NCBI GenBank assembly: GCA_029288895.1
Contig: JARIGK010000001.1
Coordinates: 134,682 to 198,681 of the forward strand
Length of the DNA: 64,000 nucleotides
Direction: 5' to 3'
Source: Candidatus Adlerbacteria bacterium
Lineage (GTDB): Bacteria; Patescibacteriota; Minisyncoccia; Phycocordibacterales; SBAW01
Positions within the stretch are counted from its first letter, which is position 1, and each line of letters starts with the position of its first letter. The notes under the pieces are model-generated. The model worked only from the letters and a program-made list of their open reading frames with translations. It made no database searches and had not been told where the DNA came from. The translations under genes and the position numbers were made by a program. This document shows positions 1 to 64,000 of the stretch, in pieces.

Positions 1-3399
<3,399 letters not shown>

Positions 3400-3420
3400 A
3401 ACTTAGATATACAAAGATTA

Positions 3421-3457
3421 AGGGCGCGCATTCCTTTCGGAATGCGCGCCCTTTTTC
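3421..3457. terminator. Intrinsic terminator (bidirectional) after rpoC
   Basis: Perfect 14-bp stem AGGGCGCGCATTCC / GGAATGCGCGCCCT with loop TTTCG, followed by TTTTT. Confidence 0.7.
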
Positions 3458-3464
3458 GTGGCTG

Positions 3465-3701
3465 CTAGCTTCGAGCAGCGACACGGCGATTGAACCTCAC
3501 ATGGCTCCAGTGCTGGAGCTCATCCTTCGCGATGTCGGCCACGATGGCGACGCCGACCAGGACGACAGCGAAGAGGGCGACGAAGCGGAACAGATTGTGC
3601 TTCGAGGTCGCGTAGTCGTTGAGGGGGAAGAAGTGCCAGGCAGCAAATGCGGCGATGGCGGCGATGACGAGAGCAACGACGACGGTGACGATGCGGGACA
3701 T
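3465..3701 (-). CDS. Small 2-TM membrane protein, hypothetical
   Basis: 78-aa ORF with two hydrophobic helices. Sits between the rpoC terminator and the dnaG promoter region. Confidence 0.4.
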   Translation of the reverse strand: MSRIVTVVVALVIAAIAAFAAWHFFPLNDYATSKHNLFRFVALFAVVLVGVAIVADIAKDELQHWSHVRFNRRVAARS

Positions 3702-3830
3702 ATGATTCTCCGTGGCAAAGCCTTAGGAAGGATTCCTTTGGCGAACTTTCAATGTATATTATATAGCATATATACTATATTGTCAAGTACTCCTGCGCGG
3801 AAGGGTAAAAACAGCTAGAATGAGTAGCAA

Positions 3831-5513
3831 ATGGATTCGCAGGTGCAGGAGATCAAAGATAAGTTGTCCATCAACGAAGTGGTGGGGCAGTATGTGAAGT
3901 TGGAAAAGGCGGGCCGGAATTGGCGTGCGCGATGCCCGTTCCACAAAGAAAAAACGCCGTCATTCATGATTTCACCCGAGCGCGGGAGTTACATCTGTTT
4001 TGGTTGCGGCGAGAAAGGAGATATTTTTACATTTACAGAAAAAATCGAGCACGTTGATTTCCGCACTGCACTCACGCAGCTGGCCGAGAAAGCGGGCGTT
4101 GTACTGAAGAACACCTACGTTCCAAAACAAGAAGACAAACAAAAAGAAGAGCAGCTGCGCGATGTGTGCGAAGATGCAACAAAGTTTTTCCAAAGCCAGC
4201 TCGAGAAGCGCCAAGATGTCCTCGAGTATATAAAGAAAAGGGCAGTGACAGACGAGACTATTGCGAGCTGGCGTATTGGGTACGCGCCTGCAAGCTGGCG
4301 GGATGTGGCAGAACACCTGGCAGGGAAAGGCTACAGTAAAGATTTGATTGTCGAGGCGGGGCTTGCTGCGCGTTCGCAAAACAAGCCAGGCGAGATTTAC
4401 GATAGATTCCGCGGCCGCATTATGTTCCCGCTGTTTGACGCGGGCGGGAAGGTGATTGCATTCTCTGGGCGCTTTTTTGAAAAAGTAGAAGGCAGTAAAG
4501 AAGAAGGCGAGCCAGCGAAGTATGTAAACTCATCCGAAACGCCAATCTTTAAGAAGTCGCGCGTGCTCTATGGGTTTGACCGCGCAAAGAATTTTATCCG
4601 CAAAGCCGACTGCATTCTGTTGGTTGAAGGGCAGTTCGATGTCATTCTCTCGCACCAGTCGGGCCTGTCGTTTGCTGTGGCATCGTCTGGCACTGCTATC
4701 ACCGAAGAGCATATGAACTTGCTCAGCCGTCTTTCGAAACGCCTGGTGTTGGCACTTGATGGCGACACGGCCGGCATCCGCGCGGGCCTCAAAACCGCGC
4801 TTATGGCACTGTCGATGGGTTTTGATGTAAAAATCCCAACCTTCCCGGACGGCAAAGACCCAGCCGACATGACAAAAGAAGACCCCGAGTTGTTGAAGGC
4901 AGCAATTCGTAGTTCAAAAACCGCCGTCGAATTCTTTTTAGACGCGTTGCGCCCGAATGCGCGTGACGAACGTGCCTATGCGAAGCTTGTCGAGGCACAG
5001 GTGCTGCCGCTTATTGCCGCAGTTGGAAGCAAAGTCGACCAAGCCCATTTTGTGCGCATTGTGGCGGGCCGCCTGCGTGTGCCCGAAACTGCCATTTATG
5101 CAGAAGTTGCTAAGCGCCCCGTGCTCCGCGAAAGCGAAGAAGAGGAGAGTGTTGTAAGAGAAGTAGTGTCTCAACCGTCTTCGGTTGAGCGTGCGGCGGC
5201 ACTGTTGCTCTCATACTACTCGCACGGCCCCGTACGCGAGACACTCGAGGCCCTGTTGGGGCAGGCCCGCCTCGGCGCCCTCGAGGCCCAATTTATGGGC
5301 GATGCAGAGAAGTTCCGTTTTGAATTTGAAGCCTTGGGCGATGATGCTGCTATGACGGCAACGGCCCTTTTAGAAAGCCTCGAGCGCGGTTTGATAGACG
5401 AACAGATGGGGCAGGTAATGCAGGAGATGCGTATGGCAGAGCCCGCGGCACAGCCGGGCCTCATTCAGAAGTTAGCCAGCCTCAAAAAACGCCAGCAGGA
5501 GTTGAGAAAATAG
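3831..5513 (+). CDS. dnaG: DNA primase
   Basis: N-terminal zinc ribbon (CPFHKEKTPSF...CFGCG) and TOPRIM domain (LVEGQFD, DGD). Confidence 0.9.
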   Translation: MDSQVQEIKDKLSINEVVGQYVKLEKAGRNWRARCPFHKEKTPSFMISPERGSYICFGCGEKGDIFTFTEKIEHVDFRTALTQLAEKAGVVLKNTYVPKQEDKQKEEQLRDVCEDATKFFQSQLEKRQDVLEYIKKRAVTDETIASWRIGYAPASWRDVAEHLAGKGYSKDLIVEAGLAARSQNKPGEIYDRFRGRIMFPLFDAGGKVIAFSGRFFEKVEGSKEEGEPAKYVNSSETPIFKKSRVLYGFDRAKNFIRKADCILLVEGQFDVILSHQSGLSFAVASSGTAITEEHMNLLSRLSKRLVLALDGDTAGIRAGLKTALMALSMGFDVKIPTFPDGKDPADMTKEDPELLKAAIRSSKTAVEFFLDALRPNARDERAYAKLVEAQVLPLIAAVGSKVDQAHFVRIVAGRLRVPETAIYAEVAKRPVLRESEEEESVVREVVSQPSSVERAAALLLSYYSHGPVRETLEALLGQARLGALEAQFMGDAEKFRFEFEALGDDAAMTATALLESLERGLIDEQMGQVMQEMRMAEPAAQPGLIQKLASLKKRQQELRK

Positions 5514-5537
5514 GTTTTTGTGATATACTAGTGAATA

Positions 5538-6797
5538 ATGGCAAAAACTAAGAAGGCGACCAAAAAGAAGGTGGCCAAGGCAGCGAAACGTCCCAAAGGG
5601 AACGTTGCCAAGGCGAAGAAATTCCGCGACGTTGCAGCAAAACGCCGCGCTAAACTTGTGCCCAAAAAAGCCCCTGCCAAAAAGGTAAAGGCCGCAGCTG
5701 CACCGAAGGTTAACCCTGCAGCTGCCAAAAAACAGAACGATCAAAACAAAAAAGCAGAACAGTTGATGGCGTCGGGCCGCCAGCGCGGCTTCGTTACGTA
5801 TGACGAAATTTTGAAGGCTTTCCCTAACATCGAAACCGATGTCGATTTCTTGGAAGAACTCTACGATAAATTCTCGACCGCACACATCGACGTGCTCGAA
5901 GGCGGCGGCATGCTCGAAATCGAAAGCGAGCCGCTCGAAAAAGGCTACTCTCGTAGCGATTCCAACTACGACTCTATCCAGATGTACCTGCGCGAAATTG
6001 GCCGCTACCCGCTGCTTAACGCGCAGCAGGAGCGCGACTACGCAAAGCGCATCGTCGAGGGCGACAACGAGGCGCGTAACTTGCTTGCACGCGCAAACCT
6101 CCGCCTCGTCGTTTCTATCGCAAAGAAGTATGTAGGCCGCTCACCAGACCTCACCCTCTTGGACCTCATACAAGAAGGTAACTTGGGCCTCTTTAAGGCC
6201 GTCGATAAATTCGACTACACCAAGGGCTACAAATTCTCGACCTATGCCACCTGGTGGATCCGCCAGGCTATTACGCGTGCCTTGGCCGACCAGAGCCGCA
6301 CCATCCGCATTCCGGTCCACATGGTGGAAACTATCGCGAAATACAAGCAGGTTTCGCGCCGCCTCTCACAAGACTTGGGCCGCGACCCGCTTGCAGAAGA
6401 AATCGCACTTGAAATGGGTGTCGATGTCGACAAAATCTACCAAATAGAAAAGATCGACCAGGACACTGTCTCCTTGGAAAGCCCAGTTGGCTCAGACGAT
6501 GATGACGGTAAGTCAGTACTTGGCGACTTTATCAAAGACGACAAAATCTTGTCACCTGACCAGGAAGTCTCGCGCCGCATCTTGGGCGACCAGCTGCACG
6601 AAATCCTCGACGAGCTTTCTCCAAAAGAACGCGAAATCCTCAAACTCCGCCATGGCTTGGAAGATGGCATTTACCACACGCTCGAAGAGGTGGGCAAGAA
6701 GTTTGGCGTCACACGCGAACGTATCCGCCAAATCGAAGCAAAAGCCCTCGAGCGTATCCGCACGCACGACAAAGCAAAACGCCTCCGCAGCTACTAA
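5538..6797 (+). CDS. rpoD: RNA polymerase sigma-70 factor RpoD with a lysine-rich N-terminal extension
   Basis: Regions 1.2-4 are conserved ([43 protein letters not shown]). Residues 1-80 are histone-H1-like Lys/Ala-rich repeats. Confidence 0.9.
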
Positions 6798-6822
6798 AAA
6801 ATCCCCTCCGGGGGATTTTTTG
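6796..6822. terminator. Intrinsic terminator after rpoD
   Basis: AAAAAATCCCC TCCG GGGGATTTTTT forms a perfect palindromic stem, flanked by A-run and T-run, and overlaps the rpoD stop. Confidence 0.7.
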
Positions 6823-6834
6823 TATACTGGAGCC

Positions 6835-7716
6835 ATGGCTAAGAAGCGACAAGAGAAGAAGGCAGAGCTGCCGATAAAGCACTGGAGCCACAGCTCGCTC
6901 ATGGCGTATTTGCGGAACCCGCTGGCGTGGCACAAGCGCTATGTGGAGCTTGTGTACGACATGCCCTCGAACCCTTCGTCTGTGATTGGCCGCGCGGCGC
7001 ACACGGCGCTACAGCACTTTTATGGCGGCATTGATAAAGAAGGTGCAATAGCCTTGGGTATGGAATATTTGCGCAATGTCGCAGACTTTGAAATTAACTT
7101 CGGCAAAAAAGTTAAGTCGAACCTTGCAAAGAAAAAGAAGCGCGAGCAGATGGAACGCGAATACATCCAAGCCATCAATTTTTATTTAGAGAAGCCGCCA
7201 AAGTATAAAAAGATACTTGGGGTCGAGTATGTTGGCATGGCACAGGTCGAAGGCTTGCCGCTGCCTATTAAGGCGGTGTCGGACCTGGTGGTGCAGTCGG
7301 CCGTGGACCCAAAAGGGTTGGATATTATCGACCACAAATTTGTCGACATATTTTCGGGGAAGGGGGCAGACAAAACCCTGTTTGTGATGCAAGCGATTTT
7401 TAACTACTACACAGTTAAGAAGAATTTCGGCAAACCGGTACGCCGCTTTATTGTGTGGGAGTGCAAGAAGTCGCGCAACGCCGATGGTTCGCCGCAGATG
7501 CGCAAATACATCATCGACTTCCGTACCTTTAAACAAGAATTTATTATCTTTAACCGCCTTATCCGCGACGCCACGGCAACCATCACAGTGCTGATGGGCA
7601 CAGGGATCTTTTTGCCTAACCCATCCGACATGTTCGAAGGCGAAAACTCCTTCGATATTTACCGCATCAACTTGGCCCCCGAAGACTACGACGCTCACTT
7701 CAAACCCGACGAATAA
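6835..7716 (+). CDS. PD-(D/E)XK nuclease superfamily protein (Cas4/RecB-like fold)
   Basis: N-terminal WSHSSLMAYLRNPLAWHKRYVELVYD is typical of this family. The ATG at 6835 follows the rpoD terminator. The ORF-track extension 6487-6834 overlaps rpoD and is rejected. Confidence 0.55.
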   Translation: MAKKRQEKKAELPIKHWSHSSLMAYLRNPLAWHKRYVELVYDMPSNPSSVIGRAAHTALQHFYGGIDKEGAIALGMEYLRNVADFEINFGKKVKSNLAKKKKREQMEREYIQAINFYLEKPPKYKKILGVEYVGMAQVEGLPLPIKAVSDLVVQSAVDPKGLDIIDHKFVDIFSGKGADKTLFVMQAIFNYYTVKKNFGKPVRRFIVWECKKSRNADGSPQMRKYIIDFRTFKQEFIIFNRLIRDATATITVLMGTGIFLPNPSDMFEGENSFDIYRINLAPEDYDAHFKPDE

Positions 7717-7771
7717 TTGACAAATCCCGATTTTTACTGTATTTTCTATTTCAGAACGATGGGAGAACATC

Positions 7772-8296
7772 ATGTTTCTATATCATCGAGTCCCGCGCAC
7801 TATGGCTGGGACGACGCTGTACCCGCTCAATACGCTTAAAGAGTTGCACCCGCGGCTCTACGAAGAGTACCTACAGAAATACGCCGATCGGCGCGGTCTC
7901 ATGAAGAGAAATGTTCCGCAGCTTAATTGTTTGTGGAATGACGTACTCTTTACCATGGCACTTGCGCCCGCCGAATTGTACAAGGCGTACAAGAGTTTCA
8001 ACTTTCCGGGTCGTTACCCTCCGCGATTCTATAAAATCCCCTTGGAGCGACTGGACCAGCACCAGATTGTTGTTCTGACCAAGATGGGGGCTGGCGGGAC
8101 AGTCTACGAAGACTTTTCGGCCAGAAGGATGCAAGCGTACGCGACTCTGCCTCAAGAGACGTTGTTGTATTGGGAAGAGCGCAAGAAGGCAAACGATGAA
8201 CGGCCGCTCCTTTTTATGCACATCCCGCATGTGATGTATAAAGGAACGATTAATATCGAAGGCCTTGAAATTGTGTCAGTAAAAACCCCGGAGTGA
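7772..8296 (+). CDS. Hypothetical protein
   Basis: 174-aa ORF with an SD site (GGGAGAA) 6 nt upstream and a terminator immediately after the stop. Confidence 0.45.
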   Translation: MFLYHRVPRTMAGTTLYPLNTLKELHPRLYEEYLQKYADRRGLMKRNVPQLNCLWNDVLFTMALAPAELYKAYKSFNFPGRYPPRFYKIPLERLDQHQIVVLTKMGAGGTVYEDFSARRMQAYATLPQETLLYWEERKKANDERPLLFMHIPHVMYKGTINIEGLEIVSVKTPE

Positions 8297-8312
8297 TCCG
8301 GGGTTTTCTTTT
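8281..8312. terminator. Bidirectional intrinsic terminator
   Basis: AAAAACCCCGGA GTGA TCCGGGGTTTTCTTTT: 7-bp stem between an A-run and a T-run. Confidence 0.65.
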
Positions 8313-8328
8313 TACCTATGGTGTTCTC

Positions 8329-9048
8329 TTACTGCGCGGAGGTGGAGGAGCCTGTCGAGCCGGTGACTGGTGTGTTGCCAAGGACCGCGTCGATAGCGGC
8401 GCGCATCGAATCGTACGGCTGCGCACCCTGGAGAGTGACAGCTTCCGAGCCGATCATGACCAAGATAAACGGTGTACCCTGGCCGCCTTCGTTAATTGCC
8501 TCAGTGTAGCTGTCCTGGATCTTTTTGGTGTACTTGCCACTTGCCAAGCACTGATTAAACGTATCGACGTTCAACCCATTTTGCTTTGCAATAACCGGGA
8601 GCTGGGCCAAGTCGAGATTATTTTCTGACGGCGTAACTGCGTAGACTGCGTCGATATATTTGTAGAACGCCGCGTCGCCGCCCTGGTCTGCAGCACACTC
8701 TGCTGCCTCTGCCTCTTTAGGAGCCTTTGAGTGCAACTGTGCAAGCGGGAATGGGCGATACACCCATGCAACTTTGCCCGACGCACCGTAGTAATCCATA
8801 ATCTGGTGCATGGTCGTGTTAAACGTTTTGCAGAACGGGCATTCCAAGTCTGCGTATTCGACAACCTTTACCTGTGCATTTGGGTTGCCCAAAATATGGT
8901 CAACCTTTGGGTCGTATTCGCGCGCTGTCTCTTTTTGCGAGCCAGGAGTCGTCGGCGTGGAACCATTTTTACCGACCAAAAAGACCGCACCTGCAATAAG
9001 CGCACCTGCGACCACGATAGTAATGGGGAGTACGTATTGGGATTTCAT
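8329..9048 (-). CDS. DsbA-family thiol:disulfide oxidoreductase (membrane-anchored)
   Basis: N-terminal TM anchor, thioredoxin-fold CPFC active site (LECPFCKTF), and ~240 aa. Confidence 0.75.
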   Translation of the reverse strand: MKSQYVLPITIVVAGALIAGAVFLVGKNGSTPTTPGSQKETAREYDPKVDHILGNPNAQVKVVEYADLECPFCKTFNTTMHQIMDYYGASGKVAWVYRPFPLAQLHSKAPKEAEAAECAADQGGDAAFYKYIDAVYAVTPSENNLDLAQLPVIAKQNGLNVDTFNQCLASGKYTKKIQDSYTEAINEGGQGTPFILVMIGSEAVTLQGAQPYDSMRAAIDAVLGNTPVTGSTGSSTSAQ

Positions 9049-9136
9049 GTTTCTATTCTACAAAATTTGGAGGCCCAGCAATAGGGTTGACTAAAGGCTT
9101 TAGTTTTAGCACTATTTTGGCAGTTCTTTAAATAGG

Positions 9137-9189
9137 TGAGGCGAGCTTTTTGTACCGCATATACTATGAGATATAAAAAGCTCGCCTCA
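9137..9189. promoter_or_regulatory. Perfect 15-bp inverted repeat (hairpin) in a divergent intergenic region
   Basis: TGAGGCGAGCTTTTT - 23 nt loop containing TATACT - AAAAAGCTCGCCTCA. No T-run follows on either strand. Confidence 0.3.
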
Positions 9190-9274
9190 TTAAGAGGTGG
9201 GCCGTTCCCTGGACGAGTCAGGTTCTCGAGGTGCTGGTAGCCCTTAGGTGGGTCAAAGGCATAAGGAGAATGTT

Positions 9275-10045
9275 ATGTCTCAATATTGGACAGATGTCCC
9301 GTTTGGTGATGGCCTCCAAGCGGTTTCGAATCTTCTTTCGGGCGCTGGGCCACACGGCGGCAGAGTGCTGGGAAAGCTCAAAGATACGGGGTACGCCAAG
9401 AAAGTTGCGTGGAGTATCGCTGCAGACACTGTGAGAGAACACCCGCTGCATGAACGGGCGCGGGCAATTATGGGACGGAGTTTTTTCGGTGTGCCGGAAA
9501 ACGTAAAGTATTTTGGTGTCCACCCTCTGTCCTTGCATCTTGGTAGGCTCGATCAGGATCCGTTTCCGTTTTCTGACGAGACGCTTGCGTTGCACGTACA
9601 CTCGCACTTCTTGGTTGCTTTTTTTCCTCTGTCGATCATCGAGTTGATTAAGAAGTTGGAAGACGTCTACCCTGTGTTTGGTATGGACAGGTGGTATGAA
9701 CGTGAAGGATTTGCCAACGCTCCAGTAAAATGTCGCTGGGCCCTCATTAGAAAAGGAGGTATTAAGAATACACAAGACGACACGCTTAAAGGCCAAAGAA
9801 AAGAGCTCAGGCCAGATGAGTCGGCAGCATCTGCACCAGTGCTTTTCTATTCGACCTTGGCGTGGTTGTTGCTCAACAAAGAGCCTCTTTTCCACAACAA
9901 TAGGGCTCGCTCGGCAACGGTCGACGTTCCTGGTTCCACGCACGCTGCAATCGTTGTGCGTGAGGACAAGCTGTACATTGAGCCTTGTCGTGACGATGAA
10001 GACTCATCGTATCTTAGATTAGGTTCAATGCGCACAAAAGGTTGA
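9275..10045 (+). CDS. Hypothetical protein
   Basis: SD site AAGGAGAA 6 nt upstream of the ATG at 9275. A terminator hairpin follows the stop. Confidence 0.45.
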   Translation: MSQYWTDVPFGDGLQAVSNLLSGAGPHGGRVLGKLKDTGYAKKVAWSIAADTVREHPLHERARAIMGRSFFGVPENVKYFGVHPLSLHLGRLDQDPFPFSDETLALHVHSHFLVAFFPLSIIELIKKLEDVYPVFGMDRWYEREGFANAPVKCRWALIRKGGIKNTQDDTLKGQRKELRPDESAASAPVLFYSTLAWLLLNKEPLFHNNRARSATVDVPGSTHAAIVVREDKLYIEPCRDDEDSSYLRLGSMRTKG

Positions 10046-10054
10046 TGTGTACGG

Positions 10055-10089
10055 GCTTCGGCATGCAAATGCCGAAGCTTTTCTTTTTT
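10055..10089. terminator. Bidirectional intrinsic terminator
   Basis: GCTTCGGC ATGCAAAT GCCGAAGC followed by TTTTCTTTTTT. Confidence 0.65.
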
Positions 10090-10660
10090 AGAAGGGAAGG
10101 GTGTGGTTTATAGCTGCCTGTTCGCCCAACGTTTCCCAGCCCGACGGATTAATTTTGATTTCGCGGATGCCCTCGTAGTCTTTGTATTTCACGCTTTTGT
10201 GCTTTTTGATGTAGTCGTAGAGTTCGCGCGTGATTGCGACGTCTGCCAAGCAATATTCGCGAATGAGGTCGATTTTGCCCTCGTCCCACCACTTCATGGC
10301 CTGCAAGCCATCAGCCGTTTTATTTTTGCCGAGCGTTGCCTCGGCCAAGTTGTCGAGTTTGAGGCGGCGGCCAAGGACGTTCCGGATCTCTTTCAGGAGG
10401 TCGATACTTTTGATGCGCGTAAGGTCGCCCGCGTAATATTTATTTAAAATCGGAATGTCGAAGTGGTCGCTGTTGTAGCCCACGAGTGCGTCGGCGCTTT
10501 CAAGCAAGGGCCACAGCTGAGGGAATTCCTCGCGCGTATAGCTCGTGAGTTTTTTGGTTTGTGAATCGTGTACGCCAACGACGGTGATTTCCAAGTTAGA
10601 AAAATCGCCGTTGCCGCGGAATTCGCCCGTTGTTTCAATGTCAAAGGTAATGACTCTCAT
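10088..10660 (-). CDS. DEDD-type 3'-5' exonuclease (RNase H-like fold)
   Basis: Begins with the FDIETTG Exo I motif. Later HFDIPIL and YCLADVAITRELY carry the Exo II/III acidic residues. Confidence 0.6.
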   Translation of the reverse strand: MRVITFDIETTGEFRGNGDFSNLEITVVGVHDSQTKKLTSYTREEFPQLWPLLESADALVGYNSDHFDIPILNKYYAGDLTRIKSIDLLKEIRNVLGRRLKLDNLAEATLGKNKTADGLQAMKWWDEGKIDLIREYCLADVAITRELYDYIKKHKSVKYKDYEGIREIKINPSGWETLGEQAAINHTLPF

Positions 10661-10681
10661 AGTCTGCGTATGTTTTTCTAG

Positions 10682-11917
10682 TTAGCGCTCCAGGAAGAAC
10701 GAGGCGAGCTCGGCACGTGAGGCTGGCGTCTCGTTGCCGTTGCTCAAATCACGCACCATAAAGGTGCCTGATGTGATTTCGTTTTGGCCAACGACGACAA
10801 GGTAGGGGACGCCGTTTTTTGCGGCATTTTTAATTTGGTCGGCAAGCTTTTTGTCGCCGAAGTCTGATGCGACATGTACCCCGTGCTCGCGCAACTCTTG
10901 CGCCAACTGGAGCGCGTGCGGCACCTCAGCATCTGATGCCACGGCCAAGTACACGTGCGTAGGTGCGTGGTAGGCCGGCAGGAGGCCGCGCACTTCGAGG
11001 AAGTCGTGCATCGTGACATCGCCCATGCCAAAGCCAACGCCAGTGATGCTTTCGTTGTCGAACATAGCGGTGAGGTTGTCGTAGCGGCCGCCGCCAAAGA
11101 GCGAGCGGTTGTTGTCTTCGTGCGTGTCGAATACTTCGAACACAACGCCCGTGTAGTAGGCAAAGCCGCGCACAATGCTTGGGTCAAACTTTGCATTGCC
11201 AATGCCGACCGCGGAAAGGATGTCGAGGACTGCTTGGACATCTGCAGGGACATGAGCAGCGGAGAGTTTTTCGCTTGGGACGCCAAGCTCCGCCAAGCCC
11301 TGTTCGAACTCTGCCTTTTCTATTTTGTTTTTGCGGTCGAGGAGGCCGACGAGCTTTTGTGCCGCATCTTCGTCGAGATCAAGTTCGGTGATAAGTGCGT
11401 TGATGTACGCGCGGCTGCCAATTTTGATAACGAAGTCGCTTTCATTGGCACCGAAGGCCTTCATCAATTCGTACGAGACCTGGATGATCTCGGCATCTGC
11501 GGCGCGCGACTCTGAGCCAAAGAGGTCGACGTTAAGCTGCCAGTGTTCGCGCAGGCGGCCGCGCTGGGGGCGCTCGTAACGGAAGACGTTCGGGATAGAA
11601 AAGAGGCGAAGGGGGAAGCCAAATTCGCGGCGCTTTGCCGCAACCATGCGCGCCACGGTAGGCGTCATCTCTGGGCGCAGCGTTACTTCGCGGCCGCCGC
11701 GATCCAAGAATGTATAGGTCTGTTCGCTGACCATTTCTGCATTTTCGGCGCCCTTTGCTTTGTACAATTCTGAAGGCTCCAGAATCGACGCGTGATATTC
11801 GGCGTAGCCAAATTTCTTTGCGACGTCGCGGTACGTTGCGAGAAGATAATTTAAAAATTGCTGATCCTGAGGGTAGAAGTCACGGACACCTTTGTAGCTT
11901 TCAGTCGAGAGTTTCAT
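10682..11917 (-). CDS. hisS: Histidine--tRNA ligase
   Basis: Class II aaRS motifs (GVRDFYP, FRYERPQRGRLREHWQ, GGGRYD) and a C-terminal anticodon-binding domain. Confidence 0.9.
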   Translation of the reverse strand: MKLSTESYKGVRDFYPQDQQFLNYLLATYRDVAKKFGYAEYHASILEPSELYKAKGAENAEMVSEQTYTFLDRGGREVTLRPEMTPTVARMVAAKRREFGFPLRLFSIPNVFRYERPQRGRLREHWQLNVDLFGSESRAADAEIIQVSYELMKAFGANESDFVIKIGSRAYINALITELDLDEDAAQKLVGLLDRKNKIEKAEFEQGLAELGVPSEKLSAAHVPADVQAVLDILSAVGIGNAKFDPSIVRGFAYYTGVVFEVFDTHEDNNRSLFGGGRYDNLTAMFDNESITGVGFGMGDVTMHDFLEVRGLLPAYHAPTHVYLAVASDAEVPHALQLAQELREHGVHVASDFGDKKLADQIKNAAKNGVPYLVVVGQNEITSGTFMVRDLSNGNETPASRAELASFFLER

Positions 11918-11932
11918 GAAGATTTTTTGCCG

Positions 11933-12787
11933 ATGGGGCGTACATCTAGTATTCTAGCAGAAATGCCCGAGACAAACGACCGCCCGAAAGACCCGAAAGA
12001 TACGGACGTCCGGCCCCGCACAGTAGGCGGCAAAGTACTTAACTTATACAAACAGCAGGGCGAAACGCCGGCCGAAAGGTTGGAGCGCCTCCGTATCCAG
12101 AAGCCCGAGTATAAGCACGAAGTATTGTCCTACGCGGGGCGCCTCGACCCCATGGCCGAGGGCGTGATGATCACGCTCGTGGGTTCGGCCAACAAAATGC
12201 GCGATGCGTATTTGGACATGAGCAAGGAATATGTCGTCGATATTTTGTTTGGCTTTGCCACAGATACCTACGATGTACTCGGCCGCGTGATGGAAAATGG
12301 CGACACGGCATCGATCACCAAAAAAGCAGTCGAGCAGGGGTTAAACGAATATCGCGGCCACGTTGCACAAGAGTACCCGCCGTATTCGTCGAAGACCGTA
12401 GAAGGGAAGTCGCTCTTCCAATGGGCGCGCGAAGGTGCTATTGGCGCACTTGTGTTGCCGAAGAAGACAGTCACCGTCTATGACATTACGCTTGAAGGGA
12501 TGTACAAACTCAAAGAAGCTCAGTTACTTTCGTATATCGAACACGGCATCGAAAAAGTAAACGGCGACTTCCGCCAAGATGAGATTATCAATACGTGGAA
12601 GCGCAATTTGCGCAAAGAGGGTACGCGCGAGTTTCCTTGCGTCACCGTGCGTATATCGTGCTCCTCGGGCACCTACGCACGCTCTATAGCCCACGGCCTG
12701 GGCCAGGACCTTGGCGTCCCCGCATTGGCCCTCCATATCCTCCGCACCAAAGTCGGCGACTACGAAGCCTCAAAAAGCCTTAAATAG
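11933..12787 (+). CDS. truB: tRNA pseudouridine(55) synthase
   Basis: Catalytic Asp motif AGRLDPMAEGVMI (TruB: GTLDPLATGVL). ATG at 11933 or 11963; the track ORF start at 11858 overlaps hisS. Confidence 0.75.
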   Translation: MGRTSSILAEMPETNDRPKDPKDTDVRPRTVGGKVLNLYKQQGETPAERLERLRIQKPEYKHEVLSYAGRLDPMAEGVMITLVGSANKMRDAYLDMSKEYVVDILFGFATDTYDVLGRVMENGDTASITKKAVEQGLNEYRGHVAQEYPPYSSKTVEGKSLFQWAREGAIGALVLPKKTVTVYDITLEGMYKLKEAQLLSYIEHGIEKVNGDFRQDEIINTWKRNLRKEGTREFPCVTVRISCSSGTYARSIAHGLGQDLGVPALALHILRTKVGDYEASKSLK

Positions 12788-12804
12788 TAGCATTTTCATA
12801 GTAC

Positions 12805-12833
12805 TTGACATACTCTATATTTAAGAGTATAAT
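12805..12833 (+). promoter_or_regulatory. Consensus sigma-70 promoter
   Basis: TTGACA (12805-12810), 17-nt spacer, TATAAT (12828-12833), about 38 nt upstream of the next ATG. Confidence 0.55.
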
Positions 12834-12871
12834 AGTATTTGAGAATTCACGAGTTAACCCAGGAGGCTTTC

Positions 12872-13222
12872 ATGCTCACTCGCGCTCTCACGTTCGCCGC
12901 TCTTTTCATCACCTTCTCGTCGGCTGCGTCGGCAGAAACCATCGGCCAGTGGGCCCGTGGGATCGAAGTCAAGCTGCAGGACAAGATCGAGACGTTCTGC
13001 CCAACGGCTAAGTACTCTGAACTGTGCCGTGCGGACTTCACCGAAGTCCAGACGATTTCGCTCATCACCCAGTTGAAGTTTCAGCGGATGATGGTGCCGC
13101 TGAACAACTTGAAGGACAAGCACGTCACCGATCTTGATCCTGTCGTTCGACTGGATGTCAGGGCCTACAAAACCCTGCTTCAGAACGAGCTGGCCAAGCT
13201 CGAAGAAAAGTACGGCAAATAA
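12872..13222 (+). CDS. Small secreted protein (signal peptide), hypothetical
   Basis: SD site AGGAGG 6 nt upstream of the ATG at 12872. N-terminal signal peptide MLTRALTFAALFITFSSAASA; 116 aa. Confidence 0.5.
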   Translation: MLTRALTFAALFITFSSAASAETIGQWARGIEVKLQDKIETFCPTAKYSELCRADFTEVQTISLITQLKFQRMMVPLNNLKDKHVTDLDPVVRLDVRAYKTLLQNELAKLEEKYGK

Positions 13223-13230
13223 ATAGCGGT

Positions 13231-13280
13231 GCCCCGAAAAGAAGATCGAAAAGGTCTCACTCTTCGGGGCCTTTTCATTT
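13231..13280 (+). terminator. Putative intrinsic terminator
   Basis: GCCCCGAA ... TTCGGGGC stem with a long structured loop, then CTTTTCATTT. Confidence 0.4.
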
Positions 13281-13332
13281 ATTGACCTTTTGGTCTATGT
13301 AGACCACAATCACGCCAGAAGGGAGGTGCGTC

Positions 13333-13632
13333 ATGCCCAAAGACCCTCTGTTTTGGTTTGATGTCTGGTTTGTCCTGACTGCGATTGCGCTTATTTGGTT
13401 GCTGTGCACCTTTGATAGTATTCGCGAAACAGAAGGGCGCGAGCGCACCTGCAATATGGCACTCCTGGTGCTCCTGGCTGTGGCTACGTTGAAGTTGCAC
13501 AAGTACGCAGAGAATGACAACTTGCTGTGGTGTGGCGGAGCACTCGTACTATTGGCTTTGATACAGCTGTATCGTTCAATCGAATATACGCCGCACAAAG
13601 CGCCGCCCGAAAATCAAAACCCCGACTCGTGA
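13333..13632 (+). CDS. Small membrane protein, hypothetical
   Basis: SD site GGGAGG upstream. Two or three hydrophobic helices; 99 aa. The stop lies inside the terminator hairpin. Confidence 0.4.
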   Translation: MPKDPLFWFDVWFVLTAIALIWLLCTFDSIRETEGRERTCNMALLVLLAVATLKLHKYAENDNLLWCGGALVLLALIQLYRSIEYTPHKAPPENQNPDS

Positions 13633-13650
13633 TAGTCGGGGTTTTCTTTT
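13620..13650. terminator. Bidirectional intrinsic terminator shared with nrdB
   Basis: AAAACCCCGACT CGTGAT AGTCGGGGTTTTCTTTT. Confidence 0.65.
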
Positions 13651-14641
13651 ACCAATCCAATTCTCCTGTCTTGTATTCAGTGACGCGGGTTTCGAAGAAG
13701 TTCTTTTCCTTTGCGACGTCGATAATTTCCGACATCCACGGGTAAGGGTTTTCTTTGTGGTACTGGCGCTCAAGCCCGATGCGCTCCAAGCGGCGGTCGG
13801 CAATGTGCTCGACGTACTGCTTTACGGTTGCAGGTACGAGGCCGACGATGCCGCGAGGCAATGATTCATCGACATAATTCTTTTCAAGCTCCACGCCGCG
13901 CTTAATATTGTCGACAAGTGTTTGTTTAAACTCTGGTGTCCAGATCTGCGGGTTTTCTTGCACGATAGTGTTGATGAGGTCTGCGCCGAACGAAAGGTGT
14001 ACTGACTCGTCGCGCAAGATAAATTGGAACTGCTCGCCAATGCCCACCATGCGGTTTTTGCGGAGCATCGAAAGCATCATCACAAAGCCCGCGTAGAAGA
14101 AGATGCCTTCCATGATGACGTAGTAGCCTACAAGGTCGTGCACAAAGCGCTGGATGTTTTCGGTGCCTTCGGTCGTAAAGCTCGGGTCAAACACCGACTT
14201 GGTCATCTCAACCACGAACTCGTCCTTGGCTTTGATGCCAGGGATGGTTTCGTACATGTTGTAGATCTCGTCTGGGTTCAAACCAAGCGTGTCACAGCAG
14301 TAGATAAACGTGTCGGTGTGCACGGCCTCTTCGTATGCCTGGCGCAAGATGTACTGGCGGGCCTCAGGGTTGGTGATGTGGCGGTAAATTGCCAACACAA
14401 GGTTGTTTGCAGTGAGAGACTCAGCGGTAGAGAAAAAGCCAAGGTTCCAGAGGATCATGCGGCGCTCGTCTTCCGACAATGCACCTGGCTTCTTCCACAG
14501 CTCGACGTCTTGCTGCATGGAGACTTCTTCTGGCACCCAGTTGTTTGCGACGCCTTTTTTGTAGTGCGTGCGCGCCCACGGGTATTTCATCGGAAGGATT
14601 TTATTTGGATCTGTCGAGCTGGCGCCGTTGATGATACCCAT
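13649..14641 (-). CDS. nrdB: Ribonucleotide reductase class Ia beta subunit (R2)
   Basis: Ferritin-like di-iron/tyrosyl-radical protein (EAVHTDTF, radical-site FFYAGF). C-terminal tail ends ...YKTGELDW. Confidence 0.9.
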   Translation of the reverse strand: MGIINGASSTDPNKILPMKYPWARTHYKKGVANNWVPEEVSMQQDVELWKKPGALSEDERRMILWNLGFFSTAESLTANNLVLAIYRHITNPEARQYILRQAYEEAVHTDTFIYCCDTLGLNPDEIYNMYETIPGIKAKDEFVVEMTKSVFDPSFTTEGTENIQRFVHDLVGYYVIMEGIFFYAGFVMMLSMLRKNRMVGIGEQFQFILRDESVHLSFGADLINTIVQENPQIWTPEFKQTLVDNIKRGVELEKNYVDESLPRGIVGLVPATVKQYVEHIADRRLERIGLERQYHKENPYPWMSEIIDVAKEKNFFETRVTEYKTGELDW

Positions 14642-14702
14642 ACGTTAGTGAGTGAAAGAAATAAATTTATTTTTAAATGCCCTGATAGTCTACTGAACAG
14701 AT

Positions 14703-17609
14703 CTATGCGCTGCAAGATTCGCACGCTTCGCCAATGATTTCGACGCGGCCGCGAACTGATGGTTTCTCGGCGCCTGCAAATTGCGGGACGCCCGAAGTCA
14801 TAAGAATGGGGGACGGAGTCGGCTGTTCAGCAAGCACTTCTACAGCAGCAACGGTCGTTACTGTTTCTTCAACCACGACTGCCGTTGAAGCTCCGCCTGA
14901 CTGTACTGCGCTGTCTGTCTTAGATGTGCCGCCAAACTTTGCCAAGTTAACGGTCGATTTTTCGATGCGCGACGCGCCCAAGGTGCGGAGGTAGTACGTG
15001 GTCTTGAGGCCGAGGCTCCATGCGTAGCGGTAAATGTCAGAGAGTACTTTGCCCGAGGTGCCGCCGTAGAAGATGTTGAGCGACTGGCTTTGGTCGATCC
15101 AGCGACCGCGGTATGCAGCAGCTTTAATGAGCCACGCTGAGTCAATTTCGAATGCTTCTTTATATTTTGCGCGCAGCACTTCAGGGATCTCGGTGATGTC
15201 TTGGATAGAGCCGTCATAGTACTTGAGCTTCTCGAGCATGTCGGCGTTCCACAAATTCAATTTCTTCAAATCCTCGACGAGGTATTCGTTGACGACCATA
15301 AAGTCGCCGGCCATGTTGGACTTCACGTACAAGTTTTTGTAGATAGGCTCAATGGTTGGGTAGCAGCCAGCGATGTTTGCAGTTGATGCTGTCGGCGCGT
15401 TTGCCATCGTGTTGGAATTGCGCATACCCCAGGTGCGGACTGCTTCGCGGACAAGCTGCCAGTTGAGGGTTTCGTGGCGGGGGACGTCGATCTTCATGCC
15501 GCGCTCTTGCTCGAGCAAATTGAGCGTATCTTGCGGAAGGATACCGCGGTCCCACTTGGAGCCCTTGTAGGTCTCGTAGGTGCCGCGCTCTTTTGCCAAG
15601 AGTGCCGATGCAAGGATGGTGTGGTACGAGATGCACTCCATGCTCTGGTCGCTGAAGCGGACTGCCTCATCTGAGTCGAAGTTCAAGTTCAATTTGTAGA
15701 GCGCGTCCTGCAACCCGCGAAGGCCGAGGCCAACAGGGCGGTGGCGCATGTTGGAGCGCTTCGTTTCTTCCGTTGGGTAGAAGTTGATGTCGATAACGTT
15801 GTCGAGCATGCGCATCGCAACCGGGATAATGCGGGCAACAAGTTCGCGGTCAAACTTGCCGTCGGTGACGAAGCTGCCGAGGTTAATAGAGCCCAAGTTG
15901 CAGACGGCAGTTTCTTGCGCCGAGGTGTTGAGCGTGATTTCAGTGCAGAGGTTCGAAGAGTGGACGACGCCGACATGGTCTTGCGGCGAGCGGACGTTAG
16001 ATGGGTCCTTCCACGTGATCCAAGGGTGGCCCGATTCAAAGAGCATGGTGAGATGCTTCTTCCACAAATCAGCTGCGCGGATCTTGCGGTACATACCGAG
16101 TTTGCCTTCCTCGCCCAACTTCTCGTAGCGGACGTAGGCCTCTTCAAATTTCTTGCCGTAGAGATCGTGCAAATCAGGCACGTCAGACGGGGAGAAGAGC
16201 GACCACTGGCCATCTTCTGCCAAGCGCTTCATAAAGAGGTCGGGGATCCACGTTGCAGTGTTTAAGTCGTGTGCGCGGCGGCGTTCGTCACCGGTGTTTT
16301 TGCGGAGCTCGATGAAGTCTTCGATGTCGGCGTGCCAGTACTCGAGGTACACAGCAGCAGCGCCGCGGCGGCGGCCCGAGCGGTTGATAGAAATGGTGAC
16401 ATCGTTTGCGATCTTCAAGAATGGGATGACGCCCTGGCTTTCGACACCAGTTGCCTTTACGAGCGAACCGGTTGCGCGCACTGGGGTCCAGTCGACACCC
16501 AAGCCGCCTGCGTACTTCAAGAGCTGTGCGCCGTTTGAGTATTCTTTAAAGATAGAGTGGAGGTCGTCGGGTACGGTCGAGAGGAAGCACGACGAAAGCT
16601 GGGCCAATTTGAGGCCTGCGTGATAGAGCGTAGGAGACGATGGCATGTAGTACATCGCCGACATGATTTCGTAGAACTCGATAGCCTGTGCGTTGCGGTC
16701 TTCCTGCGTCTTTTCTGCCAAGGCACACCCCATGGCCACGCGCATCCAGAAGATCTGCGGTGTTTCCATCAACGTGCGGGTTGCATGCTCTTTGGAGAGG
16801 TAGTTTGCCTGGAGCGTCTGGAGGCCGAGATAGTTAAATTCGCGGTCGCGTTCAAGTACGAGCGCGTCGCCGAGCGCTTTCAAATCGAACTCTGTCATGC
16901 GCGGGTCAAACTGGCCGATCTCGACGCCGCGGTGGATAGTACGTGCAAATGCCGAGCGGTACTCTTCTTCGAATTTATCGTATTCAATCACGCCGAGCAC
17001 CGTGCGGTACATAGTTTGGAGCAACAGACGTGCTGCGACTTTCGAATATGCCGGGTCGCGCTCGATAAGTGAACGGGTCGTCATAATAAGGACGTCCTGG
17101 ATGTCCTTGGTCTTGATGCCTTCGTACATTTCCTGGCGAACACGACCAATAATAGAGGCAACGTCGACAACATGTTCAAAGCCTTCTGCAGCGCGGGCGA
17201 GGGTTTTGGTGAGCTTTTCTTCGCTAAAGCGCTCGGTCGAGCCGTCGCGCTTCACAATAAGGAGCGAATTTTCCTGGATTTTCTCTGCGACTACTTCTTT
17301 TTGCTCTTGGCGGACTTTGTCGTGCTCGTAGCGGTAGATGATGTAGGACTTTGCAACGTTGAAGTAGTTGCGGACCATGAGCGCGGTCTCAACCAAGTCC
17401 TGGATGTCTTCGACAGAGGGGATGAACGCGGTGTTCCCATACTGGAGGTCGATGGAGTCTGCGACCACGCGGGTGATCTCTTTCGCATCAGCTTCGTGGG
17501 CATCGCCAAGCACTGCAGCGAAGGCTTTTTGGACGGCTATCGTTACTTTGTCGGGGTGGAAATCAACGATTTCTCCATTGCGCTTCTTGATCTTCTTGAC
17601 GATAGCCAT
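14703..17609 (-). CDS. nrdA: Ribonucleotide reductase class Ia alpha subunit (R1) with an N-terminal ATP-cone
   Basis: ATP-cone (VKKIKKRNGEIVDFHPDKV), catalytic core (NLCTEI, PTASTANI), and C-terminal CESC redox pair; 968 aa. Confidence 0.9.
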   Translation of the reverse strand: MAIVKKIKKRNGEIVDFHPDKVTIAVQKAFAAVLGDAHEADAKEITRVVADSIDLQYGNTAFIPSVEDIQDLVETALMVRNYFNVAKSYIIYRYEHDKVRQEQKEVVAEKIQENSLLIVKRDGSTERFSEEKLTKTLARAAEGFEHVVDVASIIGRVRQEMYEGIKTKDIQDVLIMTTRSLIERDPAYSKVAARLLLQTMYRTVLGVIEYDKFEEEYRSAFARTIHRGVEIGQFDPRMTEFDLKALGDALVLERDREFNYLGLQTLQANYLSKEHATRTLMETPQIFWMRVAMGCALAEKTQEDRNAQAIEFYEIMSAMYYMPSSPTLYHAGLKLAQLSSCFLSTVPDDLHSIFKEYSNGAQLLKYAGGLGVDWTPVRATGSLVKATGVESQGVIPFLKIANDVTISINRSGRRRGAAAVYLEYWHADIEDFIELRKNTGDERRRAHDLNTATWIPDLFMKRLAEDGQWSLFSPSDVPDLHDLYGKKFEEAYVRYEKLGEEGKLGMYRKIRAADLWKKHLTMLFESGHPWITWKDPSNVRSPQDHVGVVHSSNLCTEITLNTSAQETAVCNLGSINLGSFVTDGKFDRELVARIIPVAMRMLDNVIDINFYPTEETKRSNMRHRPVGLGLRGLQDALYKLNLNFDSDEAVRFSDQSMECISYHTILASALLAKERGTYETYKGSKWDRGILPQDTLNLLEQERGMKIDVPRHETLNWQLVREAVRTWGMRNSNTMANAPTASTANIAGCYPTIEPIYKNLYVKSNMAGDFMVVNEYLVEDLKKLNLWNADMLEKLKYYDGSIQDITEIPEVLRAKYKEAFEIDSAWLIKAAAYRGRWIDQSQSLNIFYGGTSGKVLSDIYRYAWSLGLKTTYYLRTLGASRIEKSTVNLAKFGGTSKTDSAVQSGGASTAVVVEETVTTVAAVEVLAEQPTPSPILMTSGVPQFAGAEKPSVRGRVEIIGEACESCSA

Positions 17610-17920
17610 ACAGTACGTGGTTACTTTATAAAATTAATTTCTAGACTCCTAGTGGGAAATACATTATACGCCCGGAGCAGTTTTCTTTTATGAAAAATTT
17701 CGATTTTTTGCTGTGCATAAGCAAGCGGAGAACTGTTTTTGCAAAAAAGCAACACACAAATCGTGACTTCTCTAAAAAAGCTGCTATTTCTTCATTTTTT
17801 GACCCTCATTTTTGCCCCAAAATGAACTTTTTCTCCCACCGCACATGTTGGAAAATGTCCTGTGCACAGACCAGCGATATGTTTGACTTATATAAATTTT
17901 ATATGTAGAGATAAAGGTAG
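17610..17920 (-). promoter_or_regulatory. Long AT-rich leader/promoter region of nrdAB
   Basis: About 310 bp non-coding stretch upstream of nrdA. Contains the near-palindrome TTATATAAATTTTATATG and the inverted repeat GCACA-N15-TGTGC. Confidence 0.3.
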
Positions 17921-18418
17921 TTGAACACCCATATGGGAGAAGGGCGGTCTATGTTTATATCAAAAAATGTGCCTGTGTCGGAAATCTGTGTTGCTGGGGC
18001 GAGGAGCTTCATGTGGTCGACCGATCTGAACTTGTTCGGGTTCGTCGATATCGAATGTATTGATGCGCCTGTACACTCGTTTCTCTGCGAGGGTAGGGAG
18101 GAGGAGGTCAAGCAGGGACGTCTGACCATGATTTCTGCGCTGTCAGGCATGAGCGGCCCCGTTTTTTCTGCGTGGGAGGAATCTACCCCAATCGCGAGGA
18201 CGCACTTCGCCCAAGTCCTCGCGCGCCAAGGCAGAGGTCAAGAAGAAGGCGAGCTGCTCGTTAACGGTACGGGCAACCTCTTTGTTGTCGGCAATAAAGA
18301 GGCCCACGTGGCTATCAAAGCATCGTGGGGGCAGGCAGGATGGCTTCTGGCGAAAGCAGACAGCTGTCTCCCGGGTGAGCGCTATGCCGCAGTGCGTGTA
18401 CGGAGTCCGAGCGTGTAA
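17921..18418 (+). CDS. Hypothetical protein
   Basis: 165-aa ORF. The stop TAA lies in the loop of the downstream terminator. Confidence 0.35.
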   Translation: MNTHMGEGRSMFISKNVPVSEICVAGARSFMWSTDLNLFGFVDIECIDAPVHSFLCEGREEEVKQGRLTMISALSGMSGPVFSAWEESTPIARTHFAQVLARQGRGQEEGELLVNGTGNLFVVGNKEAHVAIKASWGQAGWLLAKADSCLPGERYAAVRVRSPSV

Positions 18419-18438
18419 CGCTCGGACTTTTCTTTTTT
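18404..18438. terminator. Bidirectional intrinsic terminator
   Basis: AGTCCGAGCG TGTAA CGCTCGGACT followed by TTTCTTTTTT. Confidence 0.65.
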
Positions 18439-18985
18439 AAAACTTCAGTGGGATTTGGAGAGTTTTTTCGCGAGATGGGTCGCCCGAAGGGTTGTCGTTG
18501 TGGAGGACGAGGGTGCCCATAGAGCCTTTAGGCTGGGCAGGGAAAGTGACAATTGCTTTGAACGGGACGAAGTCGTCTGTCATCCACTCGCCCTGTGCTG
18601 TGACATGTCCTTGGGCAATAACATTGCCTTGTGCATTGCGGAGCTCGTACGGTGCCGACGCTTCAAAGTACCATGCGCCGCGTGCCTGGCCGGTGATAGT
18701 AAGAGGTGAGGCAACGGTGCTGCCAATAAGCGGTGCGGTGACTTCGATAATGTTATCTATTTCTGCCACCGAGCCGGCGTGATTCGAGCCACTGCTGTTA
18801 GCCTCTACAGAACCCTCTGACGTCGTTTGGGACGACGCATCCGGGTTCTGCGCCGGCGTCACATCGTGCTGTTGGTTCTGCGCAGGCTCGGTATGACGTC
18901 CTGGCAAGGTAAATACACCGATAAATCCAGCTACAAGAACTATAAACAGCACAACCGCCAAAATAAGCCCATTTCTATTGTTCAT
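18437..18985 (-). CDS. Gmad2 immunoglobulin-like domain protein, membrane-anchored
   Basis: N-terminal TM segment and low-complexity linker. C-terminal domain carries WYFEASAPYELRNAQGNVIAQG...EWMTDDFVPF...GTLVLHNDNPSG, the typical Gmad2 pattern. Confidence 0.55.
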   Translation of the reverse strand: MNNRNGLILAVVLFIVLVAGFIGVFTLPGRHTEPAQNQQHDVTPAQNPDASSQTTSEGSVEANSSGSNHAGSVAEIDNIIEVTAPLIGSTVASPLTITGQARGAWYFEASAPYELRNAQGNVIAQGHVTAQGEWMTDDFVPFKAIVTFPAQPKGSMGTLVLHNDNPSGDPSREKTLQIPLKF

Positions 18986-18994
18986 ACTATTGAG

Positions 18995-19657
18995 TTATGC
19001 CTCGTCCGATATGAATAATTCATGATCACGCGGGAAGAGCCACAGCGCGATATGGTAGATGCCGTACGTGATGAAGAACGCTGACATAACGTCGATGGAA
19101 TAGTGGATGTGGCCCAACAGCACGATTGTGGCAAAGAATACCGAGCAGGCGAGGAATATATAGCGCCACAACTTTTCGTGCCAAAAGGCCAAGGCGGCGA
19201 GGAATGGCAGGCCGGTGTGGCCGGAGAAGAAGAGGTCGCCGCCAAAGAACGCACGGTTAACGGACGCGCCAAAATCGTCGGCTATGTGCGGCGCAAACGG
19301 CCCCAAATGTGTCAGTGATGTAAACCCTGAACGAATGAGAAAGAAAAGCCCTGCTGTTTTGAACATAAATGCAATACGCTTGGGGTGCGAAAATGCTAAG
19401 CCAACGCTCACAACAGCAAGAGCAATGGTGCCCCAAATAAACAAGTTGTCGACTGGAAGTGCGGGCGTATTAGAGAGAATTATGTCGGGTACCGCATTGC
19501 CTGCACGTTCTGTCGCAAATTGGATAGCCAATTCGTTGATGTAGTAACACAGCGCGAAGAAGATAAGCGAAAACACCGCTGAGGTAACAAACTCACGCTT
19601 GGAGACGTGCTCTTTATAGTGCTGTAGAAACTTGCTACGCATTATTGTTCTTTCCAT
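18995..19657 (-). CDS. PAP2-superfamily membrane protein (sphingomyelin-synthase / head-group transferase-like)
   Basis: Six TM helices; SGHT and HYSID motifs resemble PAP2 C2/C3 motifs. Overlaps the upstream GT4 gene. Confidence 0.45.
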   Translation of the reverse strand: MERTIMRSKFLQHYKEHVSKREFVTSAVFSLIFFALCYYINELAIQFATERAGNAVPDIILSNTPALPVDNLFIWGTIALAVVSVGLAFSHPKRIAFMFKTAGLFFLIRSGFTSLTHLGPFAPHIADDFGASVNRAFFGGDLFFSGHTGLPFLAALAFWHEKLWRYIFLACSVFFATIVLLGHIHYSIDVMSAFFITYGIYHIALWLFPRDHELFISDEA

Positions 19658-20825
19658 TATGGGTGCGAAGTGCTTCGCGGTAAAAATCCTCGAAGGTTTC
19701 TAATGTCGTATTTATATCATGCCCTGCAATGATTTCGAGGCTATGTTCGGCCATATTTGCGCGTTTGGCGCCATCGGACAACACGTCAACGATGTGCCCC
19801 GCAAGCTCTACAACATCGCCGGGGCGGAAGAGGTATCCGTTTTTGCCGTGGTGGATGAGCTCGGGCAGGGCGACTGCATCGGCACCCAAGACGGGCAGTC
19901 CGGTTGCCATCGCCTCCATCGCAACGATGCACTGGAGCTCTGCAATACCTGCGTTTACGAAACAATCGGCCGCAGCGTAGAGCGAGGGGAGTATTTCGTC
20001 GGGTACAAAGCCGCAGAACGTGACATTTTTTTCAATCCCGAGCTCGCGCGCTAATTTCTCCAACTTTTTGCTTTCGGCGCCATGGCCTGCGATAGCGAAG
20101 TGGAACTCAACTTTTTTGAGCGCCAAAGCTGCGGCACGCAAGACGACGTCGACGTTCTTTTCTTTGTCCAAGCGGCCAACAAACAAAAGCACCGGTTTGT
20201 CTGTTGGGAGTTTGTACGTTTTTTGTGCAGGTGTGGGGTCGTTAGTTGGATTAAAACGTACGAGGTCGATGCCGTTTGAGATGGCCGGCAAAGTGCGGCC
20301 GATCCACGGTTCGATAAAGGTATTTGCGGTTTTGGTGGGCGAGGAAACGGCGTAGGTTTTGCCCAGCACGCGCACCGCGTCCTTCCATGCGAGCGCGTTG
20401 ATGCCATTGCGGACAAACTGCGGCACAGGCAGATAGTGGCTCAAGTTTTCGGGCATAAAGTGGTTGGTAGCAACGACAGCGATGCCTTGTTTTTGCGCGG
20501 CAGCGAGTGCGGTGCGGCTTACCAAAAAATGCATCTGGATGTGCACGATGTCTGGCTTAAATTCACGGATGGCTTGGGCAATGCGGCGGTTGATGATCCA
20601 TGGCAACACAAAGCGAAATTTAGGCACAATAAGTACAGGGAAGGAGCGTACTCCATACACTTTGACGGCGCCGCGCATAAAGGTGTCGTTGCCTATGCTC
20701 AGCGACGGGGAAATGACGGCAACCTCGTGGCCGCGTTTGGTCAATGCGTCGGCCAAGCGCTGGGTAAAGTAGGATGCGCCGTTCACGTGCGGGTAGTAGG
20801 TGTCGGATGCGATTAAGACTTTCAT
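19635..20825 (-). CDS. Glycosyltransferase family 4
   Basis: GT-B fold with N-terminal KVLIASDTYYPHVNGAS and a C-terminal EX7E-like region (IAELQCIVAMEAMATGLPV). Confidence 0.8.
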   Translation of the reverse strand: MKVLIASDTYYPHVNGASYFTQRLADALTKRGHEVAVISPSLSIGNDTFMRGAVKVYGVRSFPVLIVPKFRFVLPWIINRRIAQAIREFKPDIVHIQMHFLVSRTALAAAQKQGIAVVATNHFMPENLSHYLPVPQFVRNGINALAWKDAVRVLGKTYAVSSPTKTANTFIEPWIGRTLPAISNGIDLVRFNPTNDPTPAQKTYKLPTDKPVLLFVGRLDKEKNVDVVLRAAALALKKVEFHFAIAGHGAESKKLEKLARELGIEKNVTFCGFVPDEILPSLYAAADCFVNAGIAELQCIVAMEAMATGLPVLGADAVALPELIHHGKNGYLFRPGDVVELAGHIVDVLSDGAKRANMAEHSLEIIAGHDINTTLETFEDFYREALRTHNGKNNNA

Positions 20826-21487
20826 CGGGTTTCTCTATACCGGAAATACCATAGTAGCAGCCCTATAACGGCCAAGCCAATGATGATTTCGGCTGCGTAA
20901 TTGAAGTAATGCTCGATTTGGTGATATGCCTGGCCAAACAAAACACCCACGCCAAGGAACACTGCCGACTGCGCCAGCGTGACAATAAGGCATGCAAGCA
21001 CAAAGAGAGGGTAGGAGACGCGCACCATACCTGCTGCGATAAAGCCGGCGAAGCCGATACCCTGCGCAAATTTAAAGAGCATGGTCGTTTTAAAACGATT
21101 GCGCTCCATTTTTTGCTTGGCCTGTTCGATGGTTGATTGTTTGATACCGAATACCTTTTCCAAAAAGCGGCTGATTGGCCCGCCGCCAAAGCGCCCAACG
21201 CTGTACCAGAAACTGTCGCCGACGATGTCGCCTGCGACAACCACTGCATAGACAATAAGGGGGTTAAAGATACCTGATGTTACAAAAAGCCCTGCAATGA
21301 TCGTAATAATAGGGCCTTCAATAATCGCTAAGGGGAACAATACGAAATAGCCGTACTGCTGCAGCAACAAGACTGCGTGGTCGAGGGACATACAATAAGT
21401 ATAGCGCTTATCTATTGCCCTTTCTTTTTTATAAAACTGTGGTATACATATGCCGAAAACGGTTCTTCTCACGAAAGGCGGGCACAC
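20822..21487 (-). CDS. DedA/VTT-domain membrane protein
   Basis: LLQQYGYFVLFPLAIIEGPIITIIAGLF is the DedA signature; multi-TM. Overlaps the GT4 gene by 4 nt. Confidence 0.75.
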   Translation of the reverse strand: MCPPFVRRTVFGICIPQFYKKERAIDKRYTYCMSLDHAVLLLQQYGYFVLFPLAIIEGPIITIIAGLFVTSGIFNPLIVYAVVVAGDIVGDSFWYSVGRFGGGPISRFLEKVFGIKQSTIEQAKQKMERNRFKTTMLFKFAQGIGFAGFIAAGMVRVSYPLFVLACLIVTLAQSAVFLGVGVLFGQAYHQIEHYFNYAAEIIIGLAVIGLLLWYFRYRETR

Positions 21488-22160
21488 CGTGCTTGATTCA
21501 TACTTTTATGGGAGCCAACGGCTCTTGAGAAAGTTGCCAATCTCTGTGACGGGCTTTATTCTCATGATTTTTACGACGGATGTGCTGTACCCCGGGCGCG
21601 AAATCCTGGAGGGCATCCCATACAACGTTTCGTATGCATCGCTTTTGGCCGACGTTGGCCTCGGTCTCGTCATTGTCATCGGCGCTGAGATCTTCAAGGA
21701 CGACCACCTCGTAAAGATTTTGATGAAGGCCCCGCGTGGATTCATCTACAGCAAGGGGTACCACGTACTGGTACTTCTGGTGGCTGCATGTGTCGCAGCG
21801 CTGCTTGAAGTGGTGCCGTCGCCACTTAACAAGCCACAAGTGATGGACATCTATCACAACATCGTCGTTGTGCCGCTGTTCATGTATCTTCTCGCAACGA
21901 CGTACCCGGCCATTGTTTCGCTTGGGAATATGAGACAGCGGAGATTTGCCTTCTGGCTGCTTATGTTATGGGCGGCGGCCATGGTGTTCGATATGGCAAC
22001 CGACCGTCTGGCCCAGCGTCCCTGGCTCGAGCGTCACGGAATGCACTTTTCAGAGCTTCATAACCAAGCCCCGTCTCCCAAGACTGGGCTTTTTCTTTGC
22101 CTAGACGGCCAAATTGAGCAATGTATACTTGAGGTACAGGGCTTTTACCCGTTTATATAA
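21450..22160 (+). CDS. Hypothetical membrane protein
   Basis: Five to six hydrophobic helices. Start uncertain (21450 overlaps DedA; an alternative ATG is near 21534). Confidence 0.4.
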   Translation: MPKTVLLTKGGHTVLDSYFYGSQRLLRKLPISVTGFILMIFTTDVLYPGREILEGIPYNVSYASLLADVGLGLVIVIGAEIFKDDHLVKILMKAPRGFIYSKGYHVLVLLVAACVAALLEVVPSPLNKPQVMDIYHNIVVVPLFMYLLATTYPAIVSLGNMRQRRFAFWLLMLWAAAMVFDMATDRLAQRPWLERHGMHFSELHNQAPSPKTGLFLCLDGQIEQCILEVQGFYPFI

Positions 22161-22165
22161 TTAGA

Positions 22166-22330
22166 ATGGCAGAAGTTGCATATTGTGTTAAGTGCAAAGA
22201 GAAGCGCGAAATGACCGACGCAAAGGAGGTCTCATTCGCAGGGAAGGGCGGTGGTGACCGCCGTGCGATGTCGGGTGTATGCCCGGTTTGCAGCACGAAG
22301 ATGTTTAAGATCCTCCCGAAGGCTAAATAA
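22166..22330 (+). CDS. Small zinc-ribbon protein (CxxC...CxxC), 54 aa
   Basis: MAEVAYCVKCKEKREMTDAKEVSFAGKGGGDRRAMSGVCPVCSTKMFKILPKAK. Below the ORF-track size cutoff. A strong terminator follows. Confidence 0.5.
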   Translation: MAEVAYCVKCKEKREMTDAKEVSFAGKGGGDRRAMSGVCPVCSTKMFKILPKAK

Positions 22331-22345
22331 AGCCTTGGCACTTAC

Positions 22346-22376
22346 AAAAAGCCCCCAGACGGGGGCTTTTTGATTT
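22346..22376 (+). terminator. Intrinsic terminator
   Basis: AAAAAGCCCCC AGAC GGGGGCTTTTTGATTTT. Confidence 0.7.
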
Positions 22377-22439
22377 TGCTGTACATCCATTCGGCTCTGT
22401 GCTTTATTGAATTTAGAAGCAACAGGAAAGGAAAGAGAG

Positions 22440-23240
22440 ATGACACTTCCCATCGACCTCGTGTTTTTGAGGCACGGTCAGTCTGAGGGTAACCTCGCTA
22501 AGCGCCGCTCAGAAGCTGGCGAACACGGCGTATATGACGCCATACACGCGGGCCGACATACAAGGAGCTTCCGTCTCACGGCAGATGGTCGTCGACAGGC
22601 AATGATGGCAGGCGAGTGGTTGCGGAAGGAGTTCGGTTTCTTCGACCGCTATATGGTGTCCGACTATGCTCGGGCAATCGAGACCGCGGCGTTGCTCGAT
22701 TTTGAAGGTGCCTCGTGGCGCATCAACGACCTCCTGACGGAGCGGAGTTGGGGCGAACTCGATAGGTGCTCAGAACAAGAACGGGCACAGAAATTCGCCA
22801 GCGTGCTGGATATGCGCGATATTGAGCCCTTCTACTGGAGTCCTCCTAGCGGTGAATCGCTTCAATTGCTGCGAGTACGTCTCGACCGTGTCTTGGGAAC
22901 GCTACATCGAGAATGCAGCGATAAGAAGGTTATCCTTACCTGCCATGGTGAGGTGATGTGGACCTACCGGGTTATGCTCGAGCATATGCCGCAGGGGGAA
23001 TTCAGACGGTTGCATCTGTCGAAGAATCCTTTGGACAGACTCCACAACTGCGAAATCTTGCACTATACTCGCCGCAATCCTGCCACTAATGCTCTGTCGC
23101 CGCATGCCGACTGGGTGAGGAGGATCCGACCGTCTGATAATCCGATCTGGGTTTCTAACTGGAAGAAGATCGAGAGAAAGCAGTATACCAATGCAGAGCT
23201 GCTCGGCATTCTCGATCAGTATCCGGCAGTAGTGAGTTAG
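22440..23240 (+). CDS. Histidine phosphatase family protein (phosphoglycerate-mutase-like)
   Basis: RHG motif (LVFLRHGQSEGN). SD site AAGGAAAG upstream of the ATG at 22440. Confidence 0.65.
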   Translation: MTLPIDLVFLRHGQSEGNLAKRRSEAGEHGVYDAIHAGRHTRSFRLTADGRRQAMMAGEWLRKEFGFFDRYMVSDYARAIETAALLDFEGASWRINDLLTERSWGELDRCSEQERAQKFASVLDMRDIEPFYWSPPSGESLQLLRVRLDRVLGTLHRECSDKKVILTCHGEVMWTYRVMLEHMPQGEFRRLHLSKNPLDRLHNCEILHYTRRNPATNALSPHADWVRRIRPSDNPIWVSNWKKIERKQYTNAELLGILDQYPAVVS

Positions 23241-23248
23241 ATAACGTT

Positions 23249-23279
23249 AGGCCTGACAGCAATGTCGGGCCTTTTCTTT
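23249..23279. terminator. Bidirectional intrinsic terminator
   Basis: AGGCCTGACA GCAA TGTCGGGCCT followed by TTTCTTTTT. Confidence 0.55.
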
Positions 23280-24323
23280 TTATGCGTGCGTGTTGGGGTA
23301 TTCGCGGTGGACGTCGGCGATGTCTACGAGTAGTTCAGGCGGGAGGGTGATGTTGCCTCCTTCGATGTCGACGGCAAGCTGCTCGATGCTCGTGGCGCCA
23401 ATAATGGTCGATGTGGTAAATGGACGCGACGTAGCAAAGGCAATAGCCATTGCAGCTGGGTCGATGTTGTATTTCTTTGCCAAATCGACATAGCGCTGGA
23501 TAGCGGCTTGCGACTGCGGCGGGTTGTAGTGCGCATTGCGGTCGGTCAACGCCAAACGTGAGCCTGCTGGGCGGGCACCACCCAAGTATTTACCCGTCAG
23601 CGAGCCCATCGAAAGTGCCGAGTAGGGGAGCAGCCCAACATTTTCGCGCAAACACATTTCGGAAAGGCCGATTTCAAATTTGCGGGAAAGAAGGGAGTAC
23701 TGATTTTGAATAGTCGAGATTTTTGTCATTCCTTTTTCTCGCGCCAGGTTCAAGTACTCCATCACGCCCCACGGGCTTTCGTTCGAGACGCCGATGGCGC
23801 GCACTTTGCCTTCTTTTACCAGTTCGGTAAGCGCCGAAAGCGTCTCTTCTATTGGTGCGCCGTCTTGAGAGGTGTCCACATCTTCGACACCATAGCGGCC
23901 CCAGACGTTGGTCTGGCGGTCGGGCCCATGTACTTGGTAGAGGTCGAGATAGTCGGTTTGGAGACGCTCAAGCGAGCCATTAATAGCTTCGCGGATGCGT
24001 TCGCGCGTAAGCGTGCCTCCTTCGCGGGTACCCATCGAACCTTTCTGCAGCATGCACGAGACCTTGCTTGCGATAATCAAATCCTTTCGTTTGCCGCTTT
24101 TTGCCAACCATGTACCAAGATAGCGTTCCGTTGTGCCTTGTTTAGAACGGTCGGGCGGAATAGGGTAAATTTCTGCTGTATCAATAAAATTGATACCGTG
24201 CGATGTGGCGTAGTCGAGCTGCTCGTGTGCATCGCTTTCGGTATTTTGTTGGCCCCAGTTCATGGTGCCTAAGCAAATTGAAGATACCGACATCTCTGTG
24301 CCGGGAAGTTTTCTGTAATCCAT
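23280..24323 (-). CDS. Aldo/keto reductase (Tas-like NADP-dependent oxidoreductase)
   Basis: AKR TIM-barrel with ICLGTMNWG, IDTAEIY, and the catalytic Tyr/Lys region; 347 aa. Confidence 0.85.
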   Translation of the reverse strand: MDYRKLPGTEMSVSSICLGTMNWGQQNTESDAHEQLDYATSHGINFIDTAEIYPIPPDRSKQGTTERYLGTWLAKSGKRKDLIIASKVSCMLQKGSMGTREGGTLTRERIREAINGSLERLQTDYLDLYQVHGPDRQTNVWGRYGVEDVDTSQDGAPIEETLSALTELVKEGKVRAIGVSNESPWGVMEYLNLAREKGMTKISTIQNQYSLLSRKFEIGLSEMCLRENVGLLPYSALSMGSLTGKYLGGARPAGSRLALTDRNAHYNPPQSQAAIQRYVDLAKKYNIDPAAMAIAFATSRPFTTSTIIGATSIEQLAVDIEGGNITLPPELLVDIADVHREYPNTHA

Positions 24324-24344
24324 AAGGACCTAGTATAGCAAACA

Positions 24345-24566
24345 CTACCCGCGCGACATGTAGTGCGAAGCGTCTTCTTTTTTTAGGTCGTCTTCTTCAA
24401 GTTTTATGACCTCTTGTTGTTCCTGTTCTAATTCTTCGGGGCTCTCGTGCTCGATCTCTTCTTTTTCTTCATCGGCTATTGCTAACGCGCCAGACGACCA
24501 AAAAAAGAGGCCCAAAAAGAGGAGCAGGACTGCAACCACTATGCCTCCTAGTGTTATCCATACCAT
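24345..24566 (-). CDS. Small membrane protein with an acidic C-terminal tail, hypothetical
   Basis: 73 aa with one TM helix followed by an E/D-rich tail. Confidence 0.35.
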   Translation of the reverse strand: MVWITLGGIVVAVLLLFLGLFFWSSGALAIADEEKEEIEHESPEELEQEQQEVIKLEEDDLKKEDASHYMSRG

Positions 24567-24592
24567 GATGCCTTCATTATAGCATTTCTCTG

Positions 24593-25588
24593 CTATTTGC
24601 CCTGCCCGAAGTACTTCTTTAAAAGGGCTACGTGGCCCTCGTAGGTGTCGCTGCAGTGGAAATTCCCGCGAGAATCATGGAAGTAGTAGAGACAGGTGGT
24701 CTTTTTTGGGTTCAGTGCCGCAAGCACAGCAGCAACCGATGGCTCGGCAATAGGGGCAGGCGGGAGGCCGTCATTTTGGTAGGTGTTGTACGGCGAGTCG
24801 ATATATTTATCTTTTGGCACGACCTGCGGCCACCATACACCCGAGTGGCCCGTTGCTTTTGCATACTGCAAGGTCGAGTCCATCTGCAACTTCATTCCAG
24901 AAAATATACGGTTCCAAATAATGCCGGAGATAATGCGCATTTCGTCGGGGTCGGACGTCTCGCGTTCCAAAATCGATGCGATGGTAAGACCTTCGTCGAG
25001 CGGCACAACTTTTTGTATTGCGGGCGTGTAGCGCGAAAGGATCACATCATTAAAACGCTGGCGCACATTTGTTTGCACTTCAAGCACTGACGTGCCATCG
25101 GCAATACTGTAGTCGCCCGGAGGCACCGTGCCGTCGTTTAAGTCTTGGTTTGAAACAGGCGGCAGGTCGGTAAACATCTTTTCGGTATTAGTGTTCCAGT
25201 TGAGAGCGTCGCCAAATGCCGCAGCAACTTGTTCTTTGCGCCAGCCCGGTTGGATAGTAACGACATCAGGCACGGCGCCCGTGACAGCGGCCATTTGGTA
25301 GAGGTGCGTGCCGCTGATCACGCGCGCTAGTGCGGCAAAGAAACCGCCGGCACCTTGTGCTGCGGCTTGGAGCGGCCCCGCTTGGCCATGGAAGTAGTTA
25401 TCCGCCGCGGGCTTTTCGATTATTTTTTTATTTTGCGGGTCGACGCCAATGGGGAATGGCTCGCGTGCGCCCGCGCCTTGCTGCCAGACAGTGATGCTTG
25501 GCAATACAAAAAAGAGCAGCGACAAGAGGGCGCACAGCATGATAAATGCGTAGAGCAACTTCAAACGTCTGTCACGCTTTCGGCGCAT
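24593..25588 (-). CDS. mltG: Endolytic murein transglycosylase (YceG/MltG family)
   Basis: N-terminal TM anchor. YceG-like motifs LQMDSTLQYA and SPYNTYQNDGLPPAPIAEP. Confidence 0.8.
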   Translation of the reverse strand: MRRKRDRRLKLLYAFIMLCALLSLLFFVLPSITVWQQGAGAREPFPIGVDPQNKKIIEKPAADNYFHGQAGPLQAAAQGAGGFFAALARVISGTHLYQMAAVTGAVPDVVTIQPGWRKEQVAAAFGDALNWNTNTEKMFTDLPPVSNQDLNDGTVPPGDYSIADGTSVLEVQTNVRQRFNDVILSRYTPAIQKVVPLDEGLTIASILERETSDPDEMRIISGIIWNRIFSGMKLQMDSTLQYAKATGHSGVWWPQVVPKDKYIDSPYNTYQNDGLPPAPIAEPSVAAVLAALNPKKTTCLYYFHDSRGNFHCSDTYEGHVALLKKYFGQGK

Positions 25589-25595
25589 GGTGTGT

Positions 25596-26297
25596 TTATT
25601 CTACCTCAAGAATCAGCGGCAAATGGTCAGAAATCTCGATAGTTGGGACAGTAAACTCTTTCACCTGTACATCTCCTTTGATAAAAATATAGTCGCTGTG
25701 ATAGAGCTCGTTGCCCGGGTGTTGTTCCCATGCATAGCGATTCCGTGTTGTTGCTATACCGAACTCGCGTATCACATCTCGATAGCCTGCAGCGCGAAGT
25801 AGCTCTAAGCTTTTAGTATCAGGCAACATATTAAAATCGCCACCGATAATTTTGACGCCGTCTTTTTGCTCCATATATTCGAGGAACGCGCGGGACTGCT
25901 CCATGCGTTGCTCTGTGTCGAGTTTGCCGGGCCACGGGAAGCCGTGCACGTTCAGTATATGGATGTCTTTGGTGCCCAGTGTGTGGTGCGTATAGAGTCC
26001 GACGCCGGTGCCGGTGCCCGCATCTGCCAGCACTGCGTTGTGCGCGCGTACGGGACATGAGGCTGCGGCATAGGTTGCTTGCTCGATGACGTGGACGGCG
26101 TTGTTGGATGGTTTAAGGATGTCTTTTCTGAGAAATGCCTCTGTGTGGTGGGGTAGAGTGCGGGTGCATATCTCACGCACCGTATGTGACGCTTCTTCTA
26201 AACACCAGATGTCGGTGCTGCTCGCGTGTTCTCTAAAGAATGCTTCGAGCGGTTCTTTGAGGGTGCCCAACCAGGCGTTTAAAAATATGATCTTCAT
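25596..26297 (-). CDS. Endonuclease/exonuclease/phosphatase (EEP) family protein
   Basis: Starts MKIIFLNAWLG; internal GGDFN and C-terminal SDHLPL motifs. The ORF-track N-terminal extension is discarded. Confidence 0.6.
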   Translation of the reverse strand: MKIIFLNAWLGTLKEPLEAFFREHASSTDIWCLEEASHTVREICTRTLPHHTEAFLRKDILKPSNNAVHVIEQATYAAASCPVRAHNAVLADAGTGTGVGLYTHHTLGTKDIHILNVHGFPWPGKLDTEQRMEQSRAFLEYMEQKDGVKIIGGDFNMLPDTKSLELLRAAGYRDVIREFGIATTRNRYAWEQHPGNELYHSDYIFIKGDVQVKEFTVPTIEISDHLPLILEVE

Positions 26298-26334
26298 AGA
26301 AAATATGCGGGATATACTAGTATACATACATAGA

Positions 26335-26718
26335 ATGAGTAGGAAATTTTTGAAACGCCGCAGCACATGGCGCGGAACATATATCGACCTCTGGAGCGTG
26401 CCGCACGTCATTTCAGGCGTCGTGCTTGGGTACCTCGCCTACTTCTCGTCACTTTCATTTTGGAATGGGTTCTGGATAGCGCTGTCTGTAGGCATCGGGT
26501 GGGAATTATTCGAGCGCATTACGCGGCTGTCGCGCACAGAAGCCTACACTAACTCGCTTGGCGATATTGTCTGTGCACAAGCGGGGTTTGTTGCTGCATT
26601 TCTCCTACTTCAAAAATTTAATAACCCGGCGACAGAAAAGTTCGTCGTCATCGCGCTGTGTATCATCTTCGGCATCTTGTGCCTCCTCGGCTTCCGCGCT
26701 TTTAAATATTACGGATAA
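26335..26718 (+). CDS. Hypothetical membrane protein
   Basis: 127 aa with three or four TM helices, transcribed divergently from the EEP gene. Confidence 0.4.
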   Translation: MSRKFLKRRSTWRGTYIDLWSVPHVISGVVLGYLAYFSSLSFWNGFWIALSVGIGWELFERITRLSRTEAYTNSLGDIVCAQAGFVAAFLLLQKFNNPATEKFVVIALCIIFGILCLLGFRAFKYYG

Positions 26719-26744
26719 AGAAAAAGGCCGCCCGTAGGCAGCCA

Positions 26745-27185
26745 TTATTTATCAGGATCGTACCGCCCAAGTATTTCCGGTGTGACATAGACCACCATGG
26801 AAACGAGCTTTGGCGGACCTTCCTTGAGGTTGAACTTCTTTTCGACCACAGGCTCGTCAAGATCGTCCTCGCACTGCACGATCTTGAGCTTGTACGTCAC
26901 GTGGGTGACTATGTGGGAAAGGCTCTTTTCGAGCTTGTCCAGGTTCGCTCGCTGTTGTGCGGTGAGGCTTGTGACCTCAACGTTGGGAGCATTCTCCCAA
27001 TTCTTGCAGACGACAGGGTCGAGCGACGCAGGCCGCTGTTGCGCGTGAGATTTTCGCGGGTTGAGTACCGCGGCGACCGCACACACAACAAGGAGGAGGA
27101 TGGCAAAGATCAGCCATCTCCGCCAGCCGCCAGGTACCCTCAGATTTTCGTCCGGAGACCCTTCAAGGGTTTGCCGATCGTACAT
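26745..27185 (-). CDS. Hypothetical membrane-anchored protein
   Basis: 146 aa with one N-terminal TM helix. Confidence 0.35.
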   Translation of the reverse strand: MYDRQTLEGSPDENLRVPGGWRRWLIFAILLLVVCAVAAVLNPRKSHAQQRPASLDPVVCKNWENAPNVEVTSLTAQQRANLDKLEKSLSHIVTHVTYKLKIVQCEDDLDEPVVEKKFNLKEGPPKLVSMVVYVTPEILGRYDPDK

Positions 27186-27254
27186 AATGAACTTCTCCCA
27201 TTTCTATTGGAGTGATACTAAAAACACCATACGCTCAAAATGAGCGATGTCAAA

Positions 27255-28244
27255 TCACAGGATGGGTTCGTGGCCGTGTTTTTTGAGGAAGTAGCCTTCA
27301 AGAGAGAAGCGGTCGTAGCCGTAGCAGATGAAGGAAAGCGGGATGCCGATCAAGATAAGATGCGGCCAGACAACTTCGCCAAAATAGACAAGCGACAGCG
27401 AAAGCCAAAACAAGAGGAAGATCGAGGTCCAGCGGATTTCAATGCCAAAGATAAAGAAGAGGCCGATGAGGATTTCGATAAGTGCGGCGCCCAAGACAAG
27501 GAAGTGCGGTTCAAACCCTAGGTAGTGGGCAATGGGGTACGGGTGCCCCGCAAGCGGCAACGACGCCACCTGCAGCGCCAAATCGTTATGCAAAATTTTT
27601 GCATAGTACGAGGCATAGATAAGCGCCGTGCCAAAACATACGCGCGCCACAAGGAAGCCGTACGGTGCCCATTTTTTGCGGAACAAAAATGCCAACGCCA
27701 GCGCCTCGCCCAGGTAGTTGGTATAGGTCAGCATGTACGCACCGTGTTTGAGGACTTCGGTAAAGAAGAGAACCAATAATGCGAGCGCTGCGAGCTCTGC
27801 ATAAAAATTAAAGATAAAGCAGACGCCAATAATGACGAGCAACACGCGCACGGCGTTGGTGAGCAGCCCAAACGTGCCTTCGATGGGGAGTTCTGGTCCA
27901 AAGAGCGAGCCGAAATAGGAAGCACCTAAAAGCGAGACGCCAACTGTGATGCGGCTTATGGTTGGTGCATAGGGCGGGAGTTTTTTGAACAAGCCTCCGA
28001 GATTTTCTTCTACGATGTGCCAGAAGGATGTAAAGAAAATGGTAGTGACAACAATAACCACGACAAGCGCCCAAAACATAAATTGGTGCATATTGCTCGT
28101 AGCAACCTGCAATTCAGAAAATGGCGCTGCAGTAAGGCCTGTTTGTATTTGCTCGGGTGAAAGTACGTACACCTCGTGTGCCGAGGCGAGCGCGGGGAAA
28201 AGGGCGCCGAGCGCCGCTGTACATATATAGATGAGCTTCCGCAT
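27255..28244 (-). CDS. Polytopic membrane protein, hypothetical (co-transcribed with the RR-HK pair)
   Basis: Signal peptide plus about nine TM helices. Lies 13 bp downstream of the hybrid HK stop. Confidence 0.45.
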   Translation of the reverse strand: MRKLIYICTAALGALFPALASAHEVYVLSPEQIQTGLTAAPFSELQVATSNMHQFMFWALVVVIVVTTIFFTSFWHIVEENLGGLFKKLPPYAPTISRITVGVSLLGASYFGSLFGPELPIEGTFGLLTNAVRVLLVIIGVCFIFNFYAELAALALLVLFFTEVLKHGAYMLTYTNYLGEALALAFLFRKKWAPYGFLVARVCFGTALIYASYYAKILHNDLALQVASLPLAGHPYPIAHYLGFEPHFLVLGAALIEILIGLFFIFGIEIRWTSIFLLFWLSLSLVYFGEVVWPHLILIGIPLSFICYGYDRFSLEGYFLKKHGHEPIL

Positions 28245-28256
28245 ACGCGGATTGTA

Positions 28257-30326
28257 TCACCCTTCGACCGAGGCGGCGGCTGTGGAGGAGAGTGCTTTTT
28301 TGAATGCCTTCTCTAATTCTTTGAGGCCCACGGGTTTGGTGAGATGATAGTGGAAACCTGCTTCGTGCGCTTTTTCTTTATCTTCTGTTTGGCCGTAGCC
28401 GGTAAGAGCGATAAGCGCTGCGTTTGTTGCGTTGTCTTGTTTCAAGCGGCGCACTACTTCGTAGCCGTCGATGTCGGGCAAGCCAATGTCGAGCACAAGG
28501 ATGTCATGGTCGGCCATACGTGCCGCTTCGAGCGCGGCCAACCCCGAGTAGGCCACGTGTACTTCATGACCGCGCAACTCAAGCAGCCTCTTCAGTGCAT
28601 GCGCTGCTGCCTCGTTGTCGTCAACAACTAAGATGCTGCGTTTATTGCGCACTGCACGCAAGGTACGATTTCCTGTGCCCGTGAGTATAGGTTTTTTTGC
28701 GGGCTTCTCGACGCGACCGCGGATAAGCGGCAGGCGCACGGTAAATTCCGACCCTTTTCCTTCGCCCTCGCTTTTCACTTCAATCGTGCCGCCGTGCATC
28801 TCGACCAGCTGGCGGGTGAGCGGTAGGCCGACGCCCAAGCCCTCTGTCGGTAATTTGCCGCGTTGCACCTGGAAGAAGGGTTCGAAGATGCGCTTTTGCA
28901 TCGTGCGCGAAATACCAATACCGTTATCGCGGAGCGTAAGCACAGCCATGTTTTTATCGTCGCGAAGCGAAAGTTCGATCGTGCCGCCAGGGTTTGTATA
29001 CTTCGCTGCATTGTTTAACAGATTGACGAGTATTTGTTCGACGCGGATAGGGTCAGCTTCCATATAGAGCGGCTCTTCTGGTTTGTGTACATGCAAACGG
29101 TGGCCGCGGCTTTGGAGAAGCGGTTTGGTCGACTCAACAGAGCGGTCGACGATATCTTCGACAAAGACCACTTCTTTGCGCAGCGCCAACTTATTGCGCG
29201 AGATGCGCGATATGTCGAGTACGTCATCGAGCATGCCGCGCATCGCGTTGACGTGCTGGCCGATGGTATTAACGAGTAAGGCCGACTCGCTGTGCTCGTG
29301 GCTTTCCAAGCGCAGGAGCTCTGCAGATGAGAGAATGGCTGCCAAAGGGTTCCGTAGTTCGTGCGCCAGCATCGCAAGGAAATTTTTCTTTGCTTCGTCT
29401 TCGGAGCTAATTTTACTGAGCGTTGTCTCAAGTTCTGTCACGTGGCGTGCGAGTTCTTGTTGTGCATGTTTGCGCTCTTCGACGATTGCCGTAAAGGTCA
29501 AAAATACCGTGCCCATCGTTGCGCTAAAGATCGCAAGCTGGAAGAGCGAGCCATTGGCAAAGGGGCCGTGGCCAAGCAATGTACCGCACAGCGCAACAAG
29601 CGCGGCAAGTGCAATAGAGAGACTCATGCCGCGCGGGCCCGTGCGCAGCGCCACCCACGTCAGCGGGATAAACACGTAGTAGGTAAAGTATGAGCTTTGC
29701 GGCAGCCAAAAAATAAACAGCGACGTGGCAAAGACGAGCAGGGTAAGCAGCGTAAGTTCGATGTATTGGCCGGCCGTACGCTCAAATCGCGGGCGAGAGA
29801 ACCACTTCAACAAGAGCGGTGCCAAAATAAGGATGCCCAATGCGTCGCCCGCCCACCACGCACCCCACATAGAGGGCAGCTCGGTGATGCGTCGTGCGCC
29901 GCTGGCCCACAGGCTTGCGATGCCAATGCTTGCACTCAAGAGCGGTGCAATAAACGCGGTTGCAATAATGCCGATGTTGTCACGCAGCCGAAGTAAAGAG
30001 GGTTGGAAGCCCACGTAGTAGTTTAAAAAATACGCGCCAGCGAGTGCCTCAAGTGCGTTACCTGCGCCTATCATCAGCGCGGCGAATATCGTTGCGCCGT
30101 CAGACAGGTTGACGAGTGCGGCGCCAATAAAGACTGCAGGCCAGAGCCGGTACCCCCACAGGAGAAGTGCTGCAAGTGCCACGGCGCTTGCCGGCCACAC
30201 AAACGTCGCGAAGGTGCCGACGGGTTCAATGCTTAATCCGAGACGCCCCGCCAGGAAGTAGACAAGTGTGAGAAGAATGTAGGGTTCGTATCGAAAGAAG
30301 AGGGTGATAAGGGCTCTTCTATTCAT
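28257..30326 (-). CDS. Hybrid sensor histidine kinase/response regulator (membrane sensor - HisKA - HATPase_c - REC)
   Basis: About 300 aa of multi-TM sensor domain (MASE1-like). H-box LAHELRNPL, the N/G1/G2 ATP-lid boxes, and a C-terminal receiver (LVVDDNEAAAH...DIGLPDIDG). Confidence 0.85.
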   Translation of the reverse strand: MNRRALITLFFRYEPYILLTLVYFLAGRLGLSIEPVGTFATFVWPASAVALAALLLWGYRLWPAVFIGAALVNLSDGATIFAALMIGAGNALEALAGAYFLNYYVGFQPSLLRLRDNIGIIATAFIAPLLSASIGIASLWASGARRITELPSMWGAWWAGDALGILILAPLLLKWFSRPRFERTAGQYIELTLLTLLVFATSLFIFWLPQSSYFTYYVFIPLTWVALRTGPRGMSLSIALAALVALCGTLLGHGPFANGSLFQLAIFSATMGTVFLTFTAIVEERKHAQQELARHVTELETTLSKISSEDEAKKNFLAMLAHELRNPLAAILSSAELLRLESHEHSESALLVNTIGQHVNAMRGMLDDVLDISRISRNKLALRKEVVFVEDIVDRSVESTKPLLQSRGHRLHVHKPEEPLYMEADPIRVEQILVNLLNNAAKYTNPGGTIELSLRDDKNMAVLTLRDNGIGISRTMQKRIFEPFFQVQRGKLPTEGLGVGLPLTRQLVEMHGGTIEVKSEGEGKGSEFTVRLPLIRGRVEKPAKKPILTGTGNRTLRAVRNKRSILVVDDNEAAAHALKRLLELRGHEVHVAYSGLAALEAARMADHDILVLDIGLPDIDGYEVVRRLKQDNATNAALIALTGYGQTEDKEKAHEAGFHYHLTKPVGLKELEKAFKKALSSTAAASVEG

Positions 30327-30332
30327 GCGCTG

Positions 30333-31007
30333 TTATGCGACAAATCGGTATCCGACGCCGCGCACTGTTTCAAAGCGGGGCGACATTTCTGTGCGTTCGA
30401 GTTTTTTGCGCAAGTTTTTCATGTGGACGTCGAGCACGTTGCTCCACGTCATAGAGTTAAAGTCCCACACATGGCTCGAGAGTTCTTCGCGGGTAAATAC
30501 TTCGCCTGGGCGGCGCAAGAAACATTCAAGTAGTGCGTATTCTTTCAGCGTAAGAGAAATTTCTTCACCATCGACATAGACTTTGTGCGTTGCAGTGTCG
30601 ATGGTAATGTCGCCGACCGTATGCACGACGGTGGGCATGGTTTGCGGGCGGCGGGAGACTGATGCGATGCGGGCAATAAGTTCTTCGTGTGAAAAGGGTT
30701 TGACGACGTAGTCATCGGCACCAGCGTTCAGGAGCTCCACTTTGGTAGTGGTGTCGGACGAGCCAGTCAAAATAATGATAGGGGTCTTGATCTCCGCTTC
30801 GCGGATTTTTTTGGTCAACGCCAGGCCGCCCATGCCAGGGAGCCCCAAGTCCATAATCATCACGCCGTAGTCGGTGTGGTAGAGCTGGGCGCGGGTAAAA
30901 GCTTTGTCGCCGTCATCGACCCAGTCCACTGCAAAACCCTTTAATTCTAATATCTTGGTAAGGTTAGCCCCGAGCTGCTGCTCGTCTTCGACAAGTAGTA
31001 ATCTCAT
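30333..31007 (-). CDS. OmpR-family response regulator (REC + winged-helix)
   Basis: MRLLLVEDEQQL...DLGLPGMGG receiver, and a C-terminal trans_reg_C (ETVRGVGYRF). Confidence 0.9.
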   Translation of the reverse strand: MRLLLVEDEQQLGANLTKILELKGFAVDWVDDGDKAFTRAQLYHTDYGVMIMDLGLPGMGGLALTKKIREAEIKTPIIILTGSSDTTTKVELLNAGADDYVVKPFSHEELIARIASVSRRPQTMPTVVHTVGDITIDTATHKVYVDGEEISLTLKEYALLECFLRRPGEVFTREELSSHVWDFNSMTWSNVLDVHMKNLRKKLERTEMSPRFETVRGVGYRFVA

Positions 31008-31016
31008 ATATACAGC

Positions 31017-31163
31017 CTACTCTATAGAGGTCTCCATGAACATATCATGAAGAAAGTATTTTTCGGTAGCCTGTAAGGCTTCTTCGCGGTTTTTGCACTC
31101 ACGGCAAAAGCGGGCGAATACCTCGTCCGCTTCACGCTCAAATCGTGCCAGATATGGTTCCAT
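31017..31163 (-). CDS. Small CxxC protein (48 aa), hypothetical
   Basis: MEPYLARFEREADEVFARFCRECKNREEALQATEKYFLHDMFMETSIE. Its ATG overlaps the 3' end of the upstream 64-aa gene and it ends 10 bp before the RR start. Confidence 0.3.
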   Translation of the reverse strand: MEPYLARFEREADEVFARFCRECKNREEALQATEKYFLHDMFMETSIE

Positions 31164-31332
31164 ACAAGTTGTTTGGCACTACCTTGTACATGCGCATGAT
31201 GCGCTCTGCCATGCGCGGGTGGGTGCGCTTGACGTGGTTCCACATCTTGATCTTATTCATAAGTGGCTTGGCTTCGGAGCCCAGCTCCTTGTACCCGCAC
31301 TCGCTGCAAATAAGTGTGACGTTCATAGACAC
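31138..31332 (-). CDS. Small CxxC protein (64 aa), hypothetical
   Basis: MSMNVTLICSECGYKELGSEAKPLMNKIKMWNHVKRTHPRMAERIM...; same orientation as the downstream RR-HK operon. Confidence 0.35.
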   Translation of the reverse strand: MSMNVTLICSECGYKELGSEAKPLMNKIKMWNHVKRTHPRMAERIMRMYKVVPNNLYGTISGTI

Positions 31333-31357
31333 ACAGTATAGAAGGGGGCGGGTGATA

Positions 31358-31564
31358 TTAAAGTGAAGACCTAACGTCGTCGACGCGTTGCTTCAAAAGC
31401 TGCTCCATGTCGGTAATAGCTTTGGTGATTTCTTTTGCAGTGTCATGCGCTTCGCCGCTTTTGCCTTCGAGTAAGAGCTCCAATAATTGCGCTTGGCTGT
31501 AGAGCACCGACAGCGCATTGCGCAGGTCGTGGTTGAGCTTTGAAATCTTTTCTGGCAATTCCAT
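31358..31564 (-). CDS. Stand-alone DHp/HisKA-like mini-protein (69 aa) with an H-box
   Basis: MELPEKISKLNHDLRNALSVLYSQAQLLELLLEG...; NHDLRNAL matches the HisKA H-box. TATACT lies about 12 nt upstream of the ATG. The upstream part of the track ORF looks non-coding. Confidence 0.35.
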   Translation of the reverse strand: MELPEKISKLNHDLRNALSVLYSQAQLLELLLEGKSGEAHDTAKEITKAITDMEQLLKQRVDDVRSSL

Positions 31565-31625
31565 CGTGTGTGCAGTATAGCAAAACGAAAGACGGCGACC
31601 AGTGTAGTACTGGCCGCCGTTGTTT

Positions 31626-31961
31626 TCACAGCAGCATGAGCTGCCGAACTTTTTTGTATTCCTCCAAAGGTCTGAGGTTGCTGCGTTGCGCATCGTATTG
31701 GACCCAGTGCCGCTGTTCGGGCGTGGCTTGCATGACCCACGCTGCAATCTCACACATTTGATCGTATTGTTTTTTCGGTATCCAGTCGCGGCCAGCTTTT
31801 GCCACCACTGGTAATGCATGAGTCTTGCGGGCGAAGGTTCTAAAGCTCTTCACCAGTACGAAGTAGTGTTCATGTCCTCCGAAGAGGAATGAGCACGTCG
31901 TGTCCGTTGGGGGATTGGTCTTCCAGCAGAGATCAGCTGCTGTGATGTTTGCCAAGGGCAT
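31626..31961 (-). CDS. Hypothetical protein
   Basis: 112 aa from the internal ATG (MPLANITAADLCW...). Confidence 0.3.
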   Translation of the reverse strand: MPLANITAADLCWKTNPPTDTTCSFLFGGHEHYFVLVKSFRTFARKTHALPVVAKAGRDWIPKKQYDQMCEIAAWVMQATPEQRHWVQYDAQRSNLRPLEEYKKVRQLMLL

Positions 31962-32039
31962 GCGTACGCTCCATTTTTGGTTAGAGAATACTTGAACTCT
32001 AGTAATTATTATCCTAAAGTTTGAATGAAATGTCAATGA

Positions 32040-32435
32040 TTGAATGAAAAACCCATGCAGGACAAGGGTTTTCCACAGATACAAAATTGTACATATCCAA
32101 CCTCATCTGGTATACCCAATATAGACGCACACAAAAATGGAAAGGGTAGCGTAATGGTTCCATCAACTGCCTCTAAAGAGAATACTGAGCCACGGGCCAA
32201 TCGTCTCAGTATTGCGGACGCTAATCGTCCGCCGCGCAAACATGGCAGTCGATGTTGTCGCAAAGGTTGCAAAGGCACAATAGGCATTTACGTGCCGCAG
32301 TCCATTTTCGTTTGGACACGGCAATTTTGCTCTCGTGAATGTCGCGATATTCACGACAGTAAAATAGCGCGCCCTTTGTTCCTTCCCGCGTCGACAGCTA
32401 TGTTCCTCCTTCTCTCATCGTGCGTCTCGTCTTAG
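32040..32435 (+). CDS. Hypothetical Cys-rich protein
   Basis: Contains CCRKGCKGT...CSRECRD (possible zinc finger). Start uncertain (alternative ATG at 32154). A terminator follows. Confidence 0.3.
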   Translation: MNEKPMQDKGFPQIQNCTYPTSSGIPNIDAHKNGKGSVMVPSTASKENTEPRANRLSIADANRPPRKHGSRCCRKGCKGTIGIYVPQSIFVWTRQFCSRECRDIHDSKIARPLFLPASTAMFLLLSSCVSS

Positions 32436-32458
32436 GACGGGGCGCTTTTTTTATGTAA
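32430..32458 (+). terminator. Intrinsic terminator (with G-U wobbles)
   Basis: CGTCTCGTC TTAG GACGGGGCG followed by CTTTTTTT. Confidence 0.45.
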
Positions 32459-32465
32459 AGAAAAA

Positions 32466-32492
32466 GGCCGCGCTACATGCGCGGCCCAGAAC
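32466..32492 (-). terminator. Intrinsic terminator overlapping the stop codon of 32473..33189
   Basis: GGCCGCGC ATGTA GCGCGGCC with a T-run (TTTTTCTTTAC) on the minus strand. Confidence 0.6.
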
Positions 32493-33189
32493 TCCGTAGT
32501 TGAAACTCATCTTCTGGGAGAGGAAATATATCCTTCCAAAAAGGGAGTGGGTTATGCCCTGCAGGGTCACGTTTCGATTCAGGCTCCCATTCGCCGAAGA
32601 CTTCAACAGCGTCATCGTTAATGTAGAGCCTTTCATTCCATCGTGCCGGCCGTGCTTCCCGGTTCAAGATAAAACGAGTCGTCATCGTCGCGCGCCACAT
32701 GCCCAAATAGACGCTAGACTCATGGCGGTTGCGTGGGTCGGCGAAATCTCGAATTTCAGGCGTGCTGATTTGCACCAGCTCACCTCGGGCTACTTTTACC
32801 CGGCCTTCGCCCCACATGCCGCGGATGGCAGTCGTCTCGGCTGTTTCGCCGTAGATGCCGGTCTCGCTTGTGGTGCGAATGACCGCGTCTTCTCCCTCTC
32901 GTGTAGTTGGAATGATTCTGCCGGCAACGATGCGATAGTGTTCGATGAGCTCCATTCCGGCAACGCGCAGCAACACTTCGGATTTTTTCGAACAGCACAC
33001 GCAATTGCCGTTATCGAGACGGGCGAACTCAATCTCCCGTTTTTGATTAATGGCCTTTGCCAAGTTCGCCAATTTGCGCGGACTACTTCGCTCAAACTCC
33101 TCGAGGTCAAAAGGCTTCCCGTCGAATGTTGTGCATCCAACCAGAAAGACTCGCAGATCTTTAATGGAATCGAATGTATAGAACTTCAC
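32473..33189 (-). CDS. Hypothetical protein (downstream of the second hybrid kinase)
   Basis: 238 aa, soluble, with CVCC and several conserved-looking Arg/Trp residues. Confidence 0.4.
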   Translation of the reverse strand: MKFYTFDSIKDLRVFLVGCTTFDGKPFDLEEFERSSPRKLANLAKAINQKREIEFARLDNGNCVCCSKKSEVLLRVAGMELIEHYRIVAGRIIPTTREGEDAVIRTTSETGIYGETAETTAIRGMWGEGRVKVARGELVQISTPEIRDFADPRNRHESSVYLGMWRATMTTRFILNREARPARWNERLYINDDAVEVFGEWEPESKRDPAGHNPLPFWKDIFPLPEDEFQLRSSGPRM

Positions 33190-33291
33190 TTGGGCCTCCT
33201 AAAACGTTGCGTAGTAGGATAACCCCCCGGACTCTGTACCCACACTATCGTTTTTTAAAGAAAAAGTGAAGCTCAGCAGTAGATGAAGGAT

Positions 33292-35352
33292 TTATCCTTG
33301 CACACGGCCCAGCGCCGTTTGAAGATCGCTGAGGCTAATAGGCTTAACGAGGTATTGGTCGAACCATTCGCGCGCATCCATGCGTCGCGAATCGCCCAGC
33401 CCATAGCCCGTCAGTGCGATAAGAGTGCCGCGATAGTTCTGGCCTCGCAGCATGCGCGCCACGTCGTAGCCGTCCTGGTCGGGGAGGCCGATATCCAAGA
33501 AGATGAGGTCGGGCGAAATGCTGCGTGCTTTGGCGAGACCCTGCGCACCATCGTAGGCGTACTGCACGCGTGCACCGTGGAGTTCGAGCAGGCGCCCAAT
33601 GCCGGCCGCCGCGGCATCATTGTCGTCGATAATAAGGACAAGCGGTTGTTTTGATTTGGGTTGGGACCCTGGCGTGCGGATATCCGTGGCGCGCGCCTCG
33701 CGTTTTGGAAGCATCGTGTTGCCCGAGCGCATCAGCGGTATAGTCACTACAAAGCGGCTGCCGAGCCCGGCGCCATCGCTGTATGCCTCGATGGTGCCGC
33801 CGTGGAGTTCGACGAAGTTGCGTACGAGTGTAAGCCCAATGCCGAGACCTTTTTTATTGCGCGCATCTTGCTCGACCTGGTGGAAGGGGAGGAAGATGGT
33901 CTCAAGTTCGTTCGGGCGAATACCAATGCCGCGGTCGGACACTTCGATGCTTGCATTGTGGCCCTCTTCGCGCATCGAAAGCGTAATTGTTGTACCCGAT
34001 GGCGAGTATTTCGACGCGTTCGTCAGCAAGTTGGAAAACACTTGCTCCAAACGCACTGCGTCGCCAAGCACATGGAGTTGCTGTTTTGGCATATTCAACA
34101 CCAAACGCTGATGCAATTCTTTGCGGTGATGTTCGGTCGAAAGCACAGCGCGTTTCAGTACGACATCGAGCGATACCTGTTCGCGCTTCAAATCGACTTT
34201 GCCTTCCGAAATGCGGGAGATGTCGAGGAGGTCGTCGAGCAGGCGGCGGATAGTGTCCATCCGGTTTTCCATCATGGTAAGCAATTCGGTATCTTCTGCG
34301 TCGCGGCCGCCTTTTAATTTCATCAAATCGATGGATGAAATAACAGGCGCCAGCGGGTTGCGCAATTCGTGCGACAAAATGGCAATAAAATCATTTTTTG
34401 CTTTCGACTCTGAACTTTCGCGCGCCACAGCGTTGCGAAGTGTTGCCAACTGCGAGTGCATGATGTTGGTGTTGACGCGGCGATCTTCTTCAAGCGAGGT
34501 GATGATAAAAAAGAGCAGCGTGAGCATGATCAGCAACAGTTCTGTCTGGAATAGGTAGTCGACAACTAGGGGGGCTGGCGAATACAGTGCAACGCTCGTA
34601 ATGGCAAAGCATGAGGTGAGTAGCAGTGCGAGCGTAATAAATCGCGGCCGCATTTTAAGTGCGATGTAGAAGAGGGGTGCCATCAAAAAATATACCGTCG
34701 GAATGCCGCCAAGCGTCCCCATTTGGCGGACAAACAGCAAGTAGTCGAGCCCAAGCAGCGCCACGAAGACAAGTACGAGCTCGACCATTTCGCCAGCGTT
34801 GCGCGAAAAGCGCGGCTTGGCCAACCAGCGCAGCAAGAACGGCGTCATGATAAGGAAGCAGAAGAGTGTCGCGACATAGGAATGCTCCCACGTAAGCCCT
34901 AAATCGGAGAGGCCGCGATATGCGCGCACCAAAAGTCCGAGCGTTGGCGAAATAAGAGAGATGCACACTGCTGTTGCCATAAAGAAGAACGTGTCGCGAT
35001 ACCGTCGGAAGAGCGGGTCGATGCGTGCCTCAAGCAAGAGCCATGCACCCGCCAACCCTTGCAACACTTCAAATATCGGCAAGAAAATAATTGAAAGGAG
35101 AGAGCCGCCTGTCGCGATGTTTGCGACAAGCGCCGAAAGGTAGACGACGGGCCATAGGCGCGTACCGGCGAAGTAGAGTGCGGCCAGTGCGATGCCCGAT
35201 GCCGGGTTAAAGCGGGCCATGGGTGGAAGCACGACGCGAGCAAGCGCAAAGACAGCAACATAGAACACAAACAGGGCTGCTGCCGCGCGCCATTCGCGGA
35301 TACTATAGACTCCCGCTAATGCCCGGAGGCGTTTATTCATTGCTTCTACCAT
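33292..35352 (-). CDS. Hybrid sensor histidine kinase/response regulator, paralog of 28257..30326
   Basis: Same architecture as the first hybrid HK: multi-TM sensor, H-box LSHELRNPL, HATPase_c, and a C-terminal REC (LVLIIDDNDAAA...DIGLPDQDG). Confidence 0.85.
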   Translation of the reverse strand: MVEAMNKRLRALAGVYSIREWRAAAALFVFYVAVFALARVVLPPMARFNPASGIALAALYFAGTRLWPVVYLSALVANIATGGSLLSIIFLPIFEVLQGLAGAWLLLEARIDPLFRRYRDTFFFMATAVCISLISPTLGLLVRAYRGLSDLGLTWEHSYVATLFCFLIMTPFLLRWLAKPRFSRNAGEMVELVLVFVALLGLDYLLFVRQMGTLGGIPTVYFLMAPLFYIALKMRPRFITLALLLTSCFAITSVALYSPAPLVVDYLFQTELLLIMLTLLFFIITSLEEDRRVNTNIMHSQLATLRNAVARESSESKAKNDFIAILSHELRNPLAPVISSIDLMKLKGGRDAEDTELLTMMENRMDTIRRLLDDLLDISRISEGKVDLKREQVSLDVVLKRAVLSTEHHRKELHQRLVLNMPKQQLHVLGDAVRLEQVFSNLLTNASKYSPSGTTITLSMREEGHNASIEVSDRGIGIRPNELETIFLPFHQVEQDARNKKGLGIGLTLVRNFVELHGGTIEAYSDGAGLGSRFVVTIPLMRSGNTMLPKREARATDIRTPGSQPKSKQPLVLIIDDNDAAAAGIGRLLELHGARVQYAYDGAQGLAKARSISPDLIFLDIGLPDQDGYDVARMLRGQNYRGTLIALTGYGLGDSRRMDAREWFDQYLVKPISLSDLQTALGRVQG

Positions 35353-35379
35353 AGCTCTATCGTAGAAAAATGCAAAAGA

Positions 35380-35410
35380 CTCGGGGTCGCACGATGTGCA
35401 ATACCCCGAG
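35380..35410 (-). terminator. Putative intrinsic terminator between the surface-protein genes and the hybrid kinase
   Basis: CTCGGGGT - 15 nt loop - ACCCCGAG, with TCTTTTGCATTTTTCT on the minus strand. Confidence 0.4.
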
Positions 35411-35431
35411 CCGTTTGCAGATTACCTGCTG

Positions 35432-35971
35432 TTATGCGGATGTTCGTTTGAGGAGATAGCCCGCGCTCCCAAGAACCGCTACCCCAGAAAGGATGAGCGA
35501 AATGATAGTGGGGAGTGGGTCACCGCCCTCGCCCGTGTTTGGGACCCCAGGAATGGCTGTGGTCGATGTGCCCAATACTACGCCGCCCGAGCCCGAGGAG
35601 CCGCCTGTGGTGCTTGGCGTATTGGTGATGATGCCACCACCACCGCCCCCGCCACCGCCGCCAGACGAGCTACTGCCGCCGCCTGAACTTGGTGAGCTAA
35701 CGACGCTGCCGCCAAGCGAGCCTCCAGGTGAGGATGTTACCGTGCCGCCAAGCGAGCCGCCCGATGACGTTGCGACGCTACCGCTAAGGCTGGAACCCGT
35801 CGTGCTTGCGCTTGGGGTGCTCGTTGTTGTTGTCGATGTCGTCGTCGTTGACGTGGACCCTCCCGCACTCAAGGTGCCGGTGATCTCGGAGGCGCTTGCG
35901 ACGCTCGCCATACTTCCTGCGATGAGCAGTGCGGAGAGAATTCGTGCTGTGCTCTTAGTCATGAGATGCAT
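35432..35971 (-). CDS. Secreted Ser/Thr/Gly-rich protein with a C-terminal sortase-type sorting signal (VPNTG + TM + KRTSA)
   Basis: Signal peptide. Low-complexity T/S/G tracts including G12. C-terminus is AIPGVPNTGEGGDPLPTIISLILSGVAVLGSAGYLLKRTSA. Confidence 0.5.
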   Translation of the reverse strand: MHLMTKSTARILSALLIAGSMASVASASEITGTLSAGGSTSTTTTSTTTTSTPSASTTGSSLSGSVATSSGGSLGGTVTSSPGGSLGGSVVSSPSSGGGSSSSGGGGGGGGGGIITNTPSTTGGSSGSGGVVLGTSTTAIPGVPNTGEGGDPLPTIISLILSGVAVLGSAGYLLKRTSA

Positions 35972-35995
35972 TGCGTTTACTTGCTAATACGATTG

Positions 35996-37105
35996 TTAGA
36001 ACGGAGTTGTGGTCGACATTGCGCCGAAGGTTGTCGTGTAGTTGCCAGTTGGCGTACCAGACGGTACTGCTGCCTGGATGTAGACATCGATCTGGCGTCC
36101 CGGCGTTGTCGACGAGGTGTCACCGACGAGCATCATGTTGCCGCTGTAGTCGTTATTTGCCTCAAGCATCGAGGACGCGGTGGTCGATGCGTTCGATGAC
36201 TGTGGAGACCAGATGCGGATGTGATTTGCTGTCGCAAAGGTTGTCGACGAATTTGCCGTGTTGATGAAGTCGCCGAACTTCATAGCGAAGTTGCTTTCGG
36301 TGTCCGGAACAACGAGGTGGAGTATCCACTCCCACCCATGCTCAAACGTTCCATCTGCTGTGGCGCTCGTCTGCACGCTGTCGACACCTGTCACTGCAAG
36401 TGGAGTAGTTGATGTTGATGTCGTTGTTGTGCTCGTGCTCGAAGATACTGGTTGCACGTAGTAGGAGTTTGATGCCATGAGGCCACTCGTGCGGCCAGTT
36501 GCCGTGATCGCTGCCGGGCCCACTGCAAGTGACGGCACTGTCATGCTCTGTGTAAAGTTGCCGCTTGCGTCAGCAGAAACGGTCGTTGTTGCGCCGCCGA
36601 ACATAATGTCGACTTGCTCGGACGAATTGAAGTTTGTACCGAGCGCGTTGAACATGGAACCTGGTTCGCCGCTGTAGGAGCTCAGCGCCAAGAACGCGGT
36701 TGATGTTGCAGCCGGCGTGTAGCTGAAGGTCAGCATGTTGGATGCCACGTTGCCCGTCGATGATGCGGTCGACGACGAAACATCAGCACCGACCATAACC
36801 GTCACTGTGCCCGACGCCGTTGGCATCACGTTGAAGGTAAACGTCGTGCCGCTGCCCGACACTGTGCCAACGGTGGCATTAGTTGCCGTGATGTTCGCAC
36901 TGGTGAGGCCGTTTACCGCTTGCGAGAACGTTGCAGTGACGGGGATAGTCGTCGCTGACGTACTCGAGGAGACGGTCGAAGAAAGAACTACCGTTGGGCC
37001 GCCCGAGGCTGCCGACGAGAGGGATGCCAAACCTCCAAGTACTGCAACCGCCGCTATCATGGCGACTGCCATGCTTGAAAGTATCCCGATAGATTTTGCT
37101 TTCAT
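35996..37105 (-). CDS. Secreted S/T-rich surface protein (Ig-like repeats), hypothetical
   Basis: Signal peptide (MKAKSIGILSSMAVAMIAAVAVLGG); 369 aa rich in S/T/A/N. No C-terminal sorting signal. Confidence 0.45.
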   Translation of the reverse strand: MKAKSIGILSSMAVAMIAAVAVLGGLASLSSAASGGPTVVLSSTVSSSTSATTIPVTATFSQAVNGLTSANITATNATVGTVSGSGTTFTFNVMPTASGTVTVMVGADVSSSTASSTGNVASNMLTFSYTPAATSTAFLALSSYSGEPGSMFNALGTNFNSSEQVDIMFGGATTTVSADASGNFTQSMTVPSLAVGPAAITATGRTSGLMASNSYYVQPVSSSTSTTTTSTSTTPLAVTGVDSVQTSATADGTFEHGWEWILHLVVPDTESNFAMKFGDFINTANSSTTFATANHIRIWSPQSSNASTTASSMLEANNDYSGNMMLVGDTSSTTPGRQIDVYIQAAVPSGTPTGNYTTTFGAMSTTTPF

Positions 37106-37167
37106 ATAGTAATACCTAATACCTAGTTAATAAGTTTCGAACGAGGCTTCAGTAAAACAGGCGAGTA

Positions 37168-37205
37168 GTGAACGCTCGGTGAAAAGCCGCGTGAAGCACT
37201 TCACG
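37168..37205. promoter_or_regulatory. Direct-repeat array (GTGAA x3 at 11-12 bp spacing) ending in the 16-bp palindrome CGTGAAGCACTTCACG
   Basis: Lies in the divergent intergenic region between the surface-protein gene (start 37105) and the sortase gene (start 37238). Confidence 0.35.
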
Positions 37206-37237
37206 ATTGCTTTATAAAAAACCCGCACACTAGGTAT

Positions 37238-37840
37238 GTGTCAGCACGAATACCATATGGTGCAGCGATAGCCGTCATTGTTGTGGCGGCGTTCGTGTTT
37301 GTTTTTGTGTTGTGGCATGCAGTGTGGGGCGGCGGGGAGGAGAGCGATATCGTCCCGGCGAATATGCCTGCAGCGGTCCTTGCTGCGACAACCTCGATGC
37401 CTGCGCGTTTAGAAATACCCGTGCTGCATGTTGATGCGCGCGTGCAATACGTCGGTGTGACATCAAAAGGCACCATGGGTGTGCCGAGCAACTTTACCGA
37501 TGTTGCGTGGTACAAGTACGGCGCGGTGCCGGGGCAGGCGGGCAGCGCTGTCATGGACGGTCATGTTGATAACGCGCTGTCGTTGCCAGGGGTGTTTAAA
37601 CATTTGGCCGATATCCATGTCGGCGATGATCTCTATGTTCAAACGAATGATGGCAGCACACTGCACTTCCGTGTGTACGATGTCGAGACGTACCCGTACG
37701 ACCAGGTGCCGATGCAAACCGTGTTTGCACAAACGCGCGATGCGCACCTCACGCTTATCACGTGCGGCGGTACCTGGGTGCAAAGCAAAAAAACGTACGA
37801 CCATCGCGTGGTGGTGTACTCGGCATTGGTGGGGAGTTAA
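37238..37840 (+). CDS. Sortase (class E/F-like transpeptidase)
   Basis: N-terminal TM anchor, LEIPVLHVDARV, catalytic His (MDGHVDN), TLxTC (LTLITCGG), and Arg (RVVVYSAL). GTG start. Confidence 0.8.
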   Translation: MSARIPYGAAIAVIVVAAFVFVFVLWHAVWGGGEESDIVPANMPAAVLAATTSMPARLEIPVLHVDARVQYVGVTSKGTMGVPSNFTDVAWYKYGAVPGQAGSAVMDGHVDNALSLPGVFKHLADIHVGDDLYVQTNDGSTLHFRVYDVETYPYDQVPMQTVFAQTRDAHLTLITCGGTWVQSKKTYDHRVVVYSALVGS

Positions 37841-38376
37841 CGGCGCGCGAGCGAGGATTGTTGCGTACCAAAAAATTCGACGATGATGGTTGTTTGTTTG
37901 CCTTGGTAGATTCCGCGTGCGATGCCGATACCCATATCTTTGTACTTCGCGTTGATGATATTTGCGCGGTGCGTTGGCGAATTCATCCATGCCATTTCGA
38001 CACTCGCGGCGTCAGAAAAATCCATCGCTAAATTTTCTGCGGCATAGAGGTATGTGTAGCCATTTTGTATAAACCATTTCCATGGCGCCTGGCCCTCGGG
38101 GGATGTGTGCGAGAAATACTGGCGGGCGAGCATATCGTCGGCGCGTTTTTGTGCAGCCTGGTCGAGCAGCGCATTATCTTTCACGGCGCCGATGTGCTGC
38201 GAAGCACGGTCAGTATTGGTGAGTGTAATAATTTGGCTGGCGAGCGCTGTGTCTAGAGGAGGCCGTGTTTGTACCTGCGCAAGTACAGGGATTGGCCCTG
38301 CAGTAAAAAATGCGAGAGCGAAAAGAAAGGTCGAGAAAGAGGAGAGTGTGCGCGAATACATGAGAGTACTCATCAA
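37837..38376 (-). CDS. CAP/SCP/PR-1-like secreted protein
   Basis: Signal peptide. NTDRASQHIGAVKDNALLDQAAQKRADDMLARQYFSHTSPEG...HRANIINAKYKDMGIGIARG is the typical CAP-domain pattern. Confidence 0.7.
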   Translation of the reverse strand: MMSTLMYSRTLSSFSTFLFALAFFTAGPIPVLAQVQTRPPLDTALASQIITLTNTDRASQHIGAVKDNALLDQAAQKRADDMLARQYFSHTSPEGQAPWKWFIQNGYTYLYAAENLAMDFSDAASVEMAWMNSPTHRANIINAKYKDMGIGIARGIYQGKQTTIIVEFFGTQQSSLARR

Positions 38377-38439
38377 TTGTAGATGAGTTCATACTCAATT
38401 CATATTCACATCGATGAAGAGGTCAGCTAGATGAAGAGC

Positions 38440-38967
38440 CTAGCGAAAGATTTTTTTCGAGAGCCACACAAAAGCAGCGCCAGTAAGAATGCCAAGTACT
38501 ATGCCGCCGAGGATATCAGACGGGTAGTGCACACCTGCGGCAACGCGCGCGGCACCGATAAGGAGGCCTGTTGCCATGAGCGCCCACCCAAACTTTTTAT
38601 TGAAGTGAAGAATGACCGTTGCGAGCGCGAACATAAATATGGTGTGGCCCGATGGAAAGGAATACGCCGAGTCCGCCACCAGATGGGGGATGTTGAGTGC
38701 AGAAAATGGACGTGCGCGGTGCCAGAAGTGGCGTATGAGGGATGCAATGCCGTAGCGTGCAACGAGCGCTGCCACAAGTGCAAGGCAATAGCCCATGACA
38801 TGTTCGCGTTCGCCTTTCTTCCACGCGAGTGCGAATGCTGCCACTACGCCAAGCAGCACAGCGTAGATGAGATATTCGGCGCAGACGATGATCGCCGTAT
38901 CAAGAAGCGCGCTCTGTCCTGCGAGGTTGTGGAGTGCGTAGAAGAGTGAGAGGTCGAGTTGCTGCAT
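38440..38967 (-). CDS. PAP2-family phosphatase (undecaprenyl-diphosphatase-like)
   Basis: KX6RP (HRARPF), PSGH, and SRX5HX3D-like (GVHYPSD) motifs; 4-5 TM helices. Confidence 0.75.
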   Translation of the reverse strand: MQQLDLSLFYALHNLAGQSALLDTAIIVCAEYLIYAVLLGVVAAFALAWKKGEREHVMGYCLALVAALVARYGIASLIRHFWHRARPFSALNIPHLVADSAYSFPSGHTIFMFALATVILHFNKKFGWALMATGLLIGAARVAAGVHYPSDILGGIVLGILTGAAFVWLSKKIFR

Positions 38968-38973
38968 ATGTCG

Positions 38974-39369
38974 TTAGTGGAAGTACCCGAGGATCGCGGC
39001 ACCCGCGATAATCGTGATGAGGCTGCTGAAGATGCCAAGCCAGAATACGGTCATTTTGCCGCCCCAGAGTGCGTCACCCAATTTCATCGGGGCGATAAAG
39101 CCAACCCATGCCCAGACACCAATAGCAATGGCATTGAGAGGCGAGAGGCCTTGCGTTGCGCGCGCAAGCACATAGAACATCACCAAGCTTGCGATAAATT
39201 GCCAGATGTAGCTTGTGGCCATAGCCTTCTGCATCTGTTTTTTTTCTGCGGTACTCTTGTTTTCCCAACCCATGGCGCGAATATAGACTTTGCCAAAGAG
39301 CGGGCCGTACCAGAGAGCGCCTATAACCATGGAAGCGACCGCAGCCGCCAGAATCGCGATGTAGTTCAT
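38974..39369 (-). CDS. DUF1761-family membrane protein
   Basis: ALWYGPLFGK N-terminal signature; 131 aa with four TM helices. Confidence 0.5.
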   Translation of the reverse strand: MNYIAILAAAVASMVIGALWYGPLFGKVYIRAMGWENKSTAEKKQMQKAMATSYIWQFIASLVMFYVLARATQGLSPLNAIAIGVWAWVGFIAPMKLGDALWGGKMTVFWLGIFSSLITIIAGAAILGYFH

Positions 39370-39373
39370 ATAG

Positions 39374-39856
39374 TTATGCTAGCACGGGGCTGCACGAATT
39401 GCAGAGGCAGCCTTTTGGCTTGATAAATTCGTCAAAATACTCGGTATCGTAGTCGTAGGTGAGCTCCTCGCCGGGCTTAATAGTTCGCTTTGCGAAGATA
39501 AAGACGCGTTTGTTTTTAATGTCGATTTCGCAGTTGGGTTTGCAGGCATGGTTCACATACTTGGCGATGTTGCCCGGCACGTTGCCATCGATCATCGAGT
39601 GTTTGCCCGTCTCGAAAAAGTACTTGCCACTTTTGTTGTGCTGCTCCCAGTCGTTGAGTGCGCGGCCAGTGTATTCGAGTATGCAGGCACCTTTCGGGAT
39701 TTTTTCTTCAGCAAATACGCCCTTTCCGGTGCGTGATTTTCCAACGCGCACCTTAAAATCCCCCGGCGTAAATCTCTTCGGTAATTTTTTCATCCAAACA
39801 GTATACATCTTAAGTAAATCTTCATAATTCGACTGATACCCTTCTTTATACATCAA
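39374..39856 (-). CDS. SET-domain protein lysine methyltransferase
   Basis: GKGVFA...IPKGACILEYTG...NHACKPNC...IFAKRTIKPGEELTYDY, plus a post-SET CLCNSC. Confidence 0.8.
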   Translation of the reverse strand: MMYKEGYQSNYEDLLKMYTVWMKKLPKRFTPGDFKVRVGKSRTGKGVFAEEKIPKGACILEYTGRALNDWEQHNKSGKYFFETGKHSMIDGNVPGNIAKYVNHACKPNCEIDIKNKRVFIFAKRTIKPGEELTYDYDTEYFDEFIKPKGCLCNSCSPVLA

Positions 39857-39894
39857 TCGGTTATCACACCGGTCGAAGCGGGGAGTTCTTTCTA

Positions 39895-40767
39895 ATGCAG
39901 AATAACGGGCAGGGTTCGAACGTCTATCACACGATGTCGTTCGGGGGGCTGTATCCCATAGCTAACGAATTGCTCGGGATGAGCGTATTGTTCGCCTCCT
40001 GGCAGTCGACAATAATACGCATGCACAAAAAAGACGGGACACCAGTCTCGAATGCCGACAAAAACATCCAACGGTTCGTAAAGAACTGTTTGCTAACCGC
40101 GTATCCCGAGATACCGGTCTGCGGCGAGGAAGATGATTGCTTGCCGTCGCGCATGGTACGTGCAGGGACACATTGGTCCGTCGACCCTATCGACGGTACG
40201 CGCTACTACGAGGCAAAGAAGGATGAGTGGTGTATTTCCATCGCACTTATTGTTGCTGGCGTTCCATATGCGGGCATAATCATCCAGCCAAGTCTTCGCG
40301 AATGTTTTATCGGCATCCGCGGTAAAGGTGTGCAGTCGCGTTCGCACGAGACGGCGTGGGTAGCACACAGCAAAATGCTATGGGCGGATGTAAGTACGCC
40401 CATGCTGATTGTGCCGACGTCGCAGTCGGTGTTTCGAAACCAGTCATATGTGGAGCAAGCTGGCCGTCTGACGCTTGCGTACGAAAATACCTTTAGCGCG
40501 CCGTCAGTGTCGGCGGGTCTCGAAATTGTGCGCGGGCGTGCGTGGGGGTGGGCGAGCCTCTTTGAGCCGTGGCACTGGGACATCGCCGCAAGCTACATCT
40601 TGGTGAAGGAGATTGGCGGAGCAGCCCTATGTGCAAACGGCCAGGAGATCCCATGGCACAAGGACCGTATGCCGCCAGTTGTTTTCGCTCGGACACAGAA
40701 AGAGGCAGAAGAAATCTGTAGCGTTCTTCGGGGCGAGCACATTCAATCACGACAGGCCGTCTCATAA
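39895..40767 (+). CDS. Inositol monophosphatase / CysQ-like family protein
   Basis: WSVDPIDGT metal-binding motif and an ...EE.D... upstream motif; 290 aa. Confidence 0.65.
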   Translation: MQNNGQGSNVYHTMSFGGLYPIANELLGMSVLFASWQSTIIRMHKKDGTPVSNADKNIQRFVKNCLLTAYPEIPVCGEEDDCLPSRMVRAGTHWSVDPIDGTRYYEAKKDEWCISIALIVAGVPYAGIIIQPSLRECFIGIRGKGVQSRSHETAWVAHSKMLWADVSTPMLIVPTSQSVFRNQSYVEQAGRLTLAYENTFSAPSVSAGLEIVRGRAWGWASLFEPWHWDIAASYILVKEIGGAALCANGQEIPWHKDRMPPVVFARTQKEAEEICSVLRGEHIQSRQAVS

Positions 40768-40862
40768 GACGGCCTTTTTCTTTGCATATACAAGAGAAAA
40801 GCGTAGGATGGCACACAGACGCGGTTACGCCGCCCGTTCTTACTCTTGTGGAGGACTATGCA

Positions 40863-41831
40863 ATGATCGTTCGTCTACTCGCTCTTGTGTGCGCGCTACT
40901 CGTTCCAGGGTTCGCGAATGCAGAGGTCTATCCGGCCAAGCCTGTGCGGCTTATCGTCGGCTTTCCGCCCGGAGGGCCAACTGATGTGCTTGCGCGAATC
41001 GTCGCCGAGAGTCTTTCGGCGAAGTTGGGTGTGCAGGTGCTTGTCGAGAACAAGCCCGGCGCTGGCACCATCCTTGCAATCAAAGAGGTGATTGCAGCGG
41101 CGCCCGACGGCTACACACTTTTGTTTGGCAGCCCGAACGTTGCCACCAACGAAACACTCTATCCAAATCGCGGGTACGAATTTCTGCAGAGTACTGAGCC
41201 TGTTGCGCTCGTTGCCCGAGGGCCAGTCGCATTGTATGTAAAGCGCGGCACTCCTGATGAGGATCGTTTCCAGACGTTGGATAGTCTTATCGGGTTCGCA
41301 AAGGCACATCCGTGGAGGCTCAACATGGCATCTCCGGGCAACGGCACAGCGAGCCATCTCATCGGCGAACTCTTCCAAATGCGGGCGGGCGTCACCATGA
41401 CGCACGTTCCGTACAAAGGCGGCAGCCAGGTGATGCCAGACTTGCTCGCAGGGAGGGTTAGCCTGACCTTTGATACGACGACGTTGGCGCTCCAGTATGT
41501 CCGTGATGGGCGTTTGCGCGCGCTTGGGGTTACAACCAAGCAACGCGTCAGCGTCTTGCCGGACACGCCCGCCATTGCCGAGGTCCTTCCTGGGTTCGAG
41601 GCAAGTAACTGGTGGGGCATTAGCGCGCCAAAAGGAACTCCAGCGTCGGTTGTCGCGCGGCTTAACAGTGCGATCAACAGTGTGCTCGGCGAACAGGAAA
41701 TGCAGAAGAAGCTCACTGAGTTGGGGCTTATCCCCGCGGGAGGCACGCCGTCTGAGTACGGCACCTTCATTGCGGCGGAGACGCTCAAGTGGGCGGACGT
41801 CATCCGCTACTCTGGAGCTACGCTCGATTAA
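40863..41831 (+). CDS. TctC/Bug-family tripartite tricarboxylate transporter substrate-binding protein (orphan)
   Basis: SD site GGAGGA upstream of the ATG at 40863. Signal peptide, PVRLIVGFPPGGPTDVLARIVAE, and the periplasmic binding fold. No tctA/tctB nearby. GC-rich codon usage. Confidence 0.7.
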   Translation: MIVRLLALVCALLVPGFANAEVYPAKPVRLIVGFPPGGPTDVLARIVAESLSAKLGVQVLVENKPGAGTILAIKEVIAAAPDGYTLLFGSPNVATNETLYPNRGYEFLQSTEPVALVARGPVALYVKRGTPDEDRFQTLDSLIGFAKAHPWRLNMASPGNGTASHLIGELFQMRAGVTMTHVPYKGGSQVMPDLLAGRVSLTFDTTTLALQYVRDGRLRALGVTTKQRVSVLPDTPAIAEVLPGFEASNWWGISAPKGTPASVVARLNSAINSVLGEQEMQKKLTELGLIPAGGTPSEYGTFIAAETLKWADVIRYSGATLD

Positions 41832-41845
41832 AAGACACACTACAA

Positions 41846-41882
41846 CGCCAGCTCCTCGCGAGCCGGCGTTTTTTCTTAGCAA
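41846..41882 (+). terminator. Intrinsic terminator
   Basis: CGCCAGCTC CTCGC GAGCCGGCG followed by TTTTTTCTT. Confidence 0.55.
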
Positions 41883-41987
41883 TTATTACGGTAATGGGCG
41901 TTTAGGAGTAGAATCTTTTTCTATTACCCGTTTGATAGTTTTCACGATGCAACATTGTATAAAAAGAAAAGCTGTCCCGGAGGACAG

Positions 41988-42359
41988 CTAGTGTAAACGA
42001 AACTGATGCTGTACAAATTTTAGCTCGGCTGGTCGGATCAACCGCGAATGCGCCACACTCACTTTGTGGAGTTTGCCATCCAAATTCTTCTCCCAGAATT
42101 CCAAAAACCCAGTAAGTTTTGGAAAGCGAGGATGAAGATCCGTGTCCTGCCAAACATAACTCTGCAGAATATGTTTATGGTCGGGCATCCAGTAGAGAAT
42201 TTCTGCTGTTGTAATTCCGAAGCCCTTAAACAGTTCTACGAAATCTTTTGAGACAGATGCAGGCATCGTATGTCCCTCGCTCGTTGCTCCCGCTATAAGT
42301 AAAGCGCCGAACCTGTTCATCGTCAAAACGATCCTGTGAACTGTGTGGCCCGTGTTCAT
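41988..42359 (-). CDS. Usg-like family protein (tentative)
   Basis: ITTAEILYWMPDHKHILQSYVWQDTDLHPRFPKLTGFLEFW...LHKVSVAHSRLI resembles the Usg-like domain. Start may be the internal ATG at 42266. Confidence 0.4.
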   Translation of the reverse strand: MNTGHTVHRIVLTMNRFGALLIAGATSEGHTMPASVSKDFVELFKGFGITTAEILYWMPDHKHILQSYVWQDTDLHPRFPKLTGFLEFWEKNLDGKLHKVSVAHSRLIRPAELKFVQHQFRLH

Positions 42360-42397
42360 GACAACGAATGGTTTAGTAGAGCCCTGTCGTGGTGATA

Positions 42398-42430
42398 AAA
42401 AGAGCCCTACAAAGTAGGGCTCTTTTACTC
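42398..42430 (-). terminator. Intrinsic terminator
   Basis: AAAAAGAGCCCTAC AAAG TAGGGCTCTTTTACTC. Confidence 0.6.
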
Positions 42431-42446
42431 TGCAGTAGTAATAGAA

Positions 42447-42710
42447 TTAATTACCTTGGCAGTTGGTGTGCGAGTTGTTGTAGCCAGTTGCGCCAGCGTC
42501 TTGGCCAGTTGCGCCGCCGTGATATCCAGGCGTTCCGCCAGCTTGGCCGAGGAAGCCGAAATTCCCGTTAACGTCAGCGAAGGCGCCATGTGATGCTCCG
42601 CATGCAGATGCGTTTGAACCATCACCTGCGGCAAATGCAGGCATTACTGCCGCTCCGAACAAAAGTGCGCTTGCGCCCGCGCCCAACACTGCTTTCTTGA
42701 AGGTACCCAT
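42447..42710 (-). CDS. Small secreted Gly-rich protein, hypothetical
   Basis: Signal peptide (MGTFKKAVLGAGASALLFGAAVMPAFA) followed by a Gly/Ala/Asn-rich 60-aa region. Confidence 0.45.
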   Translation of the reverse strand: MGTFKKAVLGAGASALLFGAAVMPAFAAGDGSNASACGASHGAFADVNGNFGFLGQAGGTPGYHGGATGQDAGATGYNNSHTNCQGN

Positions 42711-42808
42711 AGATTGCTTAAGAAGTTAACGAATATTTTCCCAGTATACGTACCCTTCATTAATAACGTATGAAATAGAGGAGGTTGAACCTGCCTGCAT
42801 AAAAGAGA

Positions 42809-42843
42809 AATCGCCCACACGGAGCAGATTTCCGTTGGGCGAT
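42809..42843 (-). terminator. Intrinsic terminator
   Basis: ATCGCCCA(C)ACGGA GCAGATT TCCGTTGGGCGAT with a T-rich tract on the minus strand. Confidence 0.55.
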
Positions 42844-42854
42844 TGTGCAACCGA

Positions 42855-43127
42855 TTAGGTGCGCCGGATAGGCTTGATGGTCACCCCCAAGCTTTGCAGG
42901 TGCTCAACCACACCTGCATCCTTGAGGATGCGGGCGTATGCGCCAGTGATGAAGTTGATCTTCGGCTGGTGTTGGACAAGGCCACCTTTCTCCTGCAGGA
43001 CTTCGTCCAGCTCCTCGGCAAGCTTTGTAGCTGTAGCCGCCAGCTGGATCAGCTCAGTGCGCATTCCCTCCGCTTTGCCGCGGATCGAGCGTTGCATCGG
43101 ATTAGTACCGTCGTTTCGACCGTTCAC
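42855..43127 (-). CDS. Small hypothetical protein (90 aa) with a consensus promoter, SD site and terminator
   Basis: GTG start preceded by AAGGAGA 8 nt upstream. Coiled-coil-like. Confidence 0.45.
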   Translation of the reverse strand: MNGRNDGTNPMQRSIRGKAEGMRTELIQLAATATKLAEELDEVLQEKGGLVQHQPKINFITGAYARILKDAGVVEHLQSLGVTIKPIRRT

Positions 43128-43158
43128 GTAAGGTATCTCCTTAATGTTCTTACCTATA

Positions 43159-43187
43159 TATTGTAACCTAATATAAAATATTTGTCA
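43159..43187 (-). promoter_or_regulatory. Near-consensus sigma-70 promoter
   Basis: On the minus strand: TTGACA (43187-43182), 17-nt spacer, TACAAT (43164-43159). Confidence 0.5.
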
Positions 43188-43277
43188 AATTTGCCCACCT
43201 TAGTGGACGACTTTAGAACCATTGATTGGGTGAGAGAGTACCCTGCGCCTGCATTCACGCTGCGACAGGTGCAGGAG

Positions 43278-45065
43278 TTACTGAGGTAGTGTCTCCGTTG
43301 TATCGACGCTTTCTACTACAGCTGGAATTGGTTCAGGCAATTGGACACCATGCATCTTAACGCGTCGCGCATTCAATCGATTTTCTTGGCCAATTTGTAC
43401 TAAAGCTTTTGCAGCTCTCTCAGCAATGGTTTCCGTGTCATCTGCAGTCCTGTTGTTCAGACCACGAGCAGCACGAACAATGCGATGCATTCTATCGCCC
43501 TTTTCAGCCTTAAATATTCTGTAAAAATCTTCGACACTGAGCTTGCTTATTAATTCAGTATCTTCTGGATTCCAGCCATGTTTAATAATCATATCTTCTA
43601 ACACGTCAGCTGGGTTGCGGTCATCAACAAATCTGCTACGCGCTGCATCGAATGCCTGCGCAAGTTCCTCATCTCTTTCTCCATCGTCAAATAGACTTTG
43701 ACGTCCATCGAACAAATCTTTCTCGTCCCTGCGTTCTGTAACGTATTTGGTTATAAGCTCCGTTGCTTCCGTGTTTCTTCCAAACTCTTTGAGCAGCTTA
43801 ACTGTTGAGTTTAGATTGGAAGGGTGAAGGACTCCAATATTTTCCATCGACGCACTAAAAATTTTGTCCATCACTTCTTTTTCGTTATCGTCAAAAGAGC
43901 CGTGGTATGCAGTCCAAGCATCGTGTATATCCTGCTCTTGTTGGGCTTTGTTGGCCACCTTACTTTGCTTCTCAGCTGCCTTTAGGAGAGCTTCTTCATC
44001 AAAGATTCCACTCTGCACGGTCTTATGGATAGCCAAGTCAAAGTCATCAGCACTAAAAAATTTATACTTTGCCATCAACTCAGACCACTTCCTGTCCGTG
44101 TCTGGAATTTGGTTATTATTTCGCAACATACCATGCAGGCGCCCCATATCTGTTAAGAACTCGAATGGCGGCGGTTCGCCGTCCTTCTGATATTTTTCCC
44201 AACCGAATAGCGTTGCCGAGTGAAAGGCTTGGTAGAAAAGCTCTGAATAATCAGTTTGTAATATCCCTTCGAGTCGCGCGCAAATTCTCTCTATCTTTTT
44301 GAGTACTCTGATGTTGGTGATACCAAGAGTGACGCAAAAATCATGCAGCAGTTTTTTGTTACCCGTTGCATCTGCGTCAGGGAAAGCAATGTCCGCTGCT
44401 TCTTGAGGAGTCGGATCAAATTGCAGATGGGTATCAACGACCTTTTCAAGTTGTTTATGGAAAACTTCCTTTTGTCCATCCGCAATTTCTTCTTCGTTGA
44501 GCAAGAGAACAACTTTACACTTGCGTTGTTCTTTTAGCATGGATATAAGTCCGAATACTTCTATGACGTCCAATCCGTTCCCAGCTCTTTCAAGGTCGTC
44601 TATGCATATGATTTGTTCGCCCACAGAGTGAAAGAGAAGTTTTTCAGCTAGTGCAGTTCCGATGTAACTTTGGACTACGGGATTCTGACCCGCCTGCGTT
44701 AACAGCCACCGCACGGAAGAGCCGAGCGTGTCTCGTAAATTTTTCGGCTCCAAAGCTCCTAGTGTCCACTCCTCTCCGATTTTTTCAACGGGTTTTGTAG
44801 CTTCATAGATTGCGTAGCGCAAGTCGTCAATTTTCTTTACTCCAAATAACGATACATATGCGTAGCGCGTTAACTTAATCTTCCCAGCATCTTTTGCTTC
44901 TTTAAGAAAATAGTTCCAACCGTATGTTTTGCCAACGCCCCATTTGCCGCTAATACAAAGCACTTCAGGGTCGGCTCTTTCCAAAAAACGAGTTATTTCT
45001 GCTTTTACAAGTCGTATAGACACGCCCCTATTGTAGCGATAAAAGCTCATGTGAAAAGAGCTCAA
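43278..45065 (-). CDS. KAP-family P-loop NTPase (PifA-like)
   Basis: Walker A ISGKWGVGKT, KAP-type Walker B ICIDDLER, and a long alpha-helical C-terminal half; 595 aa. Confidence 0.8.
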   Translation of the reverse strand: MSSFHMSFYRYNRGVSIRLVKAEITRFLERADPEVLCISGKWGVGKTYGWNYFLKEAKDAGKIKLTRYAYVSLFGVKKIDDLRYAIYEATKPVEKIGEEWTLGALEPKNLRDTLGSSVRWLLTQAGQNPVVQSYIGTALAEKLLFHSVGEQIICIDDLERAGNGLDVIEVFGLISMLKEQRKCKVVLLLNEEEIADGQKEVFHKQLEKVVDTHLQFDPTPQEAADIAFPDADATGNKKLLHDFCVTLGITNIRVLKKIERICARLEGILQTDYSELFYQAFHSATLFGWEKYQKDGEPPPFEFLTDMGRLHGMLRNNNQIPDTDRKWSELMAKYKFFSADDFDLAIHKTVQSGIFDEEALLKAAEKQSKVANKAQQEQDIHDAWTAYHGSFDDNEKEVMDKIFSASMENIGVLHPSNLNSTVKLLKEFGRNTEATELITKYVTERRDEKDLFDGRQSLFDDGERDEELAQAFDAARSRFVDDRNPADVLEDMIIKHGWNPEDTELISKLSVEDFYRIFKAEKGDRMHRIVRAARGLNNRTADDTETIAERAAKALVQIGQENRLNARRVKMHGVQLPEPIPAVVESVDTTETLPQ

Positions 45066-45279
45066 ATGAGAAGAGTTCTTCAGAACAGCGCCGAGTGCTT
45101 CTGCAACACCTGTTCTTGAATCTCACATTGAAGGACAAACAGACGACCTACACGCTGAAAAGCCCATCGAGATACTTTCGATGAGGGTTCAAGAGAAGCT
45201 CGACGCCCAGAAAAACTTCGAACTCCAAAAAACGCCTAAAAGTAAGGCTCGTCTAGAATCTGTTTCGAAAATCGACCCT

Positions 45280-45322
45280 TTGCTCCGCGCGATAGAGGAT
45301 GTTCGAACCTGTATTGCGGTAA
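45280..45322. repeat. Direct repeat A (att-like): TTGCTCCGCG + GATAGAGGATGTTCGAACCTGT...
   Basis: The first 10 nt (45280-45289) match the tRNA-Asn 3' end and flank (53311-53320). Copy A aligns with copy B at about 79% identity. Confidence 0.5.
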
Positions 45323-45371
45323 CTATCTGACTCAAGTAAAGTGGCAGACGGCAGTTTTGAAGGAGACGACA

Positions 45372-45659
45372 ATGACCGTGTGGTTCCCGCGTTACTGGTG
45401 TATGGGGTGCGGAGCACGCTTCGTGTTGGAAGCCGATGCTCTTGAGACCAACCTGACTCCTGAAATCATCCTCTCAGCAATGAGTGCAGGGGAGGGTCCT
45501 TTCAAGCAGCTCAGGACGCATCATGACTGCGGCTTGCATAAAGCGCAAGAAGCAGGGAAGGCGTTGGGAGCTGGTGGGCCCGGGCTCTACTCTTCCAACT
45601 TCGAGCCTTATTGGGGCGAAGCGAAGTTCTGCGGTATGAAGAAGAAAGTTCCAACCTGA
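45372..45659 (+). CDS. Small CxxC protein, hypothetical
   Basis: SD site GGAGA upstream of the ATG at 45372. Begins MTVWFPRYWCMGCGARF. A terminator follows. Confidence 0.4.
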   Translation: MTVWFPRYWCMGCGARFVLEADALETNLTPEIILSAMSAGEGPFKQLRTHHDCGLHKAQEAGKALGAGGPGLYSSNFEPYWGEAKFCGMKKKVPT

Positions 45660-45688
45660 TGACATCCTGCGTTACGAATTTTAGAGGC

Positions 45689-45722
45689 CGCTATCCGCAA
45701 GGAGCGGCCTTTTCTTTTTTGT
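45689..45722 (+). terminator. Intrinsic terminator
   Basis: AGGCCGCT ATCCGCAAGG AGCGGCCT followed by TTTCTTTTTT. Confidence 0.5.
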
Positions 45723-45791
45723 CTAATTATAAAAGTTTTGATGTCCAATTGGGGTATCTAAAATACCCTTGCAAAATAATCTCCAAAAAAT

Positions 45792-45832
45792 GGCTCCGCC
45801 TGATAGAGGACGTTCGAACGTGTTTAAGGTAA
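45792..45832. repeat. Direct repeat B (att-like): GGCTCCGCCTGATAGAGGACGTTCGAACGTGT...
   Basis: About 79% identical to repeat A. Contains the perfect palindrome ACGTTCGAACGT. Confidence 0.5.
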
Positions 45833-45850
45833 AAACCTCCACTTTATGTT

Positions 45851-46645
45851 TCAGACATTTTTTGATAGATAATCTTTCATGACTGCTTTAGCGGCAAAGT
45901 CAAAAGCCGAAGCTGTTATAGGAAGCTTTGCGGCTGCTTTCGCAATATTTTTCCAATCCTCAGGCAGTTCTCCATTCCCAAGTTCTTCTTGGTAAGCAAG
46001 TAGCTGAACGACAAAATCATAATGGCCAGTACTCAAGGTCATGGCAAGCATTAATGCTTTGTGAATTTCTAGCTTCGGACCATAATTGAAATGATATTTA
46101 TTTCCTTTACCGCGGTATCCGTAAAGCTGTGAACCAAATGCGCTTGCGTGAGAACTTTTGCTCAATATTCTAAATGCCTTTTTGGCAGGTTTTCCTCCGT
46201 GAGCAACAATATCTCTTTCAATCGTTCCCTCACTGAAAGCATCCTTAAAAGCTGGATTTTTCTGATAATCATCCTCTGTTTCTTTGAGAAACAAATCACG
46301 AAGTTCTGGATGTGAAAAAAGATATATCAGCATTGATAAATCACTCATTATGCTTCTTACGATCACAAACGCATCTCCGTACAACCCTCTTTCCATAAGT
46401 ATCCTTATCGTTTCAAGATGTTGAATAGACCTGTTCACCAACATAAGTTGGATCGTTTTGAATTTCGCTTCTTCGGTGCCCGGAGTCTCTTTTACTTCAT
46501 TAATCAGTAATGCGACTGCATCTTTCAGAACCCCTAGACCTTCCCAATAAATGGGATAAAGCAGACTGAGAGTCATTTTTGTGCTCTCTTTAATTTCTAG
46601 TTCCAGCGTTTCAAAGTCTCGTCTTCCTTCCACTGGTTTAGACAT
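45851..46645 (-). CDS. Hypothetical protein (third gene of the LexA-like / Y-family-polymerase operon)
   Basis: 264 aa, alpha-helical. Ends 32 bp downstream of the polymerase gene. Confidence 0.4.
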   Translation of the reverse strand: MSKPVEGRRDFETLELEIKESTKMTLSLLYPIYWEGLGVLKDAVALLINEVKETPGTEEAKFKTIQLMLVNRSIQHLETIRILMERGLYGDAFVIVRSIMSDLSMLIYLFSHPELRDLFLKETEDDYQKNPAFKDAFSEGTIERDIVAHGGKPAKKAFRILSKSSHASAFGSQLYGYRGKGNKYHFNYGPKLEIHKALMLAMTLSTGHYDFVVQLLAYQEELGNGELPEDWKNIAKAAAKLPITASAFDFAAKAVMKDYLSKNV

Positions 46646-46677
46646 ATTTATGTAGATCCTAGCATGTTTAAGAGCGA

Positions 46678-47982
46678 TTATTTAACCTCACCAAGCATCG
46701 GTATTCCTATGCGTTGACGTCTATTTTCACCTTTGAATAGTTTAGATGTGCGACCTGGGGCATCGCCTCGTTCGTTTGTGTGAGCGCCCCGCTTCATGGC
46801 TTTCATAGTGGAACCTAGGTAGACAGTGTGTTTGCCGAACTTACTGTCCATTGCATCAACTGCCGCATAGACGGGCTTCCATTTAATAATCTCAGATACT
46901 GCCCCAAATAAGTCCATCTGTATTTCTTTATTGTGCTCAAGCCCCATCAATACAACGCCAGTAGCACGGTAGGGTGTGCGAGGGCGATACACCTTATCAA
47001 ACGACTCACGCACAAGGCGAATAAACTCGTTAGGTAATGATTGAGGAGTGGCAAGTGTTAATTCAAGTCCTGAATAGCGAAACTCTTGAGTCTTAAGAAA
47101 GAAGAATATCTTCTTAGGCGCAAGCTCATACCGACGCGCCTTGATACAGGCATTTTCAATATTCTTTGAGAGTTGGGAGAACACGAACTCTTTGTCAGCA
47201 GATGCAGGAGTAAATGTTTTGGTTTTACTTATGCTCTGGTAGTCGTGCTTTTCCTCAGTTGTGAGGGGGTACACAAACTCTCCACGTAGCTCGTGCCATA
47301 TCTCGCGATACGGTTTGCTCATGTTCGCGTCTATCCACTCAACGGGCTTTTGAGCGTATTGGAGAGATGTCTGAATGCCGTGTTGTTTCAAGAAAGCAGA
47401 TGTCTGTGGGCCAATGCCCCAGATTTTATCTATCGGGAGTTTGCTTAAGTACGTCTCTACTCTGTTTGCAGGGATAATAGTCAGCCCCGATGGTTTCTTC
47501 CACTTGGAACCTACCTTTGCAAGCACCTTATTTGGTGCGAGGCCGATAGAAAAGGTCATTCCAAGTTCTGTGTCCAAGTCGTGCTTTATGGCCTCTGCTA
47601 TGGCCTCATATGACATCCTGAGAGACCTGCGCATGCCTGTTAAATCAGCAAAGCATTCATCAATACTGTATTCCTCAACAGCCTCTGTATATCGCCTCAC
47701 AATGGCGTACATACGCTTAGAGAAGAGACTGTAGGTCTCGTAGTCAGAAGGGAGAATGATGACCTCGGGGCATATCTTTTTAATCTCTCGCAGAGACATG
47801 CCACGCTTCACGCCCATAGCCTTCAGCTCGTAGCTCATGGAAGATGCGATGCCGCGTTCTTTGCCAGTAACCACAGGTTTGCCTTTAAGTGCTGGGTTTA
47901 CGGCGGCTTCGCATGACGCAAAGAACGAGTCCCCATCAATATGTATTATTGCGCGGGGGAATGAGCGGATAGAGAGCGGCAT
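46678..47982 (-). CDS. Y-family DNA polymerase (UmuC/DinB-like)
   Basis: HIDGDSFFASCE (Y-family motif I), SIDECFADLTG, and little-finger region; 434 aa. Confidence 0.85.
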   Translation of the reverse strand: MPLSIRSFPRAIIHIDGDSFFASCEAAVNPALKGKPVVTGKERGIASSMSYELKAMGVKRGMSLREIKKICPEVIILPSDYETYSLFSKRMYAIVRRYTEAVEEYSIDECFADLTGMRRSLRMSYEAIAEAIKHDLDTELGMTFSIGLAPNKVLAKVGSKWKKPSGLTIIPANRVETYLSKLPIDKIWGIGPQTSAFLKQHGIQTSLQYAQKPVEWIDANMSKPYREIWHELRGEFVYPLTTEEKHDYQSISKTKTFTPASADKEFVFSQLSKNIENACIKARRYELAPKKIFFFLKTQEFRYSGLELTLATPQSLPNEFIRLVRESFDKVYRPRTPYRATGVVLMGLEHNKEIQMDLFGAVSEIIKWKPVYAAVDAMDSKFGKHTVYLGSTMKAMKRGAHTNERGDAPGRTSKLFKGENRRQRIGIPMLGEVK

Positions 47983-47983
47983 A

Positions 47984-48544
47984 TCAGTATTTACGGATTA
48001 CAGCTTGTACAACAGCTTCTATTGTGAGTTCGTTCTCAGGATAAATATCTTTGAATTTTTTATTTGCCGCTTGGAGAAATACTTTGTTTCCTTCCTTGCG
48101 GTAGTACTTCATAGTGTACTCGCCGTCTACTTGGGCAATGACAATCTGCCCTGGCTTTGGGGTTTTACCACGTTCAACCAGCACCATATCTCCCTCCATA
48201 ATTCCTGCATCAATCATTGAGTCACCTTTAACTTTGAGCATAAAAGTTGCCTCTTTATTTTTTATCAAGTATTCATCCAAGCTCATCGTGTCCACCAACT
48301 CTTCTTCAGCAGGGGAAGGGAAGCCTGCTTCTACTGTGCCAAGAAGAGAGACAGTATTTAGAAGATCGCGAGGGATGAGTTTACCTTTCTTGTCTTTGCT
48401 AACAACTCCAGAATCTATGAGTTTTTGAACTGCATATTGGGTTGCGCCCTTGCTTTTATATCCAAGCAGCAGAGACAACTCGCTGTATGAGGGCATACGA
48501 CGATGTTTTTTGTAGAAGGAAAAGAGTTTGCTTTGAGGCGTCAT
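47984..48544 (-). CDS. LexA/UmuD-like S24 peptidase with an N-terminal wHTH
   Basis: N-terminal DNA-binding domain. GDSM Ser nucleophile and a downstream Lys (MKYYRKEG). Ends 2 bp before the polymerase gene. Confidence 0.75.
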   Translation of the reverse strand: MTPQSKLFSFYKKHRRMPSYSELSLLLGYKSKGATQYAVQKLIDSGVVSKDKKGKLIPRDLLNTVSLLGTVEAGFPSPAEEELVDTMSLDEYLIKNKEATFMLKVKGDSMIDAGIMEGDMVLVERGKTPKPGQIVIAQVDGEYTMKYYRKEGNKVFLQAANKKFKDIYPENELTIEAVVQAVIRKY

Positions 48545-48601
48545 CCCCTCAGTATATTAGTACGTTCGTACTAGTGTCAAACTCAGCTTATCTTAGCGTT
48601 T

Positions 48602-49606
48602 TTACCAGAACTTGAGCCAATTAAAGATGCTTTGCCATATAGGTCTTTTTGGAAATCCAGGTATTGTCGTTGTGGTAGAATTTTTAACCGCCGACACTGC
48701 TGAGGTACTGACAGAGCTAGATGCAGATTTCTTTATGGAACCAGCTGAAAAATCTTTTAATTGTGAAGGCGCTTTAATCGTTGGCGGCGGTGTTGAGACG
48801 GGTAAAGTCACTGATTGGGAACCTTCCTCGACACAGGTCGTTTGATCTGCGTTGAGTTCGTACCCTTCAGCGCAACTACATAGATTCTGGCCCGCAACAA
48901 TCCCATGCGGACCTAGCTTTTGATTACAAAGTTCGATGGGGTCTGGGCCGGAAGGAACACAGGATGTCTTGCTGGAGTCCATCTTATAACCCTGATCGCA
49001 GTAGCAGCCAGCCCCTGTATTGGTGGAATTTGGTGGACATGAGGATGTGGGCACAGGTTGTGTGACAGCTTTTATCTGCGAGGAATATTGTTTATAAAAA
49101 TTTGCTTGTTGTTGGAGAAATTCCGTATCTCCTAAGGCATAGCATTCTGTGTACGCTTGGTTAGAAGCAACTCTGTAGTTGCCAAGGGCGATTTGCATAA
49201 TACTTGAAAGCTTTAAAGCATCAATTGCTTTTTGACGGTCGCAAAAAGATTGAGTATCTCCTTGGCAGGGAACGTAATAAGAAGCAATAACCGCATCTGC
49301 TGCATCTCGAGCTTTATTTGCCAAGCTATCGAGATTATATTTTGCATTTATAGATTGAAATTCGCTGGCAGTGCAAAGATGCAGCGAGTCGGTACATTCG
49401 TTGGTACTCCAATACGAAACAGTGCTATCAGCCCAGCCATCATTACAAATTACGCTTCCATCCCAATCTGATCCCGCCCTACAATTCACTCCGCCGTGGT
49501 AAGAGCAGGCTCCAGAAGTTGCGAAGGTATGATTTGAAAAACTTAAAAAAAAGAGTGCCAGAAATAGTCCCGTAAAGACTGCTTTTCTCATTCTGCAATA
49601 GTGCAT
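48602..49606 (-). CDS. Secreted cysteine-rich protein (EGF-like Cys spacing), hypothetical
   Basis: Signal peptide. More than 20 Cys in repeated CxxxC / CxC contexts, with a C-terminal S/T-rich tail. Confidence 0.45.
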   Translation of the reverse strand: MHYCRMRKAVFTGLFLALFFLSFSNHTFATSGACSYHGGVNCRAGSDWDGSVICNDGWADSTVSYWSTNECTDSLHLCTASEFQSINAKYNLDSLANKARDAADAVIASYYVPCQGDTQSFCDRQKAIDALKLSSIMQIALGNYRVASNQAYTECYALGDTEFLQQQANFYKQYSSQIKAVTQPVPTSSCPPNSTNTGAGCYCDQGYKMDSSKTSCVPSGPDPIELCNQKLGPHGIVAGQNLCSCAEGYELNADQTTCVEEGSQSVTLPVSTPPPTIKAPSQLKDFSAGSIKKSASSSVSTSAVSAVKNSTTTTIPGFPKRPIWQSIFNWLKFW

Positions 49607-49680
49607 GTTCTCTTCACAAAAGTACAGGGACTCAAGTGAATACTCGAAATCATCCTTTTATTGGGCTATATTAACGACAA

Positions 49681-50592
49681 ATGAGTATGAGATGGCCTAA
49701 AAAAAGGAGGACGGCATATTCTGTAACATCTCAGGCAAAAAATCATTTCTTTTCTTATATAGACAGCCTTAAGGTGAGAACTTTGATCGATGAGTTAAGA
49801 AGGGAGTTTGGCATTCCAAAAAATGGGTTCAGACATAGACCCAAAAAAGAAAATTCAGAAAGAAGGCCTTATTATCCCGATGAATACTGCATATATGTCT
49901 CTCCCTCGGGAGTTCTTTCGCCAGAACAAAGAAGGCTTTATAAGTTGATGAATGAAAAAGAAAAGGTGCTGGAAAAAGCCCTTGATAAATTAATGGAGAA
50001 ATTTGAGATTTGGCCCCATGATTTCTGGAGGAACGTTTTCTCTATCTATTTATTTCATGGTGAAGTTCCTGAAAAGTACTTCAAATACAGTTATACAAAA
50101 GAATTTTCGCCTGGTGGATTAATTCCGGACATTTGTTATGTCTATCCTCTTAACGATAGATTGCTCATAGAACTGAGAGATTGGGAGAAGCTAGGCGAAG
50201 ACGATGAAGTCAAAGTTTGGTACTTCGACGCCTTAAAAGAAGTTGCTCACAAATACCCTGTAGGGATTTTATTGTCACCATACATATCACTGACTCAGCT
50301 AAAAGCCTACATTTCTAAACAGTGGCCGGTAATTGAACGACAGCTAGATAATGCGTATATGCAGAAAGCATATGCAGACAATGAGGTCTTACAAAATTGG
50401 TCATTAGGTCGCACAAAACCGCGTGTTCTTCGGGAAAGAGATTCTTTCATAATGAAGTTACATCTCGAAGGTAAAGATCGAAAAACTATACTAGCAAGGG
50501 TGGTGAAGCGCTACGGAAAAAGAAATATGGATGCAAATTATATAAGCACAATTATTGCTCGAGAAAAGAAACACAACAGCGACCGTTCATAG
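49681..50592 (+). CDS. Hypothetical protein (island cargo)
   Basis: 303 aa, basic N-terminus, AT-rich codon usage unlike the core genes. Confidence 0.4.
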   Translation: MSMRWPKKRRTAYSVTSQAKNHFFSYIDSLKVRTLIDELRREFGIPKNGFRHRPKKENSERRPYYPDEYCIYVSPSGVLSPEQRRLYKLMNEKEKVLEKALDKLMEKFEIWPHDFWRNVFSIYLFHGEVPEKYFKYSYTKEFSPGGLIPDICYVYPLNDRLLIELRDWEKLGEDDEVKVWYFDALKEVAHKYPVGILLSPYISLTQLKAYISKQWPVIERQLDNAYMQKAYADNEVLQNWSLGRTKPRVLRERDSFIMKLHLEGKDRKTILARVVKRYGKRNMDANYISTIIAREKKHNSDRS

Positions 50593-50637
50593 TTATTGTT
50601 GTCGCCATAGAGGGTTCGCTGGGAATATAGTTTTCCC

Positions 50638-50898
50638 ATGCTGAATGAAAATGACCTGTTCGAAACCAGCGATCTGCCACTCGTAGCAGCTCTCCTTTCG
50701 CATGGGGCAAAGATTGAGTTTCTGGAGCGAAATGGTGGCCCACGGGTCAGCTTCTATTTCCGCCGAGAACGGGCTCTAGATAAGCTCGTAGAGGCCTTTT
50801 GGGCGCACTCACTTACAGTTGAGCCACTCCAGTATTTTAATGCCTTGAAAGAAGCGAAAACGCGCCTTTATGGTGTGCCTATAATCTATGGAAATTAG
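50638..50898 (+). CDS. DUF5659-like small protein
   Basis: LFETSDLPLVAALLSHGAKIEFLERNG...FYFRRERALDKLVEAFW...ALKEAKTRLYG fits the DUF5659 pattern. Confidence 0.45.
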   Translation: MLNENDLFETSDLPLVAALLSHGAKIEFLERNGGPRVSFYFRRERALDKLVEAFWAHSLTVEPLQYFNALKEAKTRLYGVPIIYGN

Positions 50899-51039
50899 CC
50901 TGGAAAAACTAGAGGAATTTATAGCTCTATATCGCCAGGAATATGGATTGGATCTAACTCCGGCTGAAGCTCTGGAGCAGGCAATTCCTTTAATTTTACT
51001 CGTGCAAATTGTTAAGAATTGATAAGTTCCGAATGAAAA

Positions 51040-51522
51040 ATGAATATGGAACCGATTAAAAACTTTGTACCTTTCCCTCGTCGAATCTTAAGCGACGTTC
51101 TTAATGGACGCATGAGTGGTCCAGAGTTTTTTGTATATGCGTGGATACGTGGCAAGGGCAATCCTTATGCAGTTTCCCAAGTATCAATCCCGGAAATTAG
51201 GGCTGCCTACCCTGGCACAGTCAGCGACAATCATATCTATAAACTCATTCGCTCCTTACGAAAGAAGAAGTACCTTTACTACCCGGACCGTGCTGGACGT
51301 AGAGGTTCGTTCGAGGTGCATATGGGCGAATGGACACTACCTGACGGGAGTTTTAAGACTCTGGAAAGATTCTTTGTGCAGCAAACAGTCAGAACTTCAC
51401 AACCGGCGTCACCTCCAGTTCGCCCAGAGGTTAGGGATGAAAACAAAGACGTTAATCAGGGGTTCGAAATGATGAAAAAACATATGGCAGAACGTTTTAA
51501 ACTACCTCCTTCGAATGAATGA
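51040..51522 (+). CDS. Hypothetical protein (possible DNA-binding/replication function)
   Basis: 160 aa, basic. Confidence 0.35.
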   Translation: MNMEPIKNFVPFPRRILSDVLNGRMSGPEFFVYAWIRGKGNPYAVSQVSIPEIRAAYPGTVSDNHIYKLIRSLRKKKYLYYPDRAGRRGSFEVHMGEWTLPDGSFKTLERFFVQQTVRTSQPASPPVRPEVRDENKDVNQGFEMMKKHMAERFKLPPSNE

Positions 51523-51737
51523 ATCAGAGCTTACTAGAATGAGAATAAGAAAAAGAAAAATATATCTTTGTCGAACTTATTCGCCTCTTTTTGGCTTTGA
51601 TTCTTTGATTAAATATCAAAATAATCAAAATTTATTCCGCCATGGAATTATCGGACATTATGGGAGGCTTTTTGACACTATAAAAAGGGATTTTTGGGAG
51701 CAGTACGCGCGTAGAAGCGAGAGATATACTTAACGTT

Positions 51738-53352
51738 ATGGAAGGTGCCAAGAAATACATTTTGTACGCTCGTAAAAGCTCCGAGTCTGAAGATAGACAA
51801 ATGGCCTCGATTGATTCTCAGGTACAAGAGCTTCAAAAACTCGCTGCAGAGCTTCGTTTAGAGGTCGTAGACGTGCTTTCGGAGTCTCAGTCTGCCAAAG
51901 CTCCGGGCAGGCCTGTTTTTAATACCCTGCTCGCTCGGATTCAGGCTGGAGAGGCCGATGGCATCCTTTGTTGGAAGATTAATCGTCTGGCTCGTAACCC
52001 GATAGATGGCGGACAGATAAGCTGGTTGCTCCAGGGCGGAACGCTGAAGCATATACAGACCTTTGGTCGAGGCTATTACTCCACCGACAATGTCATCATG
52101 ATGGCGGTGGAGCTTGGTATGGCGAACCAGTTTATCCGTGACCTAAGTACTGACACAAAGCGTGGATTGAAAGCCAAGGCAGAGCGCGGCTGGTATCCAA
52201 CTTTTGCTTCCATCGGGTATATGCACAATCCTTATAAACACAAAGGGCAAAAAGAAATAATCGAGGATCCAGAACGTTTTGATTTGGTGCGGAAGATGTT
52301 CGACTTTATGCTCACGGGCAACTACACTCCGCCCAAGATTTTAGAGCTGGCCAACGATCAGTGGGGTCTTCGAACTCGCCAGGGCAATAAAATAGCTCGA
52401 AGTAATATCTACCGTATTTTTTCTGATCCCTTCTACTACGGCGAATTTGAGTACCCCAAAGGCAGCGGTAACTGGCACAAAGGACAGCACAAAGCGATGA
52501 TAACAAGGCAGGAGTTCGACCGAATCCAGTTTTTTGATTGGACGCAAGGATTCAATACGACCCAAGACCTATGAATTTGATTTCAGAGGACCAATCCACT
52601 GTGGTGAGTGCGGAGCAATGATCACCGCAGAACATAAACTCAAGCGCCAGAAGAATGGGCTGGTTCGAAGCTATATTTATTACCACTGCACAAAACGCAA
52701 ACAGATTGCCTGCTCCCAGCCGTCAATCGAAGAAAAAGAGCTAAATCGGCAGATATCTGAAATCGTTGGAAGATTGGAAATACCCGAATCGTTTTATAAG
52801 TGGGCCATGGACATCCTTAGAGAACAAAACGCAGTGGAGTCCAAGGGCAGAGAGCAGATCGTCGCCCGACAAAGAAAAGAATACGATTTAGTAATGGAGA
52901 AAATAGATCGACTGATCGATCTGAGGTCTGCAGGGGAAATCACGGCAGATGAGTTTGCGGACAGGAAGCGCTTTTTAAACGGTGAAAAAAGCGCTCTGGA
53001 GGCTCTCTTGGCCACGACAGCCGCCGGGGTCAGTGAGTGGCTAGACACCGTCGATAAGTATTTTTCATTTGCTGAAAGTGCCAAGCGCGCGTTCGATCAC
53101 GGCACTCTGGAGATAAAACGGGAGATTTTAGGGGCTCTTGGTTCGAACCTTCTTTTGAAAGATAGGAAATTGAGCGTCAGTCTCGCTAAACCTCTGACTC
53201 TTATCGAAACGGTAGCTTCTGAAGCTCGCACTATTAGCCAAATGTTCGAACCTCTAGACACCGTTGTTAAACAACGTGATATCAGACAAATCTACTCTGA
53301 AAATCCTAACTTGCTCCGCGACCAGGACTCGAACCTGGAACCAACTCCTTAA
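51738..53352 (+). pseudogene. Large serine recombinase (integrase), disrupted by a +1/-1 frameshift in a T6 run
   Basis: ORF1 (51738-52574) is the resolvase catalytic domain (YARKSSESEDRQ) plus recombinase domain. ORF2 (52534-53352) is the zinc ribbon (CGECGAM...C) plus coiled-coil. Deleting one T at 52530-52535 fuses them. The 3' end overlaps tRNA-Asn by 39 nt. Confidence 0.8.
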
Positions 53353-53385
53353 CAGGGAGCTGCTCTACCATTGAGCTATCGCGGA
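53314..53385 (-). tRNA. tRNA-Asn (anticodon GTT)
   Basis: Cloverleaf folded by hand: 7-bp acceptor stem UCCGCGA/UCGCGGA, D-arm GCUC/GAGC, anticodon loop CUGUUAA, variable loop UGGUU, T-arm CCAGG-UUCGAGU-CCUGG, discriminator G. CCA is not encoded. Confidence 0.85.
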
Positions 53386-53591
53386 ATGTTTTTGACCGCT
53401 TGCGCGGCTGTGAGAAATATAGCGTATTTAGGGCAAGAAGAAAACCCTCCCTGCGCGGTTGAGGGTGTGGGGTACATTTCTAACCGCTGCCTACGCGGGA
53501 TTTCTGTTTTTCAATTTATATAAATTTTATAACTATTTGATGCACTATCTGCTAGGGTCAAAAAAGAGGGAATACGGGAAAGCGAGGGGGA

Positions 53592-53813
53592 ATGAATGCG
53601 GAAAAACTGCTTGAGTTCTATCGCTATCAAGAAAAGTTTTATTCGAGTAAAATCGAAGAAACGCGCGCCATAGCGAAGGACGCCCATACTGCAGTAGTTA
53701 AAAGAGGATGGGAGGTGTTGATCCAGCATTGGGAGCGCATGCATACAAACGCTCAGGCCCAGATCTGTGCATTAGAAAAACAGATAGAGGACCAACGCCA
53801 CAGTAGGCAGTAG
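53592..53813 (+). CDS. Small hypothetical protein
   Basis: 73 aa with SD-like GAGGGGGAATG upstream. Confidence 0.3.
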   Translation: MNAEKLLEFYRYQEKFYSSKIEETRAIAKDAHTAVVKRGWEVLIQHWERMHTNAQAQICALEKQIEDQRHSRQ

Positions 53814-53849
53814 GTCCTCTTTTTCTGTCTCACGTTGTGTGTTGTTTTT

Positions 53850-54527
53850 TTACTGCACAACTATTGTTGCCGTTGCAGTGTCGCCGCCAGTGCCAAGGAA
53901 GGTGTAGGTGTACGTGCCGGGGATGCTCGGGAGGCGGACGCTGCCTGTCGAGAAGTTGCCGCCGCCATCTGCGTGTGCGTGTGCCACCTGCATACCACTC
54001 ATCATAACCATGACATCTTCTTCAGCCATAAAGTTGTGACCGCCGAAATCAATTTGGTCGCCCGCTGCTTTCATCATGCCCTGTTGGTCGATGTGCGCGA
54101 CGCCCATCATTGGTGGAGTTGTGGTGCCGCCGTCTGGCATTGTAGTGGTACCCATGCCAAGGAGGTAATGGATAAACCATTCAAGTTGCGAGGTGAAGTT
54201 GGGGAAGGTAGGTTCGAGCCCACGCAATGCACTGATAAACGAATTCAAGTCGCCGGACGTTGGCGGAGTTGTAGTGCCTGTGGTGCTTGTGCCTGTTGAT
54301 GTGCTAAAAACAGTGCCCGTGAGCATACCTTGGAGCATGCTGCTTGTTGTGGACGACGTTGTTGTTGCAGTTGTCGATGTTGCTGTTGCAGATGATGCGT
54401 CAATAACAGTCCCTGTTAATGTGTTCGATGTCGAAGTGGCTTGTTGTGCATGAGCGAGCGCAGTAGTGCTACCAATACCAATAATGAGCGCCGCACTCAT
54501 GAGCCACAGTATGTTCTGTGCTCTCAT
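53850..54527 (-). CDS. Secreted Ser/Thr-rich protein, hypothetical
   Basis: Signal peptide (MRAQNILWLMSAALIIGIGSTTALAHA), T/S-rich linkers, and a Met/His-rich segment. Confidence 0.45.
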   Translation of the reverse strand: MRAQNILWLMSAALIIGIGSTTALAHAQQATSTSNTLTGTVIDASSATATSTTATTTSSTTSSMLQGMLTGTVFSTSTGTSTTGTTTPPTSGDLNSFISALRGLEPTFPNFTSQLEWFIHYLLGMGTTTMPDGGTTTPPMMGVAHIDQQGMMKAAGDQIDFGGHNFMAEEDVMVMMSGMQVAHAHADGGGNFSTGSVRLPSIPGTYTYTFLGTGGDTATATIVVQ

Positions 54528-54675
54528 CGAACAACTCTACGCCTCGCGTAGTAAATGGTGGGTGAACCCATGCGCACAAAGTTGCTTTTTTTCAAAAGTA
54601 ATGTAGAGTTTTGGGCGGATAGACTCCCGCGGTGCGTATGTGTCGCCGTGCAATCTGGGTGAGGGAATACATACT

Positions 54676-55443
54676 ATGTGGACCTTTTTCAAAGCGTTTG
54701 GCGCTCTTCTGGCGTTCAAATACTTAGTGTTTTGGATGGAAACGAAGTATCACTTCGTGGCCAACTTCATCGCGAACTCGCAGGGTATCATCGCGCAGAA
54801 GGTGCCGTCCGTCCTAGGGCTTCCTGTCACTGCGATGTCTGTCGCGTTTGCGGCCAGTATCGTCGTGGCAGTGGTCTGCTCGATCAGGTGGCCAATGCTT
54901 ATGCCAGCACTTATCGTCATGAGTGTTGTCGAATTGCTGGCGTTCTTTCCGCAGATCAACCAGCACTTCGACAATCCGCAGACGGCGTTCTGGTCTCTGA
55001 ACGGCGCGATCTCAATCGTGGTCTCGGCGTTCCTGCTCGACCGCCGCGAGATGTGGCACGTCTATAGCTTCTGGCGAGTGGTTTCCAAACTGGTCTTGCC
55101 GGTTGCTTTCGTCGCGATCAACTTCGCGCTGTCTCTGATCTATGCCAACGTCGCGTTCAACGATAAGCGCTTCTGGATCTCGGGTCTGCTTATCGTGGCC
55201 TCCTGCACGACGGTGTTCTTCACCAGCCTTCTGGGCCTCGAAGATCTGGCGTTCTCGATCCGTAACGCGAGGCGCCTGCCCAAGATCGAGGATGATCTGA
55301 AGAAAGCCAACGAGGAAGTCGTCCGTCTGCAAGGGTTGGTCTCCAAGCCGACGCTTGTTCCTGAAACGCCGGCTCCTCCGGCAGCTCCTACCACTCCAAC
55401 TCATTTGAAGGCCGTTACAATCGAACGGGCGCGGGCGAGTTAA
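54676..55443 (+). CDS. Hypothetical polytopic membrane protein with a coiled-coil / Pro-rich tail
   Basis: SD site GAGGGA upstream of the ATG at 54676. About six TM helices. Confidence 0.45.
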   Translation: MWTFFKAFGALLAFKYLVFWMETKYHFVANFIANSQGIIAQKVPSVLGLPVTAMSVAFAASIVVAVVCSIRWPMLMPALIVMSVVELLAFFPQINQHFDNPQTAFWSLNGAISIVVSAFLLDRREMWHVYSFWRVVSKLVLPVAFVAINFALSLIYANVAFNDKRFWISGLLIVASCTTVFFTSLLGLEDLAFSIRNARRLPKIEDDLKKANEEVVRLQGLVSKPTLVPETPAPPAAPTTPTHLKAVTIERARAS

Positions 55444-55472
55444 TCTCAAGCTCGAGTCGATTTTTCTGCCTT

Positions 55473-55510
55473 GGCCGGACCCTTCACGGGGCCCGGCCTT
55501 TTTCTTTTTT
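55473..55510 (+). terminator. Intrinsic terminator
   Basis: GGCCGGACCC TTCAC GGGGCCCGGCC followed by TTTTTCTTTTTT. Confidence 0.6.
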
Positions 55511-55604
55511 CAAAAGCTTGCAAAATTTAATAGTTGTGGTATTAAATATATTGTTGAGTTCTCTATAGTAGAAGCCCAAAAAGGGCAGAAAGGCAGAGTG
55601 AAAA

Positions 55605-56351
55605 GTGACAGATGCAACCGTGCCGGGCGCCAAAGAGGCCCCGGCTGCTACGCCGCTCCCGAAGGTTCTTCGGGAGAAGAAGGTCATCGAATTCGTGCAT
55701 TGCTATTCGCACGGGCTCGCGATCTACTACTGGCCGCTGTTCGTCGTGCCGCTGATTATGGGCGTGCTCGTCCATTTCGGCGTCGTCGGCGGCAAGGCCG
55801 CATGCTGGACGGTGATTTTTGCCTACTACCTGGTCGGCAACGTCGCCTTCGACCTCTCAAGGACGGCCGCTTTCGCGCTTGGCGCGTTGGTGTTCGGTCT
55901 TGTGATGGCCGCGCTCTTCGCCCAGGCGCAGTGGCAGATCCCGTTCTTCCACTGGCTCGGCGTCCAGCTCTCGTCCATTCCGATGGATTGGACATTGGAG
56001 GTGCAGGGTATTTTCTTCACCCTCGCGGCGATCTTCTTCGGCCTCTGGTGCTACGAAATCGTGGATTCCATCACGGACGGCAAGTGGGTGTTCTCGCGCA
56101 ACGAGTTCGTCCACGATCAGTGGGGTCGTCGTGACAAGAGCCTGGCTCGCGGCCAGTGCACCGTCACGGTCTCGACGCCCGATCGCTTCAAGTGGCTTCT
56201 CGGCTTGGGCGGCGCCCAGATCGAGATCCATGCTGCGGAGGACAACAACCGCGTCCATGCGATCATCCCGAATGTGATCTTCGGCGCCCGCAAGGGCCGG
56301 CAGATCCATGCACTACTGCAAGCGTTGCAGGTGGTCAAGCTCTCATCGTAG
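55605..56351 (+). CDS. Hypothetical membrane protein (4 TM + soluble C-terminal domain)
   Basis: GTG start. GC3-rich codon usage. Confidence 0.4.
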   Translation: MTDATVPGAKEAPAATPLPKVLREKKVIEFVHCYSHGLAIYYWPLFVVPLIMGVLVHFGVVGGKAACWTVIFAYYLVGNVAFDLSRTAAFALGALVFGLVMAALFAQAQWQIPFFHWLGVQLSSIPMDWTLEVQGIFFTLAAIFFGLWCYEIVDSITDGKWVFSRNEFVHDQWGRRDKSLARGQCTVTVSTPDRFKWLLGLGGAQIEIHAAEDNNRVHAIIPNVIFGARKGRQIHALLQALQVVKLSS

Positions 56352-56373
56352 GGCTTCGGCGCACAAACATAGA

Positions 56374-56408
56374 GCCGGTATCCCACAAGGATGCCGGTTT
56401 TTCTTTTT
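56374..56408 (+). terminator. Intrinsic terminator
   Basis: CCGGTATCC CACAA GGATGCCGG followed by TTTTTCTTTTTC. Confidence 0.5.
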
Positions 56409-56470
56409 CTATACATGATCTTGACAAAAGGGGATAGATAGTTGCATAGTATTCTCAGGAGGACATAGAT

Positions 56471-56650
56471 ATGCTCAAAAAGGTCTCGGAGTTTCTGCTC
56501 AAATGCTTGGGCAAGCTCGCGCTTTCGACCATGGTCATCGGGCTCTGTTTCCTGGTCGCCGTGGTGTTTTCAATGATCGGCGCTTCAATTGAATCGCTTG
56601 GCCACACCATCGAACACGCGGCCCAGCAATTTGAAGTGGGCACGCACTGA
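56471..56650 (+). CDS. Small membrane protein (59 aa), hypothetical
   Basis: SD site AGGAGGA 7 nt upstream of the ATG. One TM helix. Below the ORF-track cutoff. Confidence 0.35.
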   Translation: MLKKVSEFLLKCLGKLALSTMVIGLCFLVAVVFSMIGASIESLGHTIEHAAQQFEVGTH

Positions 56651-56662
56651 AGGGAGAAGGAC

Positions 56663-56971
56663 ATGGTTTCTGCAATCCGCAGATGGTATCTGTATGATCG
56701 ACGCAACGCCAGGCAGGGCATCTTCTTAATGGTGGCGACCGCGCTTTGTTTGGGTGGTGCGTACATGTTGCCACGCCCAGAAGAGACGGGGCCGCTGCCC
56801 GAGCCGACGACGTCCAGTTGGACCATCAAGTGTTATGAGGCGAGGAGCCTCGAGGTGGATCAGCTGATGCGCAAAATCGCGCAGTCGCAGACCATGCGGG
56901 GGTATAGATACCTCGGCAATGGCTATGGCTGCAATGATGCGCACGCCGTGGCGGAGTACATCATCGATTAG
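56663..56971 (+). CDS. Small membrane-anchored protein (102 aa), hypothetical
   Basis: SD site GGGAGAAGG upstream of the ATG at 56663. One TM helix. Confidence 0.4.
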   Translation: MVSAIRRWYLYDRRNARQGIFLMVATALCLGGAYMLPRPEETGPLPEPTTSSWTIKCYEARSLEVDQLMRKIAQSQTMRGYRYLGNGYGCNDAHAVAEYIID

Positions 56972-57094
56972 CTGGGCAACCAGCGCAAACAAAAGGCTCA
57001 GGCGAAATCCTGGCCTTTTATTTTTTCAGTACCCTTGACTATTTTAATTTTTAAAGTATAAATACATCGGAAACTTTCACAAGGAGGAACAGCC

Positions 57095-57865
57095 ATGGAG
57101 CTGTCGCATTTACTGCTGTATTTTTCGGAACTGATGTGCGCCCTGGTCTGCTGGGAAATGCTCAAGTTGGGCATGGACCACCAGACCGCGAAGTGCCGCA
57201 TCGCACAGGGTGCTGAAGGTGCGCATGAAGTCGGGCAGTTCGCTCCCGGCTACTTCACCTTCCTCACCGTCCAAACCTTCCCGCTATTGTTAACAGGGGT
57301 GGTCATCGGCGATGTGTTCATCACACTCACGCGTAGCGCTATGCTCGGCATCGCGCTCGTGACGTATGCCCTGACGATCAGCGCTGATGGTGCGCTCGAT
57401 AATAAGCGCATGCGGTGGTGGGCACGCTTCTGGATCATCGCGCTCATATTGGGCACGATGGTATGGAAACAGTCTCCGGAAGTGCGCGGCTTCGTGCACG
57501 ACTGGGAGAAGTGGATTGCGGCGGCATCGGTAATCACGATGCTCGTATTTTTCTTCTTCGGCCAGCTGCGCGTGGGGTTACAGCTCTGGCGCCACTTCCT
57601 TGGTGGCAACACCACAAACAAGCGTCTGAGCATCCAGTTCAAGCGCCTGCTCTACTTCGCACCGCAGGCCATCTTCTATGGGATGGTGCCGTCGTCGGCG
57701 GACCCGATCAGCCTCCCGTTCCTGAGCTTCTTGGGGACGTTCGATCCGATCTTCTTCAATGGTGTCACCGGCACCCTCGGCGTCATCTTCGTCCTCGCGC
57801 TGGCCTTCTTTGGCAAGCTGTTGGGCGCAGGCAATCGTACGCAAGATACGATGGCGCGAGCCTAA
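57095..57865 (+). CDS. Hypothetical polytopic membrane protein
   Basis: SD site AAGGAGGA upstream of the ATG at 57095. Six to seven TM helices. Confidence 0.45.
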   Translation: MELSHLLLYFSELMCALVCWEMLKLGMDHQTAKCRIAQGAEGAHEVGQFAPGYFTFLTVQTFPLLLTGVVIGDVFITLTRSAMLGIALVTYALTISADGALDNKRMRWWARFWIIALILGTMVWKQSPEVRGFVHDWEKWIAAASVITMLVFFFFGQLRVGLQLWRHFLGGNTTNKRLSIQFKRLLYFAPQAIFYGMVPSSADPISLPFLSFLGTFDPIFFNGVTGTLGVIFVLALAFFGKLLGAGNRTQDTMARA

Positions 57866-57871
57866 TACATG

Positions 57872-57917
57872 GGCCGCAGAATGAATTCATACTTCATTCT
57901 GCGGCCTTTTCTTTTTG
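57872..57917 (+). terminator. Strong intrinsic terminator
   Basis: 14-bp stem GGCCGCAGAATGAA / TTCATTCTGCGGCC followed by TTTTCTTTTT. Confidence 0.75.
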
Positions 57918-58015
57918 GAAATACACTCTCAGGGAAGAGCTAGACATTTCAAAAAATTATGCTATAACTACGTCAGACGATAAAATTCAAATTCAAGCAA
58001 GAAGGAGAAGGGACC

Positions 58016-58861
58016 ATGAGTCCTGAACAGGAACAGTTGCTAATGGACCAGGAGTCCAGAACCAGGCTCCCGGACCCCGACGAGGTGCTCAACTTCGGTT
58101 ACTCGATCTACGTGGCCGACGATGACTCTTCGACCCCGCAGTCGCGGTTGGTCGCCAGACACAACGTGCGGCGACATCGCATGACGCAGCCCCGAAATGA
58201 TGTCGAGAGAGCATATCTTCTCTCGGCTCATGATATCGCCGTGGCATTCAGCCGTTCGCTGAGCAGGCGCAAGGGGCTCTGGCTCCAGGAGATACGGGAC
58301 GCTCGAGAAGAATACGATTTCGAGCGACTGAGACTGGCGGAAGCCAGAAAGGAGATGGCGTTCTTCACCATCAGCTGGGGTCTCGTCAAGATGGCCGCTG
58401 TGGCCCTGCTCGGGTACGTCACCGCGCAGGTCATTGGGTTCTTCATCCCTGCAGACATCGCCAGCGAAACTGGGAGTAAAATCCCTGGCATCCTTGGCGG
58501 CCTAGTCTTCGTCTGCTTCTTTCGCTGGCTCGTATCAACCTTCAACGACCAACGTCGCGGCGAAGTCGACAGTCGGTATCGTCAGCGTATAACGGAAGCG
58601 AACGATGTCTACGACGAGGGCAAACTTTCGGAGTTCCGCCTCTACCAGGCGAAGCTCTGTGAAGCCTGGCTCCAGTACACCGCGGAGGAGTACGTGAGTA
58701 AGATCTCGTACGTCGATGTCATGGAGAGCGATCTCCGTGCTCGTCGTCAGATCCAGCGCCGGTTGAACAACAGCCGCACGCTCACGGTCGCTCTTCGAGT
58801 GTTCCGTCTGCAGAAGGCCATCCTTGTGCAGATCACACGCAGGCGTCGCGCTGTCGCCTGA
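58016..58861 (+). CDS. Hypothetical protein with two central TM helices
   Basis: SD site GAAGGAGAAGG upstream of the ATG at 58016; 281 aa. Confidence 0.45.
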   Translation: MSPEQEQLLMDQESRTRLPDPDEVLNFGYSIYVADDDSSTPQSRLVARHNVRRHRMTQPRNDVERAYLLSAHDIAVAFSRSLSRRKGLWLQEIRDAREEYDFERLRLAEARKEMAFFTISWGLVKMAAVALLGYVTAQVIGFFIPADIASETGSKIPGILGGLVFVCFFRWLVSTFNDQRRGEVDSRYRQRITEANDVYDEGKLSEFRLYQAKLCEAWLQYTAEEYVSKISYVDVMESDLRARRQIQRRLNNSRTLTVALRVFRLQKAILVQITRRRRAVA

Positions 58862-58868
58862 ATCTTTG

Positions 58869-58910
58869 GCCGCATCAGGGGTAACACCTTGATGCGGCTT
58901 TTCTTTTTTA
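58869..58910. terminator. Bidirectional intrinsic terminator
   Basis: GCCGCATCAGG GGTAACACC TTGATGCGGC followed by TTTTCTTTTTT. Confidence 0.55.
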
Positions 58911-59768
58911 CTGAGTGCTGCGTACGTAGTCGTCGTACGGCATTTCTTTTTTGCCTTCGGGGATGACTTTCAAGAGTGTGAGGGTGCCATCTTCGACTAC
59001 TGCATCAGTAATGATGACGCGTTTGTTATCGCTCGTGATGAAATGCGCGCGCGGGTTTTTGTCGAATGCGCGGATTTTGAGAAGTTGCTGGTGTGCGTCG
59101 CCATTGAGGTCGATGCGCGAATCTGCATCGCTAAATTTGCGAGTGAATGTCGCAGCAGACTCGTCCTGCTCTTCGGCATCAATCTGTCCCGCGAGCCAGT
59201 GGGGAATAGTTTCCGCAAGCAAATTGCCACCTTCGGTTGCCAAGAGTTCTTCAAACTCGCTGCCTTTTGGCGGCCACTGTTCTGCTTCAAGCTCAATTCG
59301 AGCCTGCGAGATAATAGGCCCCGCGTCCATCTTTTCTGCCATCTGCATAATGGTGACGCCAGTTGCGCGCTCGTCGGCCAATATTGCTGAGAGTGCAGGC
59401 GAGGGGCCCCGGAATTTTGGCAGGAGTGATGGGTGTACGTTGAGGCATTTGCCAGCGGGCATATCGAGCAAATTTTTTGGAATCAGTTTTGCGTACGCTG
59501 CAACGACGAAGAGGTCCCATTCTGTGTTTTGAAGTTCTGCCAAAAAATCTTCATCTTTGAGTGTTGTGGGCGTCAGTACATCGATCCCACGTTCAAGCGC
59601 CCACTGCTTGGCAGGGGATGGAGTTAATTTCAAACCGCGGCCCTGAGGTTTGTCGGGCGCTGTGACAACGAGTGCGGGCAGCATGCCGTGGCGCTCAAGC
59701 GCGTCCAACACAAAGACCGAAAATTTCGGTGTACCAAAAAATGCAAAAAGAGGTTGCTTAGTGTTCAT
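58908..59768 (-). CDS. fmt: Methionyl-tRNA formyltransferase
   Basis: N-terminal formyl-transferase domain (FAFFGTPKFS, HPSLLPKFRG) and C-terminal domain. Overlaps def by 11 nt. Confidence 0.9.
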   Translation of the reverse strand: MNTKQPLFAFFGTPKFSVFVLDALERHGMLPALVVTAPDKPQGRGLKLTPSPAKQWALERGIDVLTPTTLKDEDFLAELQNTEWDLFVVAAYAKLIPKNLLDMPAGKCLNVHPSLLPKFRGPSPALSAILADERATGVTIMQMAEKMDAGPIISQARIELEAEQWPPKGSEFEELLATEGGNLLAETIPHWLAGQIDAEEQDESAATFTRKFSDADSRIDLNGDAHQQLLKIRAFDKNPRAHFITSDNKRVIITDAVVEDGTLTLLKVIPEGKKEMPYDDYVRSTQ

Positions 59769-60297
59769 CGTCGGTTTCTTTTGAATCTTCCAAGGTCACT
59801 GCCTTGTCTATATATAGTATGCCGTCCAGGTGGTCGACTTCGTGCTGGAAGATATGCGCAATAAGGCCCGAGCCATGGTACGTAAAGGGTTTGCCTTTTT
59901 CATCCCATGCTTCGATCGTCGCTTTTTCGTGGCGCATCACCGTGCCATATTTGCCGCGCACCGACAAGCATCCTTCGCCCATCTCTTTCTTCTTTTTCGA
60001 AAGGCGTTTCAGAACTGGGTTGATAAAAACAGTGGGGTACACCTTCGCAGGAATTTCTTCTGGCGTCTCAGTTTCCTCCTCGTCTTTTTTGTACGACTTC
60101 GGAGCAACAACAAAGACGCGTAGTGCGCTGCCGACTTGTGGCGCGGCAATGGCGACGCCGTGCGGCTCGTTCGCGAGTGTGTCTCTCATTTTATTGATGA
60201 GGGAGGAGAGTTCTTTTGTGCCGATGTCTTTTTTGAGTACGGCTCGTGCCTTTTCGCGTAATACGGGGGCGCCATCTTGGACGACGGGGTCTTTCAT
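59758..60297 (-). CDS. def: Peptide deformylase
   Basis: GIAAPQVG, EGCLS and HEVDHLDG metal-binding motifs. ATG at 60297; the track's N-terminal extension is discarded. Confidence 0.9.
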   Translation of the reverse strand: MKDPVVQDGAPVLREKARAVLKKDIGTKELSSLINKMRDTLANEPHGVAIAAPQVGSALRVFVVAPKSYKKDEEETETPEEIPAKVYPTVFINPVLKRLSKKKKEMGEGCLSVRGKYGTVMRHEKATIEAWDEKGKPFTYHGSGLIAHIFQHEVDHLDGILYIDKAVTLEDSKETDDEH

Positions 60298-60652
60298 GTG
60301 TGAAGATATAATGCAATATTTTTGCGAAAAAGGAAAGGGTTTCGAGAGAAGTTGTATACTGGAGCCATGGACCATATCGGCTCGCACATGAAGGGATTTG
60401 TCCGAGGAAAATCGCGTGCAACAGAGCGCGGCGAGCTGATGGAATATTTTATACAAAAACTCAATGCGTCGCGTGCACAAGACGGTTTGGCGCCGATGAC
60501 TATGGGCCGCATGGGGCGCGTGCTTGTCGGCATCCCCACCAAAGACCTCTACTTTTTAAAGAGCGTGTGCGACGATGCACAAAAGCGAAATGGCGTGAGT
60601 GCGTTTTCTAAAAAATTTTGGTGGGAAGTAAAACCTAAAGATACAAAATAAT

Positions 60653-61930
60653 ATGGCTGAGCGATTTATCGTCGAAGGGCTCGGCGGCAAAAAAGTATTG
60701 AAGGGCGAAATTAAAGTTGGTGGCGCGAAGAACGCCATCTTAAAAGGCCTCGCAGCAACTATTTTGTTTGAGGGTGATGTGGTGCTTACGAATGTGCCCG
60801 AGATCGAAGATGTCGGAGCCGAGTGCGCAATTTTGGAAGAGTTGGGGGCCACGGTCGTGCAAAAAGATGCACATACATACGTAGTTAATACCGACGGCAT
60901 TACGCATTCTGATTTGCCCGACGAGTTGGCGCGCAAAATTCGCGCATCGATTGTATTTGCAGGGCCACTGCTCGCACGCTTTGGGAAGGTTGTCTTCCCG
61001 CACCCCGGTGGTGATGTTATAGGTCCGCGCCCCATCAACCTTTTCTTAGATGGTTTTGCAAAGTTGGGCGCCACGGTGGTGCTCGAGCACGATTCGTACA
61101 CGGTCACTGCAGACAAATTGCACGGTACCGATATTAATTTCGAACCAATCAGCGTCACAGCTACAGAGACATTGATGATGGCGGCGGTGTTGGCAGAAGG
61201 CACAACGATTTTGAACAACGCTGCGCGCGAGCCCGAGATCACCGACTTAGCTTTTTATCTAAATGAGTGCGGTGCGCAGATCACGGGCGCAGGCACAAGC
61301 ACGATCACAATTGTGGGTGGTGGTATGTTGCATGCAAACGGCATTTCGTACGACACGCCGCCGGACCGTATCGAGGCGGGCACGTTTGTGTTGCTGGGAG
61401 CGCTCGCGGGCGAGAAAGTCCTCGTATCAAATTGCGTGCCCGAACATATCGAAGCGCTTACGACACTTTTGAAAAATTCTGGAGTGAAGATGGAGATAGG
61501 GAGTACTTATATAGATGTAGAAGGGTGCGAGGCGCCCAAGAGCTTTGATGTGACGACGGCAGAATATCCGGGCCTCGCGACTGACCTGCAGCCGCCGCTT
61601 GTTGTGTACCTTACGCAAGGCACGGGTGTAAGCAAACTTACAGAAACAATTTGGAAGGGGAGGCTTGCGTATACGGCAGATATTGTTGGCATGGGTGCCA
61701 AGATTGAATTGGCAGATTCGCAGCATGCGACCATTGCAGGCCCGACACCACTCCGTGCAGCAGAGCTTAAAAGCCCCGATATCCGTGCGGGGCTCGCCTT
61801 CCTTATGGCAGCGGCTATCGCTGAGGGGACATCCACAATCGACAATGTCTACCACATCGACCGAGGCTACCAACATATAGAAGAGCGCCTGCAAAAGCTC
61901 GGGCTTAACATCACGCGCGAACAAGCGTAG
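60653..61930 (+). CDS. murA: UDP-N-acetylglucosamine 1-carboxyvinyltransferase
   Basis: EPSP-synthase fold (KVGGAKNA); 425 aa. Confidence 0.9.
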   Translation: MAERFIVEGLGGKKVLKGEIKVGGAKNAILKGLAATILFEGDVVLTNVPEIEDVGAECAILEELGATVVQKDAHTYVVNTDGITHSDLPDELARKIRASIVFAGPLLARFGKVVFPHPGGDVIGPRPINLFLDGFAKLGATVVLEHDSYTVTADKLHGTDINFEPISVTATETLMMAAVLAEGTTILNNAAREPEITDLAFYLNECGAQITGAGTSTITIVGGGMLHANGISYDTPPDRIEAGTFVLLGALAGEKVLVSNCVPEHIEALTTLLKNSGVKMEIGSTYIDVEGCEAPKSFDVTTAEYPGLATDLQPPLVVYLTQGTGVSKLTETIWKGRLAYTADIVGMGAKIELADSQHATIAGPTPLRAAELKSPDIRAGLAFLMAAAIAEGTSTIDNVYHIDRGYQHIEERLQKLGLNITREQA

Positions 61931-61942
61931 AATAGCTACGCA

Positions 61943-62956
61943 ATGTCGTTTTTTACTCCAAAGCTTGGGATCGATTTGGGTACTGCAAACACGCTCGTGT
62001 TTGTGCCAGGCAAGGGCGTTGTGTTGAACGAACCGTCGGTCGTTGCCATTTCTGAAATTGATAAACGCATCTTGGCTGTTGGCAACGACGCAAAAGAAAT
62101 GATCGGCCGCACGCCGGGCGAAATTATCGCGTATCGCCCACTCAAAGACGGCGTTATCTCCGACTACCGCGTCACACAAGCGATGCTCCGCTATTTTATT
62201 GGCAAGGCATTGGGTAAGTGGCAATTCTTCCGCCCTGAAGTGATGGTCTCGGTGCCCACGGGTGTAACGTCAACAGAGCGCCGCGCCGTTGTCGAAGCTG
62301 CGGTGCGCGCAGGTGCAAAAAATGCGTATGTGGTTAAAGAGTCAGTCTTGGCCGCAATCGGTGCCGGCATTCCAATTCAAGAGCCGCGCGGCAACATGGT
62401 CGTCGACATTGGCGGCGGCACATGCGACGTGGCGGTGATATCGCTTGGCGGCATTGTTGCATCAACGTCGGTAAAGTTTGGCGGCGACAAACTCGACCAC
62501 GCCATCGCCGACTATATAAAGAAGACATACAACCTCGGTATCGGCGAAAAATCAGCAGAAGATGTAAAGATTGCCATTGGCTCTGCGGTGCCGATGGAAG
62601 AGGAATTGGTGATGACCGTGCGCGGCCGTGATTTTATTACCGGCCTCCCGCGCTCGGCAGAATTGAAGACAAACGATTTAGTCAAAGCGATGGGCAAAGA
62701 ATTGCGCGAAATTATCAAAGCGATACGCGATGTGTTGCAAGAGACGCCGCCTGAGTTGGCGTCCGACATTATCGACCGCGGCATCATCATGACAGGCGGC
62801 ACGTCACAGCTTCGCTACTTCCCAGAGTTAGTATTGCGCCGCACAGGCGTCAAAGCACGCGTCGCGGACAACCCCTTGTTTTGTGTAGCGCGCGGCACAG
62901 GCATCGCACTCGACCACTTGGACACGTACAAAAAGGCCATCATCGCCAAGCGCTAG
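61943..62956 (+). CDS. mreB: Rod-shape-determining protein MreB
   Basis: Actin-fold ATPase with GIDLGTANTLVF and DIGGGTCD motifs. Confidence 0.9.
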   Translation: MSFFTPKLGIDLGTANTLVFVPGKGVVLNEPSVVAISEIDKRILAVGNDAKEMIGRTPGEIIAYRPLKDGVISDYRVTQAMLRYFIGKALGKWQFFRPEVMVSVPTGVTSTERRAVVEAAVRAGAKNAYVVKESVLAAIGAGIPIQEPRGNMVVDIGGGTCDVAVISLGGIVASTSVKFGGDKLDHAIADYIKKTYNLGIGEKSAEDVKIAIGSAVPMEEELVMTVRGRDFITGLPRSAELKTNDLVKAMGKELREIIKAIRDVLQETPPELASDIIDRGIIMTGGTSQLRYFPELVLRRTGVKARVADNPLFCVARGTGIALDHLDTYKKAIIAKR

Positions 62957-62962
62957 CTGCCT

Positions 62963-63661
62963 ATGCATCACGCATATATATATGAAGGGCCTATGTCGTT
63001 GCACGAGCAGTTGGCCTTTGATGCGTGTACACGATTTCAATTTGAACGGAACCCCTCGACTGCGCTCGGGGCAAGTAACCCGGATGTACATATCGAACAG
63101 TGGGAGAAGTTTGGTATCGACGAAGCGCGCGAATTAAGCCAGCAGGCGGCGTTGAAAAGCACGGGCGGCCGCGGATTGTTTGTGCTTAGCATTGCACAAA
63201 TCACGAGCGAGGCGCAGCAAGCGCTTCTCAAATTATTTGAAGAGCCAGTGCAGGGGACGATATTTGTGGTGCTCGTACCGCACGGCACACTACTGCCAAC
63301 ACTCCGTTCGAGATTTATCGAATATCCGCTACTCTCCGCGCAAATTCCCTCTGCTACGCTGCAGGGCAAGAGGGAACGCTCCGCAGAGGGAATTTCCGCT
63401 ACGGAAGAGTTTTTGGCTTCGTCGTATGCGAAGCGCAGTGCGTGGGTGACAGCGTTTTTGAAAGACGAAGAAAACGTTCGTGAGCGTGCGCGAGACTTTT
63501 TGAATGAGGTGGAAACTCTGTTGCACCCTAAGATTGCGCAAAAAGACGTGCGCGAGGCATTGGCCGATATTGCACACTTCCGCAATTATCTGTCCGACCG
63601 TGCACCATCTTTGAAGATGATTCTTGAACACTTTGCTGCGACTCTGCCACAGGTGAAATAA
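62963..63661 (+). CDS. holB: DNA polymerase III delta'-like clamp-loader subunit (degenerate, no Walker A)
   Basis: HAYIYEGP and LLKLFEEP...LPTLRSRF match the AAA+ sensor region of HolB/DnaX. The P-loop is absent. Confidence 0.5.
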   Translation: MHHAYIYEGPMSLHEQLAFDACTRFQFERNPSTALGASNPDVHIEQWEKFGIDEARELSQQAALKSTGGRGLFVLSIAQITSEAQQALLKLFEEPVQGTIFVVLVPHGTLLPTLRSRFIEYPLLSAQIPSATLQGKRERSAEGISATEEFLASSYAKRSAWVTAFLKDEENVRERARDFLNEVETLLHPKIAQKDVREALADIAHFRNYLSDRAPSLKMILEHFAATLPQVK

Positions 63662-63662
63662 C

Positions 63663-64000
63663 ATGACCCCGAAGAAATGTGCCGAGAGAAAAGAAAGACT
63701 CAAGAAATTAGACAGAGCACTTAAGAAGCTTTATCCAACGGCAGAGATAGAGCTTAACTTCAGCAACCCGCTTGAGTTGCTTATTGCGGTGCAGCTTTCG
63801 GCGCAGTCGACAGACAAAAACGTCAACAAAATCACAGAGAAACTTTTTAAGAAATACAAAACTCTGGAAGATTACGTGCACGCAGGTAAGACGCAGAAGG
63901 GGAGGAATGAGTTTGAGCGTGATATTTTTGCCTCGGGGTTTTATCGTGCCAAAGCAAAAAATATTTTAGGTACAGTAAAAATGATCAAAGAGGATTTCGG
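63663..64000 (+). CDS. nth: Endonuclease III (3'-truncated by the window edge)
   Basis: ELNFSNPLELLIAVQLSAQSTDKNVN is the Nth HhH-GPD N-terminus. No stop before the window end, so it is absent from the ORF track. Confidence 0.75.
   Translation, partial: MTPKKCAERKERLKKLDRALKKLYPTAEIELNFSNPLELLIAVQLSAQSTDKNVNKITEKLFKKYKTLEDYVHAGKTQKGRNEFERDIFASGFYRAKAKNILGTVKMIKEDF

Follow-up and report, generated by a model that had tools for sequence, protein, structure and literature searches.

How does the phosphoryl group of two hybrid histidine kinases reach a single DNA-binding response regulator when no Hpt domain is encoded near them? The question is raised by a cluster in the 64-kb stretch of DNA analysed here (64,000 nucleotides, referred to as the window), in which two membrane hybrid kinases, HK1 and HK2, share one OmpR-type response regulator (RR). 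The sequence-only reading of this locus took an Hpt module to be normally required; there is no such strict need, since DHp-type shuttles have been established in Spo0B and ChpT (PMC3433190) and in PhyT (PMC5898713). Spo0B and ChpT are dimeric helical-hairpin phosphotransferases that act between an output-less receiver (Spo0F or the receiver of CckA) and a DNA-binding regulator (PMC3433190). PhyT, once assumed to be a phosphatase, uses a conserved His to hand on to a regulator the phosphate of a REC-only protein (PMC5898713).

The two intact hybrid kinases, RR, the membrane protein and the 238-aa ORF described earlier were all found in their places on the minus strand (Table 1). Only HK1 adjoins the single OmpR-type regulator, and the gaps of 6 nt and 12 nt fit the proposed operon RR-HK1-membrane protein. 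The terminator-like hairpin reported at the end of the 238-aa gene is likewise present and holds the TAG stop codon in its loop (32487..32465). The 1.46-kb stretch that separates the 238-aa gene from RR is occupied: three or more small genes that are conserved in related genomes lie there and had been missed, and DHp68 is one of them.

Table 1 Features of the two-component cluster (coordinates refer to the window)
Feature	Position	Strand	Basis
HK2, MASE1-HisKA-HATPase_c-REC hybrid histidine kinase, 686 aa	33292..35352	-	Pfam domains, catalytic motifs, orthologues
238-aa soluble protein, function unassigned, positionally conserved downstream of HK2	32473..33189	-	homologues
Intrinsic-terminator-like hairpin; loop holds TAG stop of the 238-aa gene	32465..32487	-	9-bp stem, 8 G-C pairs, then TTTTTCTTT
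Promoter-like site TTGACA-17-GATAAT, 11/12, upstream of the 111-aa ORF	32008..32036	-	motif match
111-aa ORF in variable segment, no conservation in relatives	31626..31961	-	tblastn
Terminator-like hairpin after the 111-aa ORF	31620..31592	-	hairpin scan
DHp68, 68-aa stand-alone HisKA/DHp helical hairpin, H-box LNHDLRNAL (H12), candidate phosphotransfer shuttle	31358..31564	-	
ZnR62, 62-aa conserved small protein, C-x2-C...H-x4-H, zinc-finger-like	31138..31326	-	orthologues, dN/dS
sp48, 48-aa ORF, 26-nt overlap with 3' end of ZnR62; RR box inside coding sequence	31017..31163	-	
Direct repeat TTCATGATATGTTCAT (TTCAT-N6-TTCAT), probable RR operator	31036..31051	-	five-genome conservation
OmpR-family response regulator (RR), 224 aa, E7/D8, D53, T81, K103	30333..31007	-	Pfam, motifs
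HK1, MASE1-HisKA-HATPase_c-REC hybrid histidine kinase, 689 aa	28257..30326	-	Pfam, motifs
DoxX-like membrane protein, 329 aa, encoded at the end of the RR-HK1 operon	27255..28244	-	Pfam DoxX

In each kinase a single polypeptide carries HisKA, HATPase_c and, at its C-terminal end, a receiver, and in both the N-terminal multi-TM region corresponds to MASE1 (PF05231), all above the Pfam gathering cut-offs. The scores for MASE1, HisKA, HATPase_c and Response_reg are 110.9, 54.9, 96.3 and 86.7 bits in HK1 and 33.9 (cut-off 29.8), 53.0, 92.9 and 66.0 bits in HK2. A check for missing catalytic residues located every motif in HK1 (H322, N-box 435, G1 467, F 481, G2 496; receiver D569/D570, D613, T642, K664) and in HK2 (H328, N-box 441, G1 473, F 487, G2 502; receiver D576/D577, D620, T648, K670), so neither kinase is without key residues. 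The two had been described as duplicated. Paralogy holds, but the recent event that the word implies does not: judged by their sequences, HK1 and HK2 are old paralogues, because they are only 35% identical over 639 aa and each has a separate orthologue at 60-80% identity in related genomes (74% and 60% for HK1; 80% in locus L001 and 66% in L031 for HK2).

The receivers of the hybrid kinases carry (T/S)GYG after beta-4, and those of the HK1 type have His in place of the aromatic switch residue. These traits recall the FATGUY/Rec-inter features of receivers trading phosphate with DHp-type partners (PMC9981736). In locus L038 the HK1 gene has shrunk to the receiver alone (139 aa) with HK2, DHp68, ZnR62 and RR retained; the role of the receiver is therefore separable from its kinase.

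The regulator on which the system would converge has the OmpR/PhoB-family architecture (Response_reg 97.6 bits, Trans_reg_C 90.6 bits) with the acidic pocket, D53, T81 and K103 all present, and its orthologues are 95% and 83% identical (dN/dS 0.03). About 30 nt upstream of its start lies the TTCAT-N6-TTCAT box, within a 19-column block that has 17 columns invariant in five genomes, the intergenic region being otherwise diverged. The repeat at 31036..31051 is the sole match in the window at two or fewer mismatches, and the box is likely to be the operator of the OmpR-type regulator. The membrane protein encoded downstream of HK1 scores 25.2 bits against Pfam DoxX (cut-off 23.6); it has a 58% identical orthologue in L031 and is missing from the L002 and L038 loci.

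A search for Pfam Hpt (PF01627) gave no match at E≤0.1 in any protein of the cluster, DHp68 included, at E≤0.05 in the 51 other window ORFs of up to 300 aa, or at E≤0.001 in the 19 larger ones, the ORFs scanned covering all greedily picked non-overlapping ORFs of at least 50 aa in the 64-kb window. Hpt annotation is likewise absent from eight related loci with precomputed Pfam matches. The earlier statement that no Hpt module is visible, fused to the kinases or as a separate gene, thus stands for the canonical domain in the cluster and the scanned ORFs of the window; it had overlooked the separate DHp protein, DHp68.

DHp68 is called as a 68-aa gene in an NCBI record. Its start lies 351 nt upstream of that of RR, and two small genes fill the interval. 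A 68-aa orthologue is 75% identical and another 58%, and the dN/dS of 0.16 (at dS 0.98 against an orthologue) indicates a real gene under purifying selection. The order of terminator, TATACT and ATG is conserved ahead of it, and DHp68 apparently opens the unit DHp68-ZnR62-(sp48)-RR-HK1-DoxX, belonging to the same transcription unit as RR. Its score against Pfam HisKA (PF00512) is 22.5 bits (E 1.2e-4), below the cut-off of 26.9; most members of its family, including the identical NCBI entry, have a precomputed PF00512 match. Among PDB sequences DHp68 itself matched the KdpD DHp domain at E 0.0027 with the His aligned, and the family profile matched KdpD at 1.5e-5 and EnvZ constructs at 3.5e-4. 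In the H-box LNHDLRNAL the His, followed by an acidic residue and by N at +4, is aligned to the His that accepts the phosphoryl group in KdpD and EnvZ. The AF2 model is a hairpin (H3-31 / H38-67, pLDDT 93.3), and Foldseek matched it best to DHp domains of kinases (TM 0.75-0.80, rmsd 1.6-1.8 Å), with E-values that are non-significant, as expected for a 68-aa hairpin. H-box alignment, predicted hairpin and fold matches together identify DHp68 as a HisKA-type DHp.

An exhaustive HMMER search of 1.84 billion representatives returned 28 matches at E≤1e-3, 26 of them 63-97 aa long and none a full-length kinase. An indexed search gave 81 matches of 63-119 aa, whose sources name them as Patescibacteria or Paceibacterota. 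H12, D13 and N16 are invariant in the family alignment (n=28) and R15 is nearly so; the family HMM gives 75-96 bits to the mini-proteins and at most 29 bits to kinase DHp domains. By these criteria DHp68 belongs to a distinct mini-protein family of about 80 members.

The neighbourhoods of this mini-DHp family connect it with receivers. In nine of ten distinct loci, which represent about four or five independent gene arrangements, a mini-DHp gene lies within a few genes of a receiver without output domain, either fused to a hybrid kinase or encoded separately in HK-REC-DHp operons. The arrangement of the window is seen again in L001, L031, L035 and L038. In L036 and L037 the mini-DHp comes directly after a MASE1 hybrid kinase, 36 and 9 nt away, respectively. 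In L029 a PAS-GAF hybrid kinase, an OmpR RR and an ECF sigma factor accompany it. Operons of HK, REC-only and mini-DHp genes, overlapping or adjacent, are present in L030, L032 and L033 and match the arrangement of Spo0F-Spo0B; their REC-only proteins lack the TGY signature, and L032 has, upstream of the mini, a kinase that is divided between a PAS-HisKA gene and a HATPase_c gene. The sole locus without two-component neighbours is L034, where the mini-DHp is solitary. In L003, a Saccharibacteria MAG, an HK1 orthologue of 49% identity adjoins an OmpR RR, and the 10 kb on either side contain no mini-DHp.

We propose, with about even confidence, that the locus, which belongs to a tiny-genome bacterium of Patescibacteria/Paceibacterota type, encodes a His-Asp-His-Asp multistep phosphorelay in which DHp68, in place of an Hpt domain, supplies the histidine-phosphotransfer step. 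HK1 and HK2 would each autophosphorylate on the H-box His (H322 and H328) and pass the phosphoryl group to their own C-terminal receivers (D613 and D620, respectively). A DHp68 dimer, arranged as a bundle of four helices in the manner of Spo0B or of ChpT's DHp part, would accept it on H12 and deliver it to D53 of the single OmpR-type regulator. The latter would then bind TTCAT-N6-TTCAT before its own gene and control the RR-HK1-DoxX operon. Two sensors would thus converge on one regulator via one shuttle. The dimerisation of DHp68, phosphorylation of H12, direction of transfer and function of the box as operator are what we infer. Several points speak against the relay. Among them are the HK1-RR pair of L003 without a nearby mini-DHp, the solitary member in L034, the REC-only proteins without the TGY signature, the small number of independent gene arrangements, and the lack in DHp68 of the alpha/beta domain of Spo0B and ChpT and of any sequence match to them.

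The H-D-x-x-N phosphatase motif is intact in DHp68, and a stand-alone phosphatase fits this feature equally well. That DHp68 is such an enzyme, with the kinases phosphorylating RR directly, or their own receivers, we regard as unlikely. The DHp68 dimer would dock on phospho-receivers, dephosphorylate them through H-D-x-x-N and set the off-rate of the pathway, as a natural counterpart of EnvZ 'domain A'; in the hands of Zhu, Qin, Yoshida and Inouye (in 2000) the isolated EnvZ DHp reportedly dephosphorylates OmpR~P. The HisKA motif HE/DxxN/T is kept strictly as HDxRN across the family, and the same neighbourhoods would be expected of a phosphatase encoded beside its receiver substrate. The His is, however, invariant in 28 of 28 aligned sequences, though the phosphatase activity of HisKA domains does not strictly depend on it. 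HK1 and HK2 already have the motif (HELRN), so a separate phosphatase seems redundant, and the hybrid receivers would be left without a route to RR. Among SMART HisKA proteins 3.66% lack HATPase, and 1.7% lack it and yet keep HE/DxxN/T (PMC3591291), which suits a phosphatase; PhyT, however, assumed to be one for the same reasons, proved to be a phosphotransferase (PMC5898713). Transfer from HK1 to RR may also be direct, since the two genes are adjacent like those of classical cognate pairs. A scheme without relay, in which HK1 and possibly HK2 phosphorylate RR, the fused receivers serve as phosphate sinks or autoregulatory elements and DHp68 is a modulator, seems to us rather improbable. DHp68 would then heterodimerise or compete with kinase DHp domains, as in the DHp-DHp inhibition of RetS-GacS; its fold match 7n0e is the isolated GacS DHp in complex with RetS, so heteromeric DHp contacts exist, and the L003 pair would also be accounted for. 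The family HMM, however, sets the minis clearly apart from kinase DHp domains, which speaks against a decoy copied from one particular kinase; DHp68 is 31% identical to the DHp of HK2 and has no significant match to that of HK1. A purely steric inhibitor would leave the strict conservation of H, D and N unexplained, and in HK, REC-only, DHp operons the mini is placed after a free receiver, not beside one kinase type.

Still less probable, in our estimation, is a canonical Hpt encoded beyond the window and serving the kinases, with DHp68 unrelated or accessory. The contig is at least 219 kb long, of which the window covers 64 kb, and Hpt genes are often unlinked to their kinases; yet no Hpt was found in the cluster, the scanned ORFs or the annotated related loci, and the recurrent pairing of mini-DHp with output-less receivers would need another explanation. 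We see very little likelihood that DHp68 is the phospho-acceptor half of a split kinase, receiving its phosphate in trans from the CA domain of HK1 or HK2 and donating it to RR past the fused receivers. The acidic residue after the His, a general base in autophosphorylation, is invariant in the family, and the split kinase upstream of the mini in L032 would agree with this scheme. HK1 and HK2, however, have complete DHp and CA domains of their own, the window ORFs scanned include no HATPase_c gene that stands alone, and the family is associated with receivers rather than orphan CA domains. Such trans-phosphorylation by a separate CA protein has been proposed for HisKA proteins without HATPase (PMC3591291, Amin et al. 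2013).

The proposed shuttle can be compared with several known systems. DHp68 shares with Spo0B and ChpT the predicted hairpin with His on helix 1, two of which make up the dimer's bundle of four helices in those proteins, and the genes of its family are placed in the same way relative to REC-only or hybrid receivers. Spo0B and ChpT, however, have a C-terminal alpha/beta (degenerate CA) domain, whereas the 68 aa of DHp68 make up a hairpin and nothing more. Among PDB sequences a profile search returned only HisKA kinases and hence no homology to Spo0B or ChpT; the H-box of DHp68 is of the HisKA type by sequence and its shuttle activity is a prediction. PhyT of the Sphingomonas general stress response is also a kinase-like DHp protein; its phosphate comes from SdrG, a REC-only protein of the FATGUY type, and the hybrid receivers here have a similar (T/S)GY signature; PhyT is larger, membrane-bound and alphaproteobacterial and sequesters its regulator, whereas DHp68 is soluble, minimal and found in Patescibacteria. 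Nearly the same in size and fold is domain A of E. coli EnvZ, the isolated DHp of 67 residues, which in vitro is a homodimer that accepts phosphate, passes it to OmpR and dephosphorylates OmpR~P. The family profile matched isolated EnvZ DHp structures (1joy, 5b1n, 5b1o) weakly (E 0.1-0.5). Domain A is an engineered kinase fragment, while DHp68 represents a natural free-standing gene family under purifying selection. With Hpt (PF01627; the C-terminal domains of ArcB and BarA, Ypd1, ShpA) DHp68 shares the proposed role of a His shuttle from hybrid receiver to terminal regulator; Hpt domains are monomeric four-helix bundles with another sequence signature.

DHp68 falls in the class of HisKA proteins without HATPase_c ('split kinases') noted by Amin et al. 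2013 (PMC3591291), a survey that contains neither the Patescibacteria family of about 70 aa nor its linkage to hybrid kinases and REC-only genes. That the Patescibacteria (CPR) use these free-standing DHp hairpins of about 70 residues as a generic histidine phosphotransfer module replacing Hpt is a tentative proposal, which we rate at somewhat under an even chance. If it holds, the DHp68 family would be the smallest known Spo0B-type shuttle and a previously uncharacterised one, serving relays fed by hybrid kinases or by pairs of HK and REC-only protein, and several sensors could share one regulator in very small genomes.

The other small genes of the 1.46-kb stretch differ in conservation. ZnR62 is 94% identical in L001 and 74% in L031 (dN/dS 0.08), is found in L035 and L038 too, and in this lineage always lies between DHp68 and RR; family searches gave no match. 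sp48 is 75% identical to its L001 counterpart (dN/dS 0.14) and missing in L031, L035 and L038, where only the DNA box survives. The 111-aa ORF has no tblastn match in related loci. A TTCAT-N6-TTCAT-like repeat with one mismatch (32025..32040) overlaps the promoter-like site at 32008..32036 and, taken alone, is not above chance.

The 238-aa protein following HK2 has no Pfam or NCBIfam match and its AF2 model (pLDDT 40) is too low in confidence to use. It is no orphan: two homologues are 51-53% identical, and in the one locus examined (L038) the gene also follows the HK2 orthologue. Proteins of 286-316 aa encoded at the same position in L001, L031 and L035 are linked to it weakly by hhalign (probability 55%), and the one in L035 has a NUDIX match of 22.7 bits.

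Every gene that a sequence-only reading had described at this locus was found on the minus strand as reported, and both large proteins proved to be hybrid kinases (HK1 and HK2). The 1.46 kb between the gene of the 238-aa protein and that of the single OmpR-type regulator (RR) is not empty; it carries small genes, among them DHp68, which encodes a stand-alone HisKA/DHp hairpin with H12 as its H-box histidine.

Coordinates (window positions) of the features of the kinase-regulator locus and its surroundings
Feature	Coordinates	Strand	Description
HK2	35352..33292	minus	686 aa; MASE1-HisKA-HATPase_c-REC (Pfam)
238-aa protein	33189..32473	minus	between HK2 and the 1.46-kb gap
terminator-like hairpin	32487..32465		at the end of the 238-aa gene
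131-aa ORF	32040..32435	plus	convergent with the 238-aa gene
terminator-like hairpin	32422..32445	plus	end of the 131-aa ORF
promoter-like site	32036..32008	minus	upstream of the 111-aa ORF
111-aa ORF	31961..31626	minus	not conserved
terminator-like hairpin	31620..31592		after the 111-aa ORF
TATACT element region	31565..31600	minus	upstream of DHp68
DHp68	31564..31358	minus	68 aa
TATACT element region	31327..31350	minus	upstream of ZnR62
ZnR62	31326..31138	minus	62 aa; C-x2-C...H-x4-H
sp48	31163..31017	minus	48 aa
direct repeat	31051..31036	minus	16 nt; candidate operator
RR	31007..30333	minus	224 aa; Response_reg + Trans_reg_C (Pfam)
HK1	30326..28257	minus	689 aa; MASE1-HisKA-HATPase_c-REC (Pfam)
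membrane protein	28244..27255	minus	329 aa; DoxX match (Pfam)
Ser/Thr/Gly-rich proteins and sortase	35432..37840		two secreted proteins adjoining the sortase gene
sortase gene	37238..37840	plus
low-GC island	~43200..53400		37-47% GC (flanks 51-58%)
serine recombinase	51738..52574 and 52534..53352		split into overlapping ORFs
tRNA-Asn	53313..53385	minus	abuts the low-GC island

HK1, HK2 and RR belong to known families and are unremarkable within them. Both kinases retain all their catalytic motifs (H, N, G1, F and G2 boxes; receiver residues DD, D, T and K), so the possibility that one of them lacks key catalytic residues does not apply. They had been called duplicated, but as a recent event this does not stand: HK1 and HK2 are only 35% identical over 639 residues, each has its own orthologue in related genomes at 60-80% identity, and by these comparisons they are old paralogues. 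RR is separated from HK1 by 6 nt and HK1 from the DoxX gene by 12 nt.

Genome surveys often turn up hybrid kinases for which no Hpt can be recognised, and most such cases are left without an explanation. The claim that no canonical Hpt is fused or nearby was borne out within the 64 kb, since Pfam Hpt gave zero matches at E<=0.1 among all proteins of the cluster and none at E<=0.05 among 51 other ORFs of <=300 aa spread over the window or at E<=0.001 in 19 larger ones. No further two-component genes were found in the window outside the cluster; the remainder is ordinary chromosome (RpoC, DnaG, RpoD, HisRS, TruB, ribonucleotide reductase, MurA, MreB). The accompanying statement that no separate relay gene is visible holds only as far as Pfam Hpt is concerned, as it overlooked the small genes, including DHp68.

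DHp68, whose sequence begins MELPEKISKLNHDLRNALSVLYSQAQLLE, gives a sub-threshold Pfam HisKA match (22.5 bits, E 1.2e-4) and matches the KdpD DHp in the PDB (E 0.0027) with the phospho-acceptor histidines aligned. The identical 68-aa protein is annotated in an NCBI record (219-kb contig), and an orthologue, also of 68 aa, is 75% identical. Against the genome of that orthologue dN/dS is 0.16 for DHp68, 0.08 for ZnR62, 0.14 for sp48 and 0.03 for RR; all four are genes under purifying selection. A longer ORF of 153 aa (31358..31819) was rejected as the true gene, given the terminator inside it and the use of the 68-aa ATG by orthologues and the NCBI call alike. The order terminator hairpin, T-run, TATACT element and ATG before DHp68 recurs in the window and in the related loci L001 and L035, which suggests that a transcription unit DHp68-ZnR62-(sp48)-RR-HK1-DoxX starts there. 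Only 9-13 nt separate the -10-like TATACT elements from the start codons of DHp68 and ZnR62 that follow them, with similar elements in L001 and L035, suggesting that the 5′ leaders of both genes are very short or absent. ZnR62, for which no family match was found, is by dN/dS and by identity (94% to L001 and 74% to L031) more conserved than DHp68 and in this lineage always lies between the mini-DHp and RR.

DHp68 belongs to a family of short proteins, here called mini-DHp. When 1.84 billion cluster representatives were searched exhaustively with HMMER, 28 matched at E<=1e-3, 26 of them 63-97 aa long and none a full-length kinase, and a profile search of a 5.8-billion-protein collection returned 81 matches of 63-119 aa, with 'Patescibacteria group bacterium' and 'Candidatus Paceibacterota' among the source names. 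Assemblies in which members occur include GCA_964570245.1, GCA_013815345.1 and GCA_043736515.1. In the 28-sequence alignment (consensus aHDLRNxLSxIYxyAQlLE) every member has H12, D13, N16 and L28, and R15, L18 and Q26 are almost as strictly kept. AlphaFold2 predicts for DHp68 a two-helix hairpin (3-31 / 38-67) at a mean pLDDT of 93.3. Its top Foldseek matches are histidine kinase DHp domains (TM 0.75-0.80, rmsd 1.6-1.8 A), with E-values that are non-significant, as expected, because the hairpin is so short. Among PDB sequences the family profile found KdpD, EnvZ and HK853-type kinases and did not match Spo0B, ChpT or Hpt proteins.

Run over 639 kb of loci, the family HMM gave the minis 75-96 bits, and no kinase DHp domain scored above 29 bits. 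An HK1 search of genome contigs yielded a single close relative, in a Saccharibacteria MAG, the other matches being mostly distant kinases; loci from this search served as negative controls, and the HMM found no minis in 26 control loci around other kinases. DHp68 is 31% identical to the DHp domain of HK2 and does not match that of HK1, and with the separation of minis from kinase DHps by the HMM its origin as a recent fragment of either kinase was rejected. An earlier survey already counted HisKA proteins that lack a catalytic domain (PMC3591291), and some members of the mini-DHp family carry the NCBI name 'histidine kinase dimerization/phospho-acceptor domain-containing protein'. In the part of the literature covered, neither this ~70-aa family from Patescibacteria nor its linkage with hybrid kinases and REC-only genes was found to be described.

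The gene context was counted over 10 distinct loci, a number limited by a related-loci search with a narrower alignment that yielded a single metagenome locus. The order seen in the window (HK2, variable genes, DHp, ZnR, RR, HK1) recurs in L001/L002, L031 (a Paceibacterota assembly), L035 and L038. Elsewhere the mini-DHp directly follows a MASE1 hybrid kinase (L036 and L037, gaps of 36 and 9 nt), is convergent with an OmpR RR beside an ECF sigma factor and a PAS-GAF hybrid kinase (L029), comes after a non-hybrid kinase and a REC-only gene of 118-132 aa in adjacent or overlapping frames (L030, L032, L033), or is solitary (L034). A receiver without an output domain, kinase-fused or free-standing, thus occurs within a few genes of the mini-DHp in nine of the ten loci and in at least four arrangements, the same position as that of Spo0B after Spo0F and of ChpT after the CckA receiver (PMC3433190). 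In L038 a 139-aa REC-only gene (5758..6177), corresponding to the HK1 receiver tail, replaces HK1 directly after RR, and HK2, mini-DHp, ZnR and RR are all kept despite this reduction, which suggests that the receiver can serve a role apart from its own kinase, and that HK2 is part of the same pathway. The kinase upstream of the REC-only gene and mini-DHp in L032 (6580..7578) is divided into PAS-HisKA (197 aa) and HATPase_c (118 aa) ORFs, which could be a true split kinase or the result of a frameshift.

The receivers of all mini-DHp-linked hybrid kinases carry (T/S)GYG after beta-4, and in those of the HK1 type His replaces the aromatic switch residue. This recalls the FATGUY motif and the variable switch position reported for intermediary receivers exchanging phosphate with DHp-type partners (PMC9981736), a likeness that is a resemblance and not a test. 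The TGY signature is absent from the free REC genes of the HK-REC-DHp operons.

A 16-nt direct repeat, TTCATGATATGTTCAT (also given as TTCATGATAnnTTCAT), precedes the RR start codon by about 30 nt, within a 19-column block of which 17 columns are invariant across five genomes (the window, L001, L031, L035 and L038) between diverged flanks. In the window and in L001 the sp48 ORF includes the repeat; the other three genomes lack sp48. A pair of TTCAT half-sites spaced 11 bp apart agrees with the usual binding mode of OmpR/PhoB-family dimers. The repeat is probably the regulator's own operator and, because the half-site spacing fits this mode, the RR-HK1 operon is likely autoregulated. Even with up to 2 mismatches allowed, the repeat has no second copy in the window. 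Matches to a relaxed pattern (7 found, 4.2 expected) are not above chance, which gives no ground for claiming a regulon.

The best-supported model, to which we give about an even chance, is a His-Asp-His-Asp relay through DHp68. After autophosphorylation, HK1 and HK2 would each transfer the phosphate to their own receiver; from there it would go to H12 of DHp68, expected to be a homodimeric four-helix bundle, and on to D53 of RR, which would activate its own operon. Against this relay stand the adjacency of RR to HK1, as in classical cognate pairs, the Saccharibacteria pair, in which RR is convergent to the HK1 relative and no mini-DHp is present within 10 kb, and the solitary family member. 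Direct transfer from the kinases to RR, in which the receivers would act as sinks and DHp68 would have a modulating role, seems rather improbable. A canonical Hpt encoded elsewhere in the genome, outside the 64 kb in which Pfam detected none, is quite improbable in our estimate.

The intact H-D-x-x-N motif of DHp68 would also suit a free-standing HisKA phosphatase, for which domain A of EnvZ is a precedent; we hold this function to be possible though doubtful. PhyT counsels caution here: first taken for a phosphatase, it turned out to use its His to carry phosphate from a REC-only protein to a regulator (PMC5898713). A role as a split-kinase substrate, of the kind proposed in PMC3591291, is very unlikely for DHp68.

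The locus is a concrete and cheaply testable candidate for a relay without Hpt, centred on a 68-aa protein that is simple to synthesise and purify and offers one histidine to mutate, and a notable, directly testable case for specialists in two-component systems. As a relay element the mini-DHp would be a minimal Spo0B/ChpT-like shuttle, the underlying principle being already established; it would show how small a unit suffices for His-Asp-His-Asp relays, add a third solution next to Hpt and Spo0B/ChpT/PhyT, and help to annotate signalling genes in Patescibacteria, a group of which the physiology is poorly known. As a phosphatase it would be a naturally free-standing one of the HisKA type, also uncommon. 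Either way, the locus compactly combines two sensors and one regulator with a shuttle or phosphatase and a candidate operator.

The 238-aa gene ends within a terminator-like hairpin, the loop of which contains the stop codon. The protein has no family match and two homologues (51-53% identity), one of which, at the locus examined, directly follows the HK2 orthologue. The same position in three other relatives is taken by proteins of 286-316 aa, one with a NUDIX match; hhalign linked the 238-aa protein to these by one weak local profile match. Its AlphaFold2 model, built from a 3-sequence alignment, is unusable (pLDDT 40). We regard the protein as a positionally conserved, fast-evolving partner of HK2, and nothing suggests that it is an Hpt.

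On the plus strand, the 131-aa ORF has a C-terminal Cys-rich FCSxxC-like stretch and an N-terminus weakly matching an ORF at the equivalent place of L001 (E 4e-5 pairwise), and may be a real, divergently transcribed gene. Upstream of HK2, one of the two Ser/Thr/Gly-rich secreted proteins next to the sortase gene has a Big_12 domain and the C-terminus of the other is made up of a VPNTGEGG motif, then a TM helix and a KRTSA tail; both are likely sortase substrates, and this neighbourhood is kept in L001 and L031. The low-GC island, encoding a KAP P-loop NTPase, a Y-family polymerase (IMS), an S24 LexA/UmuD-like peptidase, DUF5677 and DUF5659 proteins and the split serine recombinase, is probably an integrated mobile element.

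Follow-up and report, generated by a model that had tools for sequence, protein, structure and literature searches.

The question raised by this locus is what a protein does that corresponds to the dimerization and histidine-phosphotransfer (DHp) hairpin of a histidine kinase and to nothing else, encoded close to two hybrid kinases and a response regulator. The analyzed window comprises 64,000 nucleotides of a Candidatus Adlerbacteria contig, and all features described here lie on its minus strand. The order on this strand is the gene of the mini-DHp, a 62/64-aa ORF with one CxxC (zn62), an overlapping 48-aa ORF likewise with one CxxC (c48), an OmpR-type regulator, and a MASE1 hybrid kinase. 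The regulator (30333–31007) is an OmpR-family response regulator of 224 aa with the Pfam domains Response_reg and Trans_reg_C. Its ATG (31007) lies 9 nt past the stop of the 48-aa ORF, and its counterpart at the related locus L027 is 95% identical with a dN/dS of 0.03. The downstream hybrid kinase (28257–30326) and a second one upstream of the mini-DHp (33292–35352) share the Pfam architecture MASE1-HisKA-HATPase_c-REC, and a hybrid kinase holds the upstream position also in L027, L045, L046, and a JGI contig. The upstream kinase is separated from the mini-DHp by variable spacer genes (31626–33189), namely orf238 (32473–33189) and an ORF of ~111 aa (31626–31961). Neither belongs to a Pfam family, the spacer gene content varies between relatives, and orf238 has only a weak match to L027 (E 0.003). 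No Pfam Hpt domain is found in either flanking hybrid kinase, and neither the window nor seven syntenic loci yielded an Hpt-like protein in a crude scan for the motif HxxKG...G.

The mini-DHp (31358–31564) is a protein of 68 aa plus stop codon. The initial annotation had described a free-standing DHp with an intact H-box, which is confirmed here on the minus strand; the ORF stands as described, while the length of 69 aa given for it includes the stop codon. The H-box reads KLNHDLRNAL, with His12 in H12-D-L-R-N16 being the candidate phospho-acceptor. Pfam HisKA (PF00512) matches the protein with 25.3 bits (E 1.6e-5), slightly below the gathering cut-off of 26.9 bits, and matches 16 of 16 close family members, the best with an E of 8.5e-9. 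For the identical protein P0001, PF00512 is listed in the precomputed annotation of the genome collection. The DHp of KdpD aligns with the mini-DHp over its full length, across both helices. An AF2 monomer model (pLDDT 91.2) consists of two antiparallel helices (residues 3–31 and 38–67), and its best Foldseek matches are kinase DHp domains. Herein, helix 1 carries the E/D-x-x-T/N motif after the His. The protein stops after helix 2 and has no Pfam match to HATPase_c; since the catalytic domain is absent, the mini-DHp cannot autophosphorylate. At E values up to 1, Pfam also yields no match to Hpt (PF01627), whose HxxKG motif is missing, or to the Spo0E-like phosphatases, whose SQELD is absent. 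SPOB_a matches weakly, in only 3 of the 16 family members (E 0.0046).

The gene appears to be expressed as a unit of its own. Upstream of it, a strong intrinsic-terminator-like hairpin with a T tract (31582–31620; a stem of 12 pairs, 8 of them GC, with the tail CTTTCGTTTT) would close the upstream gene and separate the mini-DHp transcription unit, and similar hairpin or T-run sequences are found upstream of the mini-DHp in L045, L052, and L027. A longer reading of the ORF with 153 aa, starting from an ATG at 31819, was rejected because it passes through this terminator and because the homologs all share one start Met. The gene also has its own TATACT −10 element, as previously proposed, located at 31574–31579 and thus 9 nt before the ATG; given this spacing, a leaderless or near-leaderless mRNA is predicted. 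TATACT is likewise present 6 to 10 nt before the mini-DHp ATG in L029, L045, and L052. Across the long ORFs of the window, a TAnnnT hexamer precedes the ATG by 4 to 11 nt in 16 of 56, and an SD-like motif is found in 10 of 56.

A profile search identified free-standing homologs of 51 to 97 aa that make up about 55 clusters, defined at 50% identity, among the best matches. Members of this family score 55 to 110 bits, whereas the DHp domains of ordinary kinases reach 22 bits at most. Of 68 short homologs, 67 retain the His and Asn of the motif H-D-[LVIM]-R-N, meaning all that bear the motif, and 65 of these 67 retain the Asp. The family signature is HDLRN[SA]LS.IYS.AQLLE. Going by these sequences, the mini-DHp is a member of a distinct, previously undescribed family of DHp-only proteins of ~70 aa; literature searches for stand-alone, DHp-only, or HisKA-only proteins found nothing relevant. 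In one homolog, P0036, a receiver and a mini-DHp form a single fusion protein. NCBI and JGI name members of the family "histidine kinase," which is functionally wrong because HATPase_c is missing; this misannotation is systematic and would be corrected. Position H+5 is occupied by Ser, Ala, Thr, or Gly and never by the Pro that is typical of HisKA—a family-specific departure from the pattern H-E-L-R-T-P-L.

The gene arrangement is more than a coincidence. The arrangement of the window is present at seven loci, recurring in L027/L028, L029, L045, L046/47, L052, and one JGI contig. In 9 of 10 contexts, the mini-DHp gene shares a cluster with, or comes immediately after, a partner that ends in a receiver; this partner is a hybrid kinase in some cases and a kinase together with a single-domain receiver in others. 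A MASE1 hybrid kinase lies 10 to 14 nt upstream of the mini-DHp in L048/49 and L055, and in L050/51 the mini-DHp comes after a non-hybrid kinase and a single-domain receiver. L054 shows the order kinase, receiver, mini-DHp, 184-aa ORF, and OmpR-type regulator, with the mini-DHp gene overlapping the receiver gene by 4 nt. The homolog in L053 has no signaling neighbors, and no mini-DHp is present in the available DNA of two related loci with a regulator and a MASE1 kinase, L030/31 and L038, the latter with only 836 nt of upstream sequence available. The closest kinase homolog in the genome collection (49% identity) belongs to L001 of Candidatus Saccharibacteria; there, the regulator is convergent, and neither a mini-DHp nor a 62-aa gene is found within 22 kb.

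Because its family adjoins receiver domains, the mini-DHp most likely relays phosphate between the neighboring hybrid kinases and the regulator, or removes it. More specifically, we give about an even chance to the mini-DHp being a minimal His-phosphotransferase without a catalytic domain that serves a relay from two kinases to one regulator. By homology, it would form a homodimeric four-helix bundle presenting His12. As the gene context suggests, this dimer could take phosphoryl groups from the C-terminal receivers of both MASE1 hybrid kinases and pass them on to the adjacent OmpR-type regulator, creating a His-Asp-His-Asp relay with two sensors and one output. The reverse chemistry via the mini-DHp would drain the regulator; hence, the protein may act in both directions. 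The relay is favored by the HisKA homology over both helices, the helical-hairpin model, the stable family, and purifying selection. Among the roles that the initial annotation had put forward, that of a "substitute shuttle" fits best with the receiver synteny, the receiver–DHp fusion, and the invariant His and Asn, whereas that of a decayed remnant does not hold. It is established that the partner through which a hybrid kinase relays is either a pseudo-kinase DHp protein or an HPt protein (PMC9981736). As a possible marker of receivers that pair with a DHp, the FATGUY-type motif (PMC9981736) received no weight: both hybrid kinases have LTGYG, which the single-domain receivers of L050 and P0036 lack. 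Against the relay, the downstream kinase lies 6 nt from the regulator, like in ordinary cognate pairs, so that direct transfer from DHp to regulator may need no shuttle. The loci that lack a mini-DHp (L030/31 and L038) and the signaling-free L053 weigh against it as well.

The main rival to the relay is a dedicated phosphatase, which we rate as possible and distinctly less probable. Herein, the mini-DHp dimer would dephosphorylate the phosphorylated regulator, the kinase receivers, or single-domain receivers and thereby serve as a reset or phosphate sink. The E/DxxT/N motif is intact with its T/N position, Asn16, invariant, and this residue is required for the phosphatase activity of HisKA proteins (PMC3510030). 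Since the conserved residues serve that activity as well as phosphotransfer, the two roles are inseparable by sequence (PMC3510030). The association with receiver domains fits a phosphatase equally, and the promoter of the mini-DHp is separate from the regulator–kinase unit, as would suit such an enzyme. Furthermore, the isolated DHp of EnvZ reportedly has phosphatase activity; Zhu and colleagues are said to have found it, in 2000, catalytically competent and able to dephosphorylate OmpR~P, and its reported competence speaks for the relay too. Phosphatase activity of HisKA proteins is not known to depend strictly on the His, which is nonetheless invariant in all motif-bearing homologs. The gene order of L054, in which the mini-DHp stands between a kinase with a receiver and the regulator, and the fusion P0036 are also more easily understood as a relay. 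Relay and phosphatase roles are, in addition, not mutually exclusive.

Two further explanations are less likely. It is improbable that the mini-DHp is a decoy or inhibitor that damps signaling without phosphoryl chemistry, either by pairing with the hybrid-kinase DHp in a heterodimer, in the manner of RetS and GacS, or by sequestering the regulator. The fold is the same as that of a kinase DHp, the hetero-complex of the GacS DHp and RetS (7n0e) is among the top Foldseek matches, and helix 1 of the mini-DHp, NALSVLYSQAQLLEL, resembles NPLAAILSSAELLRL of the neighboring kinases. Docking of a helical hairpin onto a kinase DHp, as in RetS–GacS and the small anti-kinase Sda, is conceivable also for the mini-DHp; these proteins, however, act through binding alone, whereas its H-box is invariant. 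A decoy leaves the invariance of His, Asp, Arg, and Asn in about 67 diverged members unexplained, and a decoy with a structural role alone would not require His and Asn to be so conserved. The kinases' own DHp domains are distant, both in the profile scores given above and with about 26% identity, and the receiver linkage holds even with quite different kinase types (PAS or MEDS kinases). Hardly credible is the other explanation, raised in the initial annotation, that the three ORFs are the nonfunctional remnant of a decayed third kinase. The HisKA score just under the Pfam cut-off and the variability of the adjacent spacer region among relatives would agree with it. Against it, substitutions in all three small ORFs are biased to the third codon position, with dN/dS values of 0.16 for the mini-DHp (purifying selection, versus a relative with 75% identity), 0.05 to 0.085 for zn62, and 0.12 for c48. 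The family is stable in length at about 70 aa over its clusters and separated from kinase DHp domains by a clear score gap, and promoter and terminator are conserved. Besides, none of the relatives examined has a full-length kinase at the position of the mini-DHp, and zn62 and c48 have no significant match to kinase-related Pfam or NCBIfam families.

Several known systems can be compared with the mini-DHp. Spo0B of Bacillus and ChpT of the Caulobacter CckA-ChpT-CtrA system likewise contain a DHp hairpin with a phosphorylatable His and have no kinase activity, and by gene context the mini-DHp would stand, as they do, between a receiver and a terminal regulator: in L050 and L054, the succession of kinase, receiver, and mini-DHp parallels that of KinA, Spo0F, and Spo0B. 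However, Spo0B and ChpT keep a C-terminal CA-like α/β domain, whereas the mini-DHp ends after helix 2, and the mini-DHp family is HisKA-type, unlike Spo0B, as reflected by its sparse SPOB_a matches. At most, the mini-DHp works like Spo0B and ChpT; it is not a member of that group. In size, fold, and its H-D-L-R-T/N type of H-box, it is the same as the isolated DHp of EnvZ ("domain A," about 67 residues), which forms a dimer and is phosphorylatable in trans. Whereas domain A was cut out of a full kinase in the laboratory, the mini-DHp is a natural gene product. HPt proteins (LuxU, YPD1, and the C terminus of ArcB; PF01627) fulfill the role proposed here, that of a His shuttle from several hybrid kinases to one regulator, but they are monomeric four-helix bundles with HxxKG, to which the mini-DHp is unrelated in sequence. 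Archaeal proteins termed "HisKA, no HATPase" or "possible incomplete histidine kinase" have a conserved His and no catalytic domain, and roles in phospho-acceptance, phosphotransfer, or dephosphorylation were proposed for them (Galperin et al. 2018, PMC5847659). Like the mini-DHp family, they are routinely misannotated as kinases. They carry N-terminal PAS or GAF sensors, and some a receiver, whereas the mini-DHp is a bare DHp; its family, unlike these proteins, is found in candidate phyla radiation bacteria.

We extend the relay reading to the family with slightly less confidence, just short of even: DHp-only proteins of ~70 aa may constitute a natural class of minimal histidine phosphotransferases that replaces HPt and Spo0B/ChpT in phosphorelays of the ultra-small bacteria of the candidate phyla radiation. 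As bare four-helix-bundle dimers, they would connect OmpR-type regulators with the receivers of hybrid kinases or with single-domain receivers. The general view is that a phosphorelay employs either HPt or a pseudo-kinase retaining a degenerate catalytic domain. If the proposal is true, the DHp hairpin alone would be the minimal unit for His-Asp phosphotransfer, and the wiring of Hpt-less hybrid kinases in genome-reduced bacteria would be explained. One 68-aa protein, a pair of kinases, and a single regulator make up a system of a size that lends itself to direct in vitro reconstitution.

The protein zn62 (31138–31326) comprises 62 aa from the ATG at 31326; an alternative GTG start at 31332 (31138–31332) gives the 64 aa of the initial annotation. 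The ORF follows the mini-DHp on the same strand as described there, and 62 aa is the likelier product because the homologs all begin at the equivalent of ATG 31326 (MNV/MKV...). A TATACT −10 element (31335–31340) lies 8 nt before this ATG, and TATACT, GATACT, or CATAAT is found 5 to 9 nt before it in most homologous loci. The residues C7, C10, H31, and H36 are invariant in 20 of 20 homologs, and so are E9, W29, N30, and P51. The Cys and His residues, arranged as C-x2-C-x20-H-x4-H, form a candidate Cys2His2 zinc site, with a Cys–His spacing of 20 versus about 12 in C2H2-type zinc fingers. Pfam C2H2 and zinc-ribbon profiles match insignificantly (E 0.03 or worse), and no significant Pfam, NCBIfam, PDB-sequence, or Foldseek match was obtained. 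The AF2 model shows a β-hairpin followed by a helix (pLDDT 72.5). Judged by this pattern of conservation, zn62 is a separately conserved accessory protein.

The ORF c48 (31017–31163; 48 aa) is read in the +1 frame relative to zn62, with which it shares 26 nt; overlap and one CxxC in each protein are as originally noted. The idea that both share one Cys4 set fails, since zn62 has its own four invariant Cys and His residues and the cysteines of c48 are not conserved: Cys20 and Cys23 are present only in the window and L027, with FLREAG in L045 and FMEQGH in L052 at this position. The c48 of the window does share the core F..AD.VF..F....REEAL..TE with L045 and L052. L046 has lost the ORF by deletion, L029 has a degenerate version of it, and L031–L042 and the more distant relatives lack it. 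The 48-aa ORF is probably a dispensable, lineage-restricted accessory small protein. That c48 is merely noncoding promoter DNA was rejected, since the substitutions by codon position versus L027 (8, 7, and 17) and the N-terminal core shared by L045 and L052 point to its translation in this sublineage. A frameshift fusion of zn62 and c48 was likewise discarded because no homolog of the zn62 family carries such an extension. The apparent conservation of the C terminus of c48 is that of a DNA motif, read in different frames at different loci, as the 3′ end of the ORF overlies the regulator promoter including a TTCAT box.

This box is the direct repeat TTCATGATATGTTCAT (TTCAT-N6-TTCAT; 31036–31051), which has a period of 11 bp and occupies the −35 position in the regulator promoter. 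The match to TTCAT-N6-TTCAT is exact in the window and located 15 nt upstream of a −10-like hexamer, TAGGCT (31014–31019). The hexamer in turn lies 6 nt before the ATG in leaderless geometry, and relatives have TAGTAT or TAGCAT in its place. In 12 of 13 loci, the repeat is found at a constant distance from the regulator ATG, irrespective of the local frame. It fits the pattern of OmpR/PhoB-type sites, in which direct repeats of ~11-bp period replace the −35 element, and is probably an autoregulation site of the regulator, a candidate of the OmpR/PhoB type. The phosphorylated regulator would thus probably activate its own leaderless promoter through this box, which also offers a handle on the regulon.

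The mini-DHp gene (31358-31564) and the genes around it all lie on the minus strand. Upstream lies a hybrid kinase of the Pfam architecture MASE1-HisKA-HATPase_c-REC (33292-35352), and between this kinase and mini-DHp there are two ORFs assigned to no family (32473-33189 and ~31626-31961). Downstream follow a 62-aa ORF (ATG 31326 to 31138; or 64 aa with GTG 31332 as start), a 48-aa ORF (31163-31017) that overlaps it by 26 nt, the OmpR-type regulator (31007-30333), and a second MASE1 hybrid kinase (30326-28257). The spacer 31626-33189, for whose genes Pfam gave no family, is a variable region within an otherwise syntenic cluster, its genes varying among relatives. The gene at 27255-28244, 3' of the downstream kinase, encodes a 329-aa membrane protein that weakly matches DoxX; it may be part of the operon, since a ~327-aa ORF holds the equivalent position in L045, L046, and a JGI contig, all loci of relatives. 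Upstream of the cluster, 35432-37105 encodes two Ser/Thr/Gly-rich low-complexity secreted proteins, where the related loci L027 and L046 carry surface proteins (Big_12/Big_13) and, next to them, a sortase gene.

On the same strand, a terminator-like hairpin (31620-31582) precedes mini-DHp and is followed by TATACT (31579-31574), 9 nt 5' of the mini-DHp ATG. Hence, the gene begins its own transcription unit, in agreement with the promoter element assigned to it in the initial annotation. The TATACT-ATG geometry implies an mRNA that would be leaderless or nearly so, and Rfam holds no family matching the mini-DHp region. Among the 56 long ORFs of the window, TAnnnT stands 4-11 nt before the ATG in 16 and a Shine-Dalgarno-like motif in 10, which suggests that leaderless mRNAs are widespread in this organism. 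TATACT-, TAGAAT-, or TATAAT-like hexamers are often seen 6-9 nt before the ATG of window genes without a Shine-Dalgarno motif.

The mini-DHp product (68 aa) begins MELPEKISKLNHDLRNALSV. Its match to Pfam HisKA covers positions 7-56 of the 66-position profile (E 1.6e-5; 25.3 bits, with a cut-off of 26.9), and in a PDB alignment the product matches the KdpD DHp across both helices. The relative L027/L028 (Logan assembly) has a gene order identical to that of the window; its regulator is 95% identical, its 62-aa protein 94%, and its mini-DHp and 48-aa protein 75% each. When the window is compared with L027 by the Nei-Gojobori method, dN/dS is estimated at 0.16 for mini-DHp (14, 7, and 26 substitutions at codon positions 1, 2, and 3), 0.05-0.085 for the 62-aa ORF, 0.12 for the non-overlapping part of the 48-aa ORF (8, 7, and 17 substitutions), and 0.03 for the regulator; alternative reading frames yield 0.87-3.9, i.e. 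~1 or higher. This purifying selection, the existence of a stable family of short proteins, and the lack of a full-length kinase at the mini-DHp position in any of the relatives' loci compared lead us to reject the earlier suggestion that the ORF is what remains of a decayed third kinase.

The family was delineated with a profile from three mini-DHp sequences, which picked up 16 free-standing proteins, 67-103 aa long; a profile of these 16 was then searched exhaustively against 1.84 billion representatives, giving 252 matches at E <=1e-3. The best ~53 (E <1e-8) are nearly all 51-97 aa long and aligned end to end, and full-length kinases enter the list only at ~E 1e-8 and weaker. In the DNA of the window and of the relatives' loci, family members score 55-110 bits versus <=22 for ordinary kinase DHp domains. 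The motif H-[D]-[LVIM]-[R]-N is present in 67 of 68 short members (H and N in 67/67, D in 65, R in 62), and the residue following its N is never Pro, unlike in typical HisKA. Sources that name an organism all give Candidatus Paceibacterota, and in the genome collection the closest kinase stems from Candidatus Saccharibacteria; the family thus falls within the candidate phyla radiation. Members named in the sources are labelled "histidine kinase"; in the literature, no account was found of a bare ~70-aa DHp family.

Ten independent mini-DHp contexts were read, seven of which show the window-like arrangement (the window, L027/28, L029 in part, L045, L046/47, the JGI contig, and L052). In L048/49 and L055, mini-DHp starts 10-14 nt 3' of a MASE1 hybrid kinase. 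L050/51 has a non-hybrid PAS kinase, then a 124-aa single-domain receiver, then mini-DHp, and L054 has the order MEDS kinase, 128-aa receiver, mini-DHp, 184-aa ORF, OmpR-type regulator, and another kinase, with receiver gene and mini-DHp overlapping by 4 nt. Throughout these contexts, a separate receiver is interposed before mini-DHp when the upstream kinase has no receiver domain, and mini-DHp follows directly, or within the same cluster, when that kinase is a hybrid. This is the pattern that would be expected of the second His in a His-Asp-His-Asp relay. P0036, encoded on a 1888-nt Logan contig, is a single protein of 193 aa in which an N-terminal receiver is fused to a mini-DHp, a Rosetta-stone link of receiver domains to the family. 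L053 holds a homologue without signalling neighbors. In L032 (5654-6448), L033 (6920-7696), and L040 (2498-3292), relatives without mini-DHp, a ~260-aa soluble HisKA + REC protein without catalytic or sensor domain is encoded 3' of the regulator, near a PAS + HisKA_2-type kinase; it is a further DHp module without a catalytic domain in the same clade.

Autophosphorylation is impossible for a DHp that has no catalytic domain; the only possible phosphate sources for its His are a phosphorylated receiver or, in trans, the catalytic domain of another kinase. This favors the reading of mini-DHp as a minimal, reversible His-phosphotransferase. It would collect phosphate from the receiver domains of both MASE1 kinases and hand it to the regulator, and the same transfer may also run in reverse; herein, we infer that mini-DHp is a dimer, which partners it has, and which way phosphate flows. 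Hybrid kinases relay via either an HPt protein or a DHp-type pseudo-kinase, of which ChpT and Spo0B are examples (PMC9981736). Both window hybrid kinases lack an Hpt domain, and a crude HxxKG...G motif scan of the window and seven syntenic loci revealed no Hpt-like protein. Against an obligatory relay, it counts that the regulator and the downstream kinase adjoin as ordinary cognate pairs do, and that no mini-DHp is seen in the available DNA of L030/31 and L038, two related regulator + MASE1-kinase loci.

The main rival is that mini-DHp would be a dedicated phosphatase. In HisKA proteins, the T/N of the E/DxxT/N motif is needed for phosphatase activity (PMC3510030). Such a phosphatase would depend on the same conserved residues as the relay, and sequence alone does not separate the two. 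The order kinase-receiver-mini-DHp-regulator points to the relay, as does the invariant His of mini-DHp, a residue that HisKA phosphatase activity is not known to require strictly. The initial annotation had also offered, beside a substitute shuttle, a phosphotransfer decoy; a purely binding decoy in the fashion of RetS/GacS leaves the invariance of the catalytic residues unexplained. The proposed His-phosphotransferase is open to direct in vitro testing.

In size and chemistry, mini-DHp is closest to the EnvZ "domain A" laboratory fragment. The isolated EnvZ DHp dimerises and can be phosphorylated in trans, and it is said to have shown phosphatase activity in work by Zhu et al. in 2000. Spo0B and ChpT are proposed as functionally closest; they have a CA-like domain that mini-DHp lacks, so it is not a member of their group. 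Archaeal HisKA proteins without a catalytic domain, listed as "HisKA, no HATPase" with no function assigned (PMC5847659), bear sensor domains, whereas mini-DHp is a bare DHp.

Scanning a metagenome with the 62-aa protein added 15 loci, and 20 homologues of 60-67 aa retain C7, E9, C10, L22, K25, I26, M28, W29, N30, H31, H36, and P51. Judged by this conservation, the protein carries a complete C-x2-C-x20-H-x4-H set of its own. The predicted model (two-sequence alignment, pLDDT 72.5) shows a β-hairpin with the CxxC, then a helix with the histidines; no match was found among known families or structures. In 17 related loci, the window left out, the gene lies immediately 5' of the regulator in 10 and immediately 3' of a hybrid kinase in two (L043 and L044); the remaining five have no adjoining two-component gene within the DNA examined, the loci in question (L030, L035, L036, L037, L039, and L041) including short or cut contigs. 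Homologues without such neighbors (L035 5432-5635, L041 494-694, L037 4500-4688, and L039 1200-1388) make the link to the regulator frequent, not obligatory; they adjoin an ORF that is PurH-like by eye or a secreted Ig-like protein. The gene is commoner in the clade than mini-DHp, and its product is regarded as a probable conserved accessory of the regulator module.

The 48-aa ORF shares its N-terminal core F..AD.VF..F....REEAL..TE, and the 26-nt overlap with the 62-aa gene, with ORFs of 61 aa (L045) and 73 aa (L052). Outside the window, its two cysteines are found only in L027. In L029, a degenerate version runs in frame into the regulator, and in more distant loci merely 50-60 nt separate the 62-aa gene from the regulator. 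In L046 (~6430-6445), a deletion has removed the ORF, leaving ATG-GAA-CAG-TAG ("MEQ-stop"), while the sister locus L045 retains it at 61 aa; this loss is direct evidence for the dispensability of the 48-aa ORF. Hence, a Cys4 site shared between the two small proteins is unsupported, the 62-aa set being complete alone.

The final codons of the 48-aa ORF contain a direct repeat (31051-31036, minus strand), cTTCATgnnAT(n)TTCATgg with an 11-bp period, which an alignment of 13 loci shows to be conserved upstream of the regulator ATG, with a TAGnnT hexamer 15 nt beyond it and 6 nt before the ATG. It is read in differing frames among loci; thus, its conservation is that of DNA, not protein. Its geometry is that of a candidate OmpR/PhoB-type activator site in place of a -35 element, and its most likely role is to mediate autoregulation of the regulator. 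TTCAT-N6-TTCAT-like boxes in the window are not above chance (7 seen versus 4.2 expected). One, with a single mismatch (19011-19026, minus strand), lies 25 nt 5' of a Gmad2 Ig-like gene (18436-18985), in the same orientation and at the same distance as at the regulator; another, exact but inverted (38388-38403, plus strand), lies between a PAP2 gene and a CAP-family gene. L032, L033, L038, and L040 share a ATTCATGCCAAAATCAGA-like stretch, conserved ~30-45 nt 5' of the 62-aa gene, with one TTCAT half-site at the -35 position of that gene's promoter, and the regulator may possibly control the 62-aa gene in these lineages.

Follow-up and report, generated by a model that had tools for sequence, protein, structure and literature searches.

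Genes at the locus

The window, by which we mean the whole stretch of DNA analysed (64,000 nucleotides, hereafter 64 kb, from Candidatus Adlerbacteria bacterium), is chromosomal DNA of Parcubacteria/Paceibacterota (CPR) origin and carries a sortase gene at 37238-37840 on the plus strand. The assignment as a genuine sortase gene is confirmed: the 200-aa product matches Pfam Sortase (PF04203) over residues 58-197 with 81.3 bits, against a gathering score of 26.6, and its best NCBIfam class is class F. An N-terminal membrane helix (residues 7-30, approximately) is followed by a disordered linker and, from residue 55, by the catalytic beta-barrel. The catalytic residues are His109 (DGH109VDN, 37562-37564), Cys176 (LTLITC176, 37763-37765) and Arg190 (YDHR190, 37805-37807), all encoded on the plus strand and all invariant across 31 relatives. 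The membrane-anchored sortase of the initial annotation, with its LTLITC motif, His and Arg, is thus borne out. The AlphaFold2 (AF2) model (pLDDT 87.2) places the beta-barrel behind the N-terminal helix and predicts the eight-stranded sortase fold. A Foldseek search of the PDB with this model gave 112 matches at E<=0.001, of which the best 50 were all sortases. The best matches were sortases of classes C, A, D and E at an equal level (TM about 0.55-0.6, 15-24% identity), and the search returned no close solved structure. At NCBI, protein P0001 shows 100% identity to the window sortase, and a sortase profile search finds this single sortase within the 64 kb.

The predicted substrate is a secreted 179-aa precursor encoded on the minus strand at 35432-35971. 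Its signal peptide occupies residues 1-27 (MHLMTKSTARILSALLIAGSMASVASA, followed by SEITG), and the mature chain of 119 aa is made up largely of Ser, Thr and Gly (S32/T25/G33), with one charged residue and no Lys. The C-terminus reads ...AIPGVPNTGEGGDPLPTIISLILSGVAVLGSAGYLLKRTSA, in which the tripartite architecture of a sorting signal is seen directly: the pentapeptide VPNTG (35531-35545, minus strand), 24 mostly hydrophobic residues, and KRTSA at the extreme C-terminus. Supported by the logo of 63 loci described below, the extended signal (P-G-V-P-N-T-G-E-G-G-D-P, hydrophobic helix and KRTSA) spans 35435-35551 on the same strand. A complete sorting signal on a secreted neighbour of the sortase had been proposed at the outset and is what we read here; the scan of the 64-kb window for a C-terminal motif, helix and basic tail returned exactly one ORF. 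A tail profile built from 51 tails of other loci, with the window's own tail excluded, recovered the window substrate at E=1.2e-13, the next of the 957 ORFs standing at E of about 1.

The LPXTG anchor models PF00746 and TIGR01167 did not match the window substrate even at E<=10, and among the relatives only one with LPNTG passed PF00746 (23.3 bits against 20). We also considered signals of the exosortase/archaeosortase type (PEP-CTERM, PGF-CTERM) and rejected them: the matches obtained, all on relatives, stayed below threshold (PGF-CTERM 12.6 bits against 24.5; GVDTG_CTERM 18 against 29), and the gene conserved alongside encodes a sortase.

Directly upstream of the substrate gene, across a gap of 24 bp, a gene at 35996-37105 (minus strand) encodes a secreted protein of 369 aa. 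It has a signal peptide and, as had been noted before, no sorting signal or other anchor. The earlier description of two secreted low-complexity proteins holds for their positions, but there is more to the 369-aa protein than low complexity: a Big_12 Ig-like domain scores 29.7 bits (cut-off 27), the Ig-like model PGS matches weakly, and residues 235-369 form the conserved C-terminal domain of a very small family. Structure prediction from six sequences reached a pLDDT of 46.1, too low for searching by fold, and a sequence search of the PDB with this protein gave chance-level matches only. A gene for a 369-aa-like protein followed by one for an S/G-rich substrate occurs in the window and in L002, L005, L050, L080/L081 and L082. 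The idea that the two are halves of one split gene was rejected, as they have separate signal peptides and no fused homologue. Substrate orthologues that share the N-terminus (ASA, cut, SE(I/V)TGTL) are found in L002, L080/L081 and L082, and in the closest relatives, L002 and L080/L081, the entire arrangement is preserved, VPNTG being replaced by IPNTG or VPDTG.

The CAP and PAP2 genes listed in the initial annotation are present, and both recur near relatives of the sortase. The secreted CAP/YkwD-family protein (37837-38376, minus strand; Pfam CAP 60.3 bits) is encoded convergently with the sortase, overlapping the end of its gene by 4 bp. It scores 100.8 bits on the YkwD family, under the cut-off of 171. 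Of 83 loci, 7 have a CAP gene close to the sortase, and it recurs there among the closest relatives. The PAP2-family membrane phosphatase (38440-38967, minus strand; Pfam PAP2 78.2 bits) matches the undecaprenyl-diphosphatase equivalogs at 60 bits, far under their cut-offs, and these weak matches suggest a resemblance to undecaprenyl-diphosphate phosphatase; in 11 of the 83 loci a PAP2 gene lies within 700 bp of the sortase.

On the other side of the module, 79 bp downstream of the substrate gene and on the same minus strand, a gene at 33292-35352 encodes a hybrid histidine kinase with MASE1, HisKA, HATPase and REC domains (Pfam), which the earlier reading had missed. Full-length homologues are immediate neighbours of the sortase in L023, L029, L034, L047, L054, L056, L058 and L068; others lie near it in L002 and L038, and in L080 the corresponding position is taken by a MASE1 gene. 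Altogether, a MASE1 hybrid kinase adjoins the sortase or the substrate in 11 of 83 loci, and it is possibly a regulatory partner of the sortase module. A second, paralogous MASE1 kinase is encoded 3 kb away, at 28257-30326. A scan of 33000-39500 for promoters and terminators found sites no more numerous than in shuffled sequence.

Class of the sortase

On the NCBIfam class F model (NF033748) the window sortase scores 143.2 bits, below the curated cut-off of 166, and it scores 33.5 (E), 32.1 (D), 29.2 (GN) and 21.9 (C) bits on the models of other classes. The 31 relatives behave alike: class F is the top class for all 31, by a margin of more than 100 bits, with every score below the cut-off and none above 143 bits. 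Some close relatives bear the name 'class F sortase' at NCBI. Judged by these scores the enzyme is class-F-like, class F being clearly its best-scoring class though below the cut-off. The clade is large, with 2721 cluster representatives at E<=1e-30, and its named members belong to Paceibacterota, Kaiserbacteria and Parcubacteria.

The prototype of class F, SrtF of Cutibacterium (Propionibacterium) acnes, is the sole characterised enzyme of the class, and LPXTG is its reported motif (Di Girolamo et al. 2019, as cited in PMC8225981 and PMC13251363). According to PMC13251363, the class has no established physiological role so far. The window enzyme shares with this class the single domain, the N-terminal membrane anchor and the absence of a lid. 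It differs in having Arg190, a position reported as Asn in actinobacterial class F enzymes (PMC8703055). Moreover, the neighbouring signal reads xPNTG between conserved PG and GG rather than LPXTG, and the gene adjoins that of a single dedicated substrate, unlike the gene of a general housekeeping enzyme.

Class E offers another point of comparison, since there too a variant pentapeptide (LAXTG) is used by a whole lineage and the substrates can be small or disordered proteins instead of enzymes or adhesins, as with the chaplins of Streptomyces (PMC8225981) and SspA of Actinoplanes, a putative intrinsically disordered wall-anchored protein (PMC13293333). The variant position is, however, the second in LAXTG and the first and third in the window clade, the window sortase reaches only the low class E score given above, and the substrates of its clade are polar uncharged Thr/Ser/Gly chains in contrast to the hydrophobic chaplins.

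A signal shared across the clade

We scanned 80 loci (79 relatives and the window) for substrates. Beside the sortase, 63 of them encode a secreted protein with a common extended signal, and in 59 of these 63 the substrate gene lies immediately upstream of the sortase on the same strand (median gap 168 bp). A 596-aa cytoplasmic protein with VPDSG, picked up by the motif scan in L013 and L019, was discarded as a false positive. No adjacent substrate was found in the remaining 17 of the 80 scanned loci, so the pairing is not universal. The self-contained pair proposed initially is nonetheless supported, by the presence of one sortase and one substrate in the 64 kb as well as by the pairing across the clade. 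These 64 kb are the part of the genome covered, and further sortases or substrates may lie outside them.

The signal has the form T-P-G-[V/T/A/L]-P-N-T-G-A-G-G-[N/D]-A, followed by a helix and R/K. In the logo of the 63 loci, the upstream flank carries P at -2 (56/63) and G at -1 (53/63), and the core is P (63/63), N (49/63), T (60/63) and G (63/63). Position 1 of the pentapeptide is occupied by V in 22 loci, T in 16, A in 13 and L in 8, with Ile also interchanging. Downstream of the predicted cut follow G at +6 (61/63), G at +7 (57/63), N/D at +8, A at +9 and N at +12 (40/63), so that the stretch that would remain membrane-bound shows the same degree of conservation as the cleavage site. PG and GG, the two flanks, each occur in more than 80% of loci. 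As judged from these alignments, position 1 is degenerate (V/T/A/L/I) and PNTG with its PG and GG flanks is fixed. Because the same signal recurs in 63 of 80 loci, VPNTG follows the rule of the clade, and we read it as the local form of a normal, so far undescribed, clade signal, PG-x-PNTG-AGG. Its earlier likening to the pilin-type VPxTG or QVPTG is not supported, and the motif is not peculiar to this locus. The locus itself is a typical representative of a known kind of system, in a variant not described so far. A database search with the tail profile gave at least 33 proteins, retrieved by shared exact words and not amounting to a census. Literature searches on PNTG with sortase, on sortases of Parcubacteria, Patescibacteria or CPR, and on GVDTG returned nothing on this signal; more than half of CPR genomes are reported to encode sortases, with no substrate rule stated (PMC6744442).

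The substrates of the clade contain nearly no charged residues. Many of the precursors are only 61-94 aa long, and many would leave, once both signals are lost, just a Thr/Pro-rich peptide of 10-30 residues such as QTTTPDTPNT.

Proposed function

The reading we favour, and hold to be probable, is that the sortase and the 179-aa protein form a dedicated pair, with the latter attached to the wall through its PG-x-PNTG-AGG-type signal. The precursor would be exported by Sec, its signal peptide cut between ASA and SEITG, and it would be held in the membrane by the C-terminal helix and KRTSA tail. The class-F-like sortase would then recognise the extended P-G-V-P-N-T-G-E-G-G, and Cys176 would attack the Thr-Gly bond within ...TAIPGVPNTGEGGD..., which from known sortase chemistry is predicted to be Thr146-Gly147. 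An envelope amine, most probably that of the peptidoglycan precursor lipid II, would resolve the thioester, leaving the peptide G-E-G-G... with its helix in the membrane and a Lys-free, uncharged Ser/Thr/Gly chain of about 119 residues attached to the wall by a covalent bond. The chain probably adopts an extended form and may be glycosylated; any biological role of the anchored chain we infer, as we do the acceptor.

The same genes had first been seen as a pilus-like system, in which the VPNTG protein, possibly together with its 369-aa neighbour, would be polymerised into a covalent fibre in the manner of class C. A non-Leu aliphatic position 1 is indeed typical of pilin signals (IPQTG, VPPTG, and the IPNTG of Bacillus cereus BcpB, which its pilus sortase cleaves; PMC8225981), enzyme and substrate are encoded side by side in both kinds of system, the sortase is flanked by two secreted proteins, and class C stands among the top Foldseek matches, though level with classes A, D and E. 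Yet the absence of Lys from the 119 mature residues leaves no pilin-motif nucleophile, and Lys accounts for 0.2% of the 4907 mature residues of the 63 substrates, compared with 5.8% in the other proteins of the window. The 369-aa protein, itself devoid of a sorting signal, has a single mature Lys, replaced by Leu in L005 and by Arg in P0158. The class C model gives 21.9 bits where the cut-off is 160; the AF2 model shows neither a lid nor a C-terminal membrane helix, the chain ending 10 residues past Arg190; Cna-type pilin domains are absent; the window holds one sortase, with no housekeeping partner; and the many 61-94-aa precursors offer no space for a pilin fold. We regard a pilus as highly improbable and do not retain that part of the initial annotation.

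Two further readings keep the sortase chemistry and shift its purpose or acceptor. The key output might be the C-peptide (G-A/E-G-G-N/D-A... and helix), or the processing itself, in an envelope-monitoring circuit compatible with wall anchoring, an idea we consider unlikely. In such a circuit the adjacent MASE1 kinase would sense the C-peptide and PAP2 would connect the module with lipid II cycling, which seems to us no likelier. The sortase would then not mainly be a display device; it would graft short, possibly glycosylated peptides onto lipid II or the wall while the C-peptide reports the flux to the kinase, again an improbable arrangement. The Ser/Thr/Gly substrate of the window could by the same token, and with similarly little likelihood, be an expanded version of these short peptides. 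There is a precedent in Streptococcus gordonii, where the SGO_1180 two-component system is described as sensing the C-peptide that SrtA leaves from LPXTG substrates (Hall et al. 2019, as cited in PMC11326707). The likeness is that a sortase remnant and a membrane histidine kinase could form a circuit, MASE1 being recurrent here. Conservation well past the cut, the many substrates that leave only a short anchored peptide, the MASE1 and PAP2 associations, and genes that stay together in two different gene orders all fit. MASE1 kinases are nevertheless a different kinase family, and their adjacency concerns about 13% of loci, with partly shared ancestry. The paralogous kinase 3 kb away indicates that the family is simply common here, the conserved P' side might just as well result from recognition by the sortase, and no response-regulator output gene was identified.

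Ligation to a protein or another non-peptidoglycan acceptor, with the Ser/Thr/Gly chain joined to the 369-aa protein, an S-layer, a pilin or a lipid, would account for the gene pair conserved in six loci and for a 369-aa protein that has no anchor of its own, and the envelope of CPR bacteria is poorly understood, its architecture being unresolved (PMC5220378). Most of the 63 substrates, however, have no 369-aa-like partner, and the 369-aa family shows no evident conserved Lys or N-terminal Gly nucleophile. To our knowledge, lipid II is the acceptor of every characterised non-pilus sortase. We find ligation of this kind quite unlikely.

The window and its 62 counterparts offer a testable rule for a clade of thousands of enzymes, namely a sortase gene with one adjacent PG-x-PNTG-AGG substrate. 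A sortase accepting Thr, Ala or Val in the first position while reading extended flanks could, in addition, serve as an orthogonal ligation enzyme. In at least one case the gene caller had annotated the antisense strand in place of the substrate. Since the anchor models miss the substrates and such miscalls occur, the surface proteomes of Parcubacteria are under-called. A candidate peptide for cleavage by the sortase is TTAIPGVPNTGEGGDP.

The sortase and its presumed substrate

The sortase, its presumed substrate and a secreted 369-aa protein all lie where the initial annotation had placed them. The substrate precursor (179 aa, 35432-35971, minus strand), read directly from its ORF, begins with a typical signal peptide, MHLMTKSTARILSALLIAGSMASVASA followed by SEITG, and ends in ...TAIPGVPNTGEGGDPLPTIISLILSGVAVLGSAGYLLKRTSA. 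This C-terminus joins the VPNTG pentapeptide to a hydrophobic stretch and then to a basic tail, as had been claimed for the complete sorting signal of a secreted neighbor of the sortase. From the signal peptide to the VPNTG Thr there are 119 residues, 76% of them Ser, Thr or Gly; one of the 119 is charged and none is Lys. A scan for such tails, which the earlier account had called for, found a single instance among all ORFs of the 64-kb window, namely that of the substrate. In a leave-one-out search of 957 window ORFs, a profile of 51 tails from other loci (the window's own excluded) retrieved the substrate at E=1.2e-13, with the next best ORF at E of about 1. A sortase profile found one sortase in the same 64 kb. 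The pairing of the sortase with a VPNTG tail is thereby confirmed, beyond a chance pattern. Curated anchor models gave no match to the substrate even at E<=10. A long Pro-rich ORF runs opposite the Gly/Ser-rich substrate gene (35493-35987, plus strand).

The sortase (200 aa, 37238-37840, plus strand) matches the Pfam Sortase model at 81.3 bits and carries the LTLITC motif; an alignment of 31 relatives shows no substitution at His109, Cys176 or Arg190. Among NCBIfam models, class F scored 143.2 bits, compared to 33.5 for class E, 32.1 for D, 29.2 for GN and 21.9 for C. Class F was the best-matching class for 31/31 relatives, none of which reached the curated cut-off of 166 bits. As the enzyme, a member of the sortase superfamily, lies nearest to class F and below the curated membership score, we term it, on the strength of these profiles, class-F-like. 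The class F enzymes of Actinobacteria reportedly have Asn at the position of the catalytic Arg (PMC8703055), whereas the window's clade retains the Arg. The literature describes the function of class F sortases as unknown (PMC13251363), and over half of CPR genomes encode sortases (PMC6744442).

No close solved structure was found by sequence, the closest being class C and D sortases (E=3e-5, about 26 bits). The AlphaFold2 model is confident (pLDDT 87.2) and consists of a membrane helix at the N-terminus (residues 7-30), then a disordered linker and, beginning at residue 55, a beta-barrel that extends to the C-terminus. Its Foldseek neighbors are class C, A, D and E sortases (TM about 0.55-0.6, 15-24% identity). 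Neither a lid segment nor a C-terminal membrane helix is present.

An NCBI protein is 100% identical to the window's sortase, and the genes flanking the locus are ordinary chromosomal ones (rpoC, dnaG, rpoD, hisS, ribonucleotide reductase). The named relatives, at 50-66% identity, belong to Candidatus Paceibacterota, Kaiserbacteria and the Parcubacteria group, as do the fetched genome loci. The window is therefore part of a Parcubacteria (CPR/Patescibacteria) chromosome. The clade is large, since its profile retrieved 2721 cluster representatives (50% identity) at E<=1e-30.

A sorting signal shared across the clade

We scanned 79 loci around sortase relatives from species-representative genomes, together with the window, for ORFs ending in xPx[T/S/A]G, a hydrophobic stretch and K/R. 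Two matches were dropped as false positives, both cytoplasmic proteins. Such an ORF stands beside the sortase in 63/80 loci, and in 59/63 it is directly upstream on the same strand, with a median gap of 168 bp to where the sortase match begins. It is on the opposite strand in the window and three further loci (L002, L005, L027).

With the pentapeptide numbered 0 to +4, the 63 aligned signals are Thr-rich at -7 to -3 (18-37 Thr per position), followed by P at -2 (56/63) and G at -1 (53/63). Position 0 is variable (V22, T16, A13, L8, I2), and P at +1 (63/63), N at +2 (49/63), T at +3 (60/63) and G at +4 (63/63) complete the pentapeptide. Beyond it come A at +5 (37/63), G at +6 (61/63), G at +7 (57/63), N or D at +8 (N25, D15), A at +9 (44/63) and N at +12 (40/63), then a helix and R/K, with 30-41 residues past the pentapeptide. 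The orthologues in the closest relatives read IPNTG (L002) and VPDTG (L080/L081, two assemblies with identical sortases). By a rough sortase clustering, V, A, L and I swap at position 0 among near relatives, and the sortases paired with TPNTG form a coherent subgroup whose substrates are very small. With position 0 interchanging within a fixed PNTG context, VPNTG is thus the local form of an xPNTG signal whose PG and GG flanks are conserved. It is the clade's rule and not an oddity; the idea of an unusual motif confined to one locus gives way before the same signal in 63 of the 80. Within this xPNTG sortase clade, the locus of the window is unexceptional. The Pfam LPXTG threshold is reached or approached only by relatives with Leu at position 1 of the pentapeptide. 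The literature searched gave no account of the signal.

The scissile-position Thr is replaced by Ala in three otherwise typical signals: LPNAG in L005 (9199-9693, minus strand), MPNAG in L021 (7143-7931, plus strand) and VPAAG in L062 (2649-2981, plus strand). A sortase subgroup lacks an adjacent substrate (L001, L003, L004, L051); a zinc-metalloprotease-like gene (HExGHALGLEH) precedes the sortase in L001, L004 and L051, and one conserved gene follows it in L001, L003 and L051.

Composition and annotation of the substrates

Across the clade, the residues between signal peptide and motif (n=4907) are rich in T (18%), G (15%), S (12%), N (6.7%) and Y (4.9%). Few of them are charged (K 0.2%, R 0.9%, E 0.9%, D 1.7%); Lys makes up 5.8% of the window's other proteins. 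Some substrates are pure Ser/Thr/Gly chains, as in the window, others are Tyr/Asn/Gly-rich (L069, L079) or contain two-Cys beta-domain repeats (L014, L045, L050, L064). The substrate orthologue of L002, L080 and L081 has a CHB_HEX_C-type domain; that of the window is a low-complexity chain only.

A database search with the tail profile returned at least 33 proteins of 61-94 aa (P0121-P0153), all lacking annotation. In one of these tiny substrates, MNIKKFVNSVALTVLLLAGSAAA/QTTTPDTPNT/GSGG..., about 10 residues are predicted to stay on the envelope. Precursors of 61-94 aa also stand beside the sortase in L016, L033, L036, L039, L067 and L068; the predicted anchored part of such precursors is a Thr/Pro-rich peptide of 10-30 residues with an N-terminal Gln. 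At a further locus, L082, the public gene call is an antisense ORF (7028-7315, minus strand, against 6603-7448, plus strand), and the real substrate, ...NLPNTGAGGEAAQ..., was missed. Gly/Ser-rich sortase substrates are therefore likely under-annotated.

The 369-aa protein and the gene neighborhood

The 369-aa protein (35996-37105, minus strand) carries a signal peptide but lacks a sorting signal, as first described. It is not, as that description had it, merely of low complexity: it matches the Big_12 Ig-like domain (29.7 bits, cut-off 27), weakly the PGS Ig-like domain, and has a conserved C-terminal domain that belongs to a family of only 5 database clusters and has no Pfam model. Its predicted structure is of low confidence (pLDDT 46.1). 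A gene of this family lies directly upstream of a Ser/Gly-rich substrate gene in six loci (window, L002, L005, L050, L080/L081, L082); no fused form was found, each protein having its own signal peptide. The one Lys of the mature protein (AMKFGDF) is replaced by Leu in L005 and by Arg in the related protein P0158. The homologous gene is a single 457-aa ORF in L081 (1454-2827) and two ORFs of 288 and 147 aa in L080 (1889-3263), from either a frameshift or strain variation.

The block runs from a MASE1 hybrid kinase (33292-35352, minus strand) through substrate and 369-aa-like genes to the divergent sortase. The CAP (37837-38376, minus strand) and PAP2 (38440-38967, minus strand) genes then follow, as previously noted, and after them DUF1761 membrane protein (38974-39369) and SET-domain, putative methyltransferase (39374-39856) genes, all four on the strand opposite to the sortase and convergent with it. 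The full order is kept in L080/L081, and in L002 without PAP2. An alternative order (PAP2, substrate, sortase, convergent kinase) occurs in L029, L047, L054, L056 and L058; thus these four genes remain clustered in both gene orders. The sortase has PAP2 within 700 bp in 11/83 loci, a full-length MASE1 hybrid kinase within 2.5 kb in 11/83, and CAP nearby in 7/83. A functional link is weakly suggested by this neighborhood, which is found in about 13% of loci, some of them related by ancestry; a second, paralogous kinase in the window weakens the case further. The DUF1761 and SET genes stay adjacent to the block in L002, L080 and L081, and SET homologues are near the sortase also in L058, L066 and L068. 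The kinase has a paralogue (28257-30326), both being MASE1-HisKA-HATPase-REC hybrid histidine kinases; they are 3 kb apart and the second abuts the substrate gene.

Proposed mechanism and alternatives

We regard a dedicated sortase-substrate pair as the best-supported and the probable reading. The precursor would be exported via Sec and its signal peptide cut off, the helix and basic tail holding it in the membrane. The sortase would recognize PGVPNTGEGG, Cys176 attacking the Thr-Gly bond, and an amine of the envelope, most probably lipid II, would then resolve the acyl-enzyme. The Ser/Thr/Gly chain, uncharged and free of Lys, would thus be fixed on the wall. The analysis shows the parts, fold, triad and signal, with its linkage and conservation; where the bond is cut, what accepts the chain, whether it is glycosylated and what it does biologically we infer from known sortase chemistry. 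The enzyme would work like a housekeeping or dedicated cell-wall sortase. The characterized class F prototype is reported to take LPXTG, whereas the presumed substrates here carry xPNTG with its flanks.

The pilus-like polymer of the initial annotation is very improbable, failing in every feature tested: the substrate lacks the Lys nucleophile, the enzyme is not of class C and has none of its features, the window has one sortase only, and many substrates are too small for a pilin fold. The neighboring MASE1 kinase could sense the conserved peptide left in the membrane, or the flux of processing, for which the S. gordonii C-peptide circuit, as outlined in PMC11326707, offers a precedent; we give this a small chance. 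A similarly small chance goes to ligation of the chain to a non-peptidoglycan component, possibly the co-encoded 369-aa protein. The dedicated pair offers a testable specificity rule for a large uncharacterized sortase clade, is relevant to the function of class F-type sortases, and exposes an annotation blind spot. For many of these sortases, the paired substrate is too short to count as a "displayed protein" as the term is normally used.

Other features of the window

A low-GC island (42000-53400; GC 0.42-0.48, 0.51-0.56 elsewhere) looks like an integrated mobile element. It contains a KAP NTPase (43278-45065), DUF5677 (45851-46645), a UmuC/UmuD pair (46678-47982, 47984-48544) and a serine recombinase in two overlapping ORFs (51738-52574, 52534-53352), with tRNA-Asn (53313-53385) at its end. 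A TctC/Bug-family tripartite tricarboxylate transporter binding protein (40782-41831, 219 bits) is unexpected in a small CPR genome.
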